Shown piece by piece: positions 1-64,000 of a stretch of 64,000 nt of DNA. The translations under genes and the position numbers were made by a program. Numbering within the stretch: position 1 is the first letter of the stretch; every line of letters starts with the position of its first letter. Source of the DNA: a virus (lineage: Duplodnaviria; Heunggongvirae; Uroviricota; Caudoviricetes); IMG/VR virus record IMGVR_UViG_3300032320_002688, positions 1-64,000 of that record. The stretch is one strand, 5' to 3'. The notes under the pieces are model-generated. The model had not been told where the DNA came from and did not search any database. It saw only the letters and a list, made by a program, of their open reading frames with translations.

Positions 1-115
1 AACCTATTGAATAGTTGGGTTTACATTTAGCCGCTTCCTCTAAGATATCAAAATCATAGGGCATTTCGGGATCATTTATTTCACACCATTGTTTACTAAA
101 ATTTGCCATAATTAT

Positions 116-736
116 TTATATTTTTCTAAATACGTGTTTAAAATATTGGTATTCTAAGTTTTTATCTCCTATTACTATATCAAATGCTAAACCTACTCTT
201 AATCCACCATCCCATTTTTTAAATTCATGAGGGGTAAACATTGAAAATATATCAATTTGACCTTCTACATTTTCTAAATCTACTACATTTTCTTCAACAG
301 GACCAAAGTAAAAAGTTGTTGAAGTGGGTTGGGATGAATATAAAAAACAATGACCGGCAAATACATTTTTATAATGTGATTTATCTTCATTACTCATGTG
401 CCTATGTTTACTAATGTATTCTCCTGATCTATAAATGTTACCCCACATCTTAACATAAACATTGTCATCAGTAATTTGATTAGTGAATATTTTTATTTTA
501 TCACATATTAAATCCACTTCGGGCCATCCAAAATCTAATAGATTGTATGAATTATGTTTATAAGTTATACTATTTTCTACAACACCCCCAAAACCATCAT
601 ACTGTGGGAGATTCATGATGTGTTGTTCTTTATCTAATATTTTATCCTTTAATGAATTGGCATTATCAATACCAATACTATCTTTAAATAATATACCCGA
701 TATTACATCTAGAAAAAACAATCTATTTTTGTCCAT
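116..736 (-). CDS. hypothetical protein (possible 2OG-Fe(II) oxygenase-like)
   Basis: 206-aa ORF; His-rich segment HRHMSNEDKSH...AGHCF but no firm HxD...H motif. Confidence 0.45.
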   Translation of the reverse strand: MDKNRLFFLDVISGILFKDSIGIDNANSLKDKILDKEQHIMNLPQYDGFGGVVENSITYKHNSYNLLDFGWPEVDLICDKIKIFTNQITDDNVYVKMWGNIYRSGEYISKHRHMSNEDKSHYKNVFAGHCFLYSSQPTSTTFYFGPVEENVVDLENVEGQIDIFSMFTPHEFKKWDGGLRVGLAFDIVIGDKNLEYQYFKHVFRKI

Positions 737-856
737 ACATCACTTTTATATAGTTAATTAAATAAGTTAAATTAATACTATGGTATTCCATTATTACACC
801 TAATACGCTAATATGTTTTTCACCACATAAACCTAAGGCGTGTTCTATAAAGTGGA

Positions 857-1075
857 TCATATGTTATTTGCTTTTAAGTATTCATGAAATCTAATATACA
901 CCTCAAATGGATCCTTAACATATTCACCTAAATAATAAAATCCATCTTTAGTTAATTTAATTACCTCTTCACCTCCAATCATAAACGTGATTGAATTGGT
1001 ATCTAAATTACTATCTCTTAAGGCCATATTATCGCCTAAAGGTAATTCATTAGGGTTTGATGTTGTAGAGCTCAT
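857..1075 (-). CDS. hypothetical protein
   Basis: 72-aa ORF co-oriented with neighbours. Confidence 0.35.
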   Translation of the reverse strand: MSSTTSNPNELPLGDNMALRDSNLDTNSITFMIGGEEVIKLTKDGFYYLGEYVKDPFEVYIRFHEYLKANNI

Positions 1076-1457
1076 ATACGCTATTTTTTGTTGTAAATTT
1101 AATATAGGTTCCTTGATCTTCCAAGATTTCTGTTACCTGAGTTGTTAACCAAGTGTAGTTACCCATCATTGGGTCAATTATTAAACTATACCCAACACCT
1201 ATTTGTTCGTGTTTGTCTTTACCTCGGCTGTTTTCATCCCATTCAACCCAGTAGGCAACATTGCCTTCCATTACTTTACCATCGTTTTCTCTAACGAGTT
1301 TATACTTGTAAACGGGCTTACCACCATGTTCTTGGCAGTATAATTCATCTACAAACCCTACACTAATGATTTTACGGCACTCATTACATAATGTAGCACC
1401 TCTACCACCATTAAATTTATGGATTGGTTTTAGGTATTTTGTGTTTTGTTGTTTCAT
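1050..1457 (-). CDS. hypothetical protein with CxxC...CxxH zinc-finger-like segment
   Basis: 135 aa; CNECRKI...YCQEHGG. Confidence 0.45.
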   Translation of the reverse strand: MKQQNTKYLKPIHKFNGGRGATLCNECRKIISVGFVDELYCQEHGGKPVYKYKLVRENDGKVMEGNVAYWVEWDENSRGKDKHEQIGVGYSLIIDPMMGNYTWLTTQVTEILEDQGTYIKFTTKNSVYELYNIKP

Positions 1458-1614
1458 ATTCTATAACCATTTGTTGAATTACATCTTCGACTAAATTAAA
1501 ATCGTGATTTGATTTTCCATCCACATAACCATCATATTCAATAGTTGCTTTTGAAAAATTACCTACACTATCAATTAATTTAACTTCTATTTTACTAAGT
1601 TTAGGGTAGTCCAT
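1417..1614 (-). CDS. hypothetical protein
   Basis: 65-aa ORF. Confidence 0.35.
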   Translation of the reverse strand: MDYPKLSKIEVKLIDSVGNFSKATIEYDGYVDGKSNHDFNLVEDVIQQMVIEYETTKHKIPKTNP

Positions 1615-1624
1615 GTTATATCAT

Positions 1625-1978
1625 TTATTTGTCAATAAATTTAGCCAAGCTACGAACTAATTGTCTAAAGAAATAATCTTTTGCTTTTTGCTCAACAGAT
1701 AAATCTTTATAGTCAGCTAAGTTTGGATGTTCTTTTTTAAATACATCTTTTTCAGGGCCATAACTCCAACCTTCATTCTTCTTATGTCTAGCCCATTCAC
1801 CATGTGCTTGTTCAGGACTAACGTGTGGATTTTCTAAATGAAATCTAACACCATCAATTGCTGAATCTTTCTGCCATTTTGGTGCTACATCCCATTCTAC
1901 TTGTGTATCATCACCTATTGCTGAGCAATATGCTTTATTTACTTCGTGTGCTACTTGAGCTACTTGTTCGATTGTCAT
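1625..1978 (-). CDS. RyR-domain protein
   Basis: WARHKKNEGWSYGPEKDVFKKEHPNLADYKDLSVEQKAKD matches the RyR (ryanodine receptor) domain consensus GW.YG....K.HP.L.PY..L...K..D seen in phages. Confidence 0.55.
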   Translation of the reverse strand: MTIEQVAQVAHEVNKAYCSAIGDDTQVEWDVAPKWQKDSAIDGVRFHLENPHVSPEQAHGEWARHKKNEGWSYGPEKDVFKKEHPNLADYKDLSVEQKAKDYFFRQLVRSLAKFIDK

Positions 1979-2440
1979 TTATTTTATTTTAAATATTACT
2001 ACTGATTTTTTATCGTCTTCATCTGTACCTTTTGTTGGTGCGGCCATCTTAATTGATTCAACAATTAAATCTTGGTATTTACCTTTAGGCCAAAATCCAT
2101 TTAAATTATCTCCCAATGAAATATATGGACCACCTGAAGGATCAACCATACTAATATCATTTGTTGAAAATACTAATTTTTGATATTTTTGAGCTAATTC
2201 AGTATATTCAAGTAATTCTTGATCATATTCATGAACTAGTTTTTCAAATACCTCAATCTTCTCATGACCACCATCCATAACATATTGATAATATGCTTTA
2301 CTATAGTCGTTTGATAAACCATATCTAAACCAATTACCACCAGTCATTATTACTGTGTCGTCAATATGTTCGAATGTAATTTTATCTTTGTAGCGGTTGA
2401 AATAAACGGCTACATTTTTTTGTTCATTATTCATAATCAC
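1979..2440 (-). CDS. hypothetical protein
   Basis: 153-aa ORF. Confidence 0.5.
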   Translation of the reverse strand: MIMNNEQKNVAVYFNRYKDKITFEHIDDTVIMTGGNWFRYGLSNDYSKAYYQYVMDGGHEKIEVFEKLVHEYDQELLEYTELAQKYQKLVFSTNDISMVDPSGGPYISLGDNLNGFWPKGKYQDLIVESIKMAAPTKGTDEDDKKSVVIFKIK

Positions 2441-2711
2441 TAAGTTTTAAACCCCACATCAGCGAACACATTGCTGCTTGACGTTCAGCTAGTTTAGGGG
2501 CGAGTTTACATTCTTTTTTATAATAATCAGTCATCCAATCTTTCCACTCTTGGTCTTGTGCCATAGTCATTGTCCATTCTTCCCACCAGTTATCAGTACG
2601 GTTTGTTACATCATCAAACGTAGCATTGTGTCCTGCTATTTCGAACATTTTATTTATTATTGTTCTTACTGTCTCTTCGGGTGTTGGTCTTCTTTTTCTT
2701 GGTTTTTTCAT
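2427..2711 (-). CDS. hypothetical protein (basic N-terminus, Trp-rich)
   Basis: 94-aa ORF. Confidence 0.4.
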   Translation of the reverse strand: MKKPRKRRPTPEETVRTIINKMFEIAGHNATFDDVTNRTDNWWEEWTMTMAQDQEWKDWMTDYYKKECKLAPKLAERQAAMCSLMWGLKLSDYE

Positions 2712-2907
2712 ATGCTATTCCTCCTGTTATTTGATAAGCGTTAAGTAATGCTACTATAGCTCTTATAATTGGTTTCCTTACCTCTTTATATTTTTCTCCA
2801 ATGGGGTGTTTAAGTAGATATTGATCTAATATATCCATTTGAACGTAGAGACGATCCATCATTTCATGATAATGACCATCATTTATTTCTACTTTATTAT
2901 TTCCCAT
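2650..2907 (-). CDS. hypothetical protein
   Basis: 85-aa ORF overlapping the previous one by 62 nt; one of the two may be shorter than listed. Confidence 0.35.
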   Translation of the reverse strand: MGNNKVEINDGHYHEMMDRLYVQMDILDQYLLKHPIGEKYKEVRKPIIRAIVALLNAYQITGGIAYEKTKKKKTNTRRDSKNNNK

Positions 2908-3091
2908 TTAATTTTGCTTTTTCTCTACGAATTTTATCTAATCGAATCCACTCAAGTTGATCTTTAAGTGTTACCATATCACTAAAATTCATTTCTAATA
3001 ATGGAACTTCTTTTTTATTTTTACGATTCAACTTATCTGCTTTATTTAGCCACCTGTCTTGTTCATCCTGAAAGTTAAAATGTTTGCCCAT
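2897..3091 (-). CDS. hypothetical protein
   Basis: 64-aa ORF. Confidence 0.35.
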   Translation of the reverse strand: MGKHFNFQDEQDRWLNKADKLNRKNKKEVPLLEMNFSDMVTLKDQLEWIRLDKIRREKAKLNGK

Positions 3092-3104
3092 TTGTTTTTT
3101 ATTT

Positions 3105-3317
3105 TTAGTTTATATATTCCATCATTAATTCATCCCCTCTACATATACTCTGTAATGTTCTAAACTTACGTTCATCATCTAATGGTTTAGCATTGTCATA
3201 GTTACTACTAAACATTACTTCACCACCAAATGCTAACCCGCTAAATACCTCTAGATTTGAATTCATTACTATAAATTCACTTCGTTTTTCTTTATTTTTT
3301 AATCCAAATAAGCTCAT
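3105..3317 (-). CDS. hypothetical protein
   Basis: 70-aa ORF. Confidence 0.35.
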   Translation of the reverse strand: MSLFGLKNKEKRSEFIVMNSNLEVFSGLAFGGEVMFSSNYDNAKPLDDERKFRTLQSICRGDELMMEYIN

Positions 3318-3318
3318 A

Positions 3319-3915
3319 CTATGAATTTACGACAGGTTTATAGGCCAACCAAGTAGCTATTATATATTTGTCATTTGAAATTGGAACTTCTCCTCTATGA
3401 ACAAATGGAAACGCACTTGGGAATATTAATAAACCACCTTTACGAGGTTTAATTTTACTTCGAGTGTATAAAAATGATGTTTCACCTCCATTATTAACAT
3501 CATTTAAATAAACAATCATTGAAAACGGCCTAATACAACTCTCAGGACCATCTACTTCAACATGCCAAGCATTATAATGCCCACTACCCTTCTTATATTT
3601 TTGTATTTGACATACTTCGTAGTAAGTGGGATTACCTAATATTCTCCTATCAGCATCATAAGTATAAGAATAAGGCATATTTGCTAAGTAACGATTTGAA
3701 AGGTGATCGTTTATCGTTTCATAAAACGAATTATCGACTATACCTCTCAAATCAACTTCAGTAGAATTTTTAACATCAAGATTTAATCCTGAGGCCATTT
3801 GTCCTACTTCTACGTTATTAGCTGCTTCTCGTTTGTCGAATAGATCAACCATTGAGTCGCAAAACTCATTTGTGAAAGCATTATTGCTATAATAAATAAA
3901 TCTATCTAAGTTCAT
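3319..3915 (-). CDS. prolyl-4-hydroxylase-type 2OG-Fe(II) oxygenase
   Basis: WHVEVDG (HxE/D) ... GGETSF ... distal His and basic residue (FVHRGEV...KYIIATW); typical P4H-like cupin layout. Confidence 0.65.
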   Translation of the reverse strand: MNLDRFIYYSNNAFTNEFCDSMVDLFDKREAANNVEVGQMASGLNLDVKNSTEVDLRGIVDNSFYETINDHLSNRYLANMPYSYTYDADRRILGNPTYYEVCQIQKYKKGSGHYNAWHVEVDGPESCIRPFSMIVYLNDVNNGGETSFLYTRSKIKPRKGGLLIFPSAFPFVHRGEVPISNDKYIIATWLAYKPVVNS

Positions 3916-4142
3916 TAGGCAATAACTACTTCTTTAAGAATTGATTTACTTGATGGAACCCAAGTGGTAACTGCTTTATCAAGCAATTCAAGCGCTTTAG
4001 TTTCATCATCTTTACAACAATCAATGAATTGAGTACTTACATAACCATCATCTGATGTTTCTTCTAACTTAATCATGTACCAAGTGTCCACGACACCATT
4101 CTTGTACTCTACTTGTTTCTCTACTAGGAATTTCTTACTCAT
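3915..4142 (-). CDS. small acidic hypothetical protein
   Basis: 75 aa, D/E-rich. Confidence 0.4.
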   Translation of the reverse strand: MSKKFLVEKQVEYKNGVVDTWYMIKLEETSDDGYVSTQFIDCCKDDETKALELLDKAVTTWVPSSKSILKEVVIA

Positions 4143-4148
4143 AACTTA

Positions 4149-4388
4149 TTAATTTAGGTGAATATAATTTAAATCGTTTTCAGGCATCAGTGTTGTAAAT
4201 ATAATATCCTTTCTATTAGGAACCGCGAATGTTACGGGCTCATCACTATCACTCACACCATCATTTAGTTCTTCAAGAACCAACTCAAGTGTTTCTTCGT
4301 TAACCCAAGGCGAACCATCTATATCAACGACGTGTCCTACAAAATACATTCCGTCGTACTCTTCAAAATCATCTTTAGTAAATCTCAT
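4149..4388 (-). CDS. small acidic hypothetical protein
   Basis: 79 aa, strongly D/E-rich. Confidence 0.4.
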   Translation of the reverse strand: MRFTKDDFEEYDGMYFVGHVVDIDGSPWVNEETLELVLEELNDGVSDSDEPVTFAVPNRKDIIFTTLMPENDLNYIHLN

Positions 4389-4399
4389 ATACTTTGTTT

Positions 4400-4606
4400 T
4401 TAGTTATTAAATAATTTTTGTTCACTACACATTTGGATTAATTCCTGCCCTAATGCACTGCTGGTAGTAATAACTTCTCCATCTGTGTCTGTTATTTCCC
4501 AATCATCCGAAATATCATTTTCGGCCATTCTAACTTCATATTCTTTATCTCCGTCTTCAACTATGAAAACGAATGATCTATAAACGGTTGTATCTACTAT
4601 TATCAT
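4400..4606 (-). CDS. small acidic hypothetical protein
   Basis: 68 aa, D/E-rich. Confidence 0.4.
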   Translation of the reverse strand: MIIVDTTVYRSFVFIVEDGDKEYEVRMAENDISDDWEITDTDGEVITTSSALGQELIQMCSEQKLFNN

Positions 4607-4612
4607 ATTAAA

Positions 4613-4876
4613 TTATTTTATAACTTCAATTAATGAAAGGGCTACATTGTAAAATCCAAGACTATTATCTTGTAATAATGCTTTTTTACGTTTAACATCC
4701 ACAACTGTGAATATTTTACCAACTGTTTTCTTGTGATTAATTTTTACTTTAGTACCTACAGATAATTCGTACTTTACTTCTTGCGCCTTAGACGCGATTT
4801 CGTCATGAATAAGATCTCTTAATGTTCTTAATTCATCAATGCTGAAATTCTTTAACTGTGATTTTGTAATAATCAT
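4613..4876 (-). CDS. hypothetical protein
   Basis: 87 aa; shares an upstream leader sequence with the gene at 11632..12066. Confidence 0.45.
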   Translation of the reverse strand: MIITKSQLKNFSIDELRTLRDLIHDEIASKAQEVKYELSVGTKVKINHKKTVGKIFTVVDVKRKKALLQDNSLGFYNVALSLIEVIK

Positions 4877-4942
4877 AACCTTTAATTTTTAATTTTAATT
4901 TATATAAATCTACGACTGTTTTTTTACCCAACCAAATTTGGC

Positions 4943-5386
4943 TTAGGCGTTCATAACGAACGCCATTGAAGCCCAAGTTTTAGTATTTAATTTTTTCCAA
5001 ATATTCCAATCAATCATTTTACTGAAGGCTTGGTGCATATTTCCTACTGTTAAATTATCTAAAATACCCTTATCAATTGAGTACCATTTACCACCTTTAG
5101 TAGTTAAAACGTGGAACCAATGTTCAGAACCATTTTCATACTTTTTAGCAACTTCAACCACTGTTGTATGCTTAGATAAATAATAAGGTAATTCTTTAAC
5201 TGTACCTTCGAAATCGGTAATCATTTGGAAACCAGCTCTCGCCTTACCAGTCATACGAAACTTATATACTTCGTTTTCGTCTTTTAACAGGTTAGATACT
5301 GAAACTGAATTACCATTAATGCTGATGCTACCATAAAATACATCACCACCCATTCCATTGTCATTTACTTTAATCATGTTTTTCAT
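4943..5386 (-). CDS. hypothetical protein
   Basis: 147 aa; preceded by the conserved intergenic motif region. Confidence 0.5.
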   Translation of the reverse strand: MKNMIKVNDNGMGGDVFYGSISINGNSVSVSNLLKDENEVYKFRMTGKARAGFQMITDFEGTVKELPYYLSKHTTVVEVAKKYENGSEHWFHVLTTKGGKWYSIDKGILDNLTVGNMHQAFSKMIDWNIWKKLNTKTWASMAFVMNA

Positions 5387-5406
5387 ATTCTTTAATTTTT
5401 AATTTC

Positions 5407-5420
5407 CGTAAAATTACGAC
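5407..5420 (-). promoter_or_regulatory. near-palindromic motif CGTAA-AA-TTACG (site 1)
   Basis: cgtaaaattacgac; identical 14-mer at 12991..13004; both about 20-45 nt upstream of minus-strand start codons. Confidence 0.4.
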
Positions 5421-5588
5421 CAATTCTTCACATCTCCAAGCTCTCTGCACAATTTCTTTATTCTTCACATCTCTCGCATCCCTCAATCGTGCACCGTAAA
5501 TGTACGACGTGTATTTTAGGTAACCAACCAATTGCGCATAAGTCTTTAAAATTTGCGCAAATCTGCGCGAAAATGCGTATAGCCCGTT

Positions 5589-5610
5589 GAAAATCAACGA
5601 GCTATACATT
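5589..5610 (-). promoter_or_regulatory. conserved intergenic element (AAATCAACGnGCTATrCATT), site 1
   Basis: near-identical copy at 13062..13084; lies in an unusually GC-rich 270-bp intergenic region. Confidence 0.35.
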
Positions 5611-5657
5611 AAATCCGCGTATATATGTAGAGCGTTAGTAATTAACGCGTTATATTA

Positions 5658-5933
5658 TTACTCGGTTTCGTGCGACATATATTGTTCAAATTCATGCGCG
5701 GCTTTCGGATTAACATTTTTCATATGTTCAAGCGTTAATTCGTAACGGCCAACTTCTGTACTTTTAATAAACAATTCATCATGTAAATTATCAGCAGTTT
5801 GTTTTATTGTTACTACTTCTGTTCTCAATGTTGCCATTTGTTTTTGCTGTAAATAGCAAATTACAAGTAAGAATAAAGCGGCACCACTGGCAACTTGTTT
5901 TTGATTGGCTATAAGCCATTTAATCATTTTCAT
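5658..5933 (-). CDS. membrane-anchored hypothetical protein
   Basis: 91 aa with an N-terminal hydrophobic helix. Confidence 0.45.
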   Translation of the reverse strand: MKMIKWLIANQKQVASGAALFLLVICYLQQKQMATLRTEVVTIKQTADNLHDELFIKSTEVGRYELTLEHMKNVNPKAAHEFEQYMSHETE

Positions 5934-5934
5934 A

Positions 5935-6879
5935 TTACTTTAAATTTAAAAGTGCATTACTACCTGATCCTAATACTGTAGTTGGGACATCGCCTTTCCA
6001 TTTTTGCACCTTGATATATTCAATGTACATTGGGGTTAGGAATTGTTGTTCTTTTCTTACTGCCTCTGCTCTACCAGCAGCAGCAATTACAGCTTGAGCA
6101 CTATCACCTTTAGCACGTGCAATTTTTTCTTGTGCCTCAGCTTGAGCAACTAATGTTCTCTGAATAGCGGCTTGTGCTTCTTGAACTGCTTTAGTTTTCT
6201 CTTCAATTGACTTTGTAATAGCAGGAGGTGGAGCGATATTAGTTCTTAATTGAGATACTGTAAACCACTTACCTACTCTCTTATTACATTCAGTGATGAT
6301 ACTAGCTTCAAATTCAGCTCTGTGGTTAAAAATACTATCAACTGTAAATAAGTTTGCTACGTCATTAACTGATGATACAATAGCATTTCGTAACCAACCT
6401 TGTTCTACTGTTTTAATATCAACCCTTAAGTTCTGGAACATTTGATCCACTGCTGTTGGGTTAAGTGAATAGTTAAAACTAGGTCTAATTGTTACTTGGA
6501 AACCACCTTTAGTAATAATAGTGTTTTCTTCATAATCAATATGTTGTTGGTAAACTGGAAACTCATAATATTGTTGTGTAAATGAGTTATATAATACCCA
6601 ACCACGTTTGTATTCTACTTTAGCCATACCTTTACTATCGCCGATGTTATCTACTAAAATAGCTACTTTACCTGAATCAACTCTCTCCACTTCGTAGGGA
6701 ATAAATACTCCCAAAATAAGAGAAATAACTACTGTTGCTACTGCTTTAATAACACCAAGTGGTTTTAAATGTACATCACCATACTTATCAGGTTCACCTG
6801 TATAGGTAGATAATTTAAAGGCACCGAATACTACTCCGAATACCAAAATCGAAATAATGAATGTTAAAATTCCAATCAT
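5935..6879 (-). CDS. SPFH/band-7 (stomatin/prohibitin/HflKC-like) membrane protein
   Basis: N-terminal TM helix, central band-7-like region, C-terminal Ala/Glu/Gln-rich coiled coil AQAEAQEKIARAKGDSAQAVIAAAGRAEAVRKEQ. Confidence 0.6.
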   Translation of the reverse strand: MIGILTFIISILVFGVVFGAFKLSTYTGEPDKYGDVHLKPLGVIKAVATVVISLILGVFIPYEVERVDSGKVAILVDNIGDSKGMAKVEYKRGWVLYNSFTQQYYEFPVYQQHIDYEENTIITKGGFQVTIRPSFNYSLNPTAVDQMFQNLRVDIKTVEQGWLRNAIVSSVNDVANLFTVDSIFNHRAEFEASIITECNKRVGKWFTVSQLRTNIAPPPAITKSIEEKTKAVQEAQAAIQRTLVAQAEAQEKIARAKGDSAQAVIAAAGRAEAVRKEQQFLTPMYIEYIKVQKWKGDVPTTVLGSGSNALLNLK

Positions 6880-6904
6880 AACTGTTTGTTTTTATTGTTT
6901 TAAA

Positions 6905-7060
6905 TTAAAATATGTCGTTTTTATCTTCTTCATCGAATAAATCCTCTCCCTTATAATCGGGATGGTTTTCTTTCATGTAATCAATTCCTCGTACCCAAAA
7001 TGTAGCAACAAGGGCTGCTAATAAAAATGAGCCCCCTATTCCAATAATTAGTCCCACCAT
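6905..7060 (-). CDS. small TM protein (about 51 aa, not in ORF track)
   Basis: reverse-strand translation gives MVGLIIGIGGSFLLAALVATFWVRG... with an acidic tail; directly upstream of the SPFH gene. Confidence 0.3.
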   Translation of the reverse strand: MVGLIIGIGGSFLLAALVATFWVRGIDYMKENHPDYKGEDLFDEEDKNDIF

Positions 7061-7413
7061 TTTTCTATATTGTCGTTTAAATGTTGAAATAATTCTTGTT
7101 TTACTTTATCATGATCTTCTACTGCTTTGTCTATACCCTCTCTATTCCATTCTGTAGCTTCTGATAAGTATTTGTCAAGATAATATTCGGTTTGTACTTT
7201 ATTTATTAAATCAATTGTTTTTAGAATACTATCAGCATCTTCAGTATTATATAGGTGAATACCTTTATTACGAATATATTGTTCAGTAAATGTAAGTTTA
7301 TGTTTAAGTATTTCGTAAATGAAATAATAATCCCAATCACGATCCCTCCATATAATTGGAGCCCATCTAATCAGGTTTTTGATTTTTCTAATATATTCTT
7401 TAATTCTGTACAT
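7048..7413 (-). CDS. hypothetical protein
   Basis: 121-aa ORF. Confidence 0.5.
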   Translation of the reverse strand: MYRIKEYIRKIKNLIRWAPIIWRDRDWDYYFIYEILKHKLTFTEQYIRNKGIHLYNTEDADSILKTIDLINKVQTEYYLDKYLSEATEWNREGIDKAVEDHDKVKQELFQHLNDNIEKWWD

Positions 7414-7431
7414 AATGTTAATTTAAAAAAT

Positions 7432-7454
7432 GGGCCCTGCTAAATACAGGACCC
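7432..7454 (-). terminator. rho-independent terminator-like hairpin
   Basis: GGGTCCTG-TATTTAG-CAGGGCCC on the minus strand followed by TTTTTT (7425..7430). Confidence 0.55.
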
Positions 7455-7476
7455 ATGGCAGAGTAACGCAACCTAA

Positions 7477-7713
7477 TTAGGCAGCAAAGAACTCGTTGTT
7501 CTTAATACGACGACGAGTCAAGTTGTACATTGCATTAGCAACGATTTGGTTAACCTTTCTTTCACCAGCAAGAATGTAATAAACCATTCTTTCAGTGTAA
7601 CCGGTTTCATTTGAGATGCGTGTAACATCACCAGAGCGCTTACGCGCTTTAAAGAAAGCTAATTTTGCGGTGCGGTTTAAATAATTCGCACGAACGTTTG
7701 TTTGATAACTCAT
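7477..7713 (-). CDS. small DNA-binding (HTH-like) protein
   Basis: 78 aa; DVTRISNETGYTERMVYYILAG helix-turn-helix-like segment; basic. Confidence 0.4.
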   Translation of the reverse strand: MSYQTNVRANYLNRTAKLAFFKARKRSGDVTRISNETGYTERMVYYILAGERKVNQIVANAMYNLTRRRIKNNEFFAA

Positions 7714-7787
7714 AACTGTGTTTTTAATAAATTAAATTTTTAACAGGAGCAAAGATACGACTGTATCTTAAGGTAACCAAACTTACT

Positions 7788-8471
7788 TTAAAAATATTTT
7801 GAGAAAAGTCTATAATCTTTTTCGTATATAGCCATGACACGTTGAATTTGTTCTGTTGTTAATGTCTCTTCAACGGTTTTCTTGAGTTCGAGTGGTGTAG
7901 AATTTTCTTTAGGAAATGGTTTAGGGCTCCATTCGCCATAAGTAAATTTCTTAGTTAATTCGGGCCACGCTTCAACTATACCCTTAATGTTATAAAAATG
8001 CAAATAATCAGGTATAATACCATCGGCCGTAGCACAATAAGTCCATTGTGGGTGAAATACATAATCTAAATCGTAAAATTGCCTCCAATAATCTTCAACA
8101 GATAATTCATCCGCGTTATGTTTTACTTTTTGTTCCAGCAATGTAAGTGTTGTTTCTAAATTATTTAGGTACTGATGTGTGCCTGGTCTATTTTCTTCTG
8201 GGTTCCATTCTTGGCGTTCTAATATACCAGTATTCCATTGTAGATACCACCATGCTGAAACAAAACGTTCAACTGGTTCTCTAACTATAGCCATGCAATA
8301 ATGAGTACGAGTAAAATCGTCTCCATTCCACAATATGTCTTTAAGTAATCTGTGGTCATGAACTCTATATTGTCTTCCATTTGGCCACTCATAAACTAAT
8401 GCGGCGTGAATTGATTCTGAGGCGTTTTTAGGAATGGCTAATGCGAATGCATCACAATGATCAAATCTCAT
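7788..8471 (-). CDS. sulfotransferase-family protein
   Basis: IPKNASESI (5'-PSB-like) and VREPVERFVSAWWY (3'-PB motif RxPxxRxxS). Confidence 0.6.
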   Translation of the reverse strand: MRFDHCDAFALAIPKNASESIHAALVYEWPNGRQYRVHDHRLLKDILWNGDDFTRTHYCMAIVREPVERFVSAWWYLQWNTGILERQEWNPEENRPGTHQYLNNLETTLTLLEQKVKHNADELSVEDYWRQFYDLDYVFHPQWTYCATADGIIPDYLHFYNIKGIVEAWPELTKKFTYGEWSPKPFPKENSTPLELKKTVEETLTTEQIQRVMAIYEKDYRLFSKYF

Positions 8472-8686
8472 TATTTATTTTGTTTTAGTCCGTATTTAAT
8501 CCACTTATACCAAATACGTTCATGAATGTAATATTGGATTGGTTTATAGACTAATTCAGCAACACCAAATGCTGCTCCAACTTTTATAGATCCACTTATT
8601 AACCACATTAATCCAAAACCGATTATTGTGCTTATTATTCTGTAACTAATTGTTTTAGCTATATGTCGTTTTCTTTCTACTATCAT
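8471..8686 (-). CDS. small membrane protein
   Basis: 71 aa, two hydrophobic helices. Confidence 0.4.
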   Translation of the reverse strand: MIVERKRHIAKTISYRIISTIIGFGLMWLISGSIKVGAAFGVAELVYKPIQYYIHERIWYKWIKYGLKQNK

Positions 8687-8901
8687 TTTATTATACAGAT
8701 TTTATTCTTCCACTCAATCATATTAGCGTTACAAGACATGTGCCACTTCTCACCTACACCTTCAATCATATCTTTTGTAGTAAATGAAGGGCAGAATATT
8801 CTTACCTCAGAAGCATGATGTTCTACTCCATCAATAAGAACTCTCCATTGCAATTCATCTTCTGGTTTAGCATCTGTTTTATATCTTAATTTTACTATCA
8901 T
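8683..8901 (-). CDS. hypothetical protein
   Basis: 72-aa ORF with 4-nt overlaps on both sides. Confidence 0.4.
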   Translation of the reverse strand: MIVKLRYKTDAKPEDELQWRVLIDGVEHHASEVRIFCPSFTTKDMIEGVGEKWHMSCNANMIEWKNKICIIK

Positions 8902-9296
8902 AGTTTACCCTCTTCTCTCATTTGCTCTCTAATTTTAGTAGCTGATATTTCTTTTACTTCAGTTGGTGGTTCATGTTCAATAATATCGTATCCAACACCA
9001 CGTCCAAAATTAACTGAATCAATATCAGGTATAATCATTACTCTAACTCTACCTTCATCTATAAGATCAGCTAGTTCTTTATGTAAATTAGACATTACTT
9101 CAATAGAGTACCATGGATTTTTTTCATCGGGTTCTATATCGCGAATACAGATTAATACGTTTTTGTCTTCATTTAATCGTTGATCTATAAGCCAACGATG
9201 TCCTGGATGCCAGGGTTGCCAGCGACCAATAAACATTGAGTATTGTTTACCCTCAATCTTTAACTTGGGATCTGCTGTTGCGTGGTAAATTGCCAT
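8898..9296 (-). CDS. HxGH nucleotidyltransferase (cytidylyl/adenylyltransferase superfamily)
   Basis: FIGRWQPWHPGHRWL (HxGH) and C-terminal ISATKIRE (ISxT-IR motif). Confidence 0.6.
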   Translation of the reverse strand: MAIYHATADPKLKIEGKQYSMFIGRWQPWHPGHRWLIDQRLNEDKNVLICIRDIEPDEKNPWYSIEVMSNLHKELADLIDEGRVRVMIIPDIDSVNFGRGVGYDIIEHEPPTEVKEISATKIREQMREEGKL

Positions 9297-9750
9297 AACT
9301 AGATAATTGTGTTAATAGTTTGTAGTAACAATCTGTTAGTGTCTCGGTAGTGTCCATATCAATATAATTAGAAACAGGAGGTTCATAATCAGATACGAAA
9401 TAAGTTTCACGTCCTCTTTCCACAGAAGTATGGACATAAATTTCAACAAGATTGTTTTGCATTTCAATTTTAAATTCATCTCTAAGATCTTTATACGGAG
9501 CCACTAGAGCAACTACCACATGACAACCTTGGTAGTGGAGGAATTTAGCTATGTCTTGAGCACGCTTGATATTTTCAACTCTTCCCTCTTTTCCGTAATT
9601 AACATTCTTGAAAATATCTCTTAATTGGTCGCCATCAATAAACGCTGTTTTAACGTCTTGAGTTTGTAAATAACCGAGTAATTCTTTACCTAAAGTTGTT
9701 TTACCATGACCTGGTTGACCAGTAAACCAATATATCATACTTTTATTCAT
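9253..9750 (-). CDS. cysC: adenylylsulfate (APS) kinase
   Basis: MIYWFTGQPGHGKTT, FIDGDQLRDIF, RVENIKRAQDIAKF...VVVALVAPYKDLRDE align with CysC WFTGLSGSGKST / LDGDNVRHGL / RKENIRRVGEVA; start probably at an internal Met (track ORF extends to 9792). Confidence 0.75.
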   Translation of the reverse strand: MNKSMIYWFTGQPGHGKTTLGKELLGYLQTQDVKTAFIDGDQLRDIFKNVNYGKEGRVENIKRAQDIAKFLHYQGCHVVVALVAPYKDLRDEFKIEMQNNLVEIYVHTSVERGRETYFVSDYEPPVSNYIDMDTTETLTDCYYKLLTQLSSYGNLPRNSRSQVKD

Positions 9751-10123
9751 TTGAAGATATAGTTTTATTACAACCATATCTTTGTTTAACATCTTTTAAA
9801 TAAGCTATATCTATTTTTTTATAGCCTGTTTCTTCTTTTTCCAACCAATAACTACATTGTTTAACATATCGAATATAGTGTTCTAATTGTTCCATCACCT
9901 GTTTAGGGCGAGGATGTTTAATATTAAACTTATATTCTGCTAATAAACATGGTTGAAGAGAATTAAGGAGATCAGTAATCTCCTTTTTTCTCAATTCTTT
10001 AATGTCTACTTTGTTTCCAAAAACTGCTTCTAAATAAGTGGGGTCAAAATTCTTCTCCTTAAGCTTGTCTGATTTGTCAAGCTTGTTGAATAATTTCTTC
10101 GTTATATCGTTTATGTGATTCAA
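9743..10123 (-). CDS. hypothetical protein
   Basis: 126-aa ORF. Confidence 0.45.
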   Translation of the reverse strand: MNHINDITKKLFNKLDKSDKLKEKNFDPTYLEAVFGNKVDIKELRKKEITDLLNSLQPCLLAEYKFNIKHPRPKQVMEQLEHYIRYVKQCSYWLEKEETGYKKIDIAYLKDVKQRYGCNKTISSNE

Positions 10124-10136
10124 TACCCCAAGTCAT

Positions 10137-10409
10137 TTATTTTTTCTTTTGTGAAGAAGCGGGTTTTTTAGCTGCTGGTTTTGCTGCTGGTTTTTTAGTA
10201 GCTGGTTTTTTAGCTGGTGTAGGTTTTGCTTTAATTACCTCAGCAGTAGCAGGAGCAGATGTTTCATATCCTACTTCATGTGGGTAAGGGCATTTGTCTT
10301 CGTCAGCATAAATACCTTTCTTTTCAGCCTTGGCTTTCTGAACATTCTTAACTAAATAAGCTACAGTAAAAATAGCAATAGCAAGAATCAAAATTGTAAT
10401 CAATTGCAT
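10137..10409 (-). CDS. membrane-anchored protein with Lys/Ala/Pro-rich tandem repeats
   Basis: N-terminal TM helix; C-terminal KKPATKKPAAKPAAKKPA repeats; repetitive DNA gctgctggtttt/agctggtttttt. Confidence 0.5.
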   Translation of the reverse strand: MQLITILILAIAIFTVAYLVKNVQKAKAEKKGIYADEDKCPYPHEVGYETSAPATAEVIKAKPTPAKKPATKKPAAKPAAKKPASSQKKK

Positions 10410-10446
10410 AAATGTTTATTTTTGTTCTATTATAAATATGTATATA

Positions 10447-10626
10447 TTATGTTTTATTATAAATCTTCTCGTTGATATGACGTTGCAATGCCGGTGAAAA
10501 AAAACGACAACCATACGCAGCTTTTACTTCACGTTGCTCAGCTAATTCGTCATAACGAATTTGCATTAATCGTCTTCTCCTAGTTTTGATAGGTGGGTCA
10601 ATATAACTGTTTGGGCTTTTTCTCAT
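10447..10626 (-). CDS. small Arg-rich ORF (about 59 aa, below track cutoff)
   Basis: MRKSPNSYIDPPIKTRRRRLMQ... translated by eye from the reverse strand in an otherwise empty 235-bp gap. Confidence 0.25.
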   Translation of the reverse strand: MRKSPNSYIDPPIKTRRRRLMQIRYDELAEQREVKAAYGCRFFSPALQRHINEKIYNKT

Positions 10627-10644
10627 ACTGTAAATGTATGAAAA

Positions 10645-10929
10645 CTAATTTAATGTTCCAAATCTTTTAGCTAAAAATGGTTTCCAATTCTTTAGAATAG
10701 CAGTTACATAACTTAATTTAGGAGGAATTGTATTATTGATTAATAATTTCATAATCATTTCCTTCATATAAGAACGAGGCTCAATGTGGAAGTATTTATC
10801 TTCCCCAGCAGGAACCCATCGTTCAATTAATTCATCTATAGTTGATTCTATTTCGGGAGTAATATTCATACGAAAATAAATATGCCCGGTGTAGAAACAC
10901 CAGGCATTTAAAATTAAAGGTATGAACAA
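10645..10929 (-). CDS. hypothetical protein
   Basis: 94-aa ORF. Confidence 0.4.
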   Translation of the reverse strand: MFIPLILNAWCFYTGHIYFRMNITPEIESTIDELIERWVPAGEDKYFHIEPRSYMKEMIMKLLINNTIPPKLSYVTAILKNWKPFLAKRFGTLN

Positions 10930-11319
10930 TTATCCCACCTCCTCAGGTGAGAAAACTTCGTAATAACACATCCACTTATACTTGCGTTCCATTCTAACGG
11001 CTTCGCGTTCGTGAGGATGGTTTTTATAAGAATATATTTTATCTAACTTATAATATTCACGTTTTATACTATGAAAACGATAGTGAGTAAACTCGTGAAT
11101 TATAGTTCCAATGAAGCCCATAAACGTTCTATGTTTAAGAGCAAACACATGAATTTCATTTTTCCATGGATCATAATAGCCAGCAAATTGTCTCTTTGTT
11201 CTATGAAACACTAGTTTAGGATAAGCTCCGTTTATATGGCTATTACCAAACATTTTCTTACACCACTCAAATACTTTTACTGCGCTTCTTCTTGTTATGT
11301 CCTTCTTTCCCATTTTCAT
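10930..11319 (-). CDS. SprT-like / HExxH zinc-metallopeptidase-motif protein
   Basis: TIIHEFTHYRFH (HExxH). Confidence 0.5.
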   Translation of the reverse strand: MKMGKKDITRRSAVKVFEWCKKMFGNSHINGAYPKLVFHRTKRQFAGYYDPWKNEIHVFALKHRTFMGFIGTIIHEFTHYRFHSIKREYYKLDKIYSYKNHPHEREAVRMERKYKWMCYYEVFSPEEVG

Positions 11320-11608
11320 AACTCAACAAATTTATAAGGTTTTTAATTTCAGTACATTCCTCATATAACTCTTGTTCAGCATATATTGCTAAACAAGTAT
11401 CTAGGGCCATGTTCCACTGTTCGCGACTTAAAGAGAATCCGTATATATCGTTACTTCCCTTCTCTTTAAATTCAAACGCCGTTACTTCACTCTTTTGTTT
11501 ACTATAACCTTGTTTAATTGAGCCATAAATGGCCTCAGCAACCTCAATATCTTTTGATTCAACGCGCTCCCTAAATTCGGCAAAAGTACTACCTTCAAAT
11601 AGTTTCAT
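11267..11608 (-). CDS. hypothetical protein
   Basis: 113-aa ORF. Confidence 0.45.
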   Translation of the reverse strand: MKLFEGSTFAEFRERVESKDIEVAEAIYGSIKQGYSKQKSEVTAFEFKEKGSNDIYGFSLSREQWNMALDTCLAIYAEQELYEECTEIKNLINLLSYENGKEGHNKKKRSKSI

Positions 11609-11631
11609 ACGCGTTAATTTTATATAAATAT

Positions 11632-12066
11632 CTACGCCATTTTACTTTTGTAGATTCGTTGTTTTTTCTGCCAATTATTTTTTAATGACTGAACCATTTT
11701 ATCGGCGGCACATAATTTATTATTGTAATCCGTTTGTTCCTGAAGTTCAGCTTTTTTAGCTTCAACGTGTTTACAAGTTCGCTTATGTCCACTCCACCCA
11801 AACGAATGACACTCACAAGTCCAACGATTACCATCTAATTCAACAAGGTATTTTTTACCTTTACTACCATCTACTTCCCACTCAAGGTGAATTTCGAGTG
11901 CTGGATTTGGAGTATGTCTATTTTCCTTTCTAAACCATTTAACATCATTATAAGTGGTTTCCATAGGGACATCCTGCCATTTACCATCACATATTAAATA
12001 CTTTTTACCTGGTTCCTGAATCGATTCGAACAGAACTGGTACTGTAAATGAATGAGCAATAATCAT
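11632..12066 (-). CDS. SWIM zinc-finger protein
   Basis: WTCECHSFGWSGHKRTCKH (CxCxnCxH). Confidence 0.5.
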   Translation of the reverse strand: MIIAHSFTVPVLFESIQEPGKKYLICDGKWQDVPMETTYNDVKWFRKENRHTPNPALEIHLEWEVDGSKGKKYLVELDGNRWTCECHSFGWSGHKRTCKHVEAKKAELQEQTDYNNKLCAADKMVQSLKNNWQKKQRIYKSKMA

Positions 12067-12093
12067 AACCTTAATTTTTAATTTAAATAAAGA

Positions 12094-12128
12094 TACGAAG
12101 TGAGGGTTGGGTATCCAACCCTCTTCGT
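12094..12128 (-). terminator. strong rho-independent terminator hairpin
   Basis: ACGAAGTGAGGGTTGG-GTA-TCCAACCCTCTTCGT, about 15-bp stem, then T-rich tract on the minus strand. Confidence 0.6.
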
Positions 12129-12139
12129 ACTTATATTTA

Positions 12140-12952
12140 CTAAGCTGCTACGAATTGTTCAGCAATTTCCCACAATTGGCCGTTCAAAGCCATATCTTGT
12201 TGGAAGTTTTTAATTGGTCTTGCTTTACGCAATTTACCTTCTTCATTAACATATGTAAATGAACCACCTACAATTTTCTCTTGAACGCGGTTAAATACTT
12301 TCCATAATGTATTACCACTATCTTCGTTACGTTCAATAGCAAGTAACTCTTCAAGTTCAATACCTGTAACTTTAGCACCTCCGAAACGAGCATCAATTGC
12401 TTGTTGAGCAAATGCTTTCATTTCGTTTTCAGTCATTGTTTTAGTAATAAACATATTCATACGCTCAACAATTGAAGGTAAACCATCTACGAATTGCTTA
12501 ATATTGGTTTGTAATTGGTCAAATGAATAACCCATATGACGAATATTAAACGAACCAAAATCATGAGATTTAATTACTAATCCATTAGAACATACTAAAC
12601 GGAAAATACCAGCTTCAAACTTAAATGATGATTTTCCATCATGGCTATTTGTAAGCAATACTTGAGGATACATTGTACCATCATCACCATTGATTTCGAT
12701 ACTTGGATTAAAGAATTTAATCAGGTGTTTTTGGAAACCCGAATTTTTACGGCTGCGAACCATTGTCGCTTGACCTACTTTCCAACCTAACGCATCCATA
12801 TCGTCAATAATTTTTGACGTTGGGATAAACGTATAATTTTCTGATACTGCGTTAGACGCTTTGGTCTGATACGCTACTGGGCAAATTGCCTTAATTTCAT
12901 TACGCTCCATTCCTTGGAGATTCATCACTGAGGTTTGATTTCTGTTGTTCAT
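12140..12952 (-). CDS. DUF932-like phage/plasmid protein
   Basis: LLTNSHDGKSSFKFEAGIFRLVCSNGL resembles the DUF932 nSHDGSS core; recalled, not searched. Confidence 0.45.
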   Translation of the reverse strand: MNNRNQTSVMNLQGMERNEIKAICPVAYQTKASNAVSENYTFIPTSKIIDDMDALGWKVGQATMVRSRKNSGFQKHLIKFFNPSIEINGDDGTMYPQVLLTNSHDGKSSFKFEAGIFRLVCSNGLVIKSHDFGSFNIRHMGYSFDQLQTNIKQFVDGLPSIVERMNMFITKTMTENEMKAFAQQAIDARFGGAKVTGIELEELLAIERNEDSGNTLWKVFNRVQEKIVGGSFTYVNEEGKLRKARPIKNFQQDMALNGQLWEIAEQFVAA

Positions 12953-12990
12953 AACATTTATTTTTTAATTTTTATACCTTAACTGGCAAG

Positions 12991-13004
12991 CGTAAAATTA
13001 CGAC
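12991..13004 (-). promoter_or_regulatory. near-palindromic motif CGTAA-AA-TTACG (site 2)
   Basis: identical 14-mer to 5407..5420, upstream of the DUF932-like gene. Confidence 0.4.
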
Positions 13005-13061
13005 AGCACTCTGAGGTAGCCAAGCTTCCCTCGAGTACTTTCAAAGACTTTTATAGAACGC

Positions 13062-13084
13062 GCGAAATCAACGCGCTATGTATT
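13062..13084 (-). promoter_or_regulatory. conserved intergenic element, site 2
   Basis: gcgaaatcaacgcgctatgtatt versus gaaaatcaacgagctatacatt at 5589..5610. Confidence 0.35.
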
Positions 13085-13089
13085 AAAAA

Positions 13090-14034
13090 TTATGCATATC
13101 CATATGTAATCATGTCATCTCTGTACACATCTTCAATAAGACCACGGTGATCTTCGAGTATTGATCCGAACTGTTCATGAATTTTAATTTTTTCTTCATT
13201 ATAACTCTTAATAAATGAGTCATATGTTGGATATTTAGCTTGAAATTCTAGGTCTGGATTTAAACCTGGTTGTATGAATTGTTTTAATTCCCATTCATGT
13301 TCGTAAGGCATAGTTTTAATAGAATCCATATTACTTTTCTCAATAAAAATAGTTAAGGGAGAAGGATCTAGATTAGGAAAGGCATTTTTAGTAACATCTA
13401 TTCCTCCCCATTTACTTAATTCATCTTTAAAATCATCCATCCATACATCCATTGTTTCAAAAGGTAAAATTCTTAAAGTATATGGACGTGGGGTTTTTAG
13501 GGATAAAAAATTAACTTGAGGCCATGCATGAATAGGTATGCTACATAAATTAACATTATCCCATCCTTTAGATTTAATAATATGTAAATTGGTAATAAGT
13601 AAGTGGAGTTGTTCTTCACTACTATGTCTATCATTTACAAACCAAGAATCAGTATAAAAACTTTGATAAGGATTTCTGGAAACAGGAGTTATTTGTGGGC
13701 GTTTAAATCTTTTGTGAAGTAAAGTTTCATAGGCAAATGATTTAAATCGATCAAATGGATTTCTAACCATAGTAAAGAAAAAATAATCATGAAAATCAGG
13801 AATATGCTTATAAATACTTACTAAGGGTTCATGTCTGTTTGTTGAAAACGAAACATCACCATTTAATTTCTGCTTTGCTGATGGGTGAAGGGGGCATAAA
13901 TCTATGTTCCATAAAAGATTTACATTACTAGAATGAGGAAGGGAAGAAAATGACCTTATTAAAAATTCGGTCATTGAACTAGATCCTGCTTTAGGAACAT
14001 CTATGAATACAGTTTTTATTGCAGAAATAATCAT
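13090..14034 (-). CDS. sulfotransferase-family protein
   Basis: IDVPKAGSSSM (PAPS 5'-phosphosulfate-binding-like PKxGSS) and MVRNPFDRFKSFAYE (RxPxxRxxS 3'-PB motif). Confidence 0.65.
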   Translation of the reverse strand: MIISAIKTVFIDVPKAGSSSMTEFLIRSFSSLPHSSNVNLLWNIDLCPLHPSAKQKLNGDVSFSTNRHEPLVSIYKHIPDFHDYFFFTMVRNPFDRFKSFAYETLLHKRFKRPQITPVSRNPYQSFYTDSWFVNDRHSSEEQLHLLITNLHIIKSKGWDNVNLCSIPIHAWPQVNFLSLKTPRPYTLRILPFETMDVWMDDFKDELSKWGGIDVTKNAFPNLDPSPLTIFIEKSNMDSIKTMPYEHEWELKQFIQPGLNPDLEFQAKYPTYDSFIKSYNEEKIKIHEQFGSILEDHRGLIEDVYRDDMITYGYA

Positions 14035-14035
14035 A

Positions 14036-14665
14036 CTATAAATAATTTATAAATTCTTCGCCGTTAGATTTTTCATCTATAAGGCCTAATTGTTTTAAAT
14101 GCTCACGATAATGTTCATCCAACTCCCAATCAACCTGAGCTGTTTTAGGTTGGTCAACATAATCTTCAATTGATAATATTTGTTTATTACTATAAACGTC
14201 ACCAACAAATAAAAAGTAACAATTGTAGCAATATAAGTCTAAATTTTCACGTTTCCAATTTTTCTTATTACTATCTTTAAAGTTAAGTAATAATGGAACT
14301 CGATAATCAGTTACTCGTTGTTCATTAAACCCACATTTAGAACAACATTCAGGTAATATTGCCTCTTGTATTAATCGACTTTTAAGTTTATTTACACTAT
14401 AGGATTCAATATACAATTCACCACTTAATATTTGTTGTAATGCTGGTTCCTTGCCTTTATTAGACATAAACTTATTAATACCCCTACCAGCTTGGTTCTT
14501 ATGTAATTCAAATAATGACTTACCTGATGTTTCATCCATCAATATCTTAGCAAACTTTTTATAGTGCTGATATGAGCAATTCAAATAACGAGCTGCTGAG
14601 CGATTACTTTTGGTAACACGCATTGCTCGTAATATATCTTCTTTGCTGATTGGTTTAGGTAACAT
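14036..14665 (-). CDS. putative DNA-binding protein with C-terminal zinc ribbon
   Basis: N-terminal HTH-like ILRAMRVTKSNRSAARYL; CCSKCG ... CYNCY. Confidence 0.4.
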   Translation of the reverse strand: MLPKPISKEDILRAMRVTKSNRSAARYLNCSYQHYKKFAKILMDETSGKSLFELHKNQAGRGINKFMSNKGKEPALQQILSGELYIESYSVNKLKSRLIQEAILPECCSKCGFNEQRVTDYRVPLLLNFKDSNKKNWKRENLDLYCYNCYFLFVGDVYSNKQILSIEDYVDQPKTAQVDWELDEHYREHLKQLGLIDEKSNGEEFINYL

Positions 14666-15078
14666 TAGCTAAACAATGATGGGTTTATTTTACATAATAG
14701 ATTAAATAAATCCTCTGCTGTTTCTAATACAACTTCTTTATTATCTTGATCTAATAAATAATTGACAGTACCATCTGGATTTATTCTGTCATACAAATAA
14801 AATGATACTAATTCAAATCCTTCTTTACCTAAATAAAGTAACAATAATGAATCTATTATTTGATAAAAATCTTCATTATAATTGTCTAATACAATTCTAA
14901 AATCAGTAGCAAGTAATATTTCTCGAGTAATAACTGACTCACACAGGTTAATTACCTGCATGAATATTTCTTTTTTACGTTCAGTATTATTCTTTTTCTT
15001 ACGTTTTAGTGAAGTTGAGGCATTGAGCAATTCATCAAACGCTCGCTTTAGTTCTTCGTTTCTTTCGGGGTTGCTCAT
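14665..15078 (-). CDS. hypothetical protein
   Basis: 137-aa ORF. Confidence 0.45.
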   Translation of the reverse strand: MSNPERNEELKRAFDELLNASTSLKRKKKNNTERKKEIFMQVINLCESVITREILLATDFRIVLDNYNEDFYQIIDSLLLLYLGKEGFELVSFYLYDRINPDGTVNYLLDQDNKEVVLETAEDLFNLLCKINPSLFS

Positions 15079-15394
15079 GTAACAATTTATTTTGTAACTC
15101 TTTTATTTCAATACACATTTCAAAATTATCCTTTTCAGCATGGAATTTAATTACTGATTCCAATGCAGGTACCCATTTATCTTTTTCAAGTATAATTAGG
15201 GTACCTGATGTATTAATTTCAAATAGATGTGCTTCTTGTTTTTTGTTAACAACAGCGTTTTTAATACTATTGTATGTTTCATAGAATACTGATTCCTGAA
15301 ATTGAAGTGATTCCACTAATTCAGCAGATGTGACTTGACTTAAATCAACCATCATCTTAGGAATAGATCTATTTTTTGATTCTTTGGTTATCAT
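15035..15394 (-). CDS. hypothetical protein
   Basis: 119-aa ORF. Confidence 0.4.
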   Translation of the reverse strand: MITKESKNRSIPKMMVDLSQVTSAELVESLQFQESVFYETYNSIKNAVVNKKQEAHLFEINTSGTLIILEKDKWVPALESVIKFHAEKDNFEMCIEIKELQNKLLHEQPRKKRRTKASV

Positions 15395-15843
15395 GCTTTT
15401 AAAACAAAGTCTTGGAAGAATATAACTAATGAATCTAATGGGATTAAAAAGGCAGCTGCGTTTTTTTCAGGTGCGTCTAAATCTCTGTCTAATTCAAGTT
15501 TATATTTTGCAAATTTAGGAGATAATTGAACTGCTAAATCGTTTGAAATTTTATCTAATTCTTCTTTGGATATTAATTCTCTTTCTCTACCATTTTCTAA
15601 TGGGAAGAATTTAATTTTGATACCTTTTTTAGTTTCATTTCTATTAACATCAAACGTTACGTTGAATTGTTGATCGCCTAATGTTGCTTTATATGTGCCA
15701 ATTTCATTTATTGTAGGGTTGTACATGCTTTCATCATTAGCATCTGATTCATCCTCATTAATAAAAAATTCTTTTAAACTATATTTTCCCATTATTATGT
15801 ATTTGTAATAAATATTTAAGATACTTGAGAATCGCCTCTCCAC
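15391..15843 (-). CDS. hypothetical protein
   Basis: 150-aa ORF. Confidence 0.45.
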   Translation of the reverse strand: MERRFSSILNIYYKYIIMGKYSLKEFFINEDESDANDESMYNPTINEIGTYKATLGDQQFNVTFDVNRNETKKGIKIKFFPLENGRERELISKEELDKISNDLAVQLSPKFAKYKLELDRDLDAPEKNAAAFLIPLDSLVIFFQDFVLKA

Positions 15844-16211
15844 ACGCGGTATGAATCGCTATCAAAGTGTTCAGTTGATACTTCAAATACGATACCATCG
15901 GTAAGTGCTTCTAATTGATGTGGTTGACCAGGTAATTGTCTTACACTATCACCTTCACGTAGATGTTTTTCAACCACCTCAGCAGTTTCAGTGTTAATAT
16001 ATCTGTATATAAATTCACCTTCTTTAACATACCATGTTTCATCTTTAATCATATGGTAATGCATACTGAATTTAGCACCTGCTTTAAAACAAAGCAATTT
16101 ACCACAATACAAATCATTATTTTCAAATATGATTTCATGTCCCCATCCTTTAGGCACATTACACTCTTTACATTCTTTAGCATTAAATACTAATGGTTGC
16201 TTATAAGCCAT
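15816..16211 (-). CDS. cupin-domain protein (possible sugar isomerase/epimerase)
   Basis: FSMHYH...DETWYVKEGE cupin motifs; sits in the sugar locus. Confidence 0.5.
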   Translation of the reverse strand: MAYKQPLVFNAKECKECNVPKGWGHEIIFENNDLYCGKLLCFKAGAKFSMHYHMIKDETWYVKEGEFIYRYINTETAEVVEKHLREGDSVRQLPGQPHQLEALTDGIVFEVSTEHFDSDSYRVWRGDSQVS

Positions 16212-16641
16212 AATTCATAATTTTAGTTGTTGAATATTTTTCTTGTCGAGGCCAAAATTTTATATTTTTAAGATATTGTCTTCCTACTATTGGTTTATTT
16301 TGATAATCACTTCCTATAACATAAACATCGGGATTGATTGCCCTTATCAAGGTAATAAGTGATTCATCTGAATCAAATATAAACACATTAGAAGTGTAAT
16401 TTAATGCTTCTAACATTTCTTTACGTTCATAAACATTATGGAATGGTCTATTATCACCTTTTTTATCCTTAACACGTTCATCTGAATCTATTGCTACATA
16501 TAGTTTACCAAACGAAGCAGCAAACTCAAGCAATTTAAAATGTCCATAATGTAAAACATCAAACGTACCATTTACAAATACTTTTGTTTCATTAATAAGT
16601 TTCATATTCAATTTCGGTTGCACCCAGACCCCAATTTTCAT
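16201..16641 (-). CDS. sugar-1-phosphate nucleotidyltransferase, HldE/RfaE domain II-like
   Basis: VFVNGTFDVLHYGHFKLL matches HldE domain II FTNGCFDILHAGHVSYL. Confidence 0.7.
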   Translation of the reverse strand: MKIGVWVQPKLNMKLINETKVFVNGTFDVLHYGHFKLLEFAASFGKLYVAIDSDERVKDKKGDNRPFHNVYERKEMLEALNYTSNVFIFDSDESLITLIRAINPDVYVIGSDYQNKPIVGRQYLKNIKFWPRQEKYSTTKIMNYGL

Positions 16642-16699
16642 CGTTGTCTGTTTCGTTAAAAAATTCTACATAACGCCAAGCGTCATTGTATGCTTTAGC

Positions 16700-17488
16700 T
16701 TAACCCTTAAATGCACCTTTGTTTTCAAGATCGGCAACACGTGTTCCATCTGCTTTAGTAAAATATGCTCCGTGTTCCATATGAAATAAAGCGGGTTGAT
16801 AAGCAACAGCTAATTTAAAGTCATTTATTGCTGCTTTCTTTTGAATATTAGTATCACAAAAACATTGATACAACATTGATTCTTCAAATCCCCTAATCCA
16901 ATGCCATACTTTAGAATGTGCTATTTGAAAGTCACCACAGCAGTTAATTAATGAATATTTGTCATTAGGAGTAACTTGAGCTGGAAAATGACGTTCTGGG
17001 ATTGTATTACATAATTCATCTCTTAATTCACGCCATCCATCTTTACCATGTTTGTAAACTAATTCTTTAGGTGCTTCACGTCTTGAAACAGTAACAAATG
17101 ATTCGCTTCCCATTTCATTAATTAATTTATCTAATTCTTCACGTTTAGGAGGTATAATATCAAGGTTAGTTGATACAATAAAATCAGTTGATAAACGTCT
17201 TATACCAATATTTCTGCTTATTGCTTCATTACATTGTTGTGCTGTAGGGTCATTATGTGTTAATATAGAAGCGATGTTTGGAGGTATCATGATATGTTTC
17301 AATTTACCTGTTTGAGGTAATTGATCCTTAATTTCCCAAAAGAACGAACCCGATGGTGAGTTCCAATCGATATAAATTACTTCATCAAATGTATCCAACA
17401 TTGATCTGAAGTGGATAATACCACGTTCAAAATCTTTGTACCCATCATTTCTATTTACTACTACTGCTCCTACTGACATAATATTCAA
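16700..17488 (-). CDS. hypothetical protein (possible glycosyltransferase)
   Basis: 262 aa, located inside the glycan locus. Confidence 0.4.
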   Translation of the reverse strand: MNIMSVGAVVVNRNDGYKDFERGIIHFRSMLDTFDEVIYIDWNSPSGSFFWEIKDQLPQTGKLKHIMIPPNIASILTHNDPTAQQCNEAISRNIGIRRLSTDFIVSTNLDIIPPKREELDKLINEMGSESFVTVSRREAPKELVYKHGKDGWRELRDELCNTIPERHFPAQVTPNDKYSLINCCGDFQIAHSKVWHWIRGFEESMLYQCFCDTNIQKKAAINDFKLAVAYQPALFHMEHGAYFTKADGTRVADLENKGAFKG

Positions 17489-18332
17489 TTGTTTTTCTTA
17501 ATCCATCTTCCAATGGTGTAAATTGGAAATGTGTTAAACATGTGTTAATCATTTTTTTCGATATCGAACCTACAAATTGATTAGTATCAAACTTAATACT
17601 ATTAAAGTCATAACCAACTATATCACAAATGGTTTGAGCATAATCTCTAATTGAGTAATCTTGTCCTGAAGACAAGTTACATATTTGTGGAGTCCAAGTT
17701 AATGCTTGTTTTATTATTTTAACAGCGTCATCAATATAAATTAATTCACGTCGTTGGTATCCGTCACCCCATAAAACAACCTCACCACCATTTTGTTTTG
17801 CATCAACTATTTTTCTAATTAAATCAAATATAAAATGTCTATCATCTAATTCATAATTGGGTCCATATAATGTAGAAGGAATAAGGTAGGTATATTGCAT
17901 ACCATATTCGTCATTCATTGCCCTACAACCAATTAATAAATTACGCTTAATGTTACCATATACTTCGTATCCAGGTTCAGCTTCACCTTTCAAATAATTA
18001 AATTCTGTTTTTTCAACATTAGCATCGTAACCACAAGATGAACCAAATGTAATTACTTTAGCATTTGGGAAACAATTTTTCCATCCTTGAAAAAAAGCGT
18101 TATTAATGTCTGTATTAATTAGGAATTGTTCGCCTGAATGGTTCTGACAATAACCACCAGCCGCCGTTTTAACGGCCATATGGATTATATAATCATAATT
18201 TTGTCCGCAATCGAACAATTTACCTTTCATATCGTGGCTATTAGCTACCTCAATATCATATTCAGATTGTAAGGCAGGTACTAATGCTCTACCTACAAAC
18301 CCCGTTCCACCTGTAATTAATATCTTTTTCAT
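17451..18332 (-). CDS. NAD(P)-dependent sugar-nucleotide epimerase/reductase (SDR family)
   Basis: KILITGGTGFVGRAL Rossmann motif; GDP-fucose synthase / dTDP-sugar reductase-like. Confidence 0.65.
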   Translation of the reverse strand: MKKILITGGTGFVGRALVPALQSEYDIEVANSHDMKGKLFDCGQNYDYIIHMAVKTAAGGYCQNHSGEQFLINTDINNAFFQGWKNCFPNAKVITFGSSCGYDANVEKTEFNYLKGEAEPGYEVYGNIKRNLLIGCRAMNDEYGMQYTYLIPSTLYGPNYELDDRHFIFDLIRKIVDAKQNGGEVVLWGDGYQRRELIYIDDAVKIIKQALTWTPQICNLSSGQDYSIRDYAQTICDIVGYDFNSIKFDTNQFVGSISKKMINTCLTHFQFTPLEDGLRKTIEYYVSRSSSSK

Positions 18333-18333
18333 A

Positions 18334-18972
18334 TTAGTCTGTAAGTCGTCCCATTTTTAAATCCACATCACATTTTACACCACACAAATGGGATTCGTTT
18401 CTATAAAATATAGTCATGCCGTTATTACCTTTTTGTGTTTTATGTTTCCACTCTGGATTAACTGCTAACCAGTCATCAACTGCTTTTGATTGATCAGGAA
18501 AACAATCCCAAGGATCCATATCATGTGTTATTATAACACCTGTTGGTGACAATAAAGTAGCATAATTATCAAATTCAAATTTAGTATCTACATAATTATG
18601 GCTTGTATCAGTAAAGAATATATCAACTTTACCTACTAATTCACTTAATTGTGGAAATACTGCTTCAGTAGTACCTTGTTTGAATGTCCAAAAAGGTAAT
18701 TGTTCTCTAAGTTGTTGAAAATTGTGTTTTGACTCTGGTAAGTTTTGGTAGTCAGCCATATCCACATCTACTAGTTTGGCACCTACTTTATAAGCGCCTA
18801 AGGCAAAAGCAGCTCCTGAATGTCCATCTCTAATACCAGCATGAACTATTACTTTTGGTTTAATTGCTTCTACTAACTCTAGTAAGTAAGGTAAATGACC
18901 TGCTATGTCACTTTTACTTCTACTTTTTTTCTCATTAAAGAGATCTTCTAATTGTTCTAAAATATTTTCCAT
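18334..18972 (-). CDS. class I SAM methyltransferase-like (Methyltransf_24/CmcI-like)
   Basis: VIVHAGIRDGHSGAAFALG...DIFFTDTSHNY pattern. Confidence 0.45.
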   Translation of the reverse strand: MENILEQLEDLFNEKKSRSKSDIAGHLPYLLELVEAIKPKVIVHAGIRDGHSGAAFALGAYKVGAKLVDVDMADYQNLPESKHNFQQLREQLPFWTFKQGTTEAVFPQLSELVGKVDIFFTDTSHNYVDTKFEFDNYATLLSPTGVIITHDMDPWDCFPDQSKAVDDWLAVNPEWKHKTQKGNNGMTIFYRNESHLCGVKCDVDLKMGRLTD

Positions 18973-18973
18973 G

Positions 18974-19639
18974 TTATTTAAAAATTACTTTGAATGCTGC
19001 TGGATGATATCGAGTGTCTGAGAACCCTAAGTATTCAACATCCTCAATTTTATCTTCCATTTGGTTTAAAAATTCTTTAAATGCTTTATATTCATGATGT
19101 TCCCAATCAGGATAATTAAAAAATTCATCGAATACTAAAACACATTGTTTACTAAAATATGGTTTCATATTATCAAACACACATTTAGTAGATGAATACA
19201 AGTCAGCATCTAAGTGAAGTAAACTAACTCGTTCAATTTTAGTCTCATTAAGAAACTTAGGTAATGTTTCATCAAACCAACCTATTACTAATTCCATTTT
19301 TTCATTTGGTTCAAATGGAGGAACACCCTGGGTATCAAATTTACCTTTTTCATTATGTTCATTCCATTCTTCAGGCAAACCCTCGAATGAATCAAACCCG
19401 TACACTTTATCTTTTAATGTAGTAAGAAATTCTAATGTTTTGCCACTATATACCCCAAACTCAAACCAATCACCATCAGTATCAGCTTCTTTAGCTGCGC
19501 TCATTAAACAATTAGTATGAGCAACTAAATATCTCATTTTAGGTTTAATATCCTGTTCAAATTCTAAAGGTGTAGCACCTAATATTTTATCTCCTAATGT
19601 CATCTTACAAGTTTGTAAAGTTATTATTTGACGCATCAA
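18974..19639 (-). CDS. TylF/MycF-family sugar O-methyltransferase
   Basis: SLLHLDADLYSSTKCVF matches the TylF LHLDxDLYxST motif. Confidence 0.6.
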   Translation of the reverse strand: MMRQIITLQTCKMTLGDKILGATPLEFEQDIKPKMRYLVAHTNCLMSAAKEADTDGDWFEFGVYSGKTLEFLTTLKDKVYGFDSFEGLPEEWNEHNEKGKFDTQGVPPFEPNEKMELVIGWFDETLPKFLNETKIERVSLLHLDADLYSSTKCVFDNMKPYFSKQCVLVFDEFFNYPDWEHHEYKAFKEFLNQMEDKIEDVEYLGFSDTRYHPAAFKVIFK

Positions 19640-20576
19640 TTATTGGATACGCTTTAAGTAATTCTTGTATTCCGTCTTCTAGTGAATATGATGGTTTCCA
19701 ACCCAATGCTTCTAATTTATCGTTAGAAACTATATAGTTGCGTTTATCTGGGTCTTCATTTATTTCAGACTCAGCTATATAAAAATCAGGAATGAATTGT
19801 TTAATCGTTTCACATAATTCTTTCTTACTGATGTTAGCTGTACTTAAACCAACGTTATATGGTTGGCCTTTCATTGTATTAAAGTTATCAATAGCAAATA
19901 AAAATGCTCCAACTACGTCTCTGATATGAATGAAGTTACGTTTGAAGTGTGATTCGAATAGTACGATGTATTTTTCTTTAAATGCTTTATATGTAAAGTC
20001 ATTTACTAATAAATCTAATCTCATTCTTGGAGACATACCAAACACAGTAGCTAATCTAAGTGTTACAGCGTTACCTCTTTGTAATAATGCTTCTTCAGCT
20101 TTAACTTTAGTAACACCATACAATGAAATAGGTTTCAAAGGTGTTTCTTCAGTACAATAAAGATCAGATTGACCAATACCATAACCACTATTAGTTGTGG
20201 GGTAAATGATTTTTTGATCATCTCTGGTATTACGAGCTAACCATTCAAGTGCTGTTTGGTTTGTATCTTGAGTTAACTCAGGATATTTTTTACAAGCAGG
20301 CATTCCTACTATACAAGCTAAAGGAATAATGATATCTGCTTCTTTAACTAATGGCTCCATCATTTTCCAATCACGAACATCACCTTTGATAAATTTAAAG
20401 TTATCTAAATGACAATATTGAGTTAATGATGTATTTTTATACATCAAATTATCTACAACAGTAACGTCGTAATTTCTGTTTATTAGTGAATCTACTAATA
20501 CGGAGCCAATGTAACCTGCTCCTCCGGTTACTAATACTTTATCCATGTTGTTTAATTTGTTTAATAACATCATCAA
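19605..20576 (-). CDS. NAD-dependent nucleotide-sugar epimerase/dehydratase (SDR)
   Basis: KVLVTGGAGYIGSVLVDSL; catalytic YxxxK region. Confidence 0.7.
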   Translation of the reverse strand: MMMLLNKLNNMDKVLVTGGAGYIGSVLVDSLINRNYDVTVVDNLMYKNTSLTQYCHLDNFKFIKGDVRDWKMMEPLVKEADIIIPLACIVGMPACKKYPELTQDTNQTALEWLARNTRDDQKIIYPTTNSGYGIGQSDLYCTEETPLKPISLYGVTKVKAEEALLQRGNAVTLRLATVFGMSPRMRLDLLVNDFTYKAFKEKYIVLFESHFKRNFIHIRDVVGAFLFAIDNFNTMKGQPYNVGLSTANISKKELCETIKQFIPDFYIAESEINEDPDKRNYIVSNDKLEALGWKPSYSLEDGIQELLKAYPIIDASNNNFTNL

Positions 20577-21141
20577 CGCTAGGTAAAAATGCTTCTACAG
20601 TGTCTTTTAATTCTAATAATTTTGCTGATTTATCTCTTTCAGATAAAATTGGTTTATCAATAGGCCAAGTAATATCTAAAACCGGATCATCCCATCTAAC
20701 AGTAAATTGATTTTCAGAGCCTTTATAGTATTCAGATTGTTTATAACTGAAGATACCAAATTCACTCATTACTAAATGTCCATTAGCACACCCAGCAGGA
20801 ATTAATACTTGACTTCTGTTTTTGTCGTTAATTGGGATTTGAATCCATTTCAAGTAACTTGGAGATTCAGGTCTCATATCGACAACGGTAGCTAACATAC
20901 TACCATACAAGCATTGAACTAATTTCCATGTGTGTTTATCACCATGTAATCCTCTCAATGTGTGTCTAACTGATGTACTAACGTCATCTTGTACCCATCT
21001 AATAGGGGCACCTGCGTTGTACTTAAATACTTCATAAAACTGTTGGTTAAATGTTTCTATATACTCCCCTCTATAGTCATAGTGTTTGAATGGGGTAATA
21101 ATAGCTACATCTTTAATTACATCACTAAATTTATATTCCAT
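20539..21141 (-). CDS. dTDP-4-dehydrorhamnose 3,5-epimerase-like (RmlC cupin)
   Basis: RGLHGDKHTWKLVQCLYGSMLATVVDMRPESPSY...IPAGCANGH matches RmlC conserved blocks. Confidence 0.65.
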   Translation of the reverse strand: MEYKFSDVIKDVAIITPFKHYDYRGEYIETFNQQFYEVFKYNAGAPIRWVQDDVSTSVRHTLRGLHGDKHTWKLVQCLYGSMLATVVDMRPESPSYLKWIQIPINDKNRSQVLIPAGCANGHLVMSEFGIFSYKQSEYYKGSENQFTVRWDDPVLDITWPIDKPILSERDKSAKLLELKDTVEAFLPSVDDVIKQIKQHG

Positions 21142-21896
21142 TATAATTCATTTGGGTTAACAATCGTTGTTCCTTTTCTTTGTACTACATAAGTAGCGCA
21201 TTTGTTAGCATAGTTAATTGCTTTAACAATATCACCTGTTTGGCAAAACTTAACAGCTAAACCAGCTAAAAATGTATCTCCAGCTCCAGTATTATCCTTA
21301 ACGTCTACTTTTTGAACAGGATAAACTTTACCATCATGAATACATCCTTGACTACTTATAGTTACAATAGTTTTATCTAATATTTTTTGTGATACATGTC
21401 CTCTACATTTAGCAAATTCACTTTCGTTTATTTTAATGTAGCTAATTTTATCAGCAAATATATTATTGATTACTTTTTTAGTATCTAAAAATGTTATGTT
21501 AGAATTTTCAGCTATGTAAGTGATATCATCTTCTTCTAAAAATCCTTTACAATAATCACTTATAACAACAGCATCAAATGCTCTAAAATTTATTTTTTCT
21601 AAATCAGTAACTCGAGCTATATGTTCCTCTCCAGTATCAACTCTAACAAACATATGGTTTGTTTTAGAGTCAACATACCTGGTTTTATGTATTTGTTCTT
21701 TATTAGTTAAAGTAGTTACTTCTGCTCCTAATGCCTCAATGTTTCTAACTACATTACCAGCCATACCTGGATATGTAATTGTTTCTGCGGGTACCATTAC
21801 TGGTACTGGAGCATCAGGACACATTCTAAGACATTTACCATAAACGTAAACGTCCATACAACTATCTCCAACTACTAATATTTTAGGTTTTTTCAT
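21141..21896 (-). CDS. PfkB-family sugar kinase, HldE/RfaE domain I-like
   Basis: ILVVGDSCMDVY N-terminus; C-terminal NTGAGDTF anion-hole motif. Confidence 0.7.
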   Translation of the reverse strand: MKKPKILVVGDSCMDVYVYGKCLRMCPDAPVPVMVPAETITYPGMAGNVVRNIEALGAEVTTLTNKEQIHKTRYVDSKTNHMFVRVDTGEEHIARVTDLEKINFRAFDAVVISDYCKGFLEEDDITYIAENSNITFLDTKKVINNIFADKISYIKINESEFAKCRGHVSQKILDKTIVTISSQGCIHDGKVYPVQKVDVKDNTGAGDTFLAGLAVKFCQTGDIVKAINYANKCATYVVQRKGTTIVNPNEL

Positions 21897-21897
21897 A

Positions 21898-22299
21898 TTA
21901 CCAACTAATTTCCCAATCTTTAAAATCGGCTGCTAAACAATCTATTTTATAATCTTTTCTACCACCAACTACTTCTTGAATTTTGTTTTTAGCGGTGTTT
22001 CTAATTCCATTTAAACCATGAGTTAATTCTAGGTTATTACCATCTTTAATTCCCTTACGATAATTTGATTCGTTATGCCAAATGTGTAAGTTCATTTGTG
22101 ATAATACTACAATCGCTCTGATTGTCTCGGCTGTTACTTTTCCATTTTGTTCATCCAACAAGATTTGAATGTCATGTACTATGTCGTTAATTTCTTGAGC
22201 GTATTCATCTTTATGATCAGCAATGAATACCTCTTTGAGTTGACTAATAGATAATCTGTCTACTAGTTCTGATAATGTGGGTAAATATTTTCTTTCCAT
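21898..22299 (-). CDS. hypothetical protein
   Basis: 133-aa ORF. Confidence 0.45.
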   Translation of the reverse strand: MERKYLPTLSELVDRLSISQLKEVFIADHKDEYAQEINDIVHDIQILLDEQNGKVTAETIRAIVVLSQMNLHIWHNESNYRKGIKDGNNLELTHGLNGIRNTAKNKIQEVVGGRKDYKIDCLAADFKDWEISW

Positions 22300-22301
22300 T
22301 C

Positions 22302-23213
22302 TTATAAGTTATTTAATTCTATTAGGGTATCCAAATATTTCTCCAATCGTTTGAAGAAAAATCCTTGTTCTTTAACTAATTCATAGTTGTTCTCTATATA
22401 AGGTAATCTACTATAGTAGTCTTCAGGAGTTAGTTTATTAATAATGTCTACTAATTCATTTTCATCATTAAAATATATAACACCACGTTCGTCGTACCAA
22501 TCACCTATATTAGGAGCACCCCAATAAATTGGTAATGTTTTAGTACCAAAACAATCTAATATTTTATCTGTAAAATAATGTTTGTGTTTTGAATTTTCAA
22601 CGGCTACATGAAACATCTTATGTGTGTTCCATACTTGTTTTTTACCATCACCCTCAATTGGGTTGCCGTTTGGTCCTATTTTTGTTTCGAAGTATCCAGG
22701 TCGTTGTCCTCTTTCTTGGTCAAAGTCATCTAATACTCTCCACCAATTGTTAGGTATCTGTATTTGATCACCTTTAGCTAATATGCGTTGACGTAATTTA
22801 TGTCCGTCTAACATTTCGAGAATACCACTTAAGAAAGTAACCCCAAACTCACGTTCAGGGTTAGTTTCAAATGTGTTTATATAGTTAATATCTAAGTTAG
22901 TTTCACCATGTAAAAATAAACTATAATTAGGAGTATCACCTAATATTTCTTCATCCCAACTTAATACAGCGGAAAATGCGTTATAATTATTTTTTACAAA
23001 TGAATGTAAACCAAATAATTCATTTGGTTCATTCAGTACAATCAAATTAACATCACTATATTCACTCGCATCTCGAGGAACATAATCATTAAATATTGTT
23101 ATTGATTTATTCTTATATTTTTCTAAACAACCTAATTCTCTTTCGTAACGTTCTATAGGTAGATAACTACTATATAGTTTCATAAAACTTATTTTGTTTT
23201 TCTTGTCTATCAA
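22302..23213 (-). CDS. GT10-like (alpha-1,3-fucosyltransferase-motif) glycosyltransferase
   Basis: FHVAVENSKHKHYFTDKILDCF matches the FucT motif FxLxFENSxxxxYxTEK. Confidence 0.5.
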   Translation of the reverse strand: MIDKKNKISFMKLYSSYLPIERYERELGCLEKYKNKSITIFNDYVPRDASEYSDVNLIVLNEPNELFGLHSFVKNNYNAFSAVLSWDEEILGDTPNYSLFLHGETNLDINYINTFETNPEREFGVTFLSGILEMLDGHKLRQRILAKGDQIQIPNNWWRVLDDFDQERGQRPGYFETKIGPNGNPIEGDGKKQVWNTHKMFHVAVENSKHKHYFTDKILDCFGTKTLPIYWGAPNIGDWYDERGVIYFNDENELVDIINKLTPEDYYSRLPYIENNYELVKEQGFFFKRLEKYLDTLIELNNL

Positions 23214-23784
23214 TATCTTTAATATGAGTTAAAGACCATTCTTCTAAGGCCGGTAATTGAGCTGATGTTTTAAATCCGGTTAGGCGTTCATGTACTTTAT
23301 TAATCCATTGAATTTCGGGTTTATTTGCACATATACGTGTTTGATAATCGGGCCAGTTAATCCAACCATTATCATCTACAAACCATCTCCATTTATCAAT
23401 GTGAGCTTGAGTTAAACCATTTACTTTATTAACTCGAGGAACTGCTATTAAATCAACTATACCTTTATTTAATTCTAAAAATTCATGGATGTTTTTAGAA
23501 AAATAATAATTTAATGTTTCATCAGCATCAATAAAGAAAATCCAATCTTTAGTACATAAACTTTTAAGATTATTTTTAAATGTAGCAAAGTCTTTATTTA
23601 ATGGATGGAAATAATTCATTAACTTGTACTTATTAACTACCTCTTTTACTTCATCAGTAGCAGTAATATCCATCTGTACCACTATTTCATCTTCCTCTCT
23701 AATATTTTTTACAAGTTGCTGTAAGAGTTTATCTAATTCCTCATGTTCGTTATGAACAGTAATTGCAAAACTAATAGTAGCCAT
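23170..23784 (-). CDS. GT2-family glycosyltransferase
   Basis: ISFAITVHNE...FFIDADETL (DxD). Confidence 0.5.
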   Translation of the reverse strand: MATISFAITVHNEHEELDKLLQQLVKNIREEDEIVVQMDITATDEVKEVVNKYKLMNYFHPLNKDFATFKNNLKSLCTKDWIFFIDADETLNYYFSKNIHEFLELNKGIVDLIAVPRVNKVNGLTQAHIDKWRWFVDDNGWINWPDYQTRICANKPEIQWINKVHERLTGFKTSAQLPALEEWSLTHIKDIDRQEKQNKFYETI

Positions 23785-23788
23785 AATG

Positions 23789-24250
23789 TTAATTTTGATC
23801 GTTAAATACTCCGATGTATTCTAAAGCATCCATAAAATTAGTTCTTTCAAACAATTTAAGAGACTTCATATCGGTTTTGTGGGTATAATATTCTTCTGTT
23901 CCTGGTTTTTTGAATTTTGCTTTTTCCTCTTCTTCTACTTCAGTCATCAACACACCAGCCCATTTCCATTCTTCCTTGTTTTTACCATAAGCAAAAACAG
24001 TACCTTGGTTTTCAATGTTAACTGATTGAGGGTACCAAACACGTCCTTCACTATCAGTATGTTTTATGTCAACATAAAGATAAGGTAATGATTGATCATA
24101 TTCTTCAAAGTTAAATTCACCTTCTCTAATCAAATCAGATGTTTGATATCCACATCCGAAACAAGCGTAATTTGAATGAAACTCATTAATTGGGGTTTGA
24201 TAGCAAGCATCGCTACCGCATTTGGGACATATTACTAAATTGTCTTCCAT
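23789..24250 (-). CDS. zinc-ribbon protein
   Basis: CPKCGSDACY...CFGCGYQT. Confidence 0.45.
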   Translation of the reverse strand: MEDNLVICPKCGSDACYQTPINEFHSNYACFGCGYQTSDLIREGEFNFEEYDQSLPYLYVDIKHTDSEGRVWYPQSVNIENQGTVFAYGKNKEEWKWAGVLMTEVEEEEKAKFKKPGTEEYYTHKTDMKSLKLFERTNFMDALEYIGVFNDQN

Positions 24251-24304
24251 ACTATATCTAAATTATAAGTGTTATTTGAATAGGTGAATATTACTCCACC
24301 TGTA

Positions 24305-25597
24305 TTATTTTGGTAATTCAATTTTATCTATTTTAGGTAACTTTAATTCTACTTTCTTAGGAACAAATGCTTCAAATATTGTATCTAATTTTTCAGTCAT
24401 TTTTTCTAATGAGAAGTTTTGTTTATTTCTAAATGCTAATTGTTTTGCTTTAGGAAGATATTTTTTATAATTTTCAAATACATCTTTCATTAACCCAATA
24501 GCATATCCTTGATCTACATTAAACCAACCACCTTGTTCTAGTATAAAGTCATTTACTGCTGATTTATCAACTGCTTTTACTTCACCTGGAATTAAATTAG
24601 CAAATTCGGGATCTAAGAAATCTAAATGACCTGACCAACCTGATGCTAATAATGGTTTTTGTGTTAGTGTAAATTCTAATAATGGGCGACCAAATCCTTC
24701 ACCTTTAGTAAATGATAACATTGCTTTTACTTTAGGGTGGTTATATAAGAAGTTCATTTGAGAATCTTCTAATTCACCATGTAATAAATAAATGTTAGGT
24801 AAAGTAGACGTTTTAACTTCACTTTTAATAGCATCTATTTTTTTCAATACTTCCTCTCTATCCATAATAGAAGCAGGACCGTGAGATACTTTTAATATTA
24901 ATCCAGGAGCATTCTTTTTATTTTTAAATGCTTCTAAGAACATTCTAATCATTAATGCTACATTCTTTCTATCTTCACCAAATCCTCCAGGTAACCAATG
25001 ACCTACAAATAAGAAATTAAAATCAGATTCAATTTCATCTAATGCTTCTACTAATTCATCAGCAGGTATTTCATCATCGCTCATTGGAAAGTATTTCTCT
25101 AAATCTGCACCCTCAAATAATACTTGAATTGGTTTTTCTAATACTAATGTACCTTCAGGAGCATTTGTTGTTTTATTTCTTCTTTCAAATTTAGATTCTT
25201 CAAATACTTTTTTAGCATGTTCAGATGATACTAAAGTTAAATTCATTTTATTAATACCTTCAATCCACGTGGGAGCACATATTGTAGTTTCAATACCTGC
25301 TGTAATACCAATATTGTATTTTCCTACTGGTTGAAATTCGTTAGGTACTGTAATTTGAATCCACACATCTGGTTGTGATTGTAATTGTGGTGCTGGGTAG
25401 TAGTTGTCTAATATTTGTTTTTCTTCTGCTATATCTGCATTTAAAGCCCCATAAGGTGTATTACCCCATCGCTGTGGCATGATTTTAATATCATATTTAC
25501 CTGTTTTAAATAGAGCTTTTACTATGTCTCTTGAACGTGCGCCATATCCACTGAATGTATCAATTGGACAGCTAACTATAACTAATGGTTTTGCCAT
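24305..25597 (-). CDS. GT4 (group 1) glycosyltransferase
   Basis: SFTKGEGFGRPLLEFTLTQKPLLAS C-terminal EX7E-type motif. Confidence 0.65.
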   Translation of the reverse strand: MAKPLVIVSCPIDTFSGYGARSRDIVKALFKTGKYDIKIMPQRWGNTPYGALNADIAEEKQILDNYYPAPQLQSQPDVWIQITVPNEFQPVGKYNIGITAGIETTICAPTWIEGINKMNLTLVSSEHAKKVFEESKFERRNKTTNAPEGTLVLEKPIQVLFEGADLEKYFPMSDDEIPADELVEALDEIESDFNFLFVGHWLPGGFGEDRKNVALMIRMFLEAFKNKKNAPGLILKVSHGPASIMDREEVLKKIDAIKSEVKTSTLPNIYLLHGELEDSQMNFLYNHPKVKAMLSFTKGEGFGRPLLEFTLTQKPLLASGWSGHLDFLDPEFANLIPGEVKAVDKSAVNDFILEQGGWFNVDQGYAIGLMKDVFENYKKYLPKAKQLAFRNKQNFSLEKMTEKLDTIFEAFVPKKVELKLPKIDKIELPK

Positions 25598-25600
25598 ATT

Positions 25601-27037
25601 TTAATATACTAATTTGTGACGTAATTTTTTAACTGGATATTTTTCTACTTTGATTAATTCGAATGATTTTCTTGGTTTCCAAGTTGCTAATGTTTGATCA
25701 ATATATTTGATAACATTATTACACATCCAACGGGCAGACATCATAGATTCATCACTAGTAACCCATTTGTGTCCTGACATCCCACGTCTTGCTCTTTCTT
25801 CTTTATTTAAATCAAAACATTCTTTGATTGCATTAGCTAAATCTCTGAAATCAACTCTATCATCCCAAATGTATGGAGTTGGAGGTGAACCTACAAGTGA
25901 TCTATTACTTGGGAATACTGGTATTGCCCATTCACCACACTTTTTATATGTGCCGAAGTGATTTGAACAAAAGTTCTCATCAAATTTAATCCACTCACCA
26001 TTCTCATCTTCAAAACGCATTTGGTCTTGCATACCACCTGTTACGTTAGCAATAATCATCTTTCCAGCCATCATCGCCTCAGTAAGTGACAATCCCCATC
26101 CTTCGTTAGATGAAGGTAAAACACAAACGTCTGATAAATTATAAAGTAAATTAAGTTCCTGAGATGATATTCTATTATTTGAGAACATTACATTTGCTTT
26201 TTCAGTGCATATTAAGTCTTTAACTGCAACTAAATCCGTTCCGTGTTCATCAATTGGTTGAGTATGAAGTACTAAAGCACATTTTGCTGCTTGTTCATCT
26301 GTTAATCCTTCAACAAATGTTTGATATGCAGCAATTAAATCAGAAGTACATTTACGTCTAATATTTCGAGCATTGTAAAAAACAATATACTCATATTCTT
26401 TATCTCCGAAAAGTGACTTTTTAATTTCTTGTAATCTAGTATATTCACTATGCTTAGTATCTACAGGAAAAAATATTTTTTCATTAATACCATGAGGTAC
26501 ATAAGCAACAACTTTATCTTTTGCTTTATCACCTAATACTAATCTATTAATATTTTCTGTTTGTTTACTGATAGCAAGTAATGCATCACATGACTCATAA
26601 TACGGCTCATTATATAATGGAGCAGGTAAGTCATCCCAAATATTTAAATAAATAAATGGTAATTGTTTTCTAAATTCATTTTCAACTTGAAATAACCAAA
26701 TCCAATATCTAGGATCTGTAAAGAAAAAGATAGCATCTGGTTTTTCGGCTGTGATTAATTGTCTAATCAAATCAGCTGTACCATAACCATCAATCGGAAG
26801 AATTTTAACATTAGAATCAGTAATACCCGCGTGCGCGTTAGTATCTTCTGCTACGTCAATAATTTTTCCTTGTTCTGGGTGTTTAATAGCGGCACCAACA
26901 TTAAACCAATTGTATCGGTGTGCCGTTCCGATTACGATTTCTCTTGCCATCGTTGCAATACCAGAATGCATTCTAATATCGTCGCAGAGGAATAAAATCT
27001 TCTTCCTGTCGCTTTGCGGAATGTAACCTTCTTTCAT
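25601..27037 (-). CDS. GT4 (group 1) glycosyltransferase
   Basis: VLPSSNEGWGLSLTEAMMAGKMIIAN. Confidence 0.65.
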   Translation of the reverse strand: MKEGYIPQSDRKKILFLCDDIRMHSGIATMAREIVIGTAHRYNWFNVGAAIKHPEQGKIIDVAEDTNAHAGITDSNVKILPIDGYGTADLIRQLITAEKPDAIFFFTDPRYWIWLFQVENEFRKQLPFIYLNIWDDLPAPLYNEPYYESCDALLAISKQTENINRLVLGDKAKDKVVAYVPHGINEKIFFPVDTKHSEYTRLQEIKKSLFGDKEYEYIVFYNARNIRRKCTSDLIAAYQTFVEGLTDEQAAKCALVLHTQPIDEHGTDLVAVKDLICTEKANVMFSNNRISSQELNLLYNLSDVCVLPSSNEGWGLSLTEAMMAGKMIIANVTGGMQDQMRFEDENGEWIKFDENFCSNHFGTYKKCGEWAIPVFPSNRSLVGSPPTPYIWDDRVDFRDLANAIKECFDLNKEERARRGMSGHKWVTSDESMMSARWMCNNVIKYIDQTLATWKPRKSFELIKVEKYPVKKLRHKLVY

Positions 27038-27057
27038 TAACCTAATTTTTTTGTTTT

Positions 27058-27297
27058 TTAATTATTAACTGGAGTAGCGCTGCCTGTTAAGCTTAAAGTA
27101 CTGTGAGTGTGTATTTGTTTTCTAAAATCTTCGTTTGTAAGATATAGATGCATTGCTCTATCTGTTAATTTTTGAAGTGAAAACTTAGTGCGCACACACG
27201 CAACTTTAAATTCATCAAACAAATGCTCGTGTACTTTAACACTTGTTAATTGTAACTTATTTTTTTCCATAGCCGATTTTGATATAAATATATACAC
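27058..27297 (-). CDS. hypothetical protein
   Basis: 79-aa ORF. Confidence 0.4.
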   Translation of the reverse strand: MYIFISKSAMEKNKLQLTSVKVHEHLFDEFKVACVRTKFSLQKLTDRAMHLYLTNEDFRKQIHTHSTLSLTGSATPVNN

Positions 27298-27308
27298 ATC
27301 TACGAAAA

Positions 27309-28271
27309 CTACGCTACTTCAAAAAATTTCTTTTGAGGAATATTTTTATCACATAAGTTGGGTTTATCATTAAATGGACACCATGTACAAGAATCTTTAC
27401 TTACATTTTTAGGATGTTCGTGGTCTCTATAAATTCCATCTTCATAAAATGCTTCGCTCAAAAATTCTTCAAAGTGAGTAACTATTTGCTTACGCTTAAT
27501 TTTACCACTAGCTGGAGCCCACATTTGTATTCTTGGAATTGTATAATCCTCGTTTTCCCAAATTTTACGTTTAACAATAAAATATTGAACATCTACTTTA
27601 TCAACATCTAATTTATATTGTTTAGCAAAAAATTCTTTATACAATAATATCTGAGATATAACCGACTCGTCTTTTTTCTTTTTATCATTCCATCCACTAC
27701 GAGATGTTTTGATATCATAAATAATTACTTTATCTAAATCCATGTCGTATAAAACTAAATCAATATAACCTTTAAGGAATATATTTTTAGTTAAACCAAC
27801 CATTAATGGCATTTCAATACCTAATAACCTAACATTACGTGTTGAAAAATATTTATTTCTGTTTTTCTTAAACCAATCAAGTATAACACATCCATCCTCA
27901 AAAAATTCTTTCATTTCATCAGGAGATGAGAAATGTGTTTTAACTTTATTATATTCTTCTTTGTAAACAGTTCTAAATCGTTCATTAAAGTAAGCTACAA
28001 TATCCACTCTATCAGCAGCAGCACCACTCTCAGAATACATTATTTGAAAATAATGCTGCAGCGCCTCATGCATAGCAGTTCCGAATACTGTATGAATTGA
28101 AGCTTGATAGGGTGCTAAATTCTTAATGTATTGTAAATACCAATGGTGAGGGCATTTTCTATATATTGAATACTGAGAATATGAAACACTATTTTGATAA
28201 CTGTGATTTATTTCAGGTAACTTAGTTTCTTTAATTAGTTTTTCAATATCTGTAAGTTTTTTCTTAGCCAT
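27309..28271 (-). CDS. PD-(D/E)XK nuclease, Cas4/RecB-like with C-terminal Cys cluster
   Basis: GYIDLVLYD...IYDIKTS (D..D/ExK); C-terminal CTWCPFNDKPNLC. Confidence 0.55.
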   Translation of the reverse strand: MAKKKLTDIEKLIKETKLPEINHSYQNSVSYSQYSIYRKCPHHWYLQYIKNLAPYQASIHTVFGTAMHEALQHYFQIMYSESGAAADRVDIVAYFNERFRTVYKEEYNKVKTHFSSPDEMKEFFEDGCVILDWFKKNRNKYFSTRNVRLLGIEMPLMVGLTKNIFLKGYIDLVLYDMDLDKVIIYDIKTSRSGWNDKKKKDESVISQILLYKEFFAKQYKLDVDKVDVQYFIVKRKIWENEDYTIPRIQMWAPASGKIKRKQIVTHFEEFLSEAFYEDGIYRDHEHPKNVSKDSCTWCPFNDKPNLCDKNIPQKKFFEVA

Positions 28272-28578
28272 ATATTTCTCTTATCTTCATTCCTAACTCT
28301 GCATTGTTTGGATGCTTCTTAACCAAGTCTTGAACTGTGTTTAATGTTGTTATTTCTTTTTTTAAATACTGGGCTAAGTCAAGAGCTTCTTCATAGGCAT
28401 GTTGAAGCATATTTTGATGATTGTTATTGGCTAGGGTAGTATTGTATTTATCTAATCCTCGTTTCGCACGAGCAGTTAAATCTTCCATTACTTCCCAAGT
28501 AATATCATCTTTTGGACGTTCGATTGTTTTGTTTACTTGGAGCATCTTTTTTCTTTTTAGTTTTTTTAGTAGCCACAT
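28264..28578 (-). CDS. hypothetical protein
   Basis: 104-aa ORF. Confidence 0.4.
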   Translation of the reverse strand: MWLLKKLKRKKMLQVNKTIERPKDDITWEVMEDLTARAKRGLDKYNTTLANNNHQNMLQHAYEEALDLAQYLKKEITTLNTVQDLVKKHPNNAELGMKIREIYG

Positions 28579-28951
28579 AACCTTGAGTTTCGTTAAAGGT
28601 ACGCTCTATTTCTTGCTCCTCCAAAAGCGGAAGTATATCAATAATTTCACGCGTACTACACATGTAATACTTAGATAATGCGTTTACCTGTTCCTGATTA
28701 ATTGATTTATTTGATTTGACGTAACGAAAAAATGATTTGCTTTTTGGAAGCAATCCACAATAAAATTCATATAATTTGCGTTTCGGCAAAACATATTTCT
28801 GAGCAATGTTGACTATGTCAATATACTCACGCTTCATTGAAATGAATCTACTAACCATATAAGGGTTAAATGTCTCCTTATCTATGTCAGTAAATTCATC
28901 CCAAGAACGCTTTGATGATGTTATTTCATTTAACCAATCAAATATTGTCAT
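28505..28951 (-). CDS. hypothetical protein with Lys-rich C-terminus
   Basis: 148-aa ORF. Confidence 0.45.
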   Translation of the reverse strand: MTIFDWLNEITSSKRSWDEFTDIDKETFNPYMVSRFISMKREYIDIVNIAQKYVLPKRKLYEFYCGLLPKSKSFFRYVKSNKSINQEQVNALSKYYMCSTREIIDILPLLEEQEIERTFNETQGYVATKKTKKKKDAPSKQNNRTSKR

Positions 28952-29187
28952 TATTCAGCTGTTGGTGTTCTTAATTCCTCAGGAATAAATTCATTATTCA
29001 CGTGTCCACATTTTACACAGTAAAAAGTAGGAATTGGAATAATACCATCTTTTTCAGTACCGGTAAGGAATTTAGATGCTTTACGCAATACAACTCCTTC
29101 TTGAAATACATTACTCCCACATTCATCACATAAAAGTGGTTGTGTTTTGTCTAATGAAAGATTTAATTGAATTCTTTCTTGTGCCAT
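28951..29187 (-). CDS. zinc-ribbon protein
   Basis: CDECGSN...CVKCGH. Confidence 0.4.
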   Translation of the reverse strand: MAQERIQLNLSLDKTQPLLCDECGSNVFQEGVVLRKASKFLTGTEKDGIIPIPTFYCVKCGHVNNEFIPEELRTPTAE

Positions 29188-29188
29188 A

Positions 29189-30067
29189 TTATATTGTTGT
29201 TAGTTTAGCAATGCAGCCCATAAAATTAATTTCTTTATCTGGGGCTGTTACAGATTGAAATTGATATTCAGCTATAGTAATAATAAATTCAGGGTCATCG
29301 TGTTTATCAAATAACATTCTGTATAAATTATTAAAATCTTTTATATTATTATCTGCTACAATTTGTCTAATAGTAGCAAATGCATCTTTTCTATCTAATG
29401 CCTCTGAAATCTGTTGAGGGTAATTTGCTTCTCCTAAGCTTTCCACAACTAAAGTATCTTTTCTAATAGAACCTTGGATTGTGTTGAGTGCACGTCTAAT
29501 ATCAGGATAAGTCTTTTTAACAATAATAGATAAATCTTTATTATCAAATACGATAGATTCCTTATCTAAAATGCTAGCTAAATGACGGGCAACTTGTTTG
29601 ATTGGAGGAGAACTCAGTTCATACAACGTCAAACGTGATTGAAGTGGCTCAATAATACGCTCAACGAAGTTACACGTAAAAATAAAACGTGTATTACCAC
29701 TAAATGATTCGATAATATTTCTTAATGCTGCTTGTGCGTTAATAGTAAGAAAATCCGCTTCATCCAATATAACAACTTTAATAGGTTGAAATGTAGCGGC
29801 TGAGGCGAATTGTTTAACGGTTTCCCTGATTGTATCAATACCATTTTCATCACTACAGTTAATGTAGATGAAATCGCATTGTATGTTTTTTACTATTAGT
29901 TTAGCAGCTGTGGTTTTACCAGTGCCTGGAGAACCATGTAGCAATAAATTAGGTAAATTACCTTCGGTAATCCATTTTTGCAAATCAGCAATAAAATGTT
30001 CATTACCAATATAGCCATCGATAGTATCGGGTCTATATTTTTCGACAAATAACGTATGTTTACTCAT
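29189..30067 (-). CDS. sliding-clamp loader AAA+ ATPase (gp44/RFC small subunit-like)
   Basis: LFVEKYRPDTIDGYIGNEH...LLLHGSPGTGKTT. Confidence 0.8.
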   Translation of the reverse strand: MSKHTLFVEKYRPDTIDGYIGNEHFIADLQKWITEGNLPNLLLHGSPGTGKTTAAKLIVKNIQCDFIYINCSDENGIDTIRETVKQFASAATFQPIKVVILDEADFLTINAQAALRNIIESFSGNTRFIFTCNFVERIIEPLQSRLTLYELSSPPIKQVARHLASILDKESIVFDNKDLSIIVKKTYPDIRRALNTIQGSIRKDTLVVESLGEANYPQQISEALDRKDAFATIRQIVADNNIKDFNNLYRMLFDKHDDPEFIITIAEYQFQSVTAPDKEINFMGCIAKLTTI

Positions 30068-30105
30068 ATAAGTAAATTTACGAAATTTTATTTAGATAAC
30101 CAAAG

Positions 30106-30681
30106 TTATCTTAACATATTATCTACATCTGTGAGAGGAGAATCCCATAAATTAATAGCAATTGCTTTACGGGTACCTTTAGTTACAGGAGTAACTGCGT
30201 GTAATTGACTAGCATCAAATATGACTAATCGATTGTATTTTGCTTCAATTAACTCATAAGGAGCATTGAAATCAGTAGAATGGGTTTTCCATACTTTAAG
30301 ATATCCACCTTCCATTTCGTCATTACAAGGATCTGGATAGAAAACAGTTCCAACTTTTGGGGTAACTAATTCTCCTGTTGTTTCGAATAATTTTTCATCT
30401 TTATCAAAATGAGATATTAAAGAAAAATCACCACCTTCATTACTGATGGTTTTATTAGCGTCATAAACGCCTACCCAATGTTCGAATCCACTTAATGAAA
30501 TGCGTTCTTGGATTGGGCAATGGTCGCGCCAAATATAAGTAATAAGATGTTGACGGAGAGTTGTTGCGGCATTATTCCACCAACCATTATACCAATGATA
30601 ACCTAGTTTCCAGAAGTCTTCTGATTGCTGGATTTGACGTAACAAATCAGTATCTTTTACAAAGTTATCTATTATTATCAT
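30106..30681 (-). CDS. P4H-type 2OG-Fe(II) oxygenase
   Basis: ISHFDKDE (HxD) ... QLHAVTPVTKGTRKAIAINLW (distal His and Arg). Confidence 0.6.
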   Translation of the reverse strand: MIIIDNFVKDTDLLRQIQQSEDFWKLGYHWYNGWWNNAATTLRQHLITYIWRDHCPIQERISLSGFEHWVGVYDANKTISNEGGDFSLISHFDKDEKLFETTGELVTPKVGTVFYPDPCNDEMEGGYLKVWKTHSTDFNAPYELIEAKYNRLVIFDASQLHAVTPVTKGTRKAIAINLWDSPLTDVDNMLR

Positions 30682-30692
30682 AGGTGGAAATT

Positions 30693-30914
30693 TTAGTAAA
30701 TATTTTCTTGATTTCGTTTTGCTTGTTCTGCTTCTTTATACATTCTGATCCAAGTTAAAGACACATCGACCGGAGCTAATACCCAAGCCATAACTAATAC
30801 CATTATAGAATCCATTTCTGGAGAAGTTCCATAATCAATGCCCTTTGTTTTGTATTTTTTATTTAGTTGTATGAAACAGTAAATAATGCAAACAACATAG
30901 TAAATAATAAACAT
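30693..30914 (-). CDS. small membrane protein
   Basis: 73 aa, two hydrophobic helices. Confidence 0.4.
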   Translation of the reverse strand: MFIIYYVVCIIYCFIQLNKKYKTKGIDYGTSPEMDSIMVLVMAWVLAPVDVSLTWIRMYKEAEQAKRNQENIY

Positions 30915-30935
30915 AACTTAATAATTTTTTAATTT

Positions 30936-31022
30936 GCGGAGAGACAGGGATTCGAACCCCAGATACCCTTTCAAGTATTTCGGTTTTCAAGACCGACGCA
31001 TTCAACCGCTCTGCCATCTCTC
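30936..31022 (-). tRNA. tRNA-Ser (anticodon UGA), type II with long variable arm
   Basis: reverse complement GGAGAGATGGCAGAGCGGTTGAATGCGTCGGTCTTGAAAACCGA...GGGGTTCGAATCCCTGTCTCTCCG; 7-bp acceptor stem; anticodon loop CTTGAAA; closely resembles E. coli tRNA-Ser(UGA). Confidence 0.85.
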
Positions 31023-31067
31023 CGTCGTGAATTACTTCACTGTAACTGAATCAGCCTTAACAGTTGA

Positions 31068-31196
31068 ATCAGCAACTACTGCTGTTGTATCAGTTGATAC
31101 TGCAGTTGAATCAATTTTTACTTCAGTTGAAGCACCATTACCACCACATGCTACTAAAGTAGTTGCCAATGCTAATGCGAATACGATTTTTTTCAT
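31068..31196 (-). CDS. tiny putative lipoprotein (about 42 aa, not in ORF track)
   Basis: MKKIVFALALATTLVACGGNGAST... signal peptide plus LVAC lipobox; coordinates approximate. Confidence 0.3.
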
Positions 31197-31254
31197 AATT
31201 TGTTTTTTTAGTTAATTATAACTTATTTGTGGATTATAAATATACGATAATAAT

Positions 31255-31998
31255 TTAGGGTATCCAAGTTTTCTTTGAAGAAAGTATTCTTTCTCCAGAA
31301 AGATAATAGGGGTTATTTTCAGTATTAGTAGTGTATCCAAATAGGATGTCACGTGTAATTTCTTTTGGTGATAGTTTTAATTTAACAACGTTACGTGGAT
31401 GGAAATTATGATAGAAGTATCTATTCCCACTATACACGGGTTGTGTTTTCATATCGTCCCAAGCTAATCGAATAGGATTTTCTTCCCCAGCATATACACC
31501 CACTCTGTATGTAGCGTAGTATGATGTTCGTGCATCATCAGCAGTTAACATAGATATAAAATTAATATTTTTGTTATTTGAGGATAATGAATGAGCAAAA
31601 TCAGAAACTACTGTTACATAACATTTATGTTTATCTGTAAATTCTTCTATTACTGAAAGAGTATCCTGATGGAAATTAATATCTTCATGTTGTAACCATA
31701 TAGCTACTTTTCTATCAAATAAATCAAATTTATCCCAAGCTACCTTTACAATTTTATTATTTCTGAATCCTAATACTTCAATATACCAATCGATATAGAA
31801 TTTCATTCCTAATTCATTCCAGTTATTTCCCCACATAGGAGTACTTTCTACTAATTCGTAATTACTACCTACTTTTTCGTAGTATCGAATTAAAAATTCA
31901 CCCCAAATATCAGAATCATCTGTTCTAATTTCAACAAAAGGACCAGCAAAGTAGTCATGGTATTTAAATGTAACTTGAGGCCAATTAATTTGAGACAT
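31255..31998 (-). CDS. hypothetical protein
   Basis: 247 aa, 14-nt overlap with the carbamoyltransferase gene. Confidence 0.5.
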   Translation of the reverse strand: MSQINWPQVTFKYHDYFAGPFVEIRTDDSDIWGEFLIRYYEKVGSNYELVESTPMWGNNWNELGMKFYIDWYIEVLGFRNNKIVKVAWDKFDLFDRKVAIWLQHEDINFHQDTLSVIEEFTDKHKCYVTVVSDFAHSLSSNNKNINFISMLTADDARTSYYATYRVGVYAGEENPIRLAWDDMKTQPVYSGNRYFYHNFHPRNVVKLKLSPKEITRDILFGYTTNTENNPYYLSGERILSSKKTWIP

Positions 31999-33616
31999 AT
32001 AACATATTATTAATGATTAAATAATCGATAGAACCCTTTTCTAAATGAGCAAATGCTTGTTCTGGTGTGTCAATAATAGGTTCACCATGTCCATTAAATG
32101 AAGTATTAATTAAAACAGGAATATTAGTCCATTTATCATAATAATATAATATATTATAAAATACAGGATGTACATCTAGTCTTACAATTTGTGGACGTGC
32201 AGTACCATCTAAATGAGTAACTGCTGGGATTTTTTCCTTCCATTCTTCTTTTACATTATGACATAATGTCATAAATTCAGAAGCAAATTTTGATGATTTA
32301 ATATCAAATACTTCTTCTGCTTTTTCATGTAATACTATGGGAGCAAAAGGCATTGTTTCATCTCTTCCAAATCTCTGATTAAGATGAGAATGGTTATAAC
32401 GATTTGTTGCTTCCATTATAACACTTCTGTTACCTAATGCTCTAGGTCCTAATTCAAAGCGACCATTGAATATTCCAAATACTTTTCTGTTTGTTAATTC
32501 GGATACTATAAATTCCATGTCGTTGGTATATCTACCTTTTGCTTTTACATTAAATTTAAGGGCAGCATCCATTACTTGTTCATCAGTGTATTCAAATCCA
32601 AAAAATACATCTTTAGTTGGTTTATGATCCCAATCCCCGTGATTCCATGAAGCTAAAATAGCAGCACCTAAAGATAAACCTTCATCTCCCATAGGTGGGG
32701 CAATGAATATTTCTTCAAACCCACACTCTTCATTTATGCGTTGATTTGCTTTTACATTGGCGAATATTCCACCAGACAATACTAATTTTTTATGTTCAGG
32801 ATATCTTGCTTTGATATCTTTAATATAAGGTATTATTTGGTCTTCAAAGTGTTTTTGTGTTGTAAACGCTATATCTGCTTTTTTTTCTGCAGTATCAAAA
32901 AATCCATTACCCTCGCACTGCCTAAAAGCCCAATTAGCTAAAGGAAAATTATGAGGTGTACTAAAACGTAAATTACCTTGGTATTTACAAACTTCATCTA
33001 ATATATTATAAAAATCTTGATTTAGTTTACCCTGAGGGGCTAGTCCCATTATTTTTCCTTCATCTTTAACAGGTGTGTAATCAAAATGTTTACATAATTC
33101 AAACCAGATACATCCTAATGAACCTTCTAATGGTTCCAAGTTTTGATGTACTTTAGTCATTTCACCATTTTCACCTATCCAAACTGTACTATAATTTCTT
33201 TCATTACTGCCACCATCCATAGTAACAATTAATGTTTTTTCATTAAATCCAGCTAAATAGTATCCTACCGCAGCATGACATTGATGATGTTCAAAAAACA
33301 TAATTGGTTTATTAAACATCTTTAATTTCTGCTTAAAATAATAGTAGTTAGCTACTTTATCAGGAGAACTATCATAACTACCCAAATCATATCTAAACTG
33401 TCCTGGATCTGATATAGCTATATAATCAACATCTTCAAATTTTATACCTGTTGCCTTTTCTATAGCAACATACGATGCTTTTGGAGATTCAAACCAGCTA
33501 TATCCGTGTTTTACTCTTGTTATTCGTTCGTTTTCAACAGCATATAAAATTTTACCATCTTCTATTAGTGCTGTTGAGTATTGGTGTGCACCAAAGAACA
33601 TCCCGTATACTACCAT
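31985..33616 (-). CDS. carbamoyltransferase (NodU/CmcH family)
   Basis: N-terminus VVYGMFFGAHQYSTALIEDGKILYAVENERITRVKH is typical of NodU/CmcH; about 540 aa as expected for the family. Confidence 0.7.
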   Translation of the reverse strand: MVVYGMFFGAHQYSTALIEDGKILYAVENERITRVKHGYSWFESPKASYVAIEKATGIKFEDVDYIAISDPGQFRYDLGSYDSSPDKVANYYYFKQKLKMFNKPIMFFEHHQCHAAVGYYLAGFNEKTLIVTMDGGSNERNYSTVWIGENGEMTKVHQNLEPLEGSLGCIWFELCKHFDYTPVKDEGKIMGLAPQGKLNQDFYNILDEVCKYQGNLRFSTPHNFPLANWAFRQCEGNGFFDTAEKKADIAFTTQKHFEDQIIPYIKDIKARYPEHKKLVLSGGIFANVKANQRINEECGFEEIFIAPPMGDEGLSLGAAILASWNHGDWDHKPTKDVFFGFEYTDEQVMDAALKFNVKAKGRYTNDMEFIVSELTNRKVFGIFNGRFELGPRALGNRSVIMEATNRYNHSHLNQRFGRDETMPFAPIVLHEKAEEVFDIKSSKFASEFMTLCHNVKEEWKEKIPAVTHLDGTARPQIVRLDVHPVFYNILYYYDKWTNIPVLINTSFNGHGEPIIDTPEQAFAHLEKGSIDYLIINNMLYVSN

Positions 33617-34284
33617 AACTTTATAATATTAGTTCGGTCTAAAGGACCTATTTGTAAATCTGTATTTTTAGAATCTACTTCGTCTGCTCTATAACTATCA
33701 TTATCCCATATGGCATGATCAATATTGTCAGTGTACCAAAGAGATAAAGTATAACGTTCCCCACTAGTAATCATTTTGACACCGTGGGCATGTTCTAATC
33801 CTGATTTGAATCCTATTAAGTCTCCTCTTTCAGGTTTAATTTCAAGATAAGGGTCAATAAAGAAAAATTCTCCCCCTTCATATTTTGAACTATCACTAAG
33901 ATAAACTATAGAAGAAAATTGTCTATAATAAACATAGTTAGGTCTTCCGTCAGGCCAATAAGCATTATCAGCATGTACCCCTAGGTTACGGCCAGAAAAC
34001 CATTTAACTAATACTTGTGTATCAGACCATATTTGTTCAGGTTGAAAGAAATCAATGTGTTTTTGTCGAGTATTATATGCTAACTGCTCAACAAATACTT
34101 TTGCTCTTTTATCCCTAAGACCTTGTTTATGTAAATTTGTTTTGTCAAAATAACTGAAGTCTGCATTACTAAACATGTCAGTTTGATGGAGCATATCGCT
34201 ATCTCTATCATACTCACTGATTAGAAAATCGCAGACTTCAGGGGGACAAAAGTTTGGTATATGAAAATAGTCAGAACGAATCAT
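33610..34284 (-). CDS. P4H-type 2OG-Fe(II) oxygenase
   Basis: GVHADNAYW (HxD) ... EHAHGVKMITSGERYTLSLW (His, RxS). Confidence 0.65.
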   Translation of the reverse strand: MIRSDYFHIPNFCPPEVCDFLISEYDRDSDMLHQTDMFSNADFSYFDKTNLHKQGLRDKRAKVFVEQLAYNTRQKHIDFFQPEQIWSDTQVLVKWFSGRNLGVHADNAYWPDGRPNYVYYRQFSSIVYLSDSSKYEGGEFFFIDPYLEIKPERGDLIGFKSGLEHAHGVKMITSGERYTLSLWYTDNIDHAIWDNDSYRADEVDSKNTDLQIGPLDRTNIIKLW

Positions 34285-34309
34285 GTAACTTTATTTGCTA
34301 TAAATATTA

Positions 34310-35956
34310 TTACATTCCTAAATTCATACCACCACCATTGTCATTTTTTTCATCTTTTTTCTCGAACACAACTGATTCTGTTGTTAAAATTGTTCCTGCT
34401 ACGGACGCTGCATTTTCGAGAGCAATACGTGTCACTTTTACAGGATCAAGTAAACCTTCATTTAACGCGTCGGCAACAGTATCTGTTTTAACATTAAATG
34501 TTGTAAAGTTGTTGCCTTCTGGATCTTGCTCAAATACGATATGAAGAATTTCATACCAGTTATCTTTACCAGCATTATCCATAATTTTCTTAAATGGTGC
34601 ATAACAAGCTTGTTTTACAATCTTGATACCCGAAATGATATCGGCGTTAGTGTCACCTATTTTTCCAAAGATATTATTAAACGCTTTAATCAACGAAACA
34701 CCACCACCAGGAACAATACCTTCAGCTAATGCTGCTTTTGTTGCGAATAAAGCATCTTCAACTCTATCTTTCTTTTCTTTAATTTCAATTTCGCTATTTC
34801 CACCAACTGAAACGATAGCAACACCACCAATTAATTTACCTAAACGCTCTTGTAATTTTTCTTTTTCAAAGAACGATTGTGCTTTATCAATTTGTGATTT
34901 AATTTCTTCGGCACGTGTAGAAATTGCTTCTTCAGTACCACCACCATCAATTACAGTAGTTTTATCTTTATTAACATTAACTGTTCTTGCTTTACCAAGA
35001 TATTGAGTGTATTGAGCAACAGGAATTTTATCTAATTTTAATCCTTTTTCTTTACTAATAACTTGACCACCTGTTACAGTAGCTAAATCTTCAAGGGCCA
35101 TTGTTCTACGTTCGCCAAAATCAGGTGCTTTAACAGCAATAACTTTAACGATACCTCTTGCTTTGTTAACGATTAATGTAGCTAATGCTTCACCATCAAT
35201 ATCTTCCGCAACAATTAATAATGATTTATTTTCAGCGCTTACTTTTTGTAATACTGGAAGCAATTCAGCAGCTGTTGTAATTCTACCGTCAAAAATTAAT
35301 ACATAAGCATCATCAATGATAGCTGACATTGTATTATTATCGGTAACAAAATAAGGTGATTTGTAACCACGCTCAAACTGCATACCCTCAACTACTTCAA
35401 GAGATGTTTCGCCTGATTTACTTTCTTCAATTGCAACTACGCCTTCACGGCCTACTTTTTCAAGAGCAGTAGCAATTAAATTACCAATTTCTTCATCATT
35501 ATTACCTGAAATGGTTGCTACAGCTTTAATGTGTTTTTCATCACTGATATCGAGAGCAAGTTTTTTAAGTTCATCAACTACTAACTTTACTGCTTTATCA
35601 ATACCTTTCTTTACTTCTACTGGGTTAGAACCTTGACCTAACAATTTAAGTCCTTCTTCTACCATTGTAGTAGCAAGTAATGTTGATGTTGTTGTACCAT
35701 CACCAGCTTCATTTGCTGATTTAATACTTACTTGTTTTACAAGTTGAGCTCCTAAATCTTCTACTTGGTCCTCTAATTCAGAAAATGCTTTAGCAACTGT
35801 AACACCATCTTTTGTTACTTTAAGTTCACCACTTGCATCTTTAATTAAAACTGTTCTACCACCTGGACCTAAAGTGGAAGAAACACTGTTATTCAACTTT
35901 TGAATACCAGCGAGTAATTTATTTTTTAAATCAATTCCATACGATGTTTCTACCAT
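34310..35956 (-). CDS. groEL: chaperonin GroEL (Cpn60)
   Basis: 548 aa; ATP-binding GDGTTT; C-terminal GGGMNLGM; full-length colinear with Hsp60. Confidence 0.95.
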   Translation of the reverse strand: MVETSYGIDLKNKLLAGIQKLNNSVSSTLGPGGRTVLIKDASGELKVTKDGVTVAKAFSELEDQVEDLGAQLVKQVSIKSANEAGDGTTTSTLLATTMVEEGLKLLGQGSNPVEVKKGIDKAVKLVVDELKKLALDISDEKHIKAVATISGNNDEEIGNLIATALEKVGREGVVAIEESKSGETSLEVVEGMQFERGYKSPYFVTDNNTMSAIIDDAYVLIFDGRITTAAELLPVLQKVSAENKSLLIVAEDIDGEALATLIVNKARGIVKVIAVKAPDFGERRTMALEDLATVTGGQVISKEKGLKLDKIPVAQYTQYLGKARTVNVNKDKTTVIDGGGTEEAISTRAEEIKSQIDKAQSFFEKEKLQERLGKLIGGVAIVSVGGNSEIEIKEKKDRVEDALFATKAALAEGIVPGGGVSLIKAFNNIFGKIGDTNADIISGIKIVKQACYAPFKKIMDNAGKDNWYEILHIVFEQDPEGNNFTTFNVKTDTVADALNEGLLDPVKVTRIALENAASVAGTILTTESVVFEKKDEKNDNGGGMNLGM

Positions 35957-35960
35957 GTTA

Positions 35961-36248
35961 TTAGTTTTTAATAATTCCTAAAATATCATTCTCTTTACAA
36001 ATAAAATAATCTTGTCCTTCAACGCTAATTTTCATTGCGCCTAATTTTGGGATAAGTACTTTATCTCCTACTTTTAATTCTGTTTGTTTCCAAACGCCCA
36101 TATTCCAGTTAAAAGTATCGCTTACTGCAGCTACTTCACCGATTTCGGGTCTTTCTTTTCCCAAATCCGGGATAATAATGTTTCCTACCATCTGTTCTGT
36201 TTCTTCTACAGGGGTAAGGATAATGTGTCCATTTAAGGGTTGTATCAT
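35961..36248 (-). CDS. groES: co-chaperonin GroES (Cpn10)
   Basis: 95 aa, 4 nt upstream of groEL; ILGII C-terminal pattern and mobile-loop region. Confidence 0.85.
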   Translation of the reverse strand: MIQPLNGHIILTPVEETEQMVGNIIIPDLGKERPEIGEVAAVSDTFNWNMGVWKQTELKVGDKVLIPKLGAMKISVEGQDYFICKENDILGIIKN

Positions 36249-36294
36249 AATTTTTCGTTTTTTTAAATATAAGTAAAATAATTTAAATAACCAA

Positions 36295-36310
36295 AGAGGG
36301 CGCTAACTCT
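36295..36310 (-). promoter_or_regulatory. GC-rich motif AGAGGGCGCTAACTCT upstream of groES-groEL
   Basis: shares the core AGGGCGCTAAC with 36777..36792 (there on the opposite strand, as GGTTAGCGCCCTAAGG). Confidence 0.35.
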
Positions 36311-36313
36311 TGA

Positions 36314-36730
36314 TTACTTAATAGCCAACACTTTAGGTTTGGCTTGTTCCGCGAATGGAATAGAAATTAATAATAAACCATTATCCATTTGGGCATCACC
36401 ATTTTGAAGATCAAAACGCGATGAAATTTTATAACCTAGATTAAATGAACGACGAGCAATACCCTTATGGATATAGTTAGTTATGTCGATTTCATTTTCT
36501 CCATCTTTTTCATATGTAACTCGTAAGATATCTCCTTCGATGTTAATATTAACATCTTCTTTAGATAATCCAGTGCATGCAATTTCAAAATGCAAGCCTT
36601 CTTTTGTTTCGTAAATGTCTACGGGGTGTGAAATTTTGGTCTCCAGTGCTGGAGCGAAGAATGAGTCGTTGTTGAAGAAATTCTTGAACAAGACATCGAA
36701 TGGGTCTGTGTGTGTTTTCAATAGTGTCAT
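36314..36730 (-). CDS. small heat-shock protein (Hsp20/alpha-crystallin family)
   Basis: 138 aa; alpha-crystallin domain; C-terminal I-x-I-type ISIPF. Confidence 0.75.
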   Translation of the reverse strand: MTLLKTHTDPFDVLFKNFFNNDSFFAPALETKISHPVDIYETKEGLHFEIACTGLSKEDVNINIEGDILRVTYEKDGENEIDITNYIHKGIARRSFNLGYKISSRFDLQNGDAQMDNGLLLISIPFAEQAKPKVLAIK

Positions 36731-36776
36731 AATAAACCTCCTAAGATAGTTTTTTAAATTGTTAATAATAAAACCT

Positions 36777-36792
36777 GGTTAGCGCCCTAAGG
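36777..36792 (-). promoter_or_regulatory. GC-rich motif GGTTAGCGCCCTAAGG upstream of hsp20
   Basis: about 45 nt upstream of the hsp20 ATG, which also has a strong AGGAGG ribosome-binding site. Confidence 0.35.
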
Positions 36793-36807
36793 TCATCTAT
36801 AAATATA

Positions 36808-37530
36808 TTAATTGTTATTTCTCGCAACAAAGTATGTAACAGAAATTGGATCTTCTTCAAAAGTAATTTTAGATAATCCCTGATTGCTAACATATACTGT
36901 TCCTTTGCCTTCTTTATTTGCTGAAAATATTTCTTTAAATATATTGGCAGGAAATGGTATTGGATCAGTACTCATAATAAATTCACCTGTTTCTTTGAAT
37001 TTAATTTTATTAGCATGTTGTTCAGCAGCACCCATCACTATTTCAACTTCTTTACTTTCAGGTGTTAGATGTGCTTGCATTGTGAACCTAGGGTTCTTAT
37101 CAAGTGCAGCATACGATTTAATAAACTTAGTTATAAATTCATTATTAATATCAAATTCAAAATCATAGTTAATTGGTTCCTCAATAGTTGCTACTGAAGG
37201 GATAATTGATGAATCGCTTAAATGATATGATAAATCATATTGATTATCAGCTATATTTAATTTTATAGGTGTTAATTGTTTACTTTCAACTTTTAACTCA
37301 ATAAAATCATTAGTAATAGATAATAAACTAAGTAATTGCGATGTATTAAATATACATAACTCACTATCATCAATATCAATATTATTACAAGTAATTTTTG
37401 TAATAGCGTTTTTTGTTGTTAATACAGCATTGATATTTAATTCTTTATCCTTGATATTCCATTTAACTGATTCGCACAATCCATTTAGATAGTACTTATC
37501 GATAACGCTTTGTAGTATTTCTTTATTCAT
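36808..37530 (-). CDS. hypothetical protein, possible sliding clamp (gp45-like)
   Basis: 240 aa, size and position between clamp-loader and polymerase modules; PIPFP segment; no reliable alignment. Confidence 0.3.
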   Translation of the reverse strand: MNKEILQSVIDKYYLNGLCESVKWNIKDKELNINAVLTTKNAITKITCNNIDIDDSELCIFNTSQLLSLLSITNDFIELKVESKQLTPIKLNIADNQYDLSYHLSDSSIIPSVATIEEPINYDFEFDINNEFITKFIKSYAALDKNPRFTMQAHLTPESKEVEIVMGAAEQHANKIKFKETGEFIMSTDPIPFPANIFKEIFSANKEGKGTVYVSNQGLSKITFEEDPISVTYFVARNNN

Positions 37531-37531
37531 A

Positions 37532-37870
37532 TTATTTCCAGAGTATTTGAATTAAAACTATTAAACTTCCTAAACCTAAACAAACAAGTGTTTTTAATGT
37601 GAATGGTTCTTTAAATAACCAATGCGACATAAGGCTAAACACTACTACCCCAATTCCAAACCCAATTAAACGTGAAGGCCATATTTGTCCATCGTAGGCA
37701 GCCACAAAATGTTTTACTGATATCATAAACAAGTACGAGATTGGTAAACCCAATAACACAACGAACCATGTATTGTTTTTTAATATACTATACTTCATTT
37801 GTCCTTGCAATTGCAAAAACGTTATCACTTGGGCAATTAGCCCGTAAATAAACCCTTTTAATAAATTCAT
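37532..37870 (-). CDS. membrane protein
   Basis: 112 aa, 3-4 predicted TM helices. Confidence 0.45.
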   Translation of the reverse strand: MNLLKGFIYGLIAQVITFLQLQGQMKYSILKNNTWFVVLLGLPISYLFMISVKHFVAAYDGQIWPSRLIGFGIGVVVFSLMSHWLFKEPFTLKTLVCLGLGSLIVLIQILWK

Positions 37871-37890
37871 AGTGTGAATATACGACCGCT

Positions 37891-40497
37891 TTAGCTAATA
37901 ACAAAAAATTTGTTGGCATACTCGTTAAGAGATGGAAAAGACCATTTTAAATCATCATACACGCCCTGCAGTTTATTCAGGAACGTTGAGTCGAATGTTT
38001 TTTCTTTATCAACATACTTCTCGATGAACTCCATTATTTCTGGTGGGTCATCAACTCCATAGAATCCTATACAATCAAGTCGATATGGATTATCTTTTAA
38101 ATACACATAGTATATTTTTTCAAATTCCTTAATTGTTGGATATTTTTTATCTAATTTTTTAAATCGTAATAAATCGTTGTAGTAAATAGCTGCTTTAGTA
38201 TTAATCGGAGCTTTAGATTTTAAGTCACTAAATATCTTAGATGCTGTAGGTCCACGCTCAATATATTCTCTAATTTTCTTAACTCCAGTTGGTTTAGCAA
38301 TTTCAACTATTTCTCGACCAGCAATACTTTTCTTGAATGATGATATTAGTAAATCAATTTCTTTCTTTTGTTTACCGAACATGATTTGTTGAATTAAGTT
38401 CTCACCAAATTTTCTAAATAATGGAGGGAAATTTGATTTCATCAAATCTAATCCTTTGATATCTAATTCTTCGGTTGTGACACCCTCTTTATTAATAATG
38501 TATTGGGCATAACGTCTTTTACCTGCAAAATAACCTCTTTCAAGTATCACCTCTTGTTTTAATTCAAAATAATGATCATCCTGAATATTAAATAAATCAC
38601 GAACGTGTTTATTAAGATATTTGTTAATTTGTTTTTGGTAATCACTTGCTACTTCTAATATTTTAGCAATGCGAGCATCTCTATCATTAACATCTAAATC
38701 AGGCCATCTGTATCTTACAACATCACCTACTCTAATAAACATTGAATCGGTATCACTTGTAATTACATAATCAACATCTTCAGTTCCAATTTCAGTATTA
38801 ATCATTCGATTCATTTCTAAGATTGATTCTTTGATTAATCGTTGTCCTGTTAATGTAATGGCGTTTGAAATGACTTTATATCCGTCTGTATATCTCCATC
38901 CGTTTTGGGCAAAACACCCGTAAACGTCATTTAACTTAATTTTAAACGCATGTTGTCGTTTATTATAAAACTCACCTAATACAGGATCCTTCTTTACTTT
39001 ATAAGCATCCTTCATCATGTTTTTATATTCAACACGTTTATCAAACCAATCTGATAATACATCACAAACAACACTTCGTTTATCACTCCTAAACAACCCA
39101 CCACTAGCGGCAATTGTAAGTTTATTTTTTTCAATCATTTCGATTAACTTACTTGCTGTAATTTGAGTTACTTGACGTTTAGGATTTTCAATAGTTACTT
39201 TCTCACTTGGTCTAAGTGCTTTTAAATCCATTAACGTCCAATTACTATCATATTTATCTCTTATTTTAACATTACCAACTAATGTTTCTACTCCCATATT
39301 CAATGAACGAATAATAGATGGGTATAGTGAGGTAAAGTCAAGATCAATTACATCGCTATATAAGCCAGGAATAGGATCTTTTAAATAACCACCAGCATAT
39401 TCATCCCCAATTGTTAAACGCAATTCTGGGTTCATTGTTGTTGGTTTGTTATTAGAAACAATACCCTGACGTTTTAGGTAAGTCAAGATAGCTCCTTCAT
39501 TTAACATTGTCGACCAGTAGATATTCTCATACGGCACGTGACACAAATGACAAATGTTGAGTGTTAATTCTATAAATTGGAGTTTTTTATCTAACTCAAT
39601 TAGAATTTCAACGTCACGAATGTTATAATCGATGAATTTAGCTTTATCTTCCTTAAATAATTTATCTAAACTAACTTCATACTTAATTTTACCTAAATTA
39701 ACATATTTTTCTCCAATATCACCTAATTTATAAGATGGTTCTTGTTTAGTAATATATTTTTTAAATAAATTAAAGTAGTCTAAGTGATTAATACCGGCAA
39801 TGTCAACATAGTCTTTACTCATTTTTTGAGATTCAACTGTAGTAACAGCTCCGTATTGATTTAAATTACCTATAATTCCTAATGGGGATAATCGTTTTGC
39901 TGTGTTGTGATCAAACACTTTCAGCATTCTAAAATATAAATAAGGAATATCAAAAAATTCACTATTCCATCCTACAACAATTGTAGGTTCAAGTTCTTCC
40001 CATTTGTCTAAGAATTTTAACAACAATTCTTTTTCAGTATAGCACGCAATAATGCTTCTACCATTTTCTTCAAACGATTCCATAGATTTAGATTCGTCAA
40101 GAATATAACAAATTGTTTGTTGAGTGGATTTGTCATATAGAGCAATTGAAGTAATTTTAGTTGGAGAATTTTTAATATTCTCAGGAGTTAATGCACCACC
40201 AATTTCACACTCAATATCTAAAAATACTATATTATGCCATTTAGGTGGCTCGTCTTCATGTAAATAACTTTCTATTAATACACGAGTCTCATTAGGAATA
40301 TCTACTTCATAGTTTTCCTTAGAGTATTTGTAAGTAGGAGATACTTTTTTACCATCTAAAGTAACAAACTCACCATTTGGGTTTGGTTGGTAGTAAGTGG
40401 GTCTATAATCAAATGAAACCCAACCCTCGTTATCATCTTTAAGGTGGACAGTTTTAGCATAGTTCTCCCCTTGCTGGATGTAAATGGCTTGATACAT
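37891..40497 (-). CDS. family-B DNA polymerase with 3'-5' exonuclease
   Basis: Exo I FLDIECE; motif A DLDFTSLYPSII; motif C ITSDTDSMF; KxxxNSxYG-type motif B region. Confidence 0.9.
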   Translation of the reverse strand: MYQAIYIQQGENYAKTVHLKDDNEGWVSFDYRPTYYQPNPNGEFVTLDGKKVSPTYKYSKENYEVDIPNETRVLIESYLHEDEPPKWHNIVFLDIECEIGGALTPENIKNSPTKITSIALYDKSTQQTICYILDESKSMESFEENGRSIIACYTEKELLLKFLDKWEELEPTIVVGWNSEFFDIPYLYFRMLKVFDHNTAKRLSPLGIIGNLNQYGAVTTVESQKMSKDYVDIAGINHLDYFNLFKKYITKQEPSYKLGDIGEKYVNLGKIKYEVSLDKLFKEDKAKFIDYNIRDVEILIELDKKLQFIELTLNICHLCHVPYENIYWSTMLNEGAILTYLKRQGIVSNNKPTTMNPELRLTIGDEYAGGYLKDPIPGLYSDVIDLDFTSLYPSIIRSLNMGVETLVGNVKIRDKYDSNWTLMDLKALRPSEKVTIENPKRQVTQITASKLIEMIEKNKLTIAASGGLFRSDKRSVVCDVLSDWFDKRVEYKNMMKDAYKVKKDPVLGEFYNKRQHAFKIKLNDVYGCFAQNGWRYTDGYKVISNAITLTGQRLIKESILEMNRMINTEIGTEDVDYVITSDTDSMFIRVGDVVRYRWPDLDVNDRDARIAKILEVASDYQKQINKYLNKHVRDLFNIQDDHYFELKQEVILERGYFAGKRRYAQYIINKEGVTTEELDIKGLDLMKSNFPPLFRKFGENLIQQIMFGKQKKEIDLLISSFKKSIAGREIVEIAKPTGVKKIREYIERGPTASKIFSDLKSKAPINTKAAIYYNDLLRFKKLDKKYPTIKEFEKIYYVYLKDNPYRLDCIGFYGVDDPPEIMEFIEKYVDKEKTFDSTFLNKLQGVYDDLKWSFPSLNEYANKFFVIS

Positions 40498-40500
40498 AAC

Positions 40501-41514
40501 TTATATTTCTTGTGTTTCGATTAATTGTTTAGCTTTCTCGTAAGATACATTGTATACTTTTTTTCTACGTGTACCTGTTACGATTTCTAATTCTTGGCAC
40601 AAGATAATAAATGTTTTTATTTCTCCCAAGGTTATACCTATCTTATTTGTTTTAGCCAATGCGGTTAATTTAGTAACGGCTAATATAGGATCTTGTTCTT
40701 TTTTACGTCCGTTCTGATAGAATAATTTTAGTAAACGAACATTAGTTTCCATTTGTTTATATTTGGGAGTCGATAGTAAATTCTTCATTTCATCGTAAGA
40801 TGTCCAAATATAGTAAGCATTAAATGCTACCCCAATGAGAATAATTAATTCTAAGAAAAATACCATTATAGCAAAAGCTAAACTGTTTTCTTCAACTTTG
40901 GTACTTTGGGATTTTGTCTTAGACTCCACCTTCTGCTCTGCTTCTTTGATTTTAGCATCCTTCGCCACCTGTAAGACGTTAACAATCGAATCACGGTAGA
41001 TTTTTTCGGATCTGGTTCTAGCAGATTGATTTCTATAATATAAAATTTCCTTATCATAGTATTTTCCTATTGAATCTGCTTTGTTGGATAGTGTTGAGTC
41101 TGATTTGTTAACAATAATTTCTGATGTATCAATCAATCTATGAGCACCATTAAGTGATAAGTAGAATGAGCCTGCTACTAATGTTAAACAAGTAATAGCA
41201 CCTATTATAACGTTAAATGATGCTTTGCGTGTTCGTAAAATAGTGGAAGTAAGTTGCTCAAACGCAAAGCGCTTGAACAACTCATATCCGGTCATAAATA
41301 AAACGATGAAAACAGAAAAGAATAATCCCTGTCCTGTAAAAAGAGCAGGAATACTATTAGTTACATTCTTAATAAAGAAATAACTAAATAAGATCAAAAA
41401 TATATTCCCCAAAAATGAAAAATAATATAATGTTTTGCTTAATGAATTAAAATTACTTTCAAAACTAAAAGTTTCAAGTTCATTTTTTAATTTATAGAAT
41501 TTGTCTAATTTCAT
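40501..41514 (-). CDS. multi-pass membrane protein
   Basis: 337 aa, several hydrophobic helices with a central charged region. Confidence 0.5.
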   Translation of the reverse strand: MKLDKFYKLKNELETFSFESNFNSLSKTLYYFSFLGNIFLILFSYFFIKNVTNSIPALFTGQGLFFSVFIVLFMTGYELFKRFAFEQLTSTILRTRKASFNVIIGAITCLTLVAGSFYLSLNGAHRLIDTSEIIVNKSDSTLSNKADSIGKYYDKEILYYRNQSARTRSEKIYRDSIVNVLQVAKDAKIKEAEQKVESKTKSQSTKVEENSLAFAIMVFFLELIILIGVAFNAYYIWTSYDEMKNLLSTPKYKQMETNVRLLKLFYQNGRKKEQDPILAVTKLTALAKTNKIGITLGEIKTFIILCQELEIVTGTRRKKVYNVSYEKAKQLIETQEI

Positions 41515-41517
41515 AAT

Positions 41518-41886
41518 TTAAATTTTATCTAAAACCTCAAGCGCTTCTATTTTCATAAAATAGTTTAACGATTGAGCAATAGGATGGTCTTCAGTAACAT
41601 ATACTTTTTCTTCTTTATTATATCGTACTAATTCACCATCCACTTGAATAGAAAGATTTCTTTTTATAACAAAAGTAGCGGGTAATGGAACCGGAGAAAT
41701 ATTTTCTCTTTTAGTAAAGGGAACTAATTCATTTAATTTTTCTCTACGTCTATTACATCCACAATCTTCTGCCCCCAACGCTTTAGCTACTCTATCAGCA
41801 ACTACGTCTAATCCAGTGGCATGAGTGAACTTTGCTATAGTATCACCTAATCCTTGAGATTCTTGTTTTGGGTCAAATCCTTCCAT
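41518..41886 (-). CDS. hypothetical protein
   Basis: 122-aa ORF. Confidence 0.45.
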   Translation of the reverse strand: MEGFDPKQESQGLGDTIAKFTHATGLDVVADRVAKALGAEDCGCNRRREKLNELVPFTKRENISPVPLPATFVIKRNLSIQVDGELVRYNKEEKVYVTEDHPIAQSLNYFMKIEALEVLDKI

Positions 41887-41906
41887 TGTTTTGATATAAA
41901 TATATA

Positions 41907-42440
41907 TTATCCTTGTCTTTGTTTGTCATTCTGCCACTGCCCATCATATAATTCAGCAGGATCACATTCATGGAAATATATTTGCGCTACTCTAGCGTCT
42001 TCTTCAATAAAAATAGTTTCTGTTACTAACATAATTGTTCCCATGTTATCTGTTTCAAAACCAGGATCAAATACTGGAGAATTAATTAATGTACCATTTC
42101 TCCACATTGATGAACGTTGCTTAATGAATGCTACACGATTAGCAGGTATTCTACAACCTTCGTTAAAGGTAATATCATAAGTACCTTCATGTAACAACCA
42201 TCCTGTTCTACCATCCAAGTTTAATTTATCAACAGGAGTATAATCAGCTAGTTCTGTTTTTTCTTTTAATACTTTTCCAATTCTACCTGTTTTTTCTAAT
42301 GTTACAGGATCAATTTGAGGATTATATCCTACTTTATTTACTGCTTTAAGGGTAATATCAAAACCAACTTGTGCTGGTTTACCCTTAGCATTATCTAATT
42401 TAAGGAGTCCTTCTCCTAATATTTGTTGTACGTTTAACAT
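41907..42440 (-). CDS. dCTP deaminase/dUTPase-family protein
   Basis: 177 aa; beta-rich dUTPase-like pattern GFDITL...GRTGWLLHEG...IMLV. Confidence 0.5.
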   Translation of the reverse strand: MLNVQQILGEGLLKLDNAKGKPAQVGFDITLKAVNKVGYNPQIDPVTLEKTGRIGKVLKEKTELADYTPVDKLNLDGRTGWLLHEGTYDITFNEGCRIPANRVAFIKQRSSMWRNGTLINSPVFDPGFETDNMGTIMLVTETIFIEEDARVAQIYFHECDPAELYDGQWQNDKQRQG

Positions 42441-42591
42441 AATTTTATTTTATAATTCTTCTAAAATACCTAATATTTCGGCTAATATAAATAAAGCTCC
42501 TGATACAGCCGACTTTCCAAATATAAGAGCAAATCCTGCTCCAAATCTAAGAAAGGACTTAACTAAGCTAATATAAAAGTGCCAATTTGTT

Positions 42592-43005
42592 TTACTTTCT
42601 TTCTCTTGCATAATCTTGTATTGTTTTTGAATCTGCTCTTTCCCATGGATATACTATCCAATCTTTATCTACTACTTCGTAATGGAATGTTGGTTGTACA
42701 GATGCAGTTTCTTTTGTGTGGATTGTTGCTGTTGTGATGACATTATACTTCTGTAATGTTCCCCCAGAATCGCAGATATCATCTACTATTAATACTTTAT
42801 TATTTAAGACCATTCCAGGCCTAAACAATGGAATGTCTAATTTATGAGATAACATTACAGCAGGTATTAATCCTCCTCTAGGCATTCCAAATATATATTG
42901 AATATCTAACCCACTGGATATTACTTGAGATGCTATATTATCTACAGCAGTCTCAATATAATCCCAGGTAATAAATCTTTTGTTCATATTAGAATTTTGT
43001 TCCAT
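42592..43005 (-). CDS. gpt: xanthine-guanine phosphoribosyltransferase-like (type I PRTase)
   Basis: FITWDYIE, PRGGLIPAVMLSHKL, VLIVDDICDSGGTL, WIVYPWE align with E. coli Gpt IVTWDML / SRGGLVPGALLAREL / IDDLVDTGGT / WIEQPWD. Confidence 0.7.
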   Translation of the reverse strand: MEQNSNMNKRFITWDYIETAVDNIASQVISSGLDIQYIFGMPRGGLIPAVMLSHKLDIPLFRPGMVLNNKVLIVDDICDSGGTLQKYNVITTATIHTKETASVQPTFHYEVVDKDWIVYPWERADSKTIQDYARERK

Positions 43006-43621
43006 TTACTTCAATCGCGTGTAAGAATTCTTCTCTAATTAAATTATCTTTTTCCATAAACACACCACTAAATTTGTTTGTAGTCATTGTTGATGGGTGT
43101 TTAATACCTCTATGTGAGCAACATGTGTGCTTACAAGCAATACTAACGGCTACTGATGGGCAATCCATTTTAGTAGATAAGTAATCATGAATTTGTTGTG
43201 TTAATGATTCTTGCATTTGTGGACGGCGACTAAACCATTCTACAATACGATTTAATTTACTTAAACCAATAACGTTTTCACCGGGCACATAAGCTAATGT
43301 AGCAAATCCAGTAAATGCTAAGTTGTGGTGTGCACACATACTAACAATAGGAATACCTGATTGGATAACTAATCCATTATAACCATCATCATTAGGAAAT
43401 ACTGTAATGTTAGGTTCGTCTGTAATACTGCCTACAATTAAATCTTTTAACCATGCTTTAGCTACACGACGAGGTGTATCTTCAGTTTGTCTATCAGCTG
43501 TGTAGTCAAATCCTACAGCATTAAGGAAATCACCATATGCTTTAGCTGCTTTATCAATCATTTTTTCTACCTCTTTAGGTGTACGAGATAGACTACCATT
43601 TGATTTTTTTAATAATTCCAT
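42989..43621 (-). CDS. folE: GTP cyclohydrolase I
   Basis: MCAHHNLAFTG...VIGLSKLNRIVEWFSRRPQMQESLTQQI matches FolE CEHHLVPF...VIGLSKIARIV..AQRPQVQERLT. Confidence 0.9.
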   Translation of the reverse strand: MELLKKSNGSLSRTPKEVEKMIDKAAKAYGDFLNAVGFDYTADRQTEDTPRRVAKAWLKDLIVGSITDEPNITVFPNDDGYNGLVIQSGIPIVSMCAHHNLAFTGFATLAYVPGENVIGLSKLNRIVEWFSRRPQMQESLTQQIHDYLSTKMDCPSVAVSIACKHTCCSHRGIKHPSTMTTNKFSGVFMEKDNLIREEFLHAIEVNGTKF

Positions 43622-43622
43622 A

Positions 43623-43859
43623 TTATACTTTTTCTTGTTTTTCTTTCAATTTACTAACTTCTTTTTCAAGTTCCAAATGTTTTATAGCAATTGTTGAAGC
43701 CATAATTCCTATCTGTTCCCAGATTCTTTGAATTTCCTTGTTTTGATAAATTACTTCATCTTTAGTTTTATCGATTTTGCGTATCAAATATACTTGCATC
43801 AATGATACAAAAATAAAGATACCAAAATATACTTGCTCCAACGTAATAGTGAATTGCAT
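43623..43859 (-). CDS. small membrane protein
   Basis: 78 aa, N-terminal TM helix and coiled-coil tail. Confidence 0.4.
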   Translation of the reverse strand: MQFTITLEQVYFGIFIFVSLMQVYLIRKIDKTKDEVIYQNKEIQRIWEQIGIMASTIAIKHLELEKEVSKLKEKQEKV

Positions 43860-43878
43860 GTTATTTAAATATTATTTT

Positions 43879-43986
43879 AGCTGTCTCGTACAAAAAAGTT
43901 AATGCCCAATACATGATGAATGTAAACAAACCAACTCCGACTACTTTAATAGCTAATTCTAAAAATTTTATTAATTTATTTTCCAT
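43879..43986 (-). CDS. tiny TM ORF (about 35 aa, not in track)
   Basis: MENKLIKFLELAIKVVGVGLFTFIMYWALTFFVRDS read by eye; its start lies in a duplicated 29-bp leader. Confidence 0.2.
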
Positions 43987-43989
43987 ATT

Positions 43990-44176
43990 ATACGTTTAAT
44001 GTTTTATTAATTCTTCATATGATGGTTTACCTTGAGCAATTCTATCACTTTCTTTTATAATAATAGACATAACTTCTTTACGAATATTTTCTATATCACT
44101 TTCTTCTGAGTTAAACTTTGCAACTAGTTCACCTTCTAAATAGCTAGATTTAATTTTTATTTCTAAAGTTTCCATA
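43990..44176 (-). CDS. small acidic ORF (about 58 aa, not in track)
   Basis: METLEIKIKSSYLEGELVAKFNSEESDIEN...; its start lies in the second copy of the 29-bp leader. Confidence 0.25.
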
Positions 44177-45016
44177 CTATACGTTTAAGGTTTTATTCCA
44201 AGCTGCAATATGTAATCTTGTAAGACCACGGAAACGATACTTCTTAGCCATTTCAAGACAGAATCTAGTGCGCTCTTCAAAATTAGAAGCATCATCTAAA
44301 CCTGGCATACAAACAACGTTTTTAAGCGGTATATTAAATGGTTCTACGAAGTCACGGAATAATTCCAATACATCGTCTTCAGTGCTAATAACGAACTTAA
44401 ATTGATAGTTTTTATGTAGTTTAATACGCTCAATCGCTTCTGGATTAATACGTTGTTTTTCTGTCATACCTGAATTAGCTAATTTAGGTGAACAGTTAAT
44501 TTGATCTAACATATTAAATAACTTAACATCTATCACTATTGTACCATTAGTTTCAATTTCATAGAATGGTTTAACATTATTAACGTCAAGATATCTTGAC
44601 ATCCAGTAATTAGTAAAATTAACAATTGCTTCTTGATGACCTTTAATTGTTGGTTCACCACCTGTCCAAATAATATGAACTAAACCATTTTTAATATCTT
44701 CATATACACCCTCTTCTTTCCAACGATTAATTAAATAATCAAAATCTTTATCTTCACCTCTCCACAACCATTGACTAGTACTATCACAAGTCCAGGTTGC
44801 TTTACCTTCTAATTCTAAATCACCTTTGAATATTTCACCATCTTCTAATGATGCTTCTTTCATTAACTGGTTAGTAAATGCTCTACTCATACCGCAGGTT
44901 AGGTTACAAATACCTAAACGAACGAAGTACGATGGGATACCAGATGATATACCTTCGCCTTGAATGCTATAAAAATCACTACTAATAAGTAGTTTATTTG
45001 AATCTATTTTACTCAT
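44177..45016 (-). CDS. queE: 7-carboxy-7-deazaguanine synthase (radical SAM), atypical Cys spacing
   Basis: FSIQGEGISSGIPSYFVRLGICNLTC, HIIWTGGEPT, YEIETNGT align with E. coli QueE; the third cluster Cys appears displaced to WTCDSTSQW (compare CDTKHTW). Confidence 0.75.
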   Translation of the reverse strand: MSKIDSNKLLISSDFYSIQGEGISSGIPSYFVRLGICNLTCGMSRAFTNQLMKEASLEDGEIFKGDLELEGKATWTCDSTSQWLWRGEDKDFDYLINRWKEEGVYEDIKNGLVHIIWTGGEPTIKGHQEAIVNFTNYWMSRYLDVNNVKPFYEIETNGTIVIDVKLFNMLDQINCSPKLANSGMTEKQRINPEAIERIKLHKNYQFKFVISTEDDVLELFRDFVEPFNIPLKNVVCMPGLDDASNFEERTRFCLEMAKKYRFRGLTRLHIAAWNKTLNV

Positions 45017-45875
45017 TTACTTGTGTTGTTTTATGTTCTGATAATACTTTTTCTACGTGTGATTTAGCTACTTCCCAACTTACAGGACCTGTTTCGTCAG
45101 CATATGCTACTGGGTCAGGACGTCCTAATTTGATAAATGCTTCAATACGCTCTACTGATGCTGCTGATTTATAATCACTAAACCATTCTTCGTATTGAAA
45201 ACCTAGGTTATCGTAAATTAATAATTTAATTGGTTTATAAGATGTATTTGTACGCTTATATACCTCATTAAAATCAAGACCTAAGATATCACAAGATCTT
45301 TGCCCGTCCTCTAAGATGTCAAATTTATTAACTTCAAGATATGGAGTATAATGGTATACTAATTCTGAATCCCAGTTACCAATCTTAAAGGCTTCCATGT
45401 CTGCATCTCTAAATTCTTGACGGCAGTCAGGATAAATTGCATGATCACCAGCATGGATACCCATTGCAATAGCAACATCTCTTTTTTCCAATTGACCATC
45501 ACCTAAATCTTTAGTTGCAATTGATAATGCTACTGCTTGAATCAATGATGAAAAAATTTTATTACGATTAGGCACAACTGTTTCTTTCATATTGTCTTGC
45601 TCGTAATGTCCTTCTGGAACATCATTACCCCCAGTTACTAAAGCAGAGTTTAATAATTGAGATAAACCATCTAGTTTGATAATTTGATGTGTTACAGGTT
45701 GATTGTTTTCTTTTAGATATTGTACTAATGATGTAGCACGTTCTAATTCTACTTTGTGTTTTTGACCATAGTCAAAACCTAATGCTGTTACTTCGTAGCC
45801 ATTGGCTAACAGGTGTAACAATAATGAACTTGAATCCATCCCACCTGACAAACTTAAAACTGCTTGTTTTTTCAT
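45009..45875 (-). CDS. queC: 7-cyano-7-deazaguanine synthase-like, no canonical Zn-Cys cluster
   Basis: AVLSLSGGMDSS PP-loop, FDYGQKH, YPDCRQEF align with QueC; C-terminal CxxC...CxxC zinc site not found; protein 288 aa versus about 230. Confidence 0.75.
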   Translation of the reverse strand: MKKQAVLSLSGGMDSSSLLLHLLANGYEVTALGFDYGQKHKVELERATSLVQYLKENNQPVTHQIIKLDGLSQLLNSALVTGGNDVPEGHYEQDNMKETVVPNRNKIFSSLIQAVALSIATKDLGDGQLEKRDVAIAMGIHAGDHAIYPDCRQEFRDADMEAFKIGNWDSELVYHYTPYLEVNKFDILEDGQRSCDILGLDFNEVYKRTNTSYKPIKLLIYDNLGFQYEEWFSDYKSAASVERIEAFIKLGRPDPVAYADETGPVSWEVAKSHVEKVLSEHKTTQVNE

Positions 45876-46066
45876 TTTAATTTAAAATTAGTTAAGACTG
45901 TATTTACTTGTTTATCGCTTACGTCTTGTTCAAGCGAATTACGTTTATTATCACGCTTAATTTTATTTTGTTCTAATAACCATTGATCATATTGATAGTC
46001 ATAGTCTTCTTCCATACCACGACTCTCATTAATTATATCAATGAATATTTCCTTCATTTTGCCCAT
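45872..46066 (-). CDS. hypothetical protein
   Basis: 64-aa ORF inside the deazaguanine cluster. Confidence 0.35.
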   Translation of the reverse strand: MGKMKEIFIDIINESRGMEEDYDYQYDQWLLEQNKIKRDNKRNSLEQDVSDKQVNTVLTNFKLK

Positions 46067-46072
46067 AAAATA

Positions 46073-46867
46073 TTATTTAATGTAACTTTTAAATTTATTT
46101 ACATTAAAGGTAATATCTTCTATTCGCTCTTCCAAGTTCATTTCGAAATAATGTTCTAATTTATTTGCTGGTTTGAAATCAATCCCATTATCAGCATAAC
46201 GAACACCCTCGGCTCCAACTAATATTGGATTAGATGTATCTACTGATTTAATAAATTTCCAATCACTATAAGACATAAATTCTTGAGGCAATGAACAACC
46301 TAATAAATGATGGTACAATGTTTTTCTAATAGTACCAGACTCAACTAAGCGTCTGATGAACTCCATTCTACCATGCATTGATGCTTTTAATGGCAGTAAA
46401 TCAGCAACTATTGGATACATTTCTTGATAGGCAACACTAGAATGATTAAATGCAATATGTGTATAACCTAAATCAACTAATGTTTGATATGTTGTAACTA
46501 ACTCACCTATATCTTGTCCTTGGCATACTGCCATTAAATTAACACCCTCAGGTAAATGTTGTTTATAATTAATCATCCAACTTTTAGCATTTCTAATTGT
46601 TGCTGACGAATCATTCCATTCATCTGGGACAATAAAAACATCAGGACGAATTAAATGGATTTTTTCAATTAAATCTTCTGTTGTATGAGTTACTCCTTCA
46701 AATAAACCATTATCCATAATAATAAAGCGTTTATCTGAACGAGATTGCTCGAAAAATGTTCTGTATTGAATATACTTATCAATTAAATGAGGAAGACAAT
46801 AATCATAGTCATTCCATTGATATGCGTTTTGCATTAAGCTAAGAGGTAACTCATGACTTACTTTCAT
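46073..46867 (-). CDS. dpdA: tRNA-guanine transglycosylase-fold protein, DpdA-like
   Basis: IIMDNGLFEGV resembles the TGT nucleophile motif (L/M)TDSGG(F/Y)Q; size and position within the queCDE-folE cluster. Confidence 0.45.
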   Translation of the reverse strand: MKVSHELPLSLMQNAYQWNDYDYCLPHLIDKYIQYRTFFEQSRSDKRFIIMDNGLFEGVTHTTEDLIEKIHLIRPDVFIVPDEWNDSSATIRNAKSWMINYKQHLPEGVNLMAVCQGQDIGELVTTYQTLVDLGYTHIAFNHSSVAYQEMYPIVADLLPLKASMHGRMEFIRRLVESGTIRKTLYHHLLGCSLPQEFMSYSDWKFIKSVDTSNPILVGAEGVRYADNGIDFKPANKLEHYFEMNLEERIEDITFNVNKFKSYIK

Positions 46868-47084
46868 ACTTATGTAATTTTTTAGTTAATTTATCTATTT
46901 GAAGTTGACAAAACCATTTACCCATATTACCAGAGGCATTGTTATATTTTTCCTTCCATTCATTTATTTTTTTATGAATAGGAGCATTAGCTTTATTAAG
47001 TATATCAATGTCGTAATAGCTATTATTTTCTAACATTGGATCATTATTATCCTTCATATATAGCGCTGTTTCTTTCATTCTCAA
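46851..47084 (-). CDS. hypothetical protein
   Basis: 77-aa ORF. Confidence 0.35.
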   Translation of the reverse strand: MRMKETALYMKDNNDPMLENNSYYDIDILNKANAPIHKKINEWKEKYNNASGNMGKWFCQLQIDKLTKKLHKYESKS

Positions 47085-47514
47085 AAAATTCTACTTGTAC
47101 TATTTTAACTCTACCATTTGTTTCTTCTTGTACAAATGTATTTAGTTTTTCATAAATGAATTTAGCAAATTGTTCTGCACCAACAGGACCTTCTAATAAT
47201 CTAAGTTGAACAATACCTTTCTTATCCATTTCCTTAAATAATTCTACTTCAGGATCATCTGGTGCTATAACAGTAGTATGATCGAACATGTAGTCCATCC
47301 ATTGTTTAGCATTCATACCGTCAATGGTAGTTTTTGCTCGTTTCATTCCTCCAAAGTCCCAAACCCAATTTCTGTGGTCTAATTCTCCTTCAAATGTTAC
47401 TTTAAATTCAATGTCATATCCGTGTAGGAACTTACAATGTGTTCCCTCAGCAGCCCATTGACGAAAAACAGTACTAAAACCATTAAATAATTTTGTTGAT
47501 TGAAATTTACTCAT
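47047..47514 (-). CDS. queD: 6-carboxy-5,6,7,8-tetrahydropterin synthase-like
   Basis: EGTHCKFLHGYD corresponds to the QueD CxxxHGH region (here HGY); DFGGMK and FDHTT blocks. Confidence 0.65.
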   Translation of the reverse strand: MSKFQSTKLFNGFSTVFRQWAAEGTHCKFLHGYDIEFKVTFEGELDHRNWVWDFGGMKRAKTTIDGMNAKQWMDYMFDHTTVIAPDDPEVELFKEMDKKGIVQLRLLEGPVGAEQFAKFIYEKLNTFVQEETNGRVKIVQVEFFENERNSAIYEG

Positions 47515-48031
47515 ATGTTATTTTTTTAGGTCTACCTCTTTTTTTACCAAAATTATTAAAATCAGGTACGGGGTGACGTTTTACTTGATATTTTTCTTGT
47601 AATTGAATATACAACTCCTCTAGTGTACCATCAAAATCAGATGCTATTTCTTCTACTGTTTCTTTAGGTAATCTAAGTGTTCGTTTACATTCTTTATAAA
47701 ATCCTTCTAAACGTTCAGGTTCGTCTTTTTCAAAATCCTTCATCAAACGTCTATGACGTTCTCTAAATAATGTTTGTGCTTCATGTCGTGAAGAAGGATG
47801 GGTGATATGTCCTGTTTTTTCTTCCATTTCTAACAAGGCGTATTGTGCTTGCCAGTAATAATGAGAAAAATCAAAATCACCATTACGAATTTTATCTACA
47901 GCATAAGCATACTTAGATAATTCTTTTTGTTTAGATCTAAATTTTCTCCACCAAAAAAATTGATTGTAATTAAGACGTTGTAACTTATTTACTTCACGTA
48001 AAATTGTTTCTTTGCTGTGTGTAATTGACAT
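47507..48031 (-). CDS. hypothetical protein with C-terminal AT-hook
   Basis: 174 aa; C-terminus GKKRGRPKK (RGRP AT-hook core). Confidence 0.45.
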   Translation of the reverse strand: MSITHSKETILREVNKLQRLNYNQFFWWRKFRSKQKELSKYAYAVDKIRNGDFDFSHYYWQAQYALLEMEEKTGHITHPSSRHEAQTLFRERHRRLMKDFEKDEPERLEGFYKECKRTLRLPKETVEEIASDFDGTLEELYIQLQEKYQVKRHPVPDFNNFGKKRGRPKKITYE

Positions 48032-48034
48032 AAC

Positions 48035-48226
48035 CTATTTATTTGGCGTAAATTTAAGTATCTTTTCTGAGATAACCACCCTTCCCTTAGTATGTTTTGG
48101 TTCGTAAGGACAATGTCGACATCCATTACCGCAACATTGGCCGCGTCTAATGTGAGCGAGCGCTGTGAATATCACGCGCTCGCCTTCTATATAGTAATCA
48201 ACTTTATTTGTGAGTTCTTTACTCAT
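48035..48226 (-). CDS. Cys-rich mini-protein
   Basis: 63 aa; QCCGNGCRHCPY. Confidence 0.4.
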   Translation of the reverse strand: MSKELTNKVDYYIEGERVIFTALAHIRRGQCCGNGCRHCPYEPKHTKGRVVISEKILKFTPNK

Positions 48227-48227
48227 A

Positions 48228-50078
48228 TTACACTATTTCACAAGCGCCTCCAGCACACGCTACTTGATCCATTAACGCTGTATCATCAGTATATTCAACG
48301 ATTTTACTTAAATCAATATTGTGGAGATGCTGAGCCATTTCTTCAAATTGTTCTTCAGTAATGTCTTCAAAGGGAGCTTGTTTATATGTACCTCCAAAAT
48401 AAGGTAATACTGATAAACCATTAAATGTTTCTTTATTTTCCCACATCCACTTACCTACTTTTTCCCATTCATGTTCTTGAATTGATACTGTAGCAGATAC
48501 GTTGTTTGTGTTAGCACCTTTTCTATGTCCTTTTTTAACCCATTGTGTATTAAATTTCTTAACACGTTCAAGCATATCCATTACATCTTCAGTTCTTAAA
48601 ATAGAACCTACTGGTGCTTTTTGTGGTACAGAAATTACAGCTTGAATTGTTGGTTTGAAGAAATCATCTTCAACTAATTCAGGGTGATTACTAGCTAAGT
48701 GAGAATATATAGCTTCGTTTTTACCTACACGAATACGTCTAATATAAAAATCATTGTGCCAAGCATGAATACCACTTGATGTACCTAATACTAATGATGA
48801 AGTACCTGATGGTTTAACTGTTGTTACACGAGCAGCTTTATTTACACCTATAATTTCAGCAACACGAGCGTTTTCTGTTTTAGCTAAATCAGCTGCTTTT
48901 TTCAAGTCATAAGCTAATATAGTTCCAGAACCAATACCTGTCATACCAACGCCTAATAAAGCGTCTTTTTCGGTTGTTTTACGCCATACATCTCTTAAGT
49001 AATGGAAATCAGTGTATGCTGCTTGTAATGTACCAATAAAGGCACCTACACGTACTCTTTCGTTTAAGTCTTCTTGTGATTCAACATTTGAAACGTTTAC
49101 TTCACATAAGTTACAGAACTGATAAGAACGTAAAGCAATTTCACAACATGGGTTTGTACCCCAATCTTTATCATTTGAAAAGTAAATTCCAGGTTCGCCT
49201 GAATTGCTTAATTCAATTTTCTTCCATAATTTAAAGAATTCTTCTTCATCAATTTTATGACGAATAACAACTGCAGAGTTATTTGCTCTACCACGTTGTG
49301 GATTCTCTTCCCACCAATTACCAAATTTACATGTTAACATTTCTTCATCATCTAAGTTGAATAATGAAATTAATGCTGCACGTCTAATACCACCACTTAA
49401 TACGGCATCAGCAATATGACAAGCCATATCATGAGCATCTAATGGGGTTAATCTATCACCATTTTTCTTTCTGTCAAGTACTTTTTGTAAGTTAAATAAA
49501 CATTCTTTTAATGGTTCAGGACCAGGTGCTTTACCACCTACAGTGATTAATTGAGCACCTTTTGGTCTAATATCTCTAAAATCAAATAGAGGTAATGGAG
49601 CTCCTGTAAAATATGCTTTACAAAGCATTCTAACAGCATCAGCCCATCCTTCAATAGAATCACCAATTAGATATCTTTTTGATTTAATAGGTATTTTAAT
49701 TTCTGGCAATTGCTCAATATGATGTCTTTGAACACTATATCCAACTCCACATCCACTCAACAACAAAAACATTATTTCGCTGAATGAACGCCAATCATCA
49801 ATAGGTAAAAAAGAACAATTAAATATACGAGCATTATTAAGTTCAATGGGTTTGCCCGCGAACTGTAAGCTACGCATTGATGGTAATACTTTTTTATCGT
49901 AGACCAATTTATAAGCTTCTTCGATTTCATCTTTTAATTTAGGAAATTTTGTTTGATGCATTTCCTTATTTCTTGTTACTAATTCTTCCCATGTTTCTCT
50001 TCTGTTCAGTGTGGGAACAAACTTTGCATACTTCATGTATGTAGTTATGTCACTGAGGATACCTTGCGTTACGTCCAT
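48228..50078 (-). CDS. ribonucleotide reductase catalytic subunit (probably class II, B12-dependent)
   Basis: 616 aa; RNR active-site Cys region NCSFLP; C-terminal redox tail CAGGACEIV; no ATP cone and no small subunit seen in the window. Confidence 0.8.
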   Translation of the reverse strand: MDVTQGILSDITTYMKYAKFVPTLNRRETWEELVTRNKEMHQTKFPKLKDEIEEAYKLVYDKKVLPSMRSLQFAGKPIELNNARIFNCSFLPIDDWRSFSEIMFLLLSGCGVGYSVQRHHIEQLPEIKIPIKSKRYLIGDSIEGWADAVRMLCKAYFTGAPLPLFDFRDIRPKGAQLITVGGKAPGPEPLKECLFNLQKVLDRKKNGDRLTPLDAHDMACHIADAVLSGGIRRAALISLFNLDDEEMLTCKFGNWWEENPQRGRANNSAVVIRHKIDEEEFFKLWKKIELSNSGEPGIYFSNDKDWGTNPCCEIALRSYQFCNLCEVNVSNVESQEDLNERVRVGAFIGTLQAAYTDFHYLRDVWRKTTEKDALLGVGMTGIGSGTILAYDLKKAADLAKTENARVAEIIGVNKAARVTTVKPSGTSSLVLGTSSGIHAWHNDFYIRRIRVGKNEAIYSHLASNHPELVEDDFFKPTIQAVISVPQKAPVGSILRTEDVMDMLERVKKFNTQWVKKGHRKGANTNNVSATVSIQEHEWEKVGKWMWENKETFNGLSVLPYFGGTYKQAPFEDITEEQFEEMAQHLHNIDLSKIVEYTDDTALMDQVACAGGACEIV

Positions 50079-50117
50079 TTTGTTTGTGAATGTTTAAAAA
50101 TTGTTATCTGCCTTATG

Positions 50118-50378
50118 TTATAATAATTCTTTAATCGCCTGAATATAGGCTGATTTAGGTTTTGCTCCTATAATTTTATTTACTACTTCTCCGTCTTTTT
50201 CAAGTATAATAGCAGGAATACTTGTTATAGAATAAGCTTGAGCTATAGCCTTATTTGTATCTACATCGATATCTATATAATTAACTCCGGATATTTCTCC
50301 TTTTATTTGTTCGAAAACAGGAGATAATGCCTTACACGGACCGCACCATGCAGCCGAGAATTTAAGAACCTTTACCAT
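50118..50378 (-). CDS. thioredoxin
   Basis: 86 aa; WCGPC active site. Confidence 0.85.
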   Translation of the reverse strand: MVKVLKFSAAWCGPCKALSPVFEQIKGEISGVNYIDIDVDTNKAIAQAYSITSIPAIILEKDGEVVNKIIGAKPKSAYIQAIKELL

Positions 50379-50414
50379 AATATTTTTGATTTGTGGGCAT
50401 AAATATAGTATATA

Positions 50415-51794
50415 CTATGATTCCATTTTAAGCTTTAAAAAATTACTTAGATGTTTTTTTTCATCTGTACTTACTCCTCCATTGAAAGGAGTATTTGTAG
50501 GTCTTGAAGAAGGATTATCCATTCCGTCTTCATCCATTGCTTCTTCATCCATTTCAATATGACCAGTGGATGTATCTATTTTAGCAAAATATGTTGAACC
50601 ATCCATTCCATAACGATTTTTCATTATATGAAAACGACCTGTTCCATTTACTTTATCTTGACGTTTTCTTGATAATGACATTGCGAAGTCAGTAATCATA
50701 ATTTTATCATATGAACCTGCTGCTTTATCACCTTCAATAACATCATCTTTGGCACCTGCTCTATTAACTTGAGATACTGACCAAACAGGAACATTTAATT
50801 CACGAGCTAAGCCTTTTGTAGCTAAATATATATCATCAATTTCTTCTTTCTTTTCTTTACTACTACGTTTAGAACGAAGTAAATCCACATAGTCAATAAT
50901 AACTAAATCTGGTTTATTATCTAAATCTGTTAGTTTTTGAATGTGTGATTGAATTGTTGTTATAGTTGCTTTTCCGGGTGGATATTCTTTGATTGTAAGG
51001 GTACCTGGTAATTCAGCTACTGCTTTTTCTACGTCCGCTCTAAAGCTACTAATTACATTAACTGCTTTATTGGCGAAATAAGCATCATATCGTTTACCGA
51101 CATAACCTTCACTTAATTCTAAAGTGTAATGAACTACATTATATCCTAATCTTACAGCCCAAGCACCTAAGGCAACTAAAGTCCATGACTTACCACCTCC
51201 AGGATTACCAAATATTAATCCAAAATCTCCATTACCTAAACCACCACATAACAAATCATTAACTAAATCCCAAGGAGTGGGAACTACTTCACGTACTTCA
51301 TCTCTATATCGGGTTTCAATATCTTTGTTATATTCGTGACCTATATTTTTGTCTTGACCTGCTTTTAAAGCATTATCAACAATAGTTCTAATATCGTCAT
51401 ACATTCCCGACTGTAGGAGATCCACAGACTGGAGCAACGCTGATTTAAGTTGTTGGTTCTTGCAAAAATTACTAAATTCTTCTTCCACATATTCATTATC
51501 ATCATTAGCAACTTTAAATGTTTCTTTTAACTGCTCAACAACAGCAGTTTTTAAGACATCATTTTCAATTTTTTTTACTTCTACTTGTAGTGTTTCTAAA
51601 GTAGGCGTTGCATGATACTTATCAAAATAAGATAAGGTTGTTTTAATTATCCATTGATGTGCTTGACTATCAAAGTAGTCAGGAGTAATGGTATCACGTA
51701 TTGTAAGGATAAATTTTTTATTCTTTAATAGTGAATTTAAAATTTTGACTTGAAATCCAAGTCCGTACTGAGATAACTTATTAAATGCAACCAT
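50415..51794 (-). CDS. replicative DNA helicase (DnaB/gp41-like)
   Basis: Walker A GNPGGGKSW; RecA-fold C-terminal domain; 459 aa. Confidence 0.75.
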   Translation of the reverse strand: MVAFNKLSQYGLGFQVKILNSLLKNKKFILTIRDTITPDYFDSQAHQWIIKTTLSYFDKYHATPTLETLQVEVKKIENDVLKTAVVEQLKETFKVANDDNEYVEEEFSNFCKNQQLKSALLQSVDLLQSGMYDDIRTIVDNALKAGQDKNIGHEYNKDIETRYRDEVREVVPTPWDLVNDLLCGGLGNGDFGLIFGNPGGGKSWTLVALGAWAVRLGYNVVHYTLELSEGYVGKRYDAYFANKAVNVISSFRADVEKAVAELPGTLTIKEYPPGKATITTIQSHIQKLTDLDNKPDLVIIDYVDLLRSKRSSKEKKEEIDDIYLATKGLARELNVPVWSVSQVNRAGAKDDVIEGDKAAGSYDKIMITDFAMSLSRKRQDKVNGTGRFHIMKNRYGMDGSTYFAKIDTSTGHIEMDEEAMDEDGMDNPSSRPTNTPFNGGVSTDEKKHLSNFLKLKMES

Positions 51795-51803
51795 ATTGTT
51801 TTT

Positions 51804-52892
51804 TTATTTGTATGATGTAAGATACGAAAAAGTATTTGATAACCAAAATTCTACATTGGGAATCGAGTTACCTAAGAAATCTTCGTTATACATCCTTAAG
51901 AAATCTGTTCTATTCATTTTGAAGGGAGAAGTTGAAATTAATTCCTCAAGTTCAGCAACTGCCTCTTCTGTCAACACTGGATTAGTTAAATCCATTAGTT
52001 GTCTATTAATATTAAGCTGATGTTTGAAATTAACTATATTACCATACAAGGCATGTTCATTAATTTTTTGTTCAGCGGTTTCCATTACATGTTTGAAAGT
52101 GTATTTTTCATCATTAACAAACTCAGGAAATAATTTTAATAGTTTTTTATCACCTAATCCTTTTACTCCTGGTAAGTTATCAGAATCATCCCCTGTTAAT
52201 ATTTTATAGTTAATAAAATTAGCAGCAGATACTTTATATTCATCCTTCACCATAGCAGGTGTATAGAATTTCTTCTTAATAGGAGAATAAACTGATACTT
52301 TAGGACTTACTAATTGTAAAAAGTCTTTATCAGCAGACATAATTACTACTTCACCTGGTAAGTGGGTAGCTAAATACCCGATAACGTCGTCTGCTTCTAT
52401 TTTATCAATGGCAACTAAATTAACAGGAAGTTGTTGTAAATAATCAATTAACCTAACAATTTGGTTTTCAATAGATTCAGATTCTTCTTCTTTGCTATTA
52501 AGTGTTTCCCAATGGGTAACTTTAATAAGTTTTCTATTTGCTTTGTATTCAGGATAAAGGTATTTTCTATTTGTAGTACTACCTGCTCCTTCAAAACATA
52601 AGATAACTCTTGTTGGTTTAATATGATTAATTGCAAAACCTATTGATTTTAAAAAACCAGTAAGTCCTCCTATATGATGCCCTTGATAATTAAGGTGCTG
52701 TATCATTGTAAAACACCTTAAAAAGGTATTCATAGAATCTATCAGAAGCACCTTGCTATTTAAATGCAAGGGCTCCTGTTTTGATTCTTTTATATTATCG
52801 AGTAAGGATTTAAAAAACGCTTTATTGCTCATTTGTTTCAAGTTCAGTTGGTTCGTTGTCAAATATGTCTCTGATATCTTCTTGCATTTCAT
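51804..52892 (-). CDS. 5'-3' exonuclease / flap endonuclease (T4 RNase H-like)
   Basis: VLLIDSMNTF, YKANRK, IEADDVIGYLA, SADKDFLQL, LTGDDSDNLPGVKGLG motifs of the FEN family. Confidence 0.8.
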   Translation of the reverse strand: MKCKKISETYLTTNQLNLKQMSNKAFFKSLLDNIKESKQEPLHLNSKVLLIDSMNTFLRCFTMIQHLNYQGHHIGGLTGFLKSIGFAINHIKPTRVILCFEGAGSTTNRKYLYPEYKANRKLIKVTHWETLNSKEEESESIENQIVRLIDYLQQLPVNLVAIDKIEADDVIGYLATHLPGEVVIMSADKDFLQLVSPKVSVYSPIKKKFYTPAMVKDEYKVSAANFINYKILTGDDSDNLPGVKGLGDKKLLKLFPEFVNDEKYTFKHVMETAEQKINEHALYGNIVNFKHQLNINRQLMDLTNPVLTEEAVAELEELISTSPFKMNRTDFLRMYNEDFLGNSIPNVEFWLSNTFSYLTSYK

Positions 52893-53928
52893 TTTCTTCT
52901 ACAATATCAAAGTCTTTAGTACCAAGAACTTGAAGCCATTCAGCTGAGTGAGCTTTTTTATACTCGTCAACTGCTTTTTTATCATCTTCAATAAAACCAT
53001 GAACTGTCATAATTGCAGCTCCTTTACTTGTAACCCCAGTGATGTGGTTTTTATCACAACTGATTTTAGTTCGTTTAGCAAACTCAACGTCTTTACCATT
53101 CTTAGTTGCTTTGATTTTATTAGTACCACTATTAGTAACATTACCAAAAGTAATAACTAATGAAGAATCAAAGAACATAGTGTCACCACCCTTATTTTTC
53201 ATTTTAGGTTGTTCCATTGGTGAGTTAGGTTTTGCTACCCATATTTTATTAACAGCAACTAATGTATTAGTGTATGGTTGATTTTCCTTACGTGATAATA
53301 CAACTTGTTGATTAATAAAGTTTCCAAATTGTTGAGACATAGCACCTGCGTTCCACTCGTTGTTATTCTTATTTGATTCAATACTTAATCTACAAGGAAT
53401 AGATCCTACTGAATCCCAGAAGAAACATAAGTTGTAAGGTAAAGCACCTGTTTTTTGTTCATGTAACAAATCAGCGATAAATGCAGCTACATCTTCAATA
53501 GTATTTAAGGCACCTCTATCTGTGTAGATAAAAAATCCTTTATAATCTACTACTTCACCTGTACTTTCATCAACTACAGGTTCAATTTCAAAACCCATTT
53601 GTTGAGCATGATCCCAGTTCCATTTCATTTCAGTAATGATGAATACTGGTAATACTCCCATCTTTTGTGCTGCTACTGCAGCTTCAAGTAATGCTGTTGT
53701 TTTACCTGTATCCGAGTGACCACGTAACAAAGTTATGTGGCCCATCGGAATACCAGGAATAGACAAAGTATCTTGAAAAGCTTTGGATAAAGGAATCCAT
53801 GTTTGTGGTTTGAACTTAACCGGTTGAGATAAAAACTTTGCAGTCTTAAATTTCTCTAAATCAAAAGTACCTTTTATTGCCTTTGATACGGATGAAGTTA
53901 AACTTTCTTCTTTTTTAGATTTTGCCAT
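52822..53928 (-). CDS. RecA/UvsX-like recombinase
   Basis: GHITLLRGHSDTGKTT Walker A in a RecA-like N-terminal core; acidic C-terminus; 71-nt overlap with the downstream gene suggests the true start or end may differ. Confidence 0.55.
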   Translation of the reverse strand: MAKSKKEESLTSSVSKAIKGTFDLEKFKTAKFLSQPVKFKPQTWIPLSKAFQDTLSIPGIPMGHITLLRGHSDTGKTTALLEAAVAAQKMGVLPVFIITEMKWNWDHAQQMGFEIEPVVDESTGEVVDYKGFFIYTDRGALNTIEDVAAFIADLLHEQKTGALPYNLCFFWDSVGSIPCRLSIESNKNNNEWNAGAMSQQFGNFINQQVVLSRKENQPYTNTLVAVNKIWVAKPNSPMEQPKMKNKGGDTMFFDSSLVITFGNVTNSGTNKIKATKNGKDVEFAKRTKISCDKNHITGVTSKGAAIMTVHGFIEDDKKAVDEYKKAHSAEWLQVLGTKDFDIVEENEMQEDIRDIFDNEPTELETNEQ

Positions 53929-53933
53929 AAATG

Positions 53934-54737
53934 TTATTCTTCGTCTTTAAATAAATCATCGAATTCTTCTTCATCGAAATCCTTCTTCTTTTTAACATTC
54001 AACTGTAAACCAGTTGTTTGTTTAGAAGGTGCTGTTTCTACTACTTCTTCTTCAGAATCTTCTGAATCTGTTGGTGTTAACCATTCTTGAAGTGTTTTCT
54101 TCATTTCGTCGAACTCATACTTTTTATATAAAGACATAACATCTGGTTGTTCAGCTAACCAAGTTTTAATTTGGTTGTTGTCTTCACTTAATGGTGTAGT
54201 CTTAGTACGTACACGAATAGAGGATTTGTTAAACTTAGTACCAGTAACTTCAGGTCCAACTGTATCAACGATAAAGTCACGACCATCCATAACATCAGTA
54301 TAATCTCCGATATCTTCATCTTCGGCCATACTTAACAAATCTAAATACATTTCTTTACCAAATTCCCAAAGGCGAACACCTTTGTCTTCTTCATTACGCA
54401 CAATAACAGGTGCGAAAATACGAAGTTTTGGTTCTAATTTTTTGGCCAATGACCAGTTTGCCTTATCACTTGTTTTGCGCAATTGAGCTGCAAATTCAAC
54501 GATAGGGTCTTTTTCACCGAAGTTGGTTAAAGCAATCATCATCCTGTTTCCGATGTTGTAGTGAATGTACGCTTCACGGAACGGATTAGCTTTATCAAAC
54601 TTAGACGGTACAATACGAATCGTAGTTTTACCTACGGTCGGACGCCAGAAATTTTTAGCGCGATCTTCCTTACCGGAATTTCCGCCTTTCGTCTTCTGTA
54701 GCGAATTGAGACGTGATTTGATTGTTTTTAAATCCAT
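53934..54737 (-). CDS. single-stranded DNA-binding protein, T4 gp32-like
   Basis: GKTTIRIVPSKFDKANPF aligns with gp32 AVIRFLPSKNDEQAPF; acidic C-terminal tail DFDEEEFDDLFKDEE. Confidence 0.7.
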   Translation of the reverse strand: MDLKTIKSRLNSLQKTKGGNSGKEDRAKNFWRPTVGKTTIRIVPSKFDKANPFREAYIHYNIGNRMMIALTNFGEKDPIVEFAAQLRKTSDKANWSLAKKLEPKLRIFAPVIVRNEEDKGVRLWEFGKEMYLDLLSMAEDEDIGDYTDVMDGRDFIVDTVGPEVTGTKFNKSSIRVRTKTTPLSEDNNQIKTWLAEQPDVMSLYKKYEFDEMKKTLQEWLTPTDSEDSEEEVVETAPSKQTTGLQLNVKKKKDFDEEEFDDLFKDEE

Positions 54738-54817
54738 ATAACTTGTTTTATGTTTGCGTAAATATAAGATGGAAACTTGAGGTAACCAAATTTTTCTTGC
54801 CCAGAAAAGGTCTTAAT

Positions 54818-55234
54818 CTAGATATTAATTATCTGATGTATCTTGGTGTCTAACTTTTTAAAGTCATCACCACGAGTCAATAATATACAATTGCGATAAT
54901 CGTTCCAATTAACCATGTATTTGCTGTCCATAATTCCTCCGTTTAGGGATTTAATCAGGGCATTCAAAGCATTAATTGTGTATAGTGTATTGCTCTCTTT
55001 CTTTCTATGTAATAATATAGTACCAGGGAGGATATCGTCAGTAACGTTGAATGAATCTACGTTGTAAGTACACACATACTCCTCAGTTGATGGGACATGA
55101 AGAACAAATATTTTATTAAATAAAATTTGATACTTACGTTTAACATCTTCAAGAACTAGTGGGAGATTTTCCTGTGTAGTAAAGGTACAAAATAACTTAT
55201 TTGCCAAATCTTCTAAGTTTAGTCTATTATCCAT
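54818..55234 (-). CDS. hypothetical protein
   Basis: 138-aa ORF. Confidence 0.45.
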   Translation of the reverse strand: MDNRLNLEDLANKLFCTFTTQENLPLVLEDVKRKYQILFNKIFVLHVPSTEEYVCTYNVDSFNVTDDILPGTILLHRKKESNTLYTINALNALIKSLNGGIMDSKYMVNWNDYRNCILLTRGDDFKKLDTKIHQIINI

Positions 55235-55245
55235 AAATATTGTAA

Positions 55246-56499
55246 TTAGTTTAAAACCCCATAAGTATCACCTGTCTTCATCTTGGTGGGGAATCCAAGA
55301 TTTTCAAGTATGTTTTTAATATCCGTTAATAATTTCTTTCCATCTTTACGAGACACGTCTAATAGAAATGAATCGTAAGTATATAATACTATTTTTGTTT
55401 GTTTATCTTTTAAATAATCAAACACTGCTTTTAATGTCTGAACGTTATAATATGTTTCGTATGACTGAATGATATAACTAAGTATTTTGTTTTTGTTTGG
55501 ATTCTCGATTTGCGAAGCACGAAGTTTAGTTATTGCTAAATCTAATTCACCATCGTTTTCAAATATATTCCATTTATGGTCTAAATAATCATTTAATTTA
55601 GCAAAAAATGGTTCATGGATATGTTCCTTTCTAATTCCACCATATAAATTTTGAAACATTACCTCTTTAGGTATTTCATCATATGGGTTATTTTTCCACT
55701 CATATCCAATGATTTTCGCGATAATACGTGGGTGATAAGCGCTATAATCAAATTCAGCGAAATAATCATTTGTTGGTGTGAATGTTTCTCTAGCGCCGTT
55801 ATCTTTGTTTAAAGCGCTGAAATTTATGTTATTAAACGCATTAGTAGGACGGGTGGTTGTATTGTATAAATTAAAATATCCATATATACGACCATCAGAT
55901 ACTGAATAATTTGACCAGTTAAATTCGAAATATTTTTTAAGTAATTTTTCGTCAAACCCAATACCTTGTTTTTCTATGTTATAGAATACATCAGTATAAT
56001 CATCATTTAAATATCCATTTGGATTTAATCCTAGACACCAAGATATGTTATCAAATATACTTTCCTGTTTTTCATAATGTTTAGAAACGGGAATAATACT
56101 ATTAACATTTTTTAAATGAAAAAACTTATTATAAAAGTGGTCATGTAACGTAGTATTAAATACTTCTTCTTTAAGTGCTTCGGGCAACATAAAGTTAACA
56201 TCAATAATAGGTAAACTATCACCTATAAGGTATTTAGTTGCTTTTTTATCTAACGTATATATACGTTCATGTTTTTTAGTAAGATAATCTAATACTGATT
56301 GTAGTGATAATTTAAATGCTTCACTGTGATTAATAGTAAATAAATAACCTTTAGATGTGGGGCATTTGTAGTATATCAAACACGTTTCACTCAGTTTAGG
56401 ATGAAAATTATCATTAAGCGGAATAATATTGATAAAGCAATTTGTGCAGTCCGTATGTAATCGTGATAACTGATCTTCAGTTTCGATAATATAAAACAT
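55246..56499 (-). CDS. hypothetical protein
   Basis: 417-aa ORF between the replication and structural modules. Confidence 0.5.
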   Translation of the reverse strand: MFYIIETEDQLSRLHTDCTNCFINIIPLNDNFHPKLSETCLIYYKCPTSKGYLFTINHSEAFKLSLQSVLDYLTKKHERIYTLDKKATKYLIGDSLPIIDVNFMLPEALKEEVFNTTLHDHFYNKFFHLKNVNSIIPVSKHYEKQESIFDNISWCLGLNPNGYLNDDYTDVFYNIEKQGIGFDEKLLKKYFEFNWSNYSVSDGRIYGYFNLYNTTTRPTNAFNNINFSALNKDNGARETFTPTNDYFAEFDYSAYHPRIIAKIIGYEWKNNPYDEIPKEVMFQNLYGGIRKEHIHEPFFAKLNDYLDHKWNIFENDGELDLAITKLRASQIENPNKNKILSYIIQSYETYYNVQTLKAVFDYLKDKQTKIVLYTYDSFLLDVSRKDGKKLLTDIKNILENLGFPTKMKTGDTYGVLN

Positions 56500-56551
56500 A
56501 ACCTTTTTTTATTGGAATTAAATATAAGACAATGTCTTTGTATTTCCAAAT

Positions 56552-57433
56552 TTATCTTCCTATAAAAGCAGCTAAGTTTTGAGTTCTTAGTTCTTTTAAT
56601 GTTTTGTCTAGTAAGACAGAAATAGAACCTGCTACCGTTGTATTAGCCGCTTTAAGTAACACATTTTTAGATTGTGCAACAGTAGCACCATCAAAAATAT
56701 CTCCATTTCCTCTTACATGATAATATCCAATATAATCCTTATCATTAGATCTATATATTAATTCAGCACCACTTGTATATTGGGCAGAAATTACTTCTAA
56801 CGATTCTAAAACAGCAAATTGGGTTGGATTAGAAAAAAACTTTTCTATGCTTGGAAAAGCAGTTGCTTTAGTTTTTAAAATTCTTTCGTTTGTATTAATT
56901 ATTCCTGCTCTAGGAAAATCTTTATTTTCTTTATTATCTTTAAGTGGACCTGTTATTTGCCAAAATATAGAAGTAACTTCCCACATTATATAATTATACA
57001 CACCTCTTTTAAATAATAAATCTTCATAAGTAGGTTGATTTATTTCTAAAAATATAGAATTAGGTGAATTTCTTCTTTTAGCTACATAACGTGTAAAATA
57101 TCCTCTATTATAATCTTGAGGAGTTGGTTTAGGATAAAATTGAGATGGTTCTTTTAAAGTACCTATTTTTGAATTATTAACAAGACCTCTAGATTTAGAT
57201 AGTGTAGAATACAAGGCATTATTCTCACTTGAAGGCATTTGAGGATTAGGATTGGGAGTAATTGGAAACAAGTTGGCTGAAGGGCCCTCCATAGGGTTTT
57301 TACCTGTTTTTGTTTTTCCATCATATGTTTCATAGTAATATCCAACATATGGAGTACCATCGGAATTAACAAATTGATCTCCGTTAGTATATTTGTTGTC
57401 AGTTATTCTATTTTTTGGAAAATACTTTGCCAT
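56552..57433 (-). CDS. putative virion structural protein
   Basis: 293 aa, Pro/Asn/Gly/Tyr-rich, adjacent to the large structural gene. Confidence 0.4.
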   Translation of the reverse strand: MAKYFPKNRITDNKYTNGDQFVNSDGTPYVGYYYETYDGKTKTGKNPMEGPSANLFPITPNPNPQMPSSENNALYSTLSKSRGLVNNSKIGTLKEPSQFYPKPTPQDYNRGYFTRYVAKRRNSPNSIFLEINQPTYEDLLFKRGVYNYIMWEVTSIFWQITGPLKDNKENKDFPRAGIINTNERILKTKATAFPSIEKFFSNPTQFAVLESLEVISAQYTSGAELIYRSNDKDYIGYYHVRGNGDIFDGATVAQSKNVLLKAANTTVAGSISVLLDKTLKELRTQNLAAFIGR

Positions 57434-60400
57434 TATCCTAATGATTTTTCTATTTGTATTTTAATATCACCTATCATAGATGATGGAATATCATAGTGTC
57501 CAGTTCTTGTTTTAACTGCATTTGATAATAGATCTGTTAGATTTTTAATAGGACCATACAATCCTTTAGCATTACTTCCTCCATAATAACTAGCACCACC
57601 CCAAGCTTCTGTATTGTAATACAAGTATTGTGATGTGCCTCCTTTAGCTTGTCTTGATTTAACTGCGGCTTGTAAAGCTGCAGAAGGAACAGGATCCATC
57701 ATTATAAAGTTTTTAAGTTCGTTTCCTGCAGCGGATACGGCAGATAATACACTAGCACCTTGATTTCCACTTCCTGAATAAATACCTATATTAAGAGTTC
57801 TTTGTGTCAAGCCTGCTTTTGCTAATAAACTATTAACTTCTTTTCTAACACTTGCATATGAAGTAGTCCATGTAGTTGGAAATACAAGAACATATTTATC
57901 AAACCAATCCGCAGCACCCGATTTAATTTTTGCAGGCATATAATCTCTACCTGTTTTACCTGCTATATCAATTCCAGGATAGAAAATAAATACATCAACT
58001 TCTTTTTTAGTAGTCTTTGGCAAGAATGTATAAGTATTAGTAGTTATATTTTTTCCACTATTATTAATAGTTATTGTTTCTGTTTTTTCGTTATCTAATT
58101 TTTGTGCCGTTGGGTCTAAGGAAGTTGATGGAGTTTTTCCGGCACTAACTGGTCCTGTTTTTAATCCACCTAATGGATTAGTATCAACGTTTACCTTTTT
58201 AATAGGAGCATTAACTGAGTTAGGTAATATTAAACTTTGTCCCGATATAGAAGTTACCCATTGGTTATTTTCAATAGAATTTTCTACTTTTCTAACTATA
58301 AATCCTAATTTTGTTGAAGATGGGTTACCACTAGTTTGATATGATATAGGGAGACGTTCTGGAGGAATTACAAAAGCCTGATTAACTAAAATACCTGATA
58401 TGCCATCCATTTTAATAGAAAATTCTAAAGGAATCATTGCTGATCCTTCTGTAGTTTCTTGGTTTGCTTGTCTTGCTTTGAATTTTTCACTAAGAGTATT
58501 TCTTGCAGCTTCTACGTCTTCAACATTATATCTAAAAGTACAATATACTCCTTTAAGATGTCTAGATAGTTGGTTGTCTGGTGTGTCTGCTCCTCCCTCG
58601 GAGCCAGCGGCACCTTGATTTTGAGTTTCATTTCCTGTTTTGGCACCAGCAGCATCACCATCAGTACTATCTACTTTGGTAGGTGCAATTCTATCTTTAA
58701 CAAATTCATTCCATTTTGCTACCGCACTAGCATTAACTGCTGCTTGCTTTGTATTACCCGTAGTTGCCTGAGCGGCAATAACTAACATAGATGATAACTT
58801 AGGAGAAATTTTAGATGTTAAACTATAGTTATAAACTATTGAATTTAATCCTAATACATCTATAATAGCAGGTTGTGGTGGTCCATTACCATCGTCTATA
58901 CGTTGTTCATCTAATAAACTAATACAATATGAGTCATCATTAAAAGCAGCTCTAAACTGGTTAACTCCACCCAGAGCATTACTTATATCACCTAATACTT
59001 CAGTTAAAAATTTATCAACTTTTACTTCTTTATTAACGTCCGTTCCTGCTAAAGAATCTAACTTTCCTACAAGATACTCAATATTCATCATAATGTGCAT
59101 CAAATATCCTGAAGATTTTGTATTATAAAATCCTAAATTATTAGTTTTAATGGTTGCACTTAATACATCTCCTGCAGGAACATATTTGTTATCCTCAGTT
59201 ATAGTTCCTAAAGTATTAGGTAATACCTCTTTTCCATCGGTTCCATTAAATCCACCAAATAGATTATTCATTAAGCTTTCTTTAGCTCCAACATCAATTA
59301 AACATATAGAAGGATCTACTGAAACAGAATATGGTTCAGCATAACAGAAATTTGTTTTGTCATTAAAGTCAATATAAATAATAGGTCTTGTTTTTGTTGC
59401 GTTATCATCTCCTTTTTTAGAATTATATAACATCCCTGATGATTGAAGGATGGCTAAAAAATAACCTAATGGGATATATACACTAGGTAATTGATCTTTA
59501 TTAGTAGCATCCTTAGTTGATTGTTCTTGAGCGGGAGATGTTAGATAAGCAATAACAAGATAACTAATCAAATTAGGAGAAATATTAGGTATTTTACCAG
59601 CATCTTCTGGGTGGTTTAATAACCACGCGTTATTACCTTTTTGAGCAAAAATATTACCACCTATTGAATTTCCTGATACTTTTAAAAAGTCATAAGATTT
59701 ATTTTGACTAAAAATACTCGTTGCAACAGCAGCATCTGTTGAATATGAAATAGCATCTGAGGGTTTGGTATCTATATCATCTGGTTTCCAAAATTCCCAC
59801 CAAGCGTTATCCCAAAATTTATTTTGAACTTGATTAGATGTTAAAGCGTGTTCGTATATTGCAAAAAGATGTTTATGAAGAATAGAGTTGTTTCTTGAAG
59901 CAATAACTCCCGGAAGCTCTTGTTTAGCTTTTGCCTCTATTATCTCATCAATTTTTTGCAATAAAGGTTTATTTCCACCCGCGGTAGCATCTCCTACTGG
60001 AGGAGCATTAGGGTCGGGTGCTGTTTCTTCTTTTTGTTTTGGTTTGTTTCTTTCTAAAAATTCTTTATATATAGGAAGTTGAGAAGGAGATGCTAGAAAA
60101 TCAACTTTTGAAGTAGTATAATTAATAGTTAAAGATTCAACTATGGAACCGGGTCCTATGATTTTTAAATCAATATCATAGCTACCATCTTGGTTTGCTA
60201 CCCATGAATAGTTAGTTACTGTTCCAAATAGAGCATCGTAATTACCAAACGTATTTTTTCTAAGTTTAGAAATTTCATTAGCCACTGCTTCTTTTGAATC
60301 AAGTGTAAAAACAGGAAGAGTTTTTATTTGTGTTTGAAGAACACCATCATTATTAACATAAGGAATATGACCAAACTCAACAATTATAGAATATCCTAAG

Positions 60401-60912
60401 TGACAATATAAAGTTTCAATAATATTAAATTGTTCAAGATCGTATGCTTTAATTTTAACGTTTGCTGTTTTTAAAGCACCATAAGGACCATCACAAGTAA
60501 TACTAAATGAAGTTACACCAGGCATTGGTTTTAAACCCATATCACCTGGTGAGTTTGGTTTAAATCCAATTCCATAGGCTCTATCAGGGCCTATTCCCGA
60601 TCTCAAAACAGAACCATTATTTAGAGTAGCATCAGCAAAAGCAACACCTCCCTGTAAAATATATTTTTTAGCTAAATCAGGACCAGCACCATACGCTTTA
60701 GCTAAAGGACCTCCGTCAGCTCCGGCTTTAATATCAATATTAGAAGTAATTCTTAACCACCCGTTTCTGTTAGTAAGCCATAATATATCTGCATTTGTTC
60801 TTTCAACACCACCAATGCCTGAGGCTAATATTTTTCCTCTTGCCTTAAGTTGGCCTGTTACAGCGTCACTAAAACTTTTTCCAATGATATTTGTGTAATT
60901 TAAAACCCCCAT
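57433..60912 (-). CDS. large virion-associated protein (tail/baseplate or tape-measure-like)
   Basis: 1159 aa, Gly/Ala/Ser/Thr/Asn-rich; C-terminal about 250 aa may be an enzymatic domain. Confidence 0.55.
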   Translation of the reverse strand: MGVLNYTNIIGKSFSDAVTGQLKARGKILASGIGGVERTNADILWLTNRNGWLRITSNIDIKAGADGGPLAKAYGAGPDLAKKYILQGGVAFADATLNNGSVLRSGIGPDRAYGIGFKPNSPGDMGLKPMPGVTSFSITCDGPYGALKTANVKIKAYDLEQFNIIETLYCHLGYSIIVEFGHIPYVNNDGVLQTQIKTLPVFTLDSKEAVANEISKLRKNTFGNYDALFGTVTNYSWVANQDGSYDIDLKIIGPGSIVESLTINYTTSKVDFLASPSQLPIYKEFLERNKPKQKEETAPDPNAPPVGDATAGGNKPLLQKIDEIIEAKAKQELPGVIASRNNSILHKHLFAIYEHALTSNQVQNKFWDNAWWEFWKPDDIDTKPSDAISYSTDAAVATSIFSQNKSYDFLKVSGNSIGGNIFAQKGNNAWLLNHPEDAGKIPNISPNLISYLVIAYLTSPAQEQSTKDATNKDQLPSVYIPLGYFLAILQSSGMLYNSKKGDDNATKTRPIIYIDFNDKTNFCYAEPYSVSVDPSICLIDVGAKESLMNNLFGGFNGTDGKEVLPNTLGTITEDNKYVPAGDVLSATIKTNNLGFYNTKSSGYLMHIMMNIEYLVGKLDSLAGTDVNKEVKVDKFLTEVLGDISNALGGVNQFRAAFNDDSYCISLLDEQRIDDGNGPPQPAIIDVLGLNSIVYNYSLTSKISPKLSSMLVIAAQATTGNTKQAAVNASAVAKWNEFVKDRIAPTKVDSTDGDAAGAKTGNETQNQGAAGSEGGADTPDNQLSRHLKGVYCTFRYNVEDVEAARNTLSEKFKARQANQETTEGSAMIPLEFSIKMDGISGILVNQAFVIPPERLPISYQTSGNPSSTKLGFIVRKVENSIENNQWVTSISGQSLILPNSVNAPIKKVNVDTNPLGGLKTGPVSAGKTPSTSLDPTAQKLDNEKTETITINNSGKNITTNTYTFLPKTTKKEVDVFIFYPGIDIAGKTGRDYMPAKIKSGAADWFDKYVLVFPTTWTTSYASVRKEVNSLLAKAGLTQRTLNIGIYSGSGNQGASVLSAVSAAGNELKNFIMMDPVPSAALQAAVKSRQAKGGTSQYLYYNTEAWGGASYYGGSNAKGLYGPIKNLTDLLSNAVKTRTGHYDIPSSMIGDIKIQIEKSLG

Positions 60913-60913
60913 A

Positions 60914-61258
60914 TTAATATGATGTTGATGAATTTTCTCGGTTATATTCTGCCAAAGCTAAACTTATATTAGATGGGATTCTTATTTGTGCCCCATCTCC
61001 AGGGAACAAAGTATCTCCTTCTAAATTATTAGCAGCAGCAATAATCCACCAATAGGTAGAATCACCGTAAAAATCCTGTGCTATTAAATCCAAACGATCT
61101 GTACCTTTAGTAATTATGTAATTATCCTGTTCTGTAACAGTGATATTTGGATAATAAGTAGGACGATAATACTGAGTTCCTACTGGACGAGCCGATTTAG
61201 ATTTATCGTCGCTTATTGTTGTTTTTTCTATTGGTATCGTTAAATATCTATCTGACAT
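60914..61258 (-). CDS. LysM / phage tail protein X-like protein
   Basis: GTDRLDLIAQDFYGDSTYWWIIAAANNLEGDTLFPGDGAQIRIP fits the LysM pattern. Confidence 0.5.
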   Translation of the reverse strand: MSDRYLTIPIEKTTISDDKSKSARPVGTQYYRPTYYPNITVTEQDNYIITKGTDRLDLIAQDFYGDSTYWWIIAAANNLEGDTLFPGDGAQIRIPSNISLALAEYNRENSSTSY

Positions 61259-61261
61259 AAA

Positions 61262-63415
61262 TTATACTATTGCTGCTACTTCTCCTAAAAATTTATTATT
61301 TTTAGTAGCTGGTGTTATTAATGGTACACCTGCACCTCTTCTTGGTAATATACTCATGATAGGTGTAAAGGCCAAACTTATTTTTAACATTTGAGGTAAT
61401 TCATACATGTCAGTATCAGCAGCATTTCCTTCAGGTTGACTCATTGCTACTTCCCAAGCAGTATCGTCTGGAATAGTAATATTAACACTTTTTAAAATGC
61501 CTGGAGTTCTATATAAGTAATCCCCTACAGTTAATAAAGTAATATTACCTCTCATTAAACCAGAAGAGTTATAGTTTGGATAACATAATGAAGCTAAATA
61601 GTTTGCTTTTTGATAGATGCGTTTCATTTCCCATCTTGATAAAGCGGGTAGTGTAAAGTTCATACTTACTTCTCTTGTAAAACCTTGGTAAGTATAAAAA
61701 GTATCACCTCTACCAGTATATGAAAAACCATTCCAGTTTGCGTTGTGATTATCACTGAATCCATCTATATATGAACGAAAATATATTTTTGTTGTTTGAG
61801 TAGGAGCATTATTATCTACTGCTTCAACTACAAATTTTACTAAATCCCTAAAATTACCTCCTTGTAAACCACCTGCACTTGACGCTTGAATAGGAGTCAT
61901 TGTTACTGCATCCTGAGTGGTAGAATCATTTTCAAGAAGATTCTTTCTATTAAAATTAGTTTTACCTGAATTGGCAAAACCAATTCTACCCTGCATATTT
62001 ATTTTATTATCTTGATAGTCGTAACTATATAATGATTTTCCACCAATTCTATTATCGATTAATATTTTTCTAAAATCTTGAGGCATTTGTCCTCTATGGC
62101 CTTTAGCTACATCCCCTCTTGATTTAATTAAATCATAAGTATATGCAAACCCGGCTGATGTTTGGAAAAATGTATCATCTGCTTCTTTTAAAATATCCTG
62201 ACTTCTACTTGCTTGAAGAGGAGGATTAGTAACAGATTGATATAATTTATAAGCCGTTAAAGCACTTCCTGGTTCTACATCAGTACCTGCTTTTGCTGGA
62301 CGAACATATGAACCACTATAATTAATAGGATAAGGAGTACTTTCGTAGTTATTTTTTGTAACAACTTTTTGTTGAGAATTTGCTATAAAAGTTGCCCCGT
62401 TTGCTTCAATACCACTTACTACTTGTATTTGAGATTCAGATACAAATATTGATTGAGCCGCAGTATATTTTGAATAATCAAATACAGGTTTTGAACCTGT
62501 TATTAGACGAAAATTAGTTGGATATCTATTTGTAGAAAAATTATTTACTATAACATCGGATTGTTGTCCTATATTATTTAAATAGAAACTACCTTGAGCA
62601 TCTACATACCCTGGATTGAATATATCTCCACTTTGAGACATATAAACATTAGATGCTGTTACATAACGTTTGTAATTTAATAACGGTATAGGTCTAGCAC
62701 CATATAAATAAGGATAAGCACTAATTGAAGAAGATGCGGGTGTAGTTGAATCAAATCTAGGAATAATAGTTTCTCCTAGGCCATATGTGGTTTCGGGTCC
62801 ATTACTGTATTTGAATAAATTAAGTGATGATTTATCATCAATACCTAATCTTTTAATATTTGTGGGATCAATAGCAACTGATCCTGGGTTGATTTTTGTT
62901 GAATATAAAGTTAATAATCTATTAGTTTTACCATTATTAGTTACTACTTGTTGTCCAACAATATAAGCATATTTTAATTGATCAGAAGTACTAGGAACAA
63001 TACCAGGTCTATCCCAATGTATTCCACTACCTTGAACTCCTACTTGAGCTAAAGTATTAGTAGGTACATATACCTGTGTGTAAGGAGTACTACCTAAAAC
63101 AGCGCCTACTTCTGTTCTAGGATTTGATAATTGAAGACCTATTTGTTTCGCAATGAAAAAAGGTCCACGTTGTAAGTCACCAAAAAACTTTGTTATACGT
63201 AAAGTATCGGTTACTGCGTCAGTAAGTGCTTTAGCACCTCCTCTAATAGGAAAATCAATACTATATTTTCCTGCAGCGATACCTAATTGTGCCGCAGCAC
63301 TATCGTTTTGAGGTAAGTATGTTTTAATATAAGGAAGCCCACTATTGCCGCCCCCAGGACGGTCATTACCAAACTTTAGGTTTGTTAAATCTGATTTTAA
63401 ATCTATTAAGGGCAT
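61262..63415 (-). CDS. putative virion structural protein (tail sheath/fiber class)
   Basis: 717 aa, beta-rich, Asn/Gly/Ser/Thr/Tyr-rich. Confidence 0.5.
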   Translation of the reverse strand: MPLIDLKSDLTNLKFGNDRPGGGNSGLPYIKTYLPQNDSAAAQLGIAAGKYSIDFPIRGGAKALTDAVTDTLRITKFFGDLQRGPFFIAKQIGLQLSNPRTEVGAVLGSTPYTQVYVPTNTLAQVGVQGSGIHWDRPGIVPSTSDQLKYAYIVGQQVVTNNGKTNRLLTLYSTKINPGSVAIDPTNIKRLGIDDKSSLNLFKYSNGPETTYGLGETIIPRFDSTTPASSSISAYPYLYGARPIPLLNYKRYVTASNVYMSQSGDIFNPGYVDAQGSFYLNNIGQQSDVIVNNFSTNRYPTNFRLITGSKPVFDYSKYTAAQSIFVSESQIQVVSGIEANGATFIANSQQKVVTKNNYESTPYPINYSGSYVRPAKAGTDVEPGSALTAYKLYQSVTNPPLQASRSQDILKEADDTFFQTSAGFAYTYDLIKSRGDVAKGHRGQMPQDFRKILIDNRIGGKSLYSYDYQDNKINMQGRIGFANSGKTNFNRKNLLENDSTTQDAVTMTPIQASSAGGLQGGNFRDLVKFVVEAVDNNAPTQTTKIYFRSYIDGFSDNHNANWNGFSYTGRGDTFYTYQGFTREVSMNFTLPALSRWEMKRIYQKANYLASLCYPNYNSSGLMRGNITLLTVGDYLYRTPGILKSVNITIPDDTAWEVAMSQPEGNAADTDMYELPQMLKISLAFTPIMSILPRRGAGVPLITPATKNNKFLGEVAAIV

Positions 63416-63422
63416 TCACGTG

Positions 63423-63599
63423 TTATTGTGGTTTTTTATCCAAATATTTTTCTGGGTTTGCTACGCCTAAATCTAATTGAGATTTAGCTAAGTCAGTAAC
63501 TGTTTGGTTAGTAGACTGAGCAGTAGCATTAAGAGGAGTTTCAGGAGTTTTACCCTGTAAACTTAATGTTGAATCTTTTAATTGATCAATAATTGCCAT
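63423..63599 (-). CDS. small ORF (about 58 aa, not in track)
   Basis: MAIIDQLKDSTLSLQGKTPETPLNATAQSTNQTVTDL... read by eye. Confidence 0.25.
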   Translation of the reverse strand: MAIIDQLKDSTLSLQGKTPETPLNATAQSTNQTVTDLAKSQLDLGVANPEKYLDKKPQ

Positions 63600-63627
63600 A
63601 ATTTTATTATTTTATATAAATATTCTA

Positions 63628-64000
63628 TTATCCTGTTCTTCGAGTGTTTACAGCCATTGGACTTTGTAATTTAGTTGAAACCATAGCGCCGTCTAAATAA
63701 ACGTTACCACCTTGTTTAACTGCTGATATTAATTCATCAATTTTAGCGTAAAATTCTTTAAGAGGAACAACTGCTTCGGCACCGGCCTCACCAACTAATG
63801 CATTAGTAGGACCAGTTACTATACCACCAGCAGCCATAGCTTTTTGTTCACCTATAGCATAGTTACCTAATCCTTGGAAAGTATCATCAGGTAACCAATC
63901 AACTAAGTTATCTGAAAGCCATTTAATTGGTGATAAACCAAGAGCACCTAAAACACTATCAGCTAAACTTATTGCGGTTCCAACTCCTGGAATTAAATTT
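63628..64000 (-). CDS. partial ORF, likely continues beyond the window end (Gly/Ala-rich)
   Basis: Track ORF 63628..63837; the reading frame appears open to the window edge. Confidence 0.3.
   Translation of the reverse strand, partial: NLIPGVGTAISLADSVLGALGLSPIKWLSDNLVDWLPDDTFQGLGNYAIGEQKAMAAGGIVTGPTNALVGEAGAEAVVPLKEFYAKIDELISAVKQGGNVYLDGAMVSTKLQSPMAVNTRRTG

Follow-up and report, generated by a model that had tools for sequence, protein, structure and literature searches.

The elements closest to those considered here are the promoter-early stem-loop (PeSL) cassettes of T4-type phages, in which a stem-loop terminator or attenuator is coupled to a strong early promoter of host consensus (Arbiol et al. 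2010, PMC2839356; Comeau et al. 2014, PMC4122927). The same combination is predicted for two gaps between minus-strand genes (gap A, 5387-5657; gap B, 12953-13089) of the window, which is the whole stretch of 64,000 nucleotides analysed. Repetition within ORFan-rich parts of a large phage genome that carries T4-type replication genes may be common to the two systems, and so may an association with indels, replaced genes and mosaic junctions that separate close relatives. A comparison of the two reveals several differences. The cassettes described here are analogs that share no sequence homology with the PeSLs of RB49 and phi1, and their promoter is of the Bacteroidota -33/-7 type, whereas that of a PeSL is of the sigma-70 -35/-10 type. 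The stem-loops lie upstream of the promoter instead of overlapping it and are sequence-conserved palindromes, in contrast to the GGGG/CCCC stems of PeSLs. Additionally, the units here can form tandem arrays of one to four, and their promoter and terminator activities are predicted. PeSLs occur many times per genome, preferentially near small ORFan genes of hyperplastic regions, and recombination between them gives rise to indels or replacements in close relatives and to mini-circles. Only two hairpin-bearing cassettes are present in the 64-kb window, both within its ORFan-rich first 16 kb, and promoters without hairpins are more common (12 other sites).

The two gaps are probably composite terminator/promoter cassettes, in which a stem-loop would end or attenuate transcription and a promoter of the host sigma-A type would restart it. 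The motif architecture, the strand and position bias, the hairpin potential, the conservation and the mosaic boundaries are directly visible in the DNA, and from these we infer initiation, termination and the sigma factor used. Each flagged gap would form the boundary of a transcription unit on the minus strand. One or two stem-loops after the upstream stop codon would end or attenuate the incoming transcription, and they may also protect the 3' end of the upstream mRNA. At the strong promoter that follows, host RNA polymerase with its primary sigma-A-type factor would restart transcription for the downstream gene, beginning a few bases past the box and producing A-rich 5' leaders of approximately 15-35 nt that lack a Shine-Dalgarno sequence. 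In region A, the second shared motif would reside in a 14-bp hairpin that, together with a U-run, forms an intrinsic terminator, and in region B the same 5' arm would pair in another register with another 3' arm that is not followed by a U-run. Because the cassettes are repeated and conserved, they may act as homology patches, at which recombination would swap neighbouring genes and alter the copy number of hairpins and promoters, as in PeSLs.

Two sequences shared by the gaps had been singled out in the original prediction, and both are located as claimed and occur well above chance. The 14-mer CGTAAAATTACGAC has exactly two plus-strand copies in the window, at 5407-5420 and 12991-13004, with a further copy carrying two mismatches at 5495-5508, and motif 2, AAATCAACGMGCTATRYATT, has exactly two copies, at 5591-5610 and 13065-13084, where shuffled sequences yield 0.05. 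The distance from the end of the 14-mer to the start codon, predicted as approximately 20-45 nt, is 20 nt in region A and 38 nt in region B. The elevated GC content was overstated as "GC-rich": at 36.5% (region A) and 35.8% (region B) against 31.9% for the window, the two regions rank at the 92nd and 80th percentiles among windows of equal length, and they are richer than most other intergenic gaps (11-30% GC) without being outliers. The 14-mer is a piece of a 31-nt promoter motif, and motif 2 makes up the first (5') half of a hairpin.

Three hairpins, all on the minus strand, are present in the two gaps. Hairpin A1 (type 1, 5628..5652), TAACGCGTTAATTACTAACGCTCTA, has an inner stem of GCGTTA/TAACGC around an ATTAC loop, begins 6 nt beyond the stop codon of gene 5658-5933 and scores 39 bits with the hairpin PWM; an identical stretch of 22-28 nt is found in the related contigs L055/L092, L205, L206 and L207. 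Hairpin A2 (5577..5607), GTATAGC-T-CGTTGA-TTT-TCAACG-G-GCTATAC, possesses a 14-bp stem and a 3-nt loop; its 5' arm and loop constitute motif 2 (5591-5610), and it is followed by CGCAUUUUCG (5567-5576). Its tail is weaker in the window, with four U residues after a 5-nt gap, than in relatives, with five to eight U residues directly after the stem. A2 matches L092 at 36 of 36 nt, and its core followed by a T5-8 run is found in 16 viral contigs, as well as in L092, L229 and L234, with a compensatory change in the outer stem among viral contigs (ATAGC/GCTAT to ATAAC/GTTAT). Downstream, a small GC hairpin read from the sequence (5555..5568, minus strand; GCGCA-GATT-TGCGC, then AAATTTT) is missing from L092 owing to an 11-nt indel. 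Hairpin B (type 2, 13053..13079), ATAG-CGCG..TTGATTT..CGCG-CGTT-CTAT with an inner stem of GCGCG/CGCGC, begins 10 nt beyond the stop codon of gene 13090-14034, with a score of 17.9 bits; its 5' arm is motif 2 (13065-13084), and it is followed by AAAAGUCUUUG with no U-tract.

The predicted folding energies are -20.8 kcal/mol for A2, -6.4 to -10 kcal/mol for A1 and -8.6 kcal/mol for B. A2 resembles Rho-independent terminators in its GC-containing 14-bp stem, its 3-nt loop, its place downstream of a stop codon and the U-run that follows, and it is predicted to act as an intrinsic terminator; a simple terminator scan of the minus strand did not call it. A1, B and most type-1 units differ from such terminators in having no U-tract, and the phage hairpin sequence is conserved far beyond what terminator function requires. 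Two other hairpins in the window, at 7430-7456 and 10882-10907, carry classic T-runs. The proposal that motif 2 represents a second promoter or operator element does not hold, as the motif supplies the 5' arm of the stem-loop located behind the stop codon of the upstream gene. By eye, motif 2 was also considered as a promoter with a short spacer or a late promoter of the T4 type (TTGATT-N10-TATA, TATAAATA-like), and these readings were dropped because region A has TATACGCA at this place and because pairing fits all copies.

The three hairpins are the only units in the window of a family of palindromic repeats of approximately 25 nt, with the consensus TAGCGCGTTAATTACTAACGCTCTA. In 22 aligned units, 81.8% of the cells pair, compared with 28-47% when the partner is slid, and compensatory GC/AT changes are found at two pairs among 75 units; a covariation test on the 22 units was marginal against shuffles (26/500 for changes on both sides, 48/500 for the covariation score). 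The order of stop codon, one to four hairpins, promoter and ATG is found in L092, L205, L206, L207 and L240, and again in 46 of 74 metagenome matches, namely those with the flanking bases of the family. Units are dense in some relatives (nine in 8.9 kb of L205, nine in 14.7 kb of L207). Most type-1 and type-2 units lack a U-tract, a CTATAAAAG tail being common, and this scarcity indicates that not all units may terminate transcription. The hairpin sequence is nearly identical across phages whose genes are at most approximately 70% identical or cannot be aligned, which terminator function alone fails to explain. A search of 185,579 species genomes with a 17-mer of the hairpin returned 11 scattered single matches, which is the chance level, and the hairpin was rejected as a host-genome repeat. 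The hairpins were not found in deposited phage genomes, nor the palindrome in a literature search, and a motif-2 pattern with 14 specified bases was too loose, giving mostly chance matches in viral contigs. The sequences compared suggest a conserved hairpin family common to a clade of uncultured freshwater phages.

This degree of conservation raises the possibility, in our view a doubtful one, that the hairpins are primarily DNA-level protein sites or mobile palindromes (an operator array, recombinase or endonuclease targets, or REP/MITE-like repeats) and that terminator activity is secondary. Consistent with this are the stretches of 22-28 nt that are nearly identical in contigs otherwise sharing at most 70% nucleotide identity or none, the tandem arrays with a 35-nt period, the retention of the 5' arm even where the 3' arm differs, the lack of U-tracts in most type-1 units, the exchange of hairpin types between positions in close relatives and the HNH endonuclease gene nearby (14036-14665). 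G-U wobble had been considered as evidence for a role at the RNA level, but the bias suggested by the first 22 units disappeared with 75 oriented units (41 G-U against 63 A-C); there is no wobble bias on the sense strand, and therefore nothing favours an RNA-level over a DNA-level role. However, the units always follow a stop codon directly and precede a promoter in the direction of transcription, which is the place of a terminator, and A2-type units carry textbook U-tracts. Between the last unit and the -33 element there are 20 to 49 nt, a variation that implies no constant phasing relative to RNA polymerase. Moreover, bacterial genomes show no amplification of the repeat, and no candidate for a binding protein emerged.

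A precedent is reportedly offered by the DNA uptake sequences of Neisseria and Haemophilus, which Kingsford and colleagues (2007, cited in PMC7366714) are said to have described as inverted repeats that double as terminators. The likeness lies in a specific short sequence that recurs as inverted repeats at gene ends and forms terminator-like hairpins, whereas the phage elements show no sign of an uptake or recognition system and are phage-borne, without amplification in the bacterial genomes scanned. A further idea, which we regard as unlikely, is that the units of approximately 25 nt (TAGCGCGTTAATTACTAACGCTCTA and variants) are a dedicated element of a freshwater Bacteroidota phage clade that is recognised sequence-specifically and bound by a phage protein. 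If so, the binder could be a recombinase, an endonuclease, an anti-terminator or an RNA-binding factor, and the element would drive cassette-by-cassette gene shuffling or switch read-through during infection. Such binding would explain the near-identical sequence, including the 5' arm alone, in phages diverged beyond nucleotide alignment, in addition to the 35-nt tandem arrays and the unit types that jump between positions.

Under the composite-cassette interpretation, recombination is the presumed cause of the rearrangements at these sites, and signs of it are seen when the window is compared with its relatives. A megablast search with 2 kb around region A gave no match in the deposited-phage collection, and deposited phages provide only distant relatives at the protein level (immuto, 40% for the DUF932 protein; cyanomyovirus-type PolB, 28-36%). 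Region A carries a window-specific insert (5421..5493, minus strand) between two GTCGTAnnTTTACGG copies, with GAGATGTGAAGAAT as an internal direct repeat (two copies), which is absent from L092, L229, L237 and L265. The insertion amounts to 88 nt relative to close relatives and has duplicated -7 boxes at its borders, and no homolog of it was found in any fetched locus. The window has two hairpins where L092 has four, and L092/L055 carry a type-1 unit where the window has the type-2 unit B; one type of 3' arm replaces the other in region B, within flanks that are approximately 100% identical. The promoter of region B is nearly 100% conserved in L092. Identity to relatives drops sharply at cassette B: the cassette is approximately 97% identical and the downstream gene 89%, against only 35-47% amino acid identity for the upstream gene. 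The prediction of recombination sites is supported indirectly, by the changes in copy number and the mosaic boundaries seen where the cassettes lie.

On the coding (minus) strand, the 14-mer reads GTCG-TAATTTTA-CG and most likely represents the core, or -7 box, of a promoter with TTGG as its -33 element, that is, an ordinary gene-control signal. The corresponding family, TTGG-N16-TCG-TAnnTTTA, is represented 14 times in the window and exclusively on the coding strand, and a PWM scan found 13 matches on the minus strand and none on the plus strand. Even the strict pattern TTGG-N16-TCGTAnnTT occurs nine times on the minus strand and never on the plus strand, against a mean of 0.017 in dinucleotide shuffles. 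The spacing from TTG to TA is 20 nt in 13 of the 14 sites (a fixed N16 plus TCG, with the upstream element usually TTTGG), the TAnnTTT core is present in 12 (the exceptions are TATCTTAC and TAAATTCA), and the last box position is A in 12, G in one and C in one. The box ends 4-40 nt before the start codon across the family, except for the first promoter of region A, which lies 110 nt upstream. Twelve of the 14 copies and all three hairpins are intergenic, and this answer to the concern that copies might be found mainly in coding sequence favours a regulatory role. A 4-mer resembling a Shine-Dalgarno sequence precedes only 4 of 101 genes, in keeping with a Bacteroidota host. E. coli-type promoters were rejected as the signal, as sigma-70 sites of this type are fewer than in shuffles.

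Region A contains two of these promoters, and all copies lie on the minus strand. P1 (5497..5527) consists of TTGG at 5527-5524, N16, TCG and the -7 box TACATTTA at 5504-5497; it includes the 14-mer copy with two mismatches and is orthologous to the single promoter of relatives (L265, L229). P2 (5409..5439), with TTGG at 5439-5436, N16, TCG and the box TAATTTTA at 5416-5409, holds the 14-mer at 5407-5420, and its box ends 22 nt before the ATG at 5386. In region B, promoter PB of the DUF932 gene (12993..13023) has TTGG at 13023-13020, N16, TCG and the box TAATTTTA at 13000-12993; it holds the 14-mer at 12991-13004 and ends 40 nt before the ATG at 12952. The closest approach to a start codon is found at 3322..3352 (TTGG-N16-TCG-TAAATTCA), where the box ends 4 nt before the ATG at 3317 and the promoter overlaps the 3' end of gene 3319-3915. 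Further copies with TCG before the box lie at 4905..4935 (TAGATTTA, 28 nt before the ATG at 4876), 7750..7780 (TATCTTTG, 36 nt before the ATG at 7713), 12088..12118 (TATCTTTA, 21 nt before the ATG at 12066) and 30073..30103 (TAAATTTA, 5 nt before the ATG at 30067 of a clamp-loader-like AAA+ gene), and another at 31237..31267 (TCG-TATATTTA) is located upstream of a small ORF and tRNA-Ser (30936-31023). The remaining copies are found at 36264..36294 (ACT-TATATTTA, 15 nt before the GroES-GroEL genes), 48049..48079 (a weaker copy, GTGG..ACT-TAAATTTA, 17 nt before the ATG at 48031), 51817..51846 (TCG-TATCTTAC with a 15-nt spacer, 22 nt before a DnaB-like helicase gene), 54759..54789 (TCT-TATATTTA, 21 nt before a gp32-like gene) and 56519..56549 (TCT-TATATTTA, 19 nt before the ATG at 56499). 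Early or replication functions (gp32-like, DnaB-like, clamp loader, GroES/EL) are among those encoded downstream.

The published Bacteroidetes sigma-A promoter combines a -33 TTTG with a -7 TAnnTTTG (PMC6847099, PMC7366714, PMC9723704) that lies approximately 19-21 nt further downstream and has T-12, A-11, T-8, T-7 and T-6 as its TAnnTTT core; for F. johnsoniae, the G at position -5 has been called "nearly invariant" (PMC6847099). Shine-Dalgarno sequences are scarce in Bacteroidota genes (PMC6847099), and the median 5' UTR of F. psychrophilum is 24 nt (PMC9723704). The phage promoters share the TTTG(G) placed 20 nt upstream of a TAnnTTT box, the short A-rich leaders without a Shine-Dalgarno sequence and the position on the coding strand just upstream of genes. 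They differ in that the box ends in A, not G, in 12 of the 14 copies, in the conserved TCG immediately 5' of the box, which is outside the published consensus, and in a -33 element that is far more conserved than reported for F. johnsoniae.

The same architecture extends to relatives. In 80 related viral contigs, the homologs of the two genes downstream of the gaps have TTTGG...TAnnTTTG or TTGG-N16-TCGTAnnTTTACG at the same position, and the architecture also precedes DUF932 homologs with 44-52% amino acid identity. At 324 anchored sites in relatives, the positions left unconstrained show a T before TTGG, TCG before TA and the box TAtaTTTA, with A (0.64) or G (0.20) at the last box position. 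In the cultured Flavobacterium phage immuto, the DUF932 gene is preceded by TTGC-N16-TCG-TATATTTA, with two further promoters of similar form in the vicinity, and more distant homologous phages have the canonical TAnnTTTG at the equivalent position. The phage promoters are best described as sigma-A-like variants and not as canonical members because A replaces G; the A-ending box TATATTTA also precedes genes of immuto, so that this variant is in use in a Flavobacterium system. The promoter role anticipated for the 14-mer is supported by its membership in a 14-copy, single-strand family upstream of start codons, whereas its supposed phage specificity is not: the motif is host-type, Bacteroidota sigma-A-like and not demonstrably phage-specific, and recognition by sigma-A is predicted from its sequence. 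The phage most likely infects Flavobacterium-type (Bacteroidota) bacteria.

In phage T4, MotA and AsiA redirect the host sigma factor for middle promoters. A modified or alternative sigma factor is conceivable here because the A-ending box and the TCG are absent from the host consensus, in which case an alternative (ECF-like) sigma factor, one encoded by the phage, or host sigma-A under the redirection of a phage factor would read the promoters, a scenario that we consider improbable. The conserved CGT immediately 5' of the box and the spacing of 16 nt resemble the -10 "CGT" boxes of ECF promoters, a CGT box having been noted for the SM6/ECF motif of F. psychrophilum (PMC9723704); A replaces the nearly invariant -5 G in 12 of 14 window sites and in 64% of the 324 sites in relatives, and the information content is above that of typical host promoters. 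However, when the sites were compared with ECF promoters, in which an AAC-containing -35 element precedes a -10 CGT box by approximately 16-17 nt, the CGT was present (within TCGTA), whereas the upstream element was TTTGG(T)TA with no conserved AAC, and the -33 TTTG, the TA..TTT core and the spacing fit sigma-A, not the ECF "AAC" -35. The canonical box at the same position in more distant homologous phages also argues against this reading, as does the need for replication and early-type genes to be served before any phage sigma factor exists. No sigma factor, AsiA, MotA or HTH regulator was found among the window ORFs (with 25 of 38 families listed for one batch and the window forming part of the genome).

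It is very unlikely that the 14-mer, as CGTAA-AA-TTACG, is the symmetric operator of a dimeric phage regulator (CGTAAAATTACG) with motif 2 as its second element. The identical 14-mers in the two gaps, the third near-copy close by and the CGTAA/TTACG arms, which are inverted repeats, would fit this reading of the near-palindrome, but the 13 occurrences with at most three mismatches are barely above the 7.1 expected. Moreover, the conserved columns of the 14 family members are asymmetric (TTGG...TCG-TAnnTTTA, at -33/-7), the coding-strand orientation is 14 to 0, the 3' CG that provides the symmetry is present in just approximately five of the 14 copies, and hairpin pairing explains motif 2. The protein at 7477-7713 that had been proposed as an HTH regulator has no HTH match in Pfam or PHROGs, and no evidence points to a packaging site.

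Finally, it is extremely unlikely that region A encodes a protein or a small structured non-coding RNA: the ATG-initiated 79-aa ORF that covers most of the gap (5370-5609, minus strand) has no Pfam or PHROG match, starts within a hairpin arm, is interrupted relative to close relatives by an 11-nt indel and an 88-nt insertion, neither a multiple of three, and meets a stop codon at the equivalent position in region B, and although none of 200 shuffles folds as well as the minus-strand RNA (z = -3.8), the discrete hairpin units account for this excess of structure, and Rfam returned only tRNA-Ser at gathering thresholds and only meaningless microRNA and snoRNA matches to region A in a permissive scan (E up to 5). 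The ORF was rejected as coding, and the description of the regions as non-coding gaps upstream of minus-strand genes stands because the frame in gap A has no family match and is broken in relatives.

The cassettes would thus be elements of an already known kind that occur in a new group of phages, and the strict conservation of the hairpin sequence is the one part that could hide something new. For a large group of uncultured freshwater phages that apparently infect Flavobacterium-like hosts, the analysis supplies models of the promoter (TTTGG-N16-TCG-TAtaTTTA) and of the terminator hairpin that can be put to use in annotation, and both models may aid in assigning hosts and in delimiting transcription units and early genes when only the sequence is available. 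The results also suggest that the "mobile regulatory cassette" idea developed for PeSLs in T4-type phages of Proteobacteria extends to a lineage that uses Bacteroidota signals, and, if this is true, such cassettes would be a more general route to phage genome mosaicism.

Regions A (5387-5657) and B (12953-13089) are gaps separating genes on the minus strand, which carries every gene of the first 50 kb. The 14-mer CGTAAAATTACGAC occurs exactly on the plus strand at 5407-5420 and 12991-13004, with a two-mismatch copy at 5495-5508, and the second repeated motif (motif 2; AATRYATAGCnCGTTGATTT on the coding strand) is exact at 5591-5610 and 13065-13084, against a chance expectation of 0.05. A 79-aa minus-strand ORF (5370-5609) crosses region A; it has no family match, and its frame is not kept in close relatives, from which it differs by an indel of 11 nt and an insertion of 88 nt. 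The GC richness ascribed to both regions in the original prediction holds only weakly, as their values (36.5% and 35.8%, the 92nd and 80th percentiles) exceed those of most other intergenic gaps and, modestly, that of the window (31.9%).

A repeat search embeds the 14-mer in a longer repeated motif (family D1), in which it appears to be the -7 box of a promoter family; among the functions first proposed, the promoter was the right one, the 14-mer lying inside a coding-strand -33/-7 promoter-like motif. The pattern TTGG-N16-TCGTAnnTT is found nine times on the coding strand and never on the other (mean of 300 dinucleotide shuffles, 0.017), and a weight matrix gives 13 minus-strand and no plus-strand matches in the window. 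With relaxed copies counted there are 14 sites, all upstream of a gene, with the consensus (T)TTGG-tTAcC-N10-g-TCG-TAnnTTTA-c. Region A contains two minus-strand promoters, P1 (5527-5497) and P2 (5439-5409), and region B a single one, PB (13023-12993). The box ends 4-40 nt before the start codon, except for P1, positioned 110 nt ahead of the ATG at 5386. The proposal of a dimeric operator finds no support, since the conserved columns are asymmetric, the copies are oriented 14 to 0 toward the coding strand and only about five sites have the 3' CG; the near-palindrome is probably a by-product of the promoter motif. A packaging site is likewise unsupported. The genes served include a gp32-like gene (53934-54737), a DnaB-like helicase, a clamp-loader-like gene, GroES/GroEL and many small ORFans, a set consistent with host-polymerase transcription in the early or middle phase.

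Individual copies show further features. Those at 3322-3352 (lying within the 3' end of the preceding gene) and 30073-30103 end just 4-5 nt before the start codon, and their mRNAs are predicted to be leaderless or nearly so. The copy at 36264-36294 precedes the phage-encoded GroES/GroEL pair (GroES, 35961-36248; GroEL, 34310-35956), and a small heat-shock protein, HSP20, is encoded at 36314-36730. Downstream of the copy at 31237-31267, the gap 30915-31254 contains a short lipoprotein-like ORF (starting MKKIVFALALATTLVACGG...), which includes tandem repeats of 21 nt (31061-31134) and is followed by tRNA-Ser(TGA) at 30936-31023; the plus-strand ORF listed mechanically in this gap is spurious.

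Motif 2 appears to be the 5' arm of a conserved stem-loop. In region A, unit A1 (5652-5628, minus; TAACGCGTTAATTACTAACGCTCTA) lies just past the stop codon, and unit A2 (5607-5577, minus) can form GTATAGC-T-CGTTGA-TTT-TCAACG-G-GCTATAC, a 14-bp stem of -20.8 kcal/mol followed by CGCAUUUUCG. Unit B (13079-13053, minus) has the same 5' arm in another register, GCGCG-TTGATTT-CGCGC within ATAG...CTAT. With a weight matrix derived from 22 units, only A1, A2 and B are detected in the 64-kb window, and nothing else rises above background. A degenerate palindrome, AAGCGTTAATTCGTAACGG (9 bits), on the plus strand at 5728-5752, inside the gene 5658-5933 just upstream of region A, could be a chance occurrence or a decayed unit. 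Two classic intrinsic terminators of unrelated sequence, with 11-bp GC-rich stems and T-runs, are present on the minus strand at 7430-7456 and 10882-10907; ordinary terminators are therefore also used by the phage.

The hairpins belong to a repeat family shared with related uncultured phages. In exact-match scans, the A2 core is found in 16 viral contigs, and the type-1 core (inner stem GCGTTA/TAACGC) in five viral contigs and 74 metagenome matches (70 stretches); 46 of the metagenome matches retain the flanking TAG...CTA of the family. Deposited phage genomes have no member of the family, it is not amplified in bacterial genomes, and no paper containing the palindrome was found in the searchable literature. 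Every inspected cassette has the same order: stop codon, 1-4 units (tandem period 35 or about 50 nt), 20-49 nt, promoter, A-rich leader and ATG; in the related locus L207, single small genes are bracketed by cassettes on both sides. A2-type units are always promoter-proximal and followed by T5-8 runs, an apparent intrinsic terminator anatomy of the canonical kind used in Bacteroidetes (PMC7366714). Pairing is found in 81.8% of cells (22 aligned units), compared with 28-47% when the partner is slid, and GC/AT compensatory changes occur at two pairs (75 units); the A2 outer stem differs between groups, with ATAGC/GCTAT in the first and ATAAC/GTTAT in the second. The shuffle control for pairing is only marginal. 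Sense-strand wobble shows no excess of G-U over A-C (41 and 63), so it does not separate RNA-level from DNA-level roles.

Because the hairpin sequence, even the 5' arm alone, is conserved beyond what termination needs, sequence-specific recognition of the units by a protein is kept as an alternative, albeit an unlikely one. In another phage clade (L289-L303; e.g., L290, approximately 300-420), the 5' arm ATAACTC(G/A)TTGATTT is repeated two or three times in tandem around an A2-type terminator, with some copies having no matching 3' arm; hairpin function does not explain this arm-only conservation.

The promoter consensus, with a TTG-to-TA spacing of 20 nt, matches the Bacteroidetes primary-sigma type, -33 TTTG and -7 TAnnTTTG (PMC6847099, PMC7366714), a consensus confirmed genome-wide in F. 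psychrophilum (PMC9723704). A Bacteroidota host is also indicated by the depletion of E. coli-type promoters, by A-rich leaders with a Shine-Dalgarno-like 4-mer before only 4 of 101 genes (cf. PMC6847099), and by the DUF932 gene, whose best cultured-phage relative is in Flavobacterium phage immuto. At the same position, homologs of the gene that follows region A (54 viral contigs) have either canonical TTTGG...TAnnTTTG or TTGG-N16-TCGTATATTG (e.g., locus L052), and DUF932 homologs (29 contigs, 44-89% aa identity) mostly carry (A/G)CTTGGCTnCC...TCGTAnATTTACG. When related loci were scanned with only TTGG-N19-TAnnTT anchored, 324 distinct sites were obtained, in which the free positions show T before TTGG, TCG before TA and the box TAtaTTTA, with A (0.64) rather than G (0.20) at the last position. 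TTGC-N16-TCG-TATATTTAGG precedes the DUF932 gene of immuto (host Flavobacterium sp. LMO8), and two neighboring genes have the same signal type. Since this signal type is shared by the relatives' loci and immuto, the A-ending, TCG-extended box appears to be a phage promoter dialect operating in a Flavobacterium system. Reading of the sites by a phage-modified or alternative sigma is considered because the A-ending box of the window and its relatives lacks the "nearly invariant" G-5 of the host consensus (PMC6847099), but is quite improbable. No sigma, AsiA or MotA domain was seen among the families listed for the ORFs of the window, which spans just part of the genome.

Additionally, a direct repeat with a spacing of approximately 17 nt flanks the -33 element of DUF932 promoters in relatives (TGCGCAGGA twice in L074 and CTCCACAGG twice in L060, both at approximately 2900-2960). 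The block AAAGTACTC..AGG.AGCTTGG (13005-13040 in the window) is conserved between phages with only about 45% protein identity. These features may represent a regulator site that is specific to this gene and overlaps its promoter.

Comparison of close relatives reveals rearrangement at the cassettes, with hairpin copy number varying among 2, 3 or 4 units and unit types exchanged between positions. In the collinear contigs L092/L204 (72-86% nt identity), the region A ortholog has four tandem units, compared with two in the window, then one promoter, and A2 is identical at 36/36 nt. The promoter and flanks of their region B ortholog are approximately 100% identical, and the 3' arm of the hairpin is replaced (6 differences in 15 nt), giving type 1 where the window has type 2 (GCGCG/CGCGC); each phage has both types, at differing positions. 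Two copies of GTCGTAnnTTTACGG flank an 88-nt insert that is found only in the window, has no homolog among the fetched loci, and creates P2; the counterparts in L092, L229, L237 and L265 have one promoter each. Upstream of cassette B (the hairpin and promoter of region B), the sulfotransferase-like gene 13090-14034 shares only 35-47% aa identity with its counterparts (L092 1000-1958 and L250) in relatives otherwise 77-89% identical; identity is approximately 97% in cassette B and 89% in the DUF932 gene that follows it, and the drop therefore makes cassette B a mosaic boundary. The sulfotransferase-like gene is an allele that is hypervariable or has been swapped, with the cassette as its limit.

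The ORFan-rich region includes two sulfotransferase-family genes and an APS (adenylylsulfate) kinase gene (7788-8471, 9253-9792, 13090-14034), and sugar-nucleotide, epimerase, methyltransferase and glycosyltransferase genes form a large block farther downstream, at approximately 16.7-28 kb; together they suggest that some substrate receives a sulfated or glycosylated modification encoded by the phage. QueC (45009-45875), a PTPS/QueD-like gene (47047-47514) and GTP cyclohydrolase I (within 16.7-43.9 kb) are putative 7-deazaguanine (queuosine-precursor) biosynthesis genes, of the kind seen in phages whose DNA contains hypermodified guanine. Tandem repeats of 12-15 nt period (TTTTTTAGCTGCTGG-like, plus strand; 10149-10230) inside the gene 10137-10409 imply a small protein of low complexity that contains repeats.

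The observed architecture, bias in strand and position, potential for hairpins, sequence conservation and mosaic boundaries probably reflect promoters of host type and terminator-like hairpins, sited where transcription units of a Bacteroidota phage meet; the flagged finding is real and regulatory, and ordinary in kind. Transcripts of upstream genes would end or be attenuated at the hairpins, most convincingly at A2, and host RNA polymerase with its primary sigma would re-initiate from the -33/-7 promoter a few bases past the box, yielding mRNAs with short leaders that lack a Shine-Dalgarno sequence. The repeated cassettes may also act as homology patches for recombination.

The closest known system appears to be the promoter-early stem-loop (PeSL) of T4-type phages, a composite terminator/promoter between stop codon and ATG that sits in ORFan-rich hyperplastic regions and mediates modular shuffling (PMC2839356, PMC4122927). 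T4-type replication genes are present in the phage, including PolB (28-36% identity to cyanomyovirus gp43), a gp32-like gene, a RecA/UvsX-like gene and a clamp loader. The cassettes of the window differ in their promoter dialect, in stem-loops that lie upstream of the promoter, whereas those of PeSLs overlap it, and in units that are sequence-conserved palindromes forming tandem arrays. Judged from sequence, they are probably functional analogs of PeSLs and not homologs, and what is new would be PeSL-like cassettes that use Bacteroidota signals.

Follow-up and report, generated by a model that had tools for sequence, protein, structure and literature searches.

A predicted sulfation operon with a shortened APS kinase and an NMNAT-like nucleotidyltransferase in a large freshwater T4-like phage

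The window analyzed here, a stretch of 64,000 nucleotides from virus record IMGVR_UViG_3300032320_002688, derives from a large, freshwater, T4-like phage and contains five overlapping genes on the minus strand between positions 9792 and 7788 (Table 1). These genes are arranged in the order kinase, nucleotidyltransferase (NTase), 72-aa ORF, DUF2061 and sulfotransferase ST1, with an overlap at every junction, and constitute a single overlapping operon. An earlier note on this DNA had proposed a sulfation module of four genes (the kinase, the NTase and two sulfotransferases, ST1 and ST2); the minus strand carries all four of them at the positions given in that note, and the 44-nt overlap claimed between the kinase and the NTase is exact (9253-9296). 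Its gene list had nevertheless overlooked the DUF2061 gene (8471-8686) and the 72-aa ORF (8683-8901). The latter overlaps both the NTase and the DUF2061 genes by 4 nt, has no match in Pfam, PHROG or NCBIfam, and has homologues at the equivalent position in six related loci. The start of ST1 and the stop of the DUF2061 gene overlap by 1 nt.

Table 1. Features of the predicted sulfation locus and its surroundings (positions in the window).
Feature	Coordinates	Strand	Family or database matches
Shortened (mini) APS-kinase-like P-loop kinase	9253..9792	-	PF01583 and PDB matches
132-aa HxGH nucleotidyltransferase (NTase), NMNAT/PPAT-like; proposed APS-forming adenylyltransferase	8898..9296	-	
72-aa ORF inside the operon, overlapping both neighbors	8683..8901	-	
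DUF2061 small membrane protein, two predicted TM helices	8471..8686	-	PF09834
ST1, sulfotransferase of the Sulfotransfer_2 family, last gene of the operon	7788..8471	-	PF03567
ST2, second sulfotransferase-like protein, 314 aa, outside the operon	13090..14034	-	PF03567
Neighboring glycan-biosynthesis island	15816..27037	-	Pfam matches

In the Pfam check suggested by the earlier note, the kinase passed the APS_kinase model (PF01583; E=8.3e-22, 78.3 bits, cut-off 21.1), and its sequence matches in the PDB are exclusively APS kinases (22 of 22; best match 2yvu, 4.5e-14). The NCBIfam adenylyl-sulfate kinase models score it at 78-85 bits, under their cut-offs of 127-139, so that its description as "confident CysC-like" holds as to family while the word confident is slightly too strong. 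The ORF opens at 9792 and translation probably starts at Met15 (9750), the start chosen in the earlier note, which lies 2 nt past the stop of the upstream ORF; the other candidate is Met19 (9738). The P-loop (GQPGHGKT) and the sequences DGDQLR, YGKEGRVEN and VAPYKDLR align with the corresponding motifs of 2yvu, 8a8h and 2gks, and are conserved at levels of at least 75-95% across 48 viral members of the family. The P-loop, with the pattern GxxGxGK(S/T), and the motifs DGDxxR, (F/Y)..(D/G)R..N and (I/V)xP(Y/H)...R are presumably those that contact Mg-ATP and APS in the P. chrysogenum and PAPSS1 structures. The lid, which in APS kinases reads RDxKGLYKKARxGxIxxFTGID, is shortened, with about 15 residues absent and ERGRETYFVSDYEPP left. 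Also, the Pfam and PDB alignments end near residue 110-128, and family members are about 145-165 aa long versus about 180-200 aa for APS kinases. Judged by its sequence, the kinase is a member of the APS kinase family in a shortened form with a truncated lid.

The NTase carries the ATP motif GRWQPWHPGH and the C-terminal motif ISATKIR, both near-invariant in its family. It has the nucleotidyltransferase alpha/beta fold common to Sat, and its best structural matches are adenylyltransferases. Its assignment as a Sat-type ATP sulfurylase was rejected, given that it scores 12.7 bits against PF01747 (cut-off 24.3) and that the Sat motifs QxRNPxHxxH and GRDHAG are not found in it: HxxH is kept but QxRN is absent, and GRGVGY (GR(G/D)VGY in the family) stands in the place of GRDHAG, with GR alone in common. 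A search of the PDB with the NTase family profile recovered no ATP sulfurylase at E<10. In the PAPS synthases, i.e. PAPSS1/2 (APS kinase N-terminal, ATP sulfurylase C-terminal) and the Aquifex and fungal Sat-CysC proteins, the Sat catalytic domain spans about 200 aa, bears both of these motifs and is accompanied by a PUA-like N-domain, whereas the cassette NTase consists of about 115 aa with GRWQPWHPGH and GR(G/D)VGY, falls below the PF01747 threshold and, at 132 aa in total, has no PUA-like N-terminal domain. The earlier note had held the encoded proteins sufficient to make PAPS; the kinase part of this claim is borne out at the family level, but the claim also requires the NTase to be an ATP sulfurylase, and the NTase falls short of the profile and motifs of the Sat family.

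The best sequence and structure match of the NTase is the archaeal/NadM-type NMNAT (MJ0541, MTH150, NadM-Nudix), with which it shares the GRxQPxHxGH, NPW/NPF and C-terminal ISxTxIR motifs. Unlike these enzymes, however, it possesses two near-invariant arginines, R52 and R99, and apparently lacks about 25 residues after the IPxxDI strand, as judged from a MAFFT alignment with an M. thermautotrophicus NMNAT sequence. The two arginines fit a small anionic substrate. By sequence and fold the NTase is a shortened NMNAT/PPAT-like adenylyltransferase and no relative of Sat.

A count of NTase relatives gave 364 in viral contigs and about 8000 protein clusters; contrary to what the earlier note had supposed, the arrangement is not unusual in uncultured phages. 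Of 54 non-redundant viral loci, 48 have the kinase next to the NTase. DUF2061 comes after the NTase in 45 of the same loci, and an order of kinase, NTase and DUF2061 kept in 45-48 of 54 cases indicates an association far beyond chance. A sulfotransferase-like ORF occurs within 8 kb in 32 of the 54, and in 14 it is immediately next to the cassette. The commonest sulfotransferase neighbor is of another family, Sulfotransfer_3 (E=1e-17). Canonical APS kinases of full length (PF01583, E=1e-40 to 1e-69) also occur as fusions with the NTase, which may form either the N- or the C-terminal part. In one of these fusions, P0281, the kinase domain scores 257 bits with the NCBIfam apsK equivalog model, well above the cut-off of 138.7. 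Fused APSK-NTase genes are followed by a Sulfotransfer_2 gene in one phage and by DUF2061 in a T4-like phage contig; the fusions in Xylella and Stenotrophomonas phages have no annotated sulfotransferase nearby. In cellular genomes, the series Sulfotransfer_5, CysC and NTase occurs in Marinimicrobia, and NTase-APSK fusions precede Sulfotransfer_1 in Planctomycetota and an inositol-monophosphatase-family (CysQ-like) protein in Methanosarcinales, or lie next to ST-GT fusion proteins and a polysaccharide ABC exporter in Acidobacteriota. Sat motifs are absent from every ORF of 162 related loci and of the window. The window likewise holds no CysD/CysN homologues, which occur in one of the 162 loci. 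The kinase/NTase pair is thus widespread in uncultured phages and marine bacteria, and it appears to stand in place of the usual ATP sulfurylase. Taken together, the recurrent synteny, the fusions, the sulfotransferase and CysQ-like neighbors and the missing canonical ATP sulfurylase lend good support to a sulfation module. It is only from this genomic context that we infer an ATP sulfurylase activity for the NTase.

An unlikely, though not negligible, alternative is that the operon does provide the sulfotransferases with PAPS but the kinase alone activates sulfate, acting on host APS, while the NTase serves as a regulatory or APS-channelling partner, or as a genuine NMN/NaMN adenylyltransferase maintaining NAD in infected cells. 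Many NTase family members are annotated by JGI as NMNAT or PPAT, other phages encode a canonical CysC without the NTase, and the single locus with CysD and CysN, from Acidobacteriota, has them right beside an NTase-APSK fusion, which implies that APS formation at that locus does not require the NTase. Against a role in NAD synthesis, the similarity to NMNAT is limited to the N-terminal, ATP-binding half (the best score against the NCBIfam NMNAT models TIGR01527 and NF002243 is 32.4 bits, cut-off 127, and residues 18-94 alone align), and the apparently deleted segment after the IPxxDI strand is the one that we take to make the nicotinamide contacts in the M. thermautotrophicus NMNAT structure. 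Such a role is also hard to reconcile with fusions to APS kinases in both orders and with sulfotransferase and CysQ-like neighbors. The partners of NadM-type NMNAT are Nampt or Nudix, while those of the NTase are APS kinase and sulfotransferases, and an unsystematic inspection of neighborhoods revealed neither Nampt nor Nudix beside it, in the annotation or otherwise. As for an inactive, regulatory domain, the near-invariance of the HxGH, ISxT and arginine residues in the family would be unexpected.

Both flanking sulfotransferases proposed by the earlier note score above the Sulfotransfer_2 cut-off and conserve PAPS-motif residues. ST1 matches PF03567 over residues 11-224 of 227 (E=1.3e-10, 42.3 bits, cut-off 22) and phrog_3347, 'galactose-3-O-sulfotransferase', at 4e-4. 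It displays a 5'-PSB loop (IPKNASES) and a 3'-PB motif (VREPVERFVS), and its homologues adjoin the cassette in other phages. For ST2 the PF03567 match covers the N-terminal 100 aa alone (E=8.6e-6, 26.5 bits, cut-off 22), but an HMM built from ST1-type proteins recovers it at 2.9e-21, and K15, S20, R91, P93, R96 and S99 are invariant among 13-16 homologues. A sequence search of the PDB with ST2 gave no matches, its AF2 model has a low pLDDT of 60.8, and the Foldseek matches are meaningless. The place of ST2 in the module stands as to family but not as to operon: it lies 3.3 kb upstream, with unrelated genes in between (DUF932 and a number of small ORFs that match no family), and is not part of the five-gene unit. 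An HNH endonuclease gene is located on its far side.

The glycan island that the earlier note had placed beside the cassette is real, its Pfam matches comprising cupin, CTP_transf_like, two epimerase/dehydratases, two methyltransferases, dTDP-4-dehydrorhamnose 3,5-epimerase, PfkB kinase, GT10-like, GT2 and GT4. The island is a candidate source of the sulfate acceptor, and a glycan is a reasonable target of sulfation given the genes adjoining the cassette here and in related loci.

Phage cysC has been reported from freshwater and marine viromes, and both the gene and its carriers, large freshwater phages, are of the type found here (PMC10914622). In that work it is treated as a lone gene of assimilatory sulfate reduction, whereas the kinase described here is co-operonic with an NTase, DUF2061 and a sulfotransferase. 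What is already known is therefore phage cysC as an assimilation gene; the literature searched makes no mention of cysC co-operonic with an NTase, DUF2061 or sulfotransferases, and the cassette itself is apparently undescribed there. By extension of that work, the kinase could be an auxiliary metabolic gene of assimilatory sulfate reduction, raising PAPS in the infected cell for the CysH of the host and for cysteine synthesis, with the sulfotransferases as incidental neighbors. In freshwater lakes, transcripts of cysC and cysH from phages have been reported and read as assimilatory sulfate reduction (PMC10914622; 10.1101/2020.02.13.942896). We regard this explanation as improbable for the present locus, since no CysH-type motif was found around the cassette, either in this window or across 82 viral loci (the only PP-loop matches proved to be QueC), sulfotransferases from three or more families lie directly next to the cassette far too often for incidental neighbors, and a CysQ-like phosphatase and ST-GT fusions occur beside the pair in cellular loci.

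It is less probable still, and in our view very doubtful, that the pair makes some other 3'-phosphorylated adenylylated compound, the NTase acting on a phosphate ester and the kinase on the adenosine 3'-OH, in the manner of PPAT and dephospho-CoA kinase in CoA synthesis. In its favor, the kinase of this phage is divergent, with scores under the apsK equivalog cut-offs, and in SAR11 the pair is surrounded by genes for an oxygenase, GCV_T and enoyl-CoA hydratase, a context without relation to sulfation and with no sulfotransferase within 8 kb. However, the kinase retains the motifs that presumably bind APS (DGDxxR and the aromatic..R..N motif), some of the fusion-partner kinases pass the apsK equivalog model, and sulfotransferases and CysQ are partners specific to PAPS and PAP.

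The five overlapping genes thus probably represent a phage sulfation operon, in which PAPS is made and sulfate is put on an acceptor. According to this model, the NMNAT-like mini NTase would move AMP from ATP onto sulfate to form APS, and the shortened kinase, as suggested by its family membership, would phosphorylate the 3'-OH of APS to give PAPS. ST1 and the separately encoded ST2 may then pass sulfate from PAPS to the acceptor, most likely a sugar from the adjacent glycan island, displayed on the host envelope or the virion. Through the tight overlap of the genes here, and through their natural fusion elsewhere, the kinase could draw the unfavorable activation of sulfate forward, much as happens in PAPS synthases. 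A phage making PAPS by itself would be independent of a sulfate-activation pathway that is repressible or missing in the host. A broader proposal, which we put forward tentatively and with its chances somewhat short of even, is that the NTase represents a third, hitherto unrecognized class of ATP sulfurylase beside Sat and CysDN, forming with the mini kinase a PAPS synthase of about 270 residues, either encoded by two genes or fused, with DUF2061 as a membrane partner possibly involved in sulfate entry, and that this system is the main route of glycan sulfation in uncultured aquatic phages, occurring also in abundant marine lineages, SAR406 and SAR11 among them. SAR11 is not known to possess canonical sulfate activation.

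The NodP/NodQ and NodH proteins of rhizobia and the RaxP/RaxQ and RaxST proteins of Xanthomonas form modules that decorate a secreted or surface molecule, and these likewise bring together genes for ATP-dependent sulfate activation, for an APS kinase and for a sulfotransferase that depends on PAPS. As ATP sulfurylase they have CysD/CysN, the former a PP-loop ATPase and the latter a GTPase, whereas in the phage cassette a 132-aa HxGH nucleotidyltransferase occupies that slot, the kinase is shortened and the module is phage-borne. The DUF2061 protein of the operon matches PF09834 over profile positions 1-51 of 52 (E=1.5e-16, 61 bits, cut-off 23.1). Speculatively, it is a candidate partner for sulfate entry or membrane anchoring, whose two TM helices might admit sulfate or tether the enzymes at the site of glycan assembly. 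DUF2061 genes are also found in contexts without a link to sulfur. In Mesorhizobium nod loci, as in the phage, a DUF2061 gene accompanies the module and lies between a sulfotransferase, in the nodH position, and cysD/cysN(C) (nodPQ).

All four genes previously assigned to the sulfation locus (the kinase, the HxGH nucleotidyltransferase, hereafter NTase, and the sulfotransferase-like proteins ST1 and ST2) are present exactly as described, including the 44-nt overlap of the NTase with the kinase (see table). The NTase carries the motifs GRWQPWHPGH and ISATKIR. Two genes located between the NTase and ST1 had been overlooked, namely a 72-aa ORF, which overlaps both of its neighbors by 4 nt, and a small DUF2061 membrane protein. 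All junctions from the kinase through ST1 overlap, by 1 to 44 nt, so that the five genes form a single translationally coupled operon. Promoter and terminator scans yielded nothing except one terminator-like hairpin, and NCBIfam contains no model for the NTase, DUF2061, ST1 or ST2. Homologs of the 72-aa ORF (32-40% identity) occupy the same slot in six related viral loci. ST2, counted as a module member in the earlier note, has to be set apart, being located 3.3 kb upstream of the operon, from which it is separated by DUF932 and a number of small ORFs lacking family hits, none of them related to the module. Immediately upstream of ST2 is an HNH endonuclease-like gene, which may be a mobile element that moves together with ST2; in the closest relatives (L001-L004), too, a homolog of it adjoins the ST2-like gene.

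Features of the operon and its surroundings in the window
Feature	Coordinates	Match or remark
2OG-Fe(II) oxygenase-like ORF	3319-3915	
SPFH/Band-7 membrane protein	5935-6879	PF01145, 2e-19
Terminator-like hairpin	7456-7430	
ST1	7788-8471	Sulfotransfer_2, full length, E=1.3e-10
DUF2061 membrane protein, 71 aa	8471-8686	E=1.5e-16
72-aa ORF	8683-8901	no family match
NTase	8898-9296	
Kinase	9253-9792	Pfam APS_kinase, E=8.3e-22
ST2	13090-14034	Sulfotransfer_2, first 100 residues, E=8.6e-6
HNH endonuclease-like gene	14036-14665	phrog_14736, 2e-11
Cytidylyltransferase-like enzyme, small	16201-16641	PF01467, E=3e-19
PfkB sugar kinase	21141-21896	
2OG-Fe(II) oxygenase-like ORF	30106-30681	
tRNA-Ser(TGA)	30936-31023	
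NodU/Nol-like carbamoyltransferase	31985-33616	phrog_1601, 2e-101
2OG-Fe(II) oxygenase-like ORF	33610-34284	
GroEL	34310-35956	phrog_5725, 4e-146
Family-B DNA polymerase	37891-40497	
GTP cyclohydrolase I	42989-43621	E=1.5e-47
QueC	45009-45875	E=3.6e-36
gp32-like ssDNA-binding protein	53934-54737	

The description of the kinase as CysC-like stands as far as the family is concerned, given its Pfam match and the fact that all 22 of its sequence matches in the PDB are APS kinases. It retains the P-loop, DGDxxR, Y/F..GR..N and VxPY...R motifs, which align with those of solved APS kinases, where these motifs bind Mg-ATP and APS. However, it is divergent, with a lid about 15 residues shorter than in the solved enzymes and a score under the NCBIfam cut-offs; members of the viral family measure about 145 aa. 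It is a divergent APS kinase family member that is likely to act on APS. The Pfam match of ST1 agrees with its assignment as a sulfotransferase. In the case of ST2 the assignment holds at the level of profiles, since its Pfam match is above threshold, but the fold prediction is of low confidence and a fold search on the model returned meaningless matches. ST2 is also matched by an HMM of ST1-type proteins (2.9e-21), and its PAPS-motif residues K15, S20, R91, R96 and S99 are invariant across ST2 homologs. Neither ST1 nor ST2 has sequence relatives in the PDB.

Kinship of the NTase with ATP sulfurylase (Sat) was rejected by sequence, as PF01747 remained below threshold and the family profile recovered no PDB ATP sulfurylase at E<10; structural similarity to Sat is at the superfamily level only. 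The nearest relatives are NMNATs of the archaeal/NadM type (2e-5 with the single sequence, 2.7e-11 with the family profile), matched over the N-terminal ATP-binding half only. In an alternative reading, the NTase would act as an NMNAT or as a regulatory partner, with APS supplied by the host. Compared to the Methanothermobacter thermautotrophicus NMNAT, about 25 residues that follow the IPxxDI strand are missing from the NTase family; in NMNAT structures this segment carries the nicotinamide contacts. Also, residues R25, R52, R99, R123, H30 and H33 are near-invariant in the family, and a smaller pocket lined with extra arginines would suit a small anion such as sulfate. Considering these differences together with the fusions to APS kinase, the NMNAT or regulatory role seems rather unlikely.

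Fusions and gene contexts connect the NTase to PAPS. Many of the representatives clustered at 50% identity are proteins of 250-380 aa in which the NTase forms one end or the other. Eight of the ten fusions scanned with Pfam contain an APS_kinase domain, which is canonical and full-length in seven (E=1e-40 to 1e-69) and occurs on both sides of the NTase, while the remaining two comprise one methyltransferase fusion and one protein with an unknown N-terminal part. The kinase domain of P0281, a natural NTase/APS kinase fusion, passes the NCBI apsK equivalog model (257 vs 138.7 bits). Fusion in two independent orders with bona fide APS kinase constitutes classic evidence that the two proteins catalyze consecutive steps. 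That the pair makes a different 3'-phospho-adenylylated product, by analogy with PPAT and dephospho-CoA kinase, appears very improbable given the identity of these kinase domains.

A genome scan with the NTase alignment recovered 548 relatives from at least eight phyla; of 80 loci retrieved, 69 have the kinase next to the NTase or fused to it. Carriers of the pair include a Pyrinomonadaceae genome (OZ243957.1) and SAR406 single-cell genomes. In a phage contig with terminase and portal genes an APSK-NTase fusion is followed by a Sulfotransfer_2 gene, in a T4-like phage such a fusion is followed by DUF2061, and in a 226-kb contig an NTase-APSK protein occurs within a NeuB/methyltransferase/glycosyltransferase island. 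Among cellular genomes, the order Sulfotransfer_5 (4e-48), canonical CysC and NTase was found in a Marinimicrobia single-cell genome, and NTase-APSK fusions precede Sulfotransfer_1 and a methyltransferase in Planctomycetota, precede an inositol-monophosphatase-family (CysQ-like) protein in Methanosarcinales, and have an ABC exporter and two ST-GT fusion proteins as neighbors in Acidobacteriota.

Known sulfation loci encode the ATP sulfurylase next to the APS kinase. In the loci analyzed here this slot is filled by the NTase: the Sat motifs QxRNPxHxxH and GRDHAG are found in no ORF of the 162 related loci or of the window, and CysD/CysN occurs in only one of these loci, from Acidobacteriota. 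There, CysDN lies beside an NTase-APSK fusion, and the NTase is therefore dispensable for APS formation in that locus, or redundant. Also counting against the sulfation reading, no annotated sulfotransferase is present near the fusions of cultured phages, and some phages have a canonical CysC without the NTase. In the published reading, the cassette kinase would be an auxiliary metabolic gene of assimilatory sulfate reduction, phage cysC having been counted as sulfur assimilation (PMC10914622; 10.1101/2020.02.13.942896). This appears improbable, since CysH is absent and sulfotransferases persistently adjoin the cassette. A search near the cassette for CysQ and for CysH motifs found neither. 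On balance, it is highly probable that the operon is a PAPS/sulfation module, and the chances that the NTase itself produces APS are about even; the combined statement, a sulfation module with APS made by the NTase, is moderately favored.

In the proposed scheme the NTase would convert ATP and sulfate into APS and PPi, the kinase, by virtue of its family, would convert APS into PAPS, and ST1 and ST2 would transfer the sulfate from PAPS to an acceptor, giving the sulfated product and PAP. DUF2061 might, speculatively, be a membrane partner. The cassette resembles the NodPQH and RaxPQ-ST sulfation modules, differing from them in that the place of the ATP sulfurylase is taken by a mini adenylyltransferase not homologous to it.

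Sulfate is probably transferred to a sugar, located either on the host envelope or on the virion, since ST1 and ST2 belong to the carbohydrate-type Sulfotransfer_2 (best PHROG 'galactose-3-O-sulfotransferase'), a glycan island adjoins the cassette, and glycosyltransferases, methyltransferases and carbamoyltransferases recur around the cassette elsewhere. The neighboring island, already pointed out in the earlier note, was confirmed by gene content: it encodes a cupin, a cytidylyltransferase, two epimerase/dehydratases, two methyltransferases, an RmlC-like epimerase, a PfkB kinase, and GT10-like, GT2 and GT4 glycosyltransferases. The small cytidylyltransferase-like enzyme of the island is a conventional one, differs from the cassette NTase, and makes up an HldE-like pair of sugar kinase and nucleotidyltransferase with the PfkB kinase. 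Together with the sulfotransferases and methyltransferases, the carbamoyltransferase and the three 2OG-Fe(II) oxygenase-like ORFs recall Nod-factor tailoring; one of these three ORFs is Pfam-confirmed and two are recognized only by an HMM of cassette neighbors in other phages.

The NTase family comprises about 8000 clusters at 90% identity in the protein collection and 1109 representatives at 50% clustering (490 with E<1e-10), and 364 relatives were confirmed in IMG/VR contigs. The order kinase, NTase, DUF2061 is conserved among the 82 best viral loci of these 364, which after removal of duplicates represent 54 unique NTases. Within these 54 loci the kinase is adjacent to the NTase in 48, DUF2061 is present in 45, and a sulfotransferase-like ORF occurs within 8 kb in 32 (26 of them with Pfam-backed families) and directly abuts the cassette in 14. 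The sulfotransferase found most often with the cassette, in 32 of the 82 loci, is not of the same family as ST1 (Sulfotransfer_3, E=1e-17; Sulfotransfer_1, 4e-11). Other recurrent neighbors include glycosyltransferases, FkbM methyltransferases, carbamoyltransferases, 2OG-Fe(II) oxygenases, a small HAD phosphatase, and tail sheath and tail tube genes. In 32 of the 82 loci (e.g. L013:6630-7592, L039:6624-7577) the cassette adjoins a gene for a conserved protein of about 291 aa, which contains a GGLGK motif and is absent from the window. This gene is often placed between those of Sulfotransfer_3 and the kinase. The family matches nothing in Pfam or the PDB, and its similarity to GT9 is faint (E=0.12 at best, two of 16 members).

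The arrangement had been considered unusual for a phage, which is true of cultured phages but not of uncultured ones, where it is a widespread unit. The three-gene cassette was found in no cultured phage; only a fused kinase-NTase ('kinase', phrog_10255) occurs there, in Xylella, Xanthomonas, Stenotrophomonas and Clavibacter phages. The proteins of Xylella phage Salvo (gp32, L087:5578-6324) and Stenotrophomonas phage DLP6 (L088:4590-5321), annotated as 'kinase' or 'hypothetical', are fusions of a mini APS-kinase-like domain and a mini NTase, and both phages, being culturable, would lend themselves to work on the pair. In Salvo, an annotated cysteine dioxygenase is located 4 kb upstream of the fusion.

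The pair also occurs in SAR11 bacteria, where a 135-aa APS-kinase-like gene is directly followed by a mini NTase, e.g. in Ca. Pelagibacter nBUS_30 (NZ_CP172842.1, L147:7570-8351), and holds the same position in about 40 loci (L134-L175). Its context there is core genome (Rieske oxygenase, GCV_T, HalD-like 2OG oxygenase, enoyl-CoA hydratase), and the 8 kb around it contain no sulfotransferase, which counts against the sulfation reading. SAR11 reportedly lacks the genes of assimilatory sulfate reduction and is for this reason a natural test case for the role of the pair.

The best plasmid match of DUF2061 (tblastn) lies in a Mesorhizobium nod locus, between a sulfotransferase at the nodH position and cysD/cysN (nodPQ); no other clue to DUF2061 function came from outside viruses. 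This arrangement was observed in arctic Mesorhizobium symbiosis plasmids (Mesorhizobium huakuii plasmid p_1, L083:4008-8248); a preprint records DUF2061 at that nod position with no function assigned (10.1101/2022.04.26.489235). The homolog search returned near-identical viral proteins only, with neither fusions nor cellular context, and the DUF2061 contexts of Bradyrhizobium, Chondrinema and Haloterrigena (haloarchaea) contain no sulfur genes.

Phage cysC and phage sulfotransferases are already known, each noted separately in surveys, and one paper calls the function of phage sulfotransferases unclear (PMC10580990). Within the part of the full-text literature covered, the cassette is not described, nor is the NTase presented as an enzyme of sulfate activation; a mini ATP sulfurylase, a DUF2061 role and phage-made sulfated glycans are likewise missing. 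Two enzyme types are known for sulfate activation. If the proposed reading is correct, a third, very small solution would be added, and DUF2061 would gain its first functional context. With about 1100 clusters at 50% identity, this solution is widespread, its carriers being phages, SAR406, SAR11, Planctomycetes, Acidobacteria and archaea. Also, many virome 'cysC auxiliary metabolic genes' would be signs of sulfation driven by phages, with glycans of the host envelope or the virion as the probable targets, and not of assimilatory sulfur cycling. This would change both their ecological reading and the way in which recognition between phages and hosts is studied in lakes and oceans. For the enzymatic or in-vivo making of sulfated glycans, a PAPS synthase of only about 270 residues would be of use.

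The window derives from a large T4-like phage of low GC content (about 32%), with nearly all genes on the minus strand, and encodes, besides the polymerase and other genes tabulated, a DnaB-like helicase, a UvsX-like recombinase, a clamp-loader ATPase and ribonucleotide reductase. No nucleotide-level relative of the region was found by blastn among cultured and deposited phages. PP-loop motif matches considered as CysH candidates were discarded, as they proved to be QueC. GTP cyclohydrolase I and QueC belong to the 7-deazaguanine (preQ0) pathway, which is known to occur in phages whose DNA carries 7-deazaguanine modifications, and in some related loci QueC is encoded directly upstream of the kinase (e.g. 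L038:6779-7573).

Follow-up and report, generated by a model that had tools for sequence, protein, structure and literature searches.

All sulfate assimilation and all biological sulfation begin with the activation of sulfate, for which, to our knowledge, only two enzyme types are known, namely Sat and CysDN. CysD, which has the PP-loop ATP pyrophosphatase fold, depends on the GTPase CysN. Fungal ATP sulfurylases bear a non-catalytic APS-kinase-like regulatory domain. In Campylobacter jejuni, the cytidylyltransferase Cj1416 and the APS-kinase homologue Cj1415 make 3'-phospho-cytidine diphosphoramidate for capsule modification, in a pathway that requires a glutamine kinase and an amidohydrolase as well. 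Giant viruses carry a canonical SAT/APS-kinase fusion, together with a sulfotransferase, in their virion-glycosylation clusters (PMC10117803). Among phages, those with the NMN adenylyltransferase (NMNAT) NadM all carry NadV as well, and NADAR genes have been reported beside NadM (PMC9503650).

The system described here is encoded in a 64-kb stretch of phage DNA (the whole stretch analysed, hereafter the window), where the gene for a very small nucleotidyltransferase (hereafter NTase) overlaps that of an APS kinase. The NTase is a member of a family of minimal HIGH-motif enzymes (about 110-160 aa), uncharacterised so far, from the NadM/NMNAT lineage. Judging by gene context, we consider it likely, with good confidence, that this family catalyses the conversion of ATP and sulfate to APS and PPi, which would make it a third, analogous type of ATP sulfurylase. 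A literature search covering papers available without subscription returned no description of the family.

The NTase gene and its operon

The genes that matter for the argument are the following.

7788..8471, minus strand: sulfotransferase (Sulfotransfer_2; PF03567, E 1.3e-10), last gene of the operon
8471..8686, minus strand: DUF2061 protein, a small two-helix membrane protein (PF09834, E 1.5e-16)
8683..8901, minus strand: 72-aa ORF between the NTase and DUF2061 genes, with a 4-nt overlap at each end
8898..9296, minus strand: NTase, minimal HIGH-motif nucleotidyltransferase of 132 aa, proposed ATP:sulfate adenylyltransferase (APS-forming)
9253..9296, minus strand: 44-nt overlap of the APS kinase 3' end with the NTase 5' end, read in the sequence
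9253..9792, minus strand: APS kinase, short-lid phage type (PF01583, E 8e-22)
13090..14034, minus strand: second sulfotransferase-like gene (PF03567, E 8.6e-6, N-terminal part only; phrog_3347, 1.8e-6)

The NTase ORF runs from the ATG at 9296 to the stop at 8898, and its ATG falls 44 nt within the APS kinase gene, whose stop codon is 9253-9255; the initial annotation, which had described a 132-aa nucleotidyltransferase with HPGH and ISATKIRE motifs beginning inside the 3' end of the kinase gene, was thus accurate on both counts. The overlap is consistent with translational coupling. An alternative in-frame ATG, Met21 (9236), serves as the start in some 112-aa database gene calls. We rejected it, and ATG 9296 is the more likely start, because a comparison of 74 related viral loci shows Met21 to be conserved simply as part of the first beta-strand, and most of these loci keep an upstream ATG whose overlap with the kinase stop is 1, 4 or 8-44 nt. 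The gene is anything but a chance ORF: it matches 7,996 database proteins at E <= 1e-3 and 1,109 cluster representatives at 50% identity, and relatives are encoded on 364 viral contigs.

The kinase probably starts at Met19 (ATG 9738), as do its homologues beginning MIYWFTGQPG. It matches the NCBIfam adenylyl-sulfate kinase models at E-values down to 8e-24, yet under their cut-off, and all 22 of its PDB sequence matches are APS kinases (best 5e-15). The P-loop GQPGHGKT and the motifs DGDQLR, ENIKR and VAPY can be read in the sequence, and the canonical RDxKGLYKKAR lid is shortened. Fused counterparts of this kinase occur in P0175 and P0130, and a single PHROG family, phrog_10255, covers both window genes, APS kinase and NTase.

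Downstream, the genes are tightly packed: the NTase stop overlaps the start of the 72-aa ORF, and that ORF overlaps the DUF2061 gene, by 4 nt each, and the DUF2061 and sulfotransferase genes share 1 nt. The 72-aa ORF had no Pfam, NCBIfam or PHROG match, and 6 of 80 viral loci have a homologue in the corresponding place. For the DUF2061 protein, a role as membrane anchor is one possibility. The sulfotransferase at 7788-8471, which has a weak PHROG match to galactose-3-O-sulfotransferase and holds the same place at the operon end in the two closest relatives (L006 and L007), presumably consumes PAPS; the second sulfotransferase-like gene lies about 3.3 kb upstream of the cassette. When the 3-kb cassette was compared by blastn with 50,697 phage records, no match emerged. 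The phage itself bears only a distant resemblance to T4, and its DNA polymerase B is closest to that of Microcystis phage Mel-JY01, at 36%.

Motifs, fold and relation to known nucleotidyltransferases

The NTase carries a HIGH-type motif, GRWQPWHPGH, at residues 24-33 (HPGH at 30-33), after the first beta-strand, and ISATKIRE at residues 117-124, within which ISATKIR (117-123) represents the ISxTxxR, or KMSKS-equivalent, motif. In a 40-sequence family alignment, H30, G32 and H33 of the former and S118, T120 and R123 of the latter are nearly invariant; family-wide, HxGH, ISxTxxR and three arginines vary little or not at all. The fold is Rossmann-like alpha/beta, as in NMNAT, PPAT, GCT and ATP sulfurylase. 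The term phosphodiesterase fold, used in the initial annotation, should give way to HIGH-signature (cytidylyltransferase-like) Rossmann-type nucleotidyltransferase fold. The same annotation had set HPGH apart from the HxxH of ATP sulfurylases; HPGH is itself of the HxxH/HxGH type and therefore no mark that separates the NTase from those enzymes. Against Pfam PF01467 the NTase scores 17.1 bits (E 0.0066), below the 21-bit gathering score, while relatives pass it (P0146 with 34.9 bits, the L093 protein with 28.6 bits), so that its own score reflects sensitivity and does not exclude membership. The top single-sequence PDB matches, lectins or agglutinins of the OAA family, were discarded as chance composition, covering only a Trp/Pro/His-rich PWHPGxxW stretch of about 22 residues.

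By HMM, profile and structure alike, the best matches of the NTase are NadM-type NMN adenylyltransferases, and many family members are labelled as such by JGI. The resemblance is, however, partial. The best score against the NadM NCBIfam models is 32.4 bits, where cut-offs range from 127 to 409, and covers the N-terminal 70-75 residues only; the profile alignment to MJ0541 (1f9a) spans residues 5-75 and 110-155 and skips about 76-109; and with Foldseek the well-superposed core shared with NMNATs amounts to just 77-80 columns. From archaeal NMNAT structures we take the skipped MJ0541 segment to be the part that contacts NMN, presumably comprising, after strand 3, a helix with Asn and Trp contacting the nicotinamide, plus an SGN loop. 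Relative to NadM-type enzymes (MJ0541 / PDB 1f9a, M. thermoautotrophicum), the NTase is 35-50 residues shorter, has roughly 9 residues (DSVNFGRGV) in place of that segment, possesses the family-specific invariants IRD and GRxVGY, and is found next to sulfur enzymes rather than NadV or Nudix genes. The NTase protein contains no Nudix domain, and no NadV or Nudix family is among the 14 largest neighbour clusters of either the 80 viral or the 80 cellular loci, as judged by eye and from partial Pfam annotation, with the window covering 64 kb of a larger genome. A clear best match to another nucleotidyltransferase with its substrate-binding residues conserved had been named as grounds for abandoning the sulfurylase idea; the best match is indeed to NMNATs, but the acceptor-binding part (MJ0541 about 76-109) has no counterpart. 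We thus read the NTase as a relative of NMNATs that is probably not one itself, a reading that relies on our assumed role for the NMN segment. There was likewise no family-level HMM match to HldC/RfaE domain II or TagD-type enzymes.

Specific homology to Sat was also considered and rejected, as hhalign of the family alignment against the catalytic domain of yeast Met3 (residues 191-390) gave a probability of 7%. The NTase has no Pfam match to PF01747 (Sat ATP sulfurylase), and the 60 sequences listed to E 1.5 in a PDB profile search include NMNAT and PPAT and no sulfurylase. A weak PF01747 match (E about 2e-4) appears in one member of each of two fusion sets.

Gene fusions and sulfur-metabolism contexts

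The association with APS kinase extends across the family, both as fusion and as synteny. The Pfam APS_kinase domain is present in 22 of 26 N-terminally extended representatives (best E 9.5e-69) and, in the opposite order, in 8 of 18 C-terminally extended ones (8e-56); DUF2061 is borne by 2 of those 18. Searching with an 8-sequence sub-alignment of the family yielded loci in 80 species genomes, 41 with an NTase/APS kinase fusion and 15 with an adjacent APS kinase. An APS kinase gene lies directly upstream of the NTase in 76 of 80 IMG/VR loci, where kinase identity to the window kinase is mostly 33-53% and reaches 83% in the two closest only. DUF2061 is similarly recurrent: it follows the NTase in 64/80 viral loci, stands beside it in 36/80 metagenome loci, and is fused to the NTase in two family representatives, P0195 among them, and to APS kinase in L129.

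The wider neighbourhoods point to sulfur metabolism. A Sulfotransfer_3 or Sulfotransfer_2 gene is found in 34 of the 80 viral loci, usually immediately upstream of APS kinase; Bacteroidota chromosomes show the order APS kinase - NTase - ... - CysQ-like Inositol_P - Wzx - Sulfotransfer_1; and among 129 cellular neighbour genes the Pfam family seen most often is that of sulfotransferases. Marine Nitrospirales-like chromosomes carry a different operon, Rrf2 - sulfite reductase - CysH - NTase, whose NTases are 72-85% identical to those in APS kinase/CysQ-like/sulfotransferase contexts and 46-49% identical to the window NTase. CysH of this operon has the CC...CxxC signature, which we take to mark APS reductases, and would therefore use APS directly. 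The NTase occurs in sulfite reductase/APS reductase operons without any APS kinase, and APS is the sole metabolite common to these and to the sulfotransferase/PAPS contexts.

Canonical sulfurylases are scarce at these loci. Searches with phmmer (queries yeast Met3, CysD and CysN) found no Sat, CysD or CysN across the 64 kb of the window, nor at any of the 80 viral or 80 metagenome loci, and Sat/CysDN are lacking in 239 of the 240 loci collected (viral, genome and metagenome), the exception being one cellular locus (L003/L086). In one Acidobacteriota MAG, an NTase-APS kinase fusion adjoins canonical cysD and cysN, and the NTase would be redundant there because of them. The initial annotation had suggested either a minimal ATP sulfurylase whose gene is coupled to that of the APS kinase, or an enzyme acting on some other phospho-substrate. 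The former thus has strong contextual backing, independent of the window, in the fusions, the synteny, the sulfotransferase, CysQ-like and APS reductase contexts, and the lack of Sat or CysDN nearby.

Other contexts differ. Two (P0184 and P0162) are phage contigs with no annotated sulfur genes, and 19 loci with the label Dadabacteria or Thermodesulfobacteriota have a solitary NTase gene amid housekeeping genes, with no sulfur gene within 8 kb. A distant clade in Xanthomonadaceae phages and Alphaproteobacteria, 32-39% identical and with a truncated kinase and an adjacent NADAR gene, may have a different function.

Proposed reaction, alternative explanations and comparison with known systems

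Under the model we favor, sulfate would attack the ATP alpha-phosphate in the NTase active site. By motif logic, His30 and His33 of HxGH would stabilise the transition state, and Ser118, Thr120 and Arg123 of ISxTxxR would hold the beta- and gamma-phosphates, which leave as PPi. The NMN-binding subdomain would be replaced by family invariants absent from NMNATs, Arg52 (of IRD) and Gly98-Arg99-x-Val-Gly-Tyr103, and Arg25, Arg52 and the Gly98-Tyr103 residues may form a small anion pocket. APS formation is thermodynamically unfavourable and its product must therefore be removed, a step that would fall to the APS kinase encoded by the overlapping (44 nt) gene, to which APS might be channelled for conversion to PAPS; elsewhere, the kinase is fused to the NTase in many organisms, and in a few an APS reductase would take its place. 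PAPS would then feed the phage sulfotransferases at 7788-8471 and 13090-14034, which may sulfate a glycan made by the large sugar-modification island of the phage, with the DUF2061 protein as a putative membrane-bound partner in the sulfation module. In short, the reaction is a known one but the enzyme family would be new, and it probably feeds a phage PAPS and glycan-sulfation module. In its broadest form we hold the model a shade less firmly, although still as probable: a convergent third class of ATP sulfurylase, of 110-160 residues, NadM-derived, without a PUA domain or GTPase partner, and widespread; coupled to APS kinase, often with DUF2061, or to APS reductase; and distributed over marine T4-like phages (where phage-directed sulfation of glycans would draw on the PAPS it provides), Bacteroidota, Marinimicrobia, Planctomycetota, Omnitrophota, Nitrospirales-like bacteria, CPR bacteria and some archaea.

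Alternatively, the NTase might adenylylate another small anion or phospho-compound, with the kinase phosphorylating the 3'-OH of the product to give a PAPS-like donor of a non-sulfate group. A Pfam APS_kinase match is no proof of APS specificity, the lid of the window kinase is atypically short, the NTase has no detectable Sat signature, and in Dadabacteria-type loci a class-I glutamine amidotransferase gene lies directly upstream of the NTase, which recalls the amidohydrolase step in Campylobacter. However, the cassette adjoins PAPS-type sulfotransferases (Sulfotransfer_1, _2 and _3), a CysQ-like phosphatase and sulfatases, the sulfite reductase/APS reductase operon makes sense only with APS as the product, and glutamine kinase or phosphoramidate-transferase genes are not recurrent among the neighbour clusters, so we regard this explanation as improbable. 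Still less probable, in our view, is that the NTase merely assists the APS kinase as a nucleotide-binding (e.g., regulatory, APS-binding) partner, with APS supplied by host CysDN or Sat. The fungal regulatory domain illustrates such recruitment within the sulfate-activation pathway, and the Acidobacteriota locus places cysD and cysN beside an NTase-APS kinase fusion; yet catalytic HxGH, ISxTxxR and the three arginines show next to no variation across the family, the NTase also stands beside APS reductase where there is no APS kinase, and CysDN is missing from 239 of the 240 loci of the viral, genome and metagenome scans.

It is equally doubtful that the NTase serves NAD+ salvage as a genuine NMN adenylyltransferase, with the P-loop kinase acting like the ribosylnicotinamide kinase domain of NadR, despite the NadM-type best matches, the JGI names, the NADAR gene that adjoins a fused homologue in Xylella phage Bacata and the NADAR genes that neighbour NadM in phages (PMC9503650). 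The presumed NMN-binding region of archaeal NMNAT is missing, scores fall far under every NadM equivalog cut-off, and the partner kinase matches APS_kinase, with PDB matches that are all APS kinases and no AAA_28/RNK match. Furthermore, NadV accompanies NadM in every phage that has it (PMC9503650), whereas neither NadV nor Nudix recurs among the neighbour clusters, and the sulfur-gene contexts would go unexplained. Least probable of all appears a sugar-1-phosphate adenylyltransferase resembling HldC or RfaE domain II, which might supply neighbouring glycosyltransferases with ADP-heptose, for example. A PfkB sugar kinase and epimerases are encoded in the window, and related loci contain a recurring 291-aa gene, GT9-like on visual inspection, along with a small HAD phosphatase and, in one case, a large protein with a Glyco_transf_9 domain. 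On the other hand, NCBIfam gives no rfaE-domain-II match, a PfkB gene adjoins the NTase only in Marinimicrobia, where it is on the opposite strand, and at a single viral locus, most loci by far have an adjacent or fused APS kinase, and the sir-cysH operon would have no explanation. Hence, we favor an APS-forming ATP sulfurylase.

If this is correct, the way genomes and metagenomes are scored for sulfate assimilation or activation capacity would change, since organisms or phages counted as lacking sat/cysDN may be competent. Widespread misannotation would also be corrected: its members go under the names NMN or phosphopantetheine adenylyltransferase, so that the family would be miscounted as a NAD-salvage auxiliary gene in viromes and missed in sulfur-cycle gene inventories. 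Many marine phages would carry a self-contained module leading from sulfate through PAPS to a sulfated product, and a very small sulfurylase would be on offer for biocatalytic PAPS regeneration.

Compared with Sat (PF01747; yeast Met3, T. thermophilus Sat), the NTase would catalyse the same reaction, and both have HxxH and ISGTxxR-type motifs and tend toward fusion or operon organisation with APS kinase. The GR(D/G)xxx loop of the NTase recalls the Sat GRDHAG, and more generally its GRWQPxHxGH and GR(G/D/K/N)VGY are similar, although not identical, to QxRNPxHxxH and GRDHAG; the NTase differs in having no PUA-like domain at its N-terminus and neither the QxRNP nor the LLHPxxGxTK motif, at about one third of the Sat size. 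With CysD/CysN it would share the reaction and the pathway partners (CysC, CysH), while the fold is unrelated and no GTPase partner was found here. The Campylobacter pair Cj1416/Cj1415 offers a parallel in that a nucleotidyltransferase and an APS-kinase homologue together provide a 3'-phosphorylated nucleotide donor for glycan decoration; the donor there is a phosphoramidate, whereas the NTase cassette adjoins PAPS-type sulfotransferases. Finally, PAPS synthases (metazoan PAPSS, Sat-CysC such as Aquifex 2gks, and the giant-virus SAT/APS-kinase) likewise couple the two steps of sulfate activation physically, and the NTase/APS kinase fusions, in either order, mirror their architectures with a mini-NTase in place of the sulfurylase module, the window achieving the coupling through overlapping genes instead of fusion.

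The nucleotidyltransferase gene and its operon

The initial annotation proposed that a 132-aa nucleotidyltransferase (NTase) translationally coupled to an APS kinase is a candidate minimal ATP sulfurylase, or else activates a different phospho-substrate. The ORF is present exactly as described, with GRWQPWHPGH at residues 24-33 and ISATKIRE at residues 117-124, and the upstream gene is indeed an APS kinase, matching PF01583 (E 8e-22) and finding APS kinases in 22 of its 22 PDB sequence matches. The NTase was also said to start within the 3' end of the kinase gene, and its ATG at 9296 does sit 44 nt inside that gene, since the kinase stop codon occupies 9253-9255. The relevant window genes are as follows.

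5935-6879, minus strand: SPFH/Band 7 membrane protein (PF01145, E 2e-19), flanking the sulfation region
8471-8686, minus strand: DUF2061 small membrane protein, which travels with the cassette (APS kinase, NTase, DUF2061)
8683-8901, minus strand: 72-aa ORF between the NTase and DUF2061, overlapping each by 4 nt
8898-9296, minus strand: NTase, 132 aa
9253-9792, minus strand: APS kinase
12140-12952, minus strand: DUF932 protein (E 9e-35), flanking the sulfation region
13090-14034: second sulfotransferase-like gene
About 16700-27037 and 31985-33616, minus strand: sugar-modification island
34310-35956, minus strand: GroEL chaperonin (phrog_5725, E 4e-146)

Some database gene calls begin the NTase at an internal ATG, Met21. 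We rejected this start and accepted the overlapping one because Met21 is a conserved first-strand residue across 74 related viral loci, and most of these have an upstream ATG whose overlap with the kinase stop is 1, 4 or 8-44 nt. The true start of the kinase is probably Met19 (ATG 9738), 4 nt past the stop of the upstream ORF. Its canonical lid (RDxKGLYKKARxGxIxxFTG) is mostly missing, with VERGRETYFVSDYEPP in its place, and the P-loop, DGD, ENIKR and APY motifs are retained. The operon continues from the NTase through the 72-aa ORF and DUF2061 to a Sulfotransfer_2 enzyme, with successive overlaps of 4, 4 and 1 nt. A search for a family match to the 72-aa ORF found none; of 80 related viral loci, 6 have a homologue at this position.

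The window belongs to a large, AT-rich, densely coding dsDNA phage with almost every gene on the minus strand, including a family-B DNA polymerase, ribonucleotide reductase, DnaB-like helicase, GroEL, a carbamoyltransferase and glycosyltransferases. The phage is only a distant relative of cultured T4-like phages; the best match of its polymerase is that of Microcystis phage Mel-JY01 (36% identity). The sugar island encodes two NAD-dependent epimerase/dehydratases, RmlC, a PfkB kinase, two TylF-like methyltransferases, a GT10-like enzyme, a GT2, two other glycosyltransferases and a Nol-like carbamoyltransferase, which suggests that the glycan is methylated, carbamoylated and sulfated.

Fold, nearest families and fusions

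The NTase is a HIGH-motif (cytidylyltransferase-like) nucleotidyltransferase. It scores 17.1 bits against Pfam PF01467, just under the 21-bit threshold, and matches the NCBIfam NadM-type NMN adenylyltransferases (NMNATs) N-terminally only, at 32 bits vs. cut-offs of 127-409 bits. An AlphaFold model built with 40 diverse homologues as input is confident (pLDDT 91.5), and Foldseek agrees with the assignment, although only 77-80 columns, the N-terminal ATP-binding two-thirds, superpose well. The family-profile alignment to NMNAT spans residues 5-75 and 110-155 of MJ0541, an archaeal NadM-type enzyme; about nine residues replace the intervening segment, which we take to be the carrier of the Asn, Trp and SGN loop that hold NMN. 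By the initial annotation's own standard, its proposal would fall if NMNAT, PPAT or TagD matched best and the substrate residues were conserved: the best match is an NMNAT, but the substrate residues are not kept. Family invariants missing from NMNATs are Arg52 in IRD and Gly98-Arg99-x-Val-Gly-Tyr103. There is no specific kinship to Sat-type sulfurylases: hhalign against residues 191-390 of yeast Met3 gives a probability of only 7%. The NTase belongs to neither of the two canonical ATP sulfurylase families, Sat and CysD.

The top PDB sequence matches, OAA-family lectins and agglutinins (E down to 2e-6), were rejected as spurious. They stem from a Trp/Pro/His-rich stretch, GRWQPWHPGHRWLI (residues 22-45), which could mislead automated annotation.

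The family is large, with at least 7,996 proteins at E <= 1e-3 among 8,000 candidates examined, and with matches to 1,109 representatives of 50%-identity clusters. Pfam APS_kinase is found in 22 of 26 N-terminally extended representatives (best E 9.5e-69) and, in reverse order, in 8 of 18 C-terminally extended ones (8e-56); DUF2061 is present in 2 of those 18. Curated models in Pfam, NCBIfam and PHROGs give the family only generic or misleading labels, and the available full-text literature searches yielded no description of it. The PHROG phrog_10255, labelled 'kinase', covers both window genes; its counterparts are kinase-NTase fusions of Xylella, Xanthomonas and Stenotrophomonas phages, which GenBank labels 'adenylylsulfate kinase', 'kinase' or hypothetical protein. 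This distant fused clade (Xanthomonadaceae phages and Alphaproteobacteria) may differ in function because its kinase is truncated and a NADAR gene is a neighbor: in Bacata, this gene and one for a 192-aa protein weakly matching Sulfotransfer_4 (E 9e-4) come before the fusion. Loci beyond the window are:

L001:2555-4318 (Xylella phage Bacata) and L002:3590-4321 (Stenotrophomonas phage DLP_6): truncated APS-kinase-like domain plus NTase
L170:2734-8425, with equivalents in L093, L169, L172 and L179-L182: Nitrospirales-type operon
L090-L092, L094-L105, L107, L109 and L110: stand-alone NTases in MAGs labelled Dadabacteria or Thermodesulfobacteriota

Genomic contexts in viruses and cells

Of 80 IMG/VR loci, 76 have an APS kinase gene immediately ahead of the NTase and 64 have DUF2061 downstream of it, even though these kinases are mostly only 33-53% identical to that of the window (83% in the two closest loci only). 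DUF2061 also accompanies 36 of 80 metagenome loci and is sometimes fused to the NTase (P0195) or the kinase (L129:7294-7998). It could belong to a sulfate-activation complex at the membrane. A Sulfotransfer_3 protein (E 8.8e-18) or window-type sulfotransferase occurs in 34 of the 80 viral loci, usually directly upstream of the kinase. A 113-aa HAD phosphatase (weak HAD_PNKP match) lies between NTase and DUF2061 or between kinase and NTase in 12 loci (e.g., L056:8384-8725), or 13 counting one kinase fusion. Other recurrent neighbors are large multidomain glycosyltransferases, an FkbM methyltransferase, a carbamoyltransferase, tail sheath and baseplate genes, and a 291-aa protein, GT9-like by eye, that lacks a Pfam match.

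In 80 species genomes, the NTase is fused to the kinase, in either order, in 41 loci and adjacent to it in 15; the carriers are Bacteroidota, Marinimicrobia, Planctomycetota, Omnitrophota, CPR lineages, Alphaproteobacteria and several archaea. Sulfotransferases are the commonest Pfam family among 129 immediate neighbor genes (five Sulfotransfer_3, two Sulfotransfer_5), alongside CysQ-like Inositol_P, sulfatases, epimerases and glycosyltransferases; the 25 families listed for these genes include no ATP sulfurylase. Marine Bacteroidota chromosomes show the order APS kinase, NTase, DeoC, aldehyde dehydrogenase, CysQ-like phosphatase, Wzx flippase, Sulfotransfer_1.

The most telling context is a second operon type, carried by marine Nitrospirales-like chromosomes (up to 1.6 Mb), whose NTases share 72-85% identity with those of the Bacteroidota and 46-49% with that of the window. 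Its genes run Rrf2 regulator, ferredoxin-type sulfite reductase-TusA fusion, CysH, NTase, Glycos_transf_3, DUF420. The CysH carries a CC...CxxC cluster and a C-terminal ECGLH, presumably the signature of APS rather than PAPS reductases, and therefore would need APS without a kinase. The sulfite reductase-TusA fusion has a weak HEPN-like stretch, and the Glycos_transf_3 gene is TrpD- or AMP-phosphorylase-like.

Among 80 metagenome loci with NTases 71-97% identical to the Nitrospirales-operon NTase, APS kinase is upstream in 67, sulfite reductase and CysH in four, and neither in nine, seven of which lack upstream DNA. Where 900 bp or more of upstream sequence is available, an APS-consuming enzyme gene precedes the NTase in 54 of 56 loci. 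None of the 80 metagenome loci has Sat, CysD or CysN, and neither do the 80 viral loci or the whole window. A canonical sulfurylase is nearby only in an Acidobacteriota MAG (L003/L086:5117-8259), where an NTase-APS kinase fusion divergently adjoins cysD and cysN and has ABC exporter and giant glycosyltransferase-sulfotransferase genes beside it. Finally, 19 Dadabacteria-type loci have a stand-alone NTase that shares 53-56% identity with the corresponding domain of the Acidobacteriota fusion (P0146) and lies amid housekeeping genes resembling Leu/Phe-tRNA protein transferase, an adjoining class-I glutamine amidotransferase, ribosomal protein L31 and HemB, with no sulfur genes within 8 kb.

Proposed function and alternatives

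APS is the sole metabolite common to both pathway types, the APS kinase and the sulfite reductase/CysH operons. Production of APS by the NTase is the most economical interpretation. We consider it quite likely, from sequence and gene context, that the NTase is an ATP sulfurylase. Caveats to this reading are the Acidobacteriota locus with cysD and cysN, the stand-alone NTases of the Dadabacteria-type loci and the distant fused clade. The alternatives are a PAPS-analogue donor pathway like that of Campylobacter Cj1416/Cj1415, a true NMNAT or NadR-like pair, a regulatory partner of the kinase, and an HldC-like sugar-phosphate adenylyltransferase. None of the four accounts for both operon types together, and we therefore rank all of them well below ATP sulfurylase.

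As an ATP sulfurylase, the NTase would convert ATP and sulfate to APS and PPi on a stripped-down NadM scaffold, with HxGH and ISxTxxR acting on ATP and PPi as elsewhere in the superfamily. Deletion of the NMN subdomain would leave a small anion pocket, its walls formed by the Arg and Gly-rich loop particular to this family. The unfavorable equilibrium would be pulled by the coupled APS kinase, with coupling presumably achieved by overlapping genes in the window and elsewhere by fusion to the kinase, or by APS reductase in its stead. The small HAD phosphatase may assist as a pyrophosphatase or PAP phosphatase, the two window sulfotransferases would then use the PAPS, and DUF2061 would be a conserved membrane partner. 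With this function, the NTase family would be a new one catalyzing an already known reaction.

Given the glycan-gene neighbors in viral loci and the window's sugar island, we read the cassette as the part of the phage's glycan-tailoring gene set that is predicted to activate sulfate. There is precedent for such a cassette in giant viruses, which carry a canonical SAT/APS-kinase fusion and a sulfotransferase inside virion-glycosylation clusters (PMC10117803).
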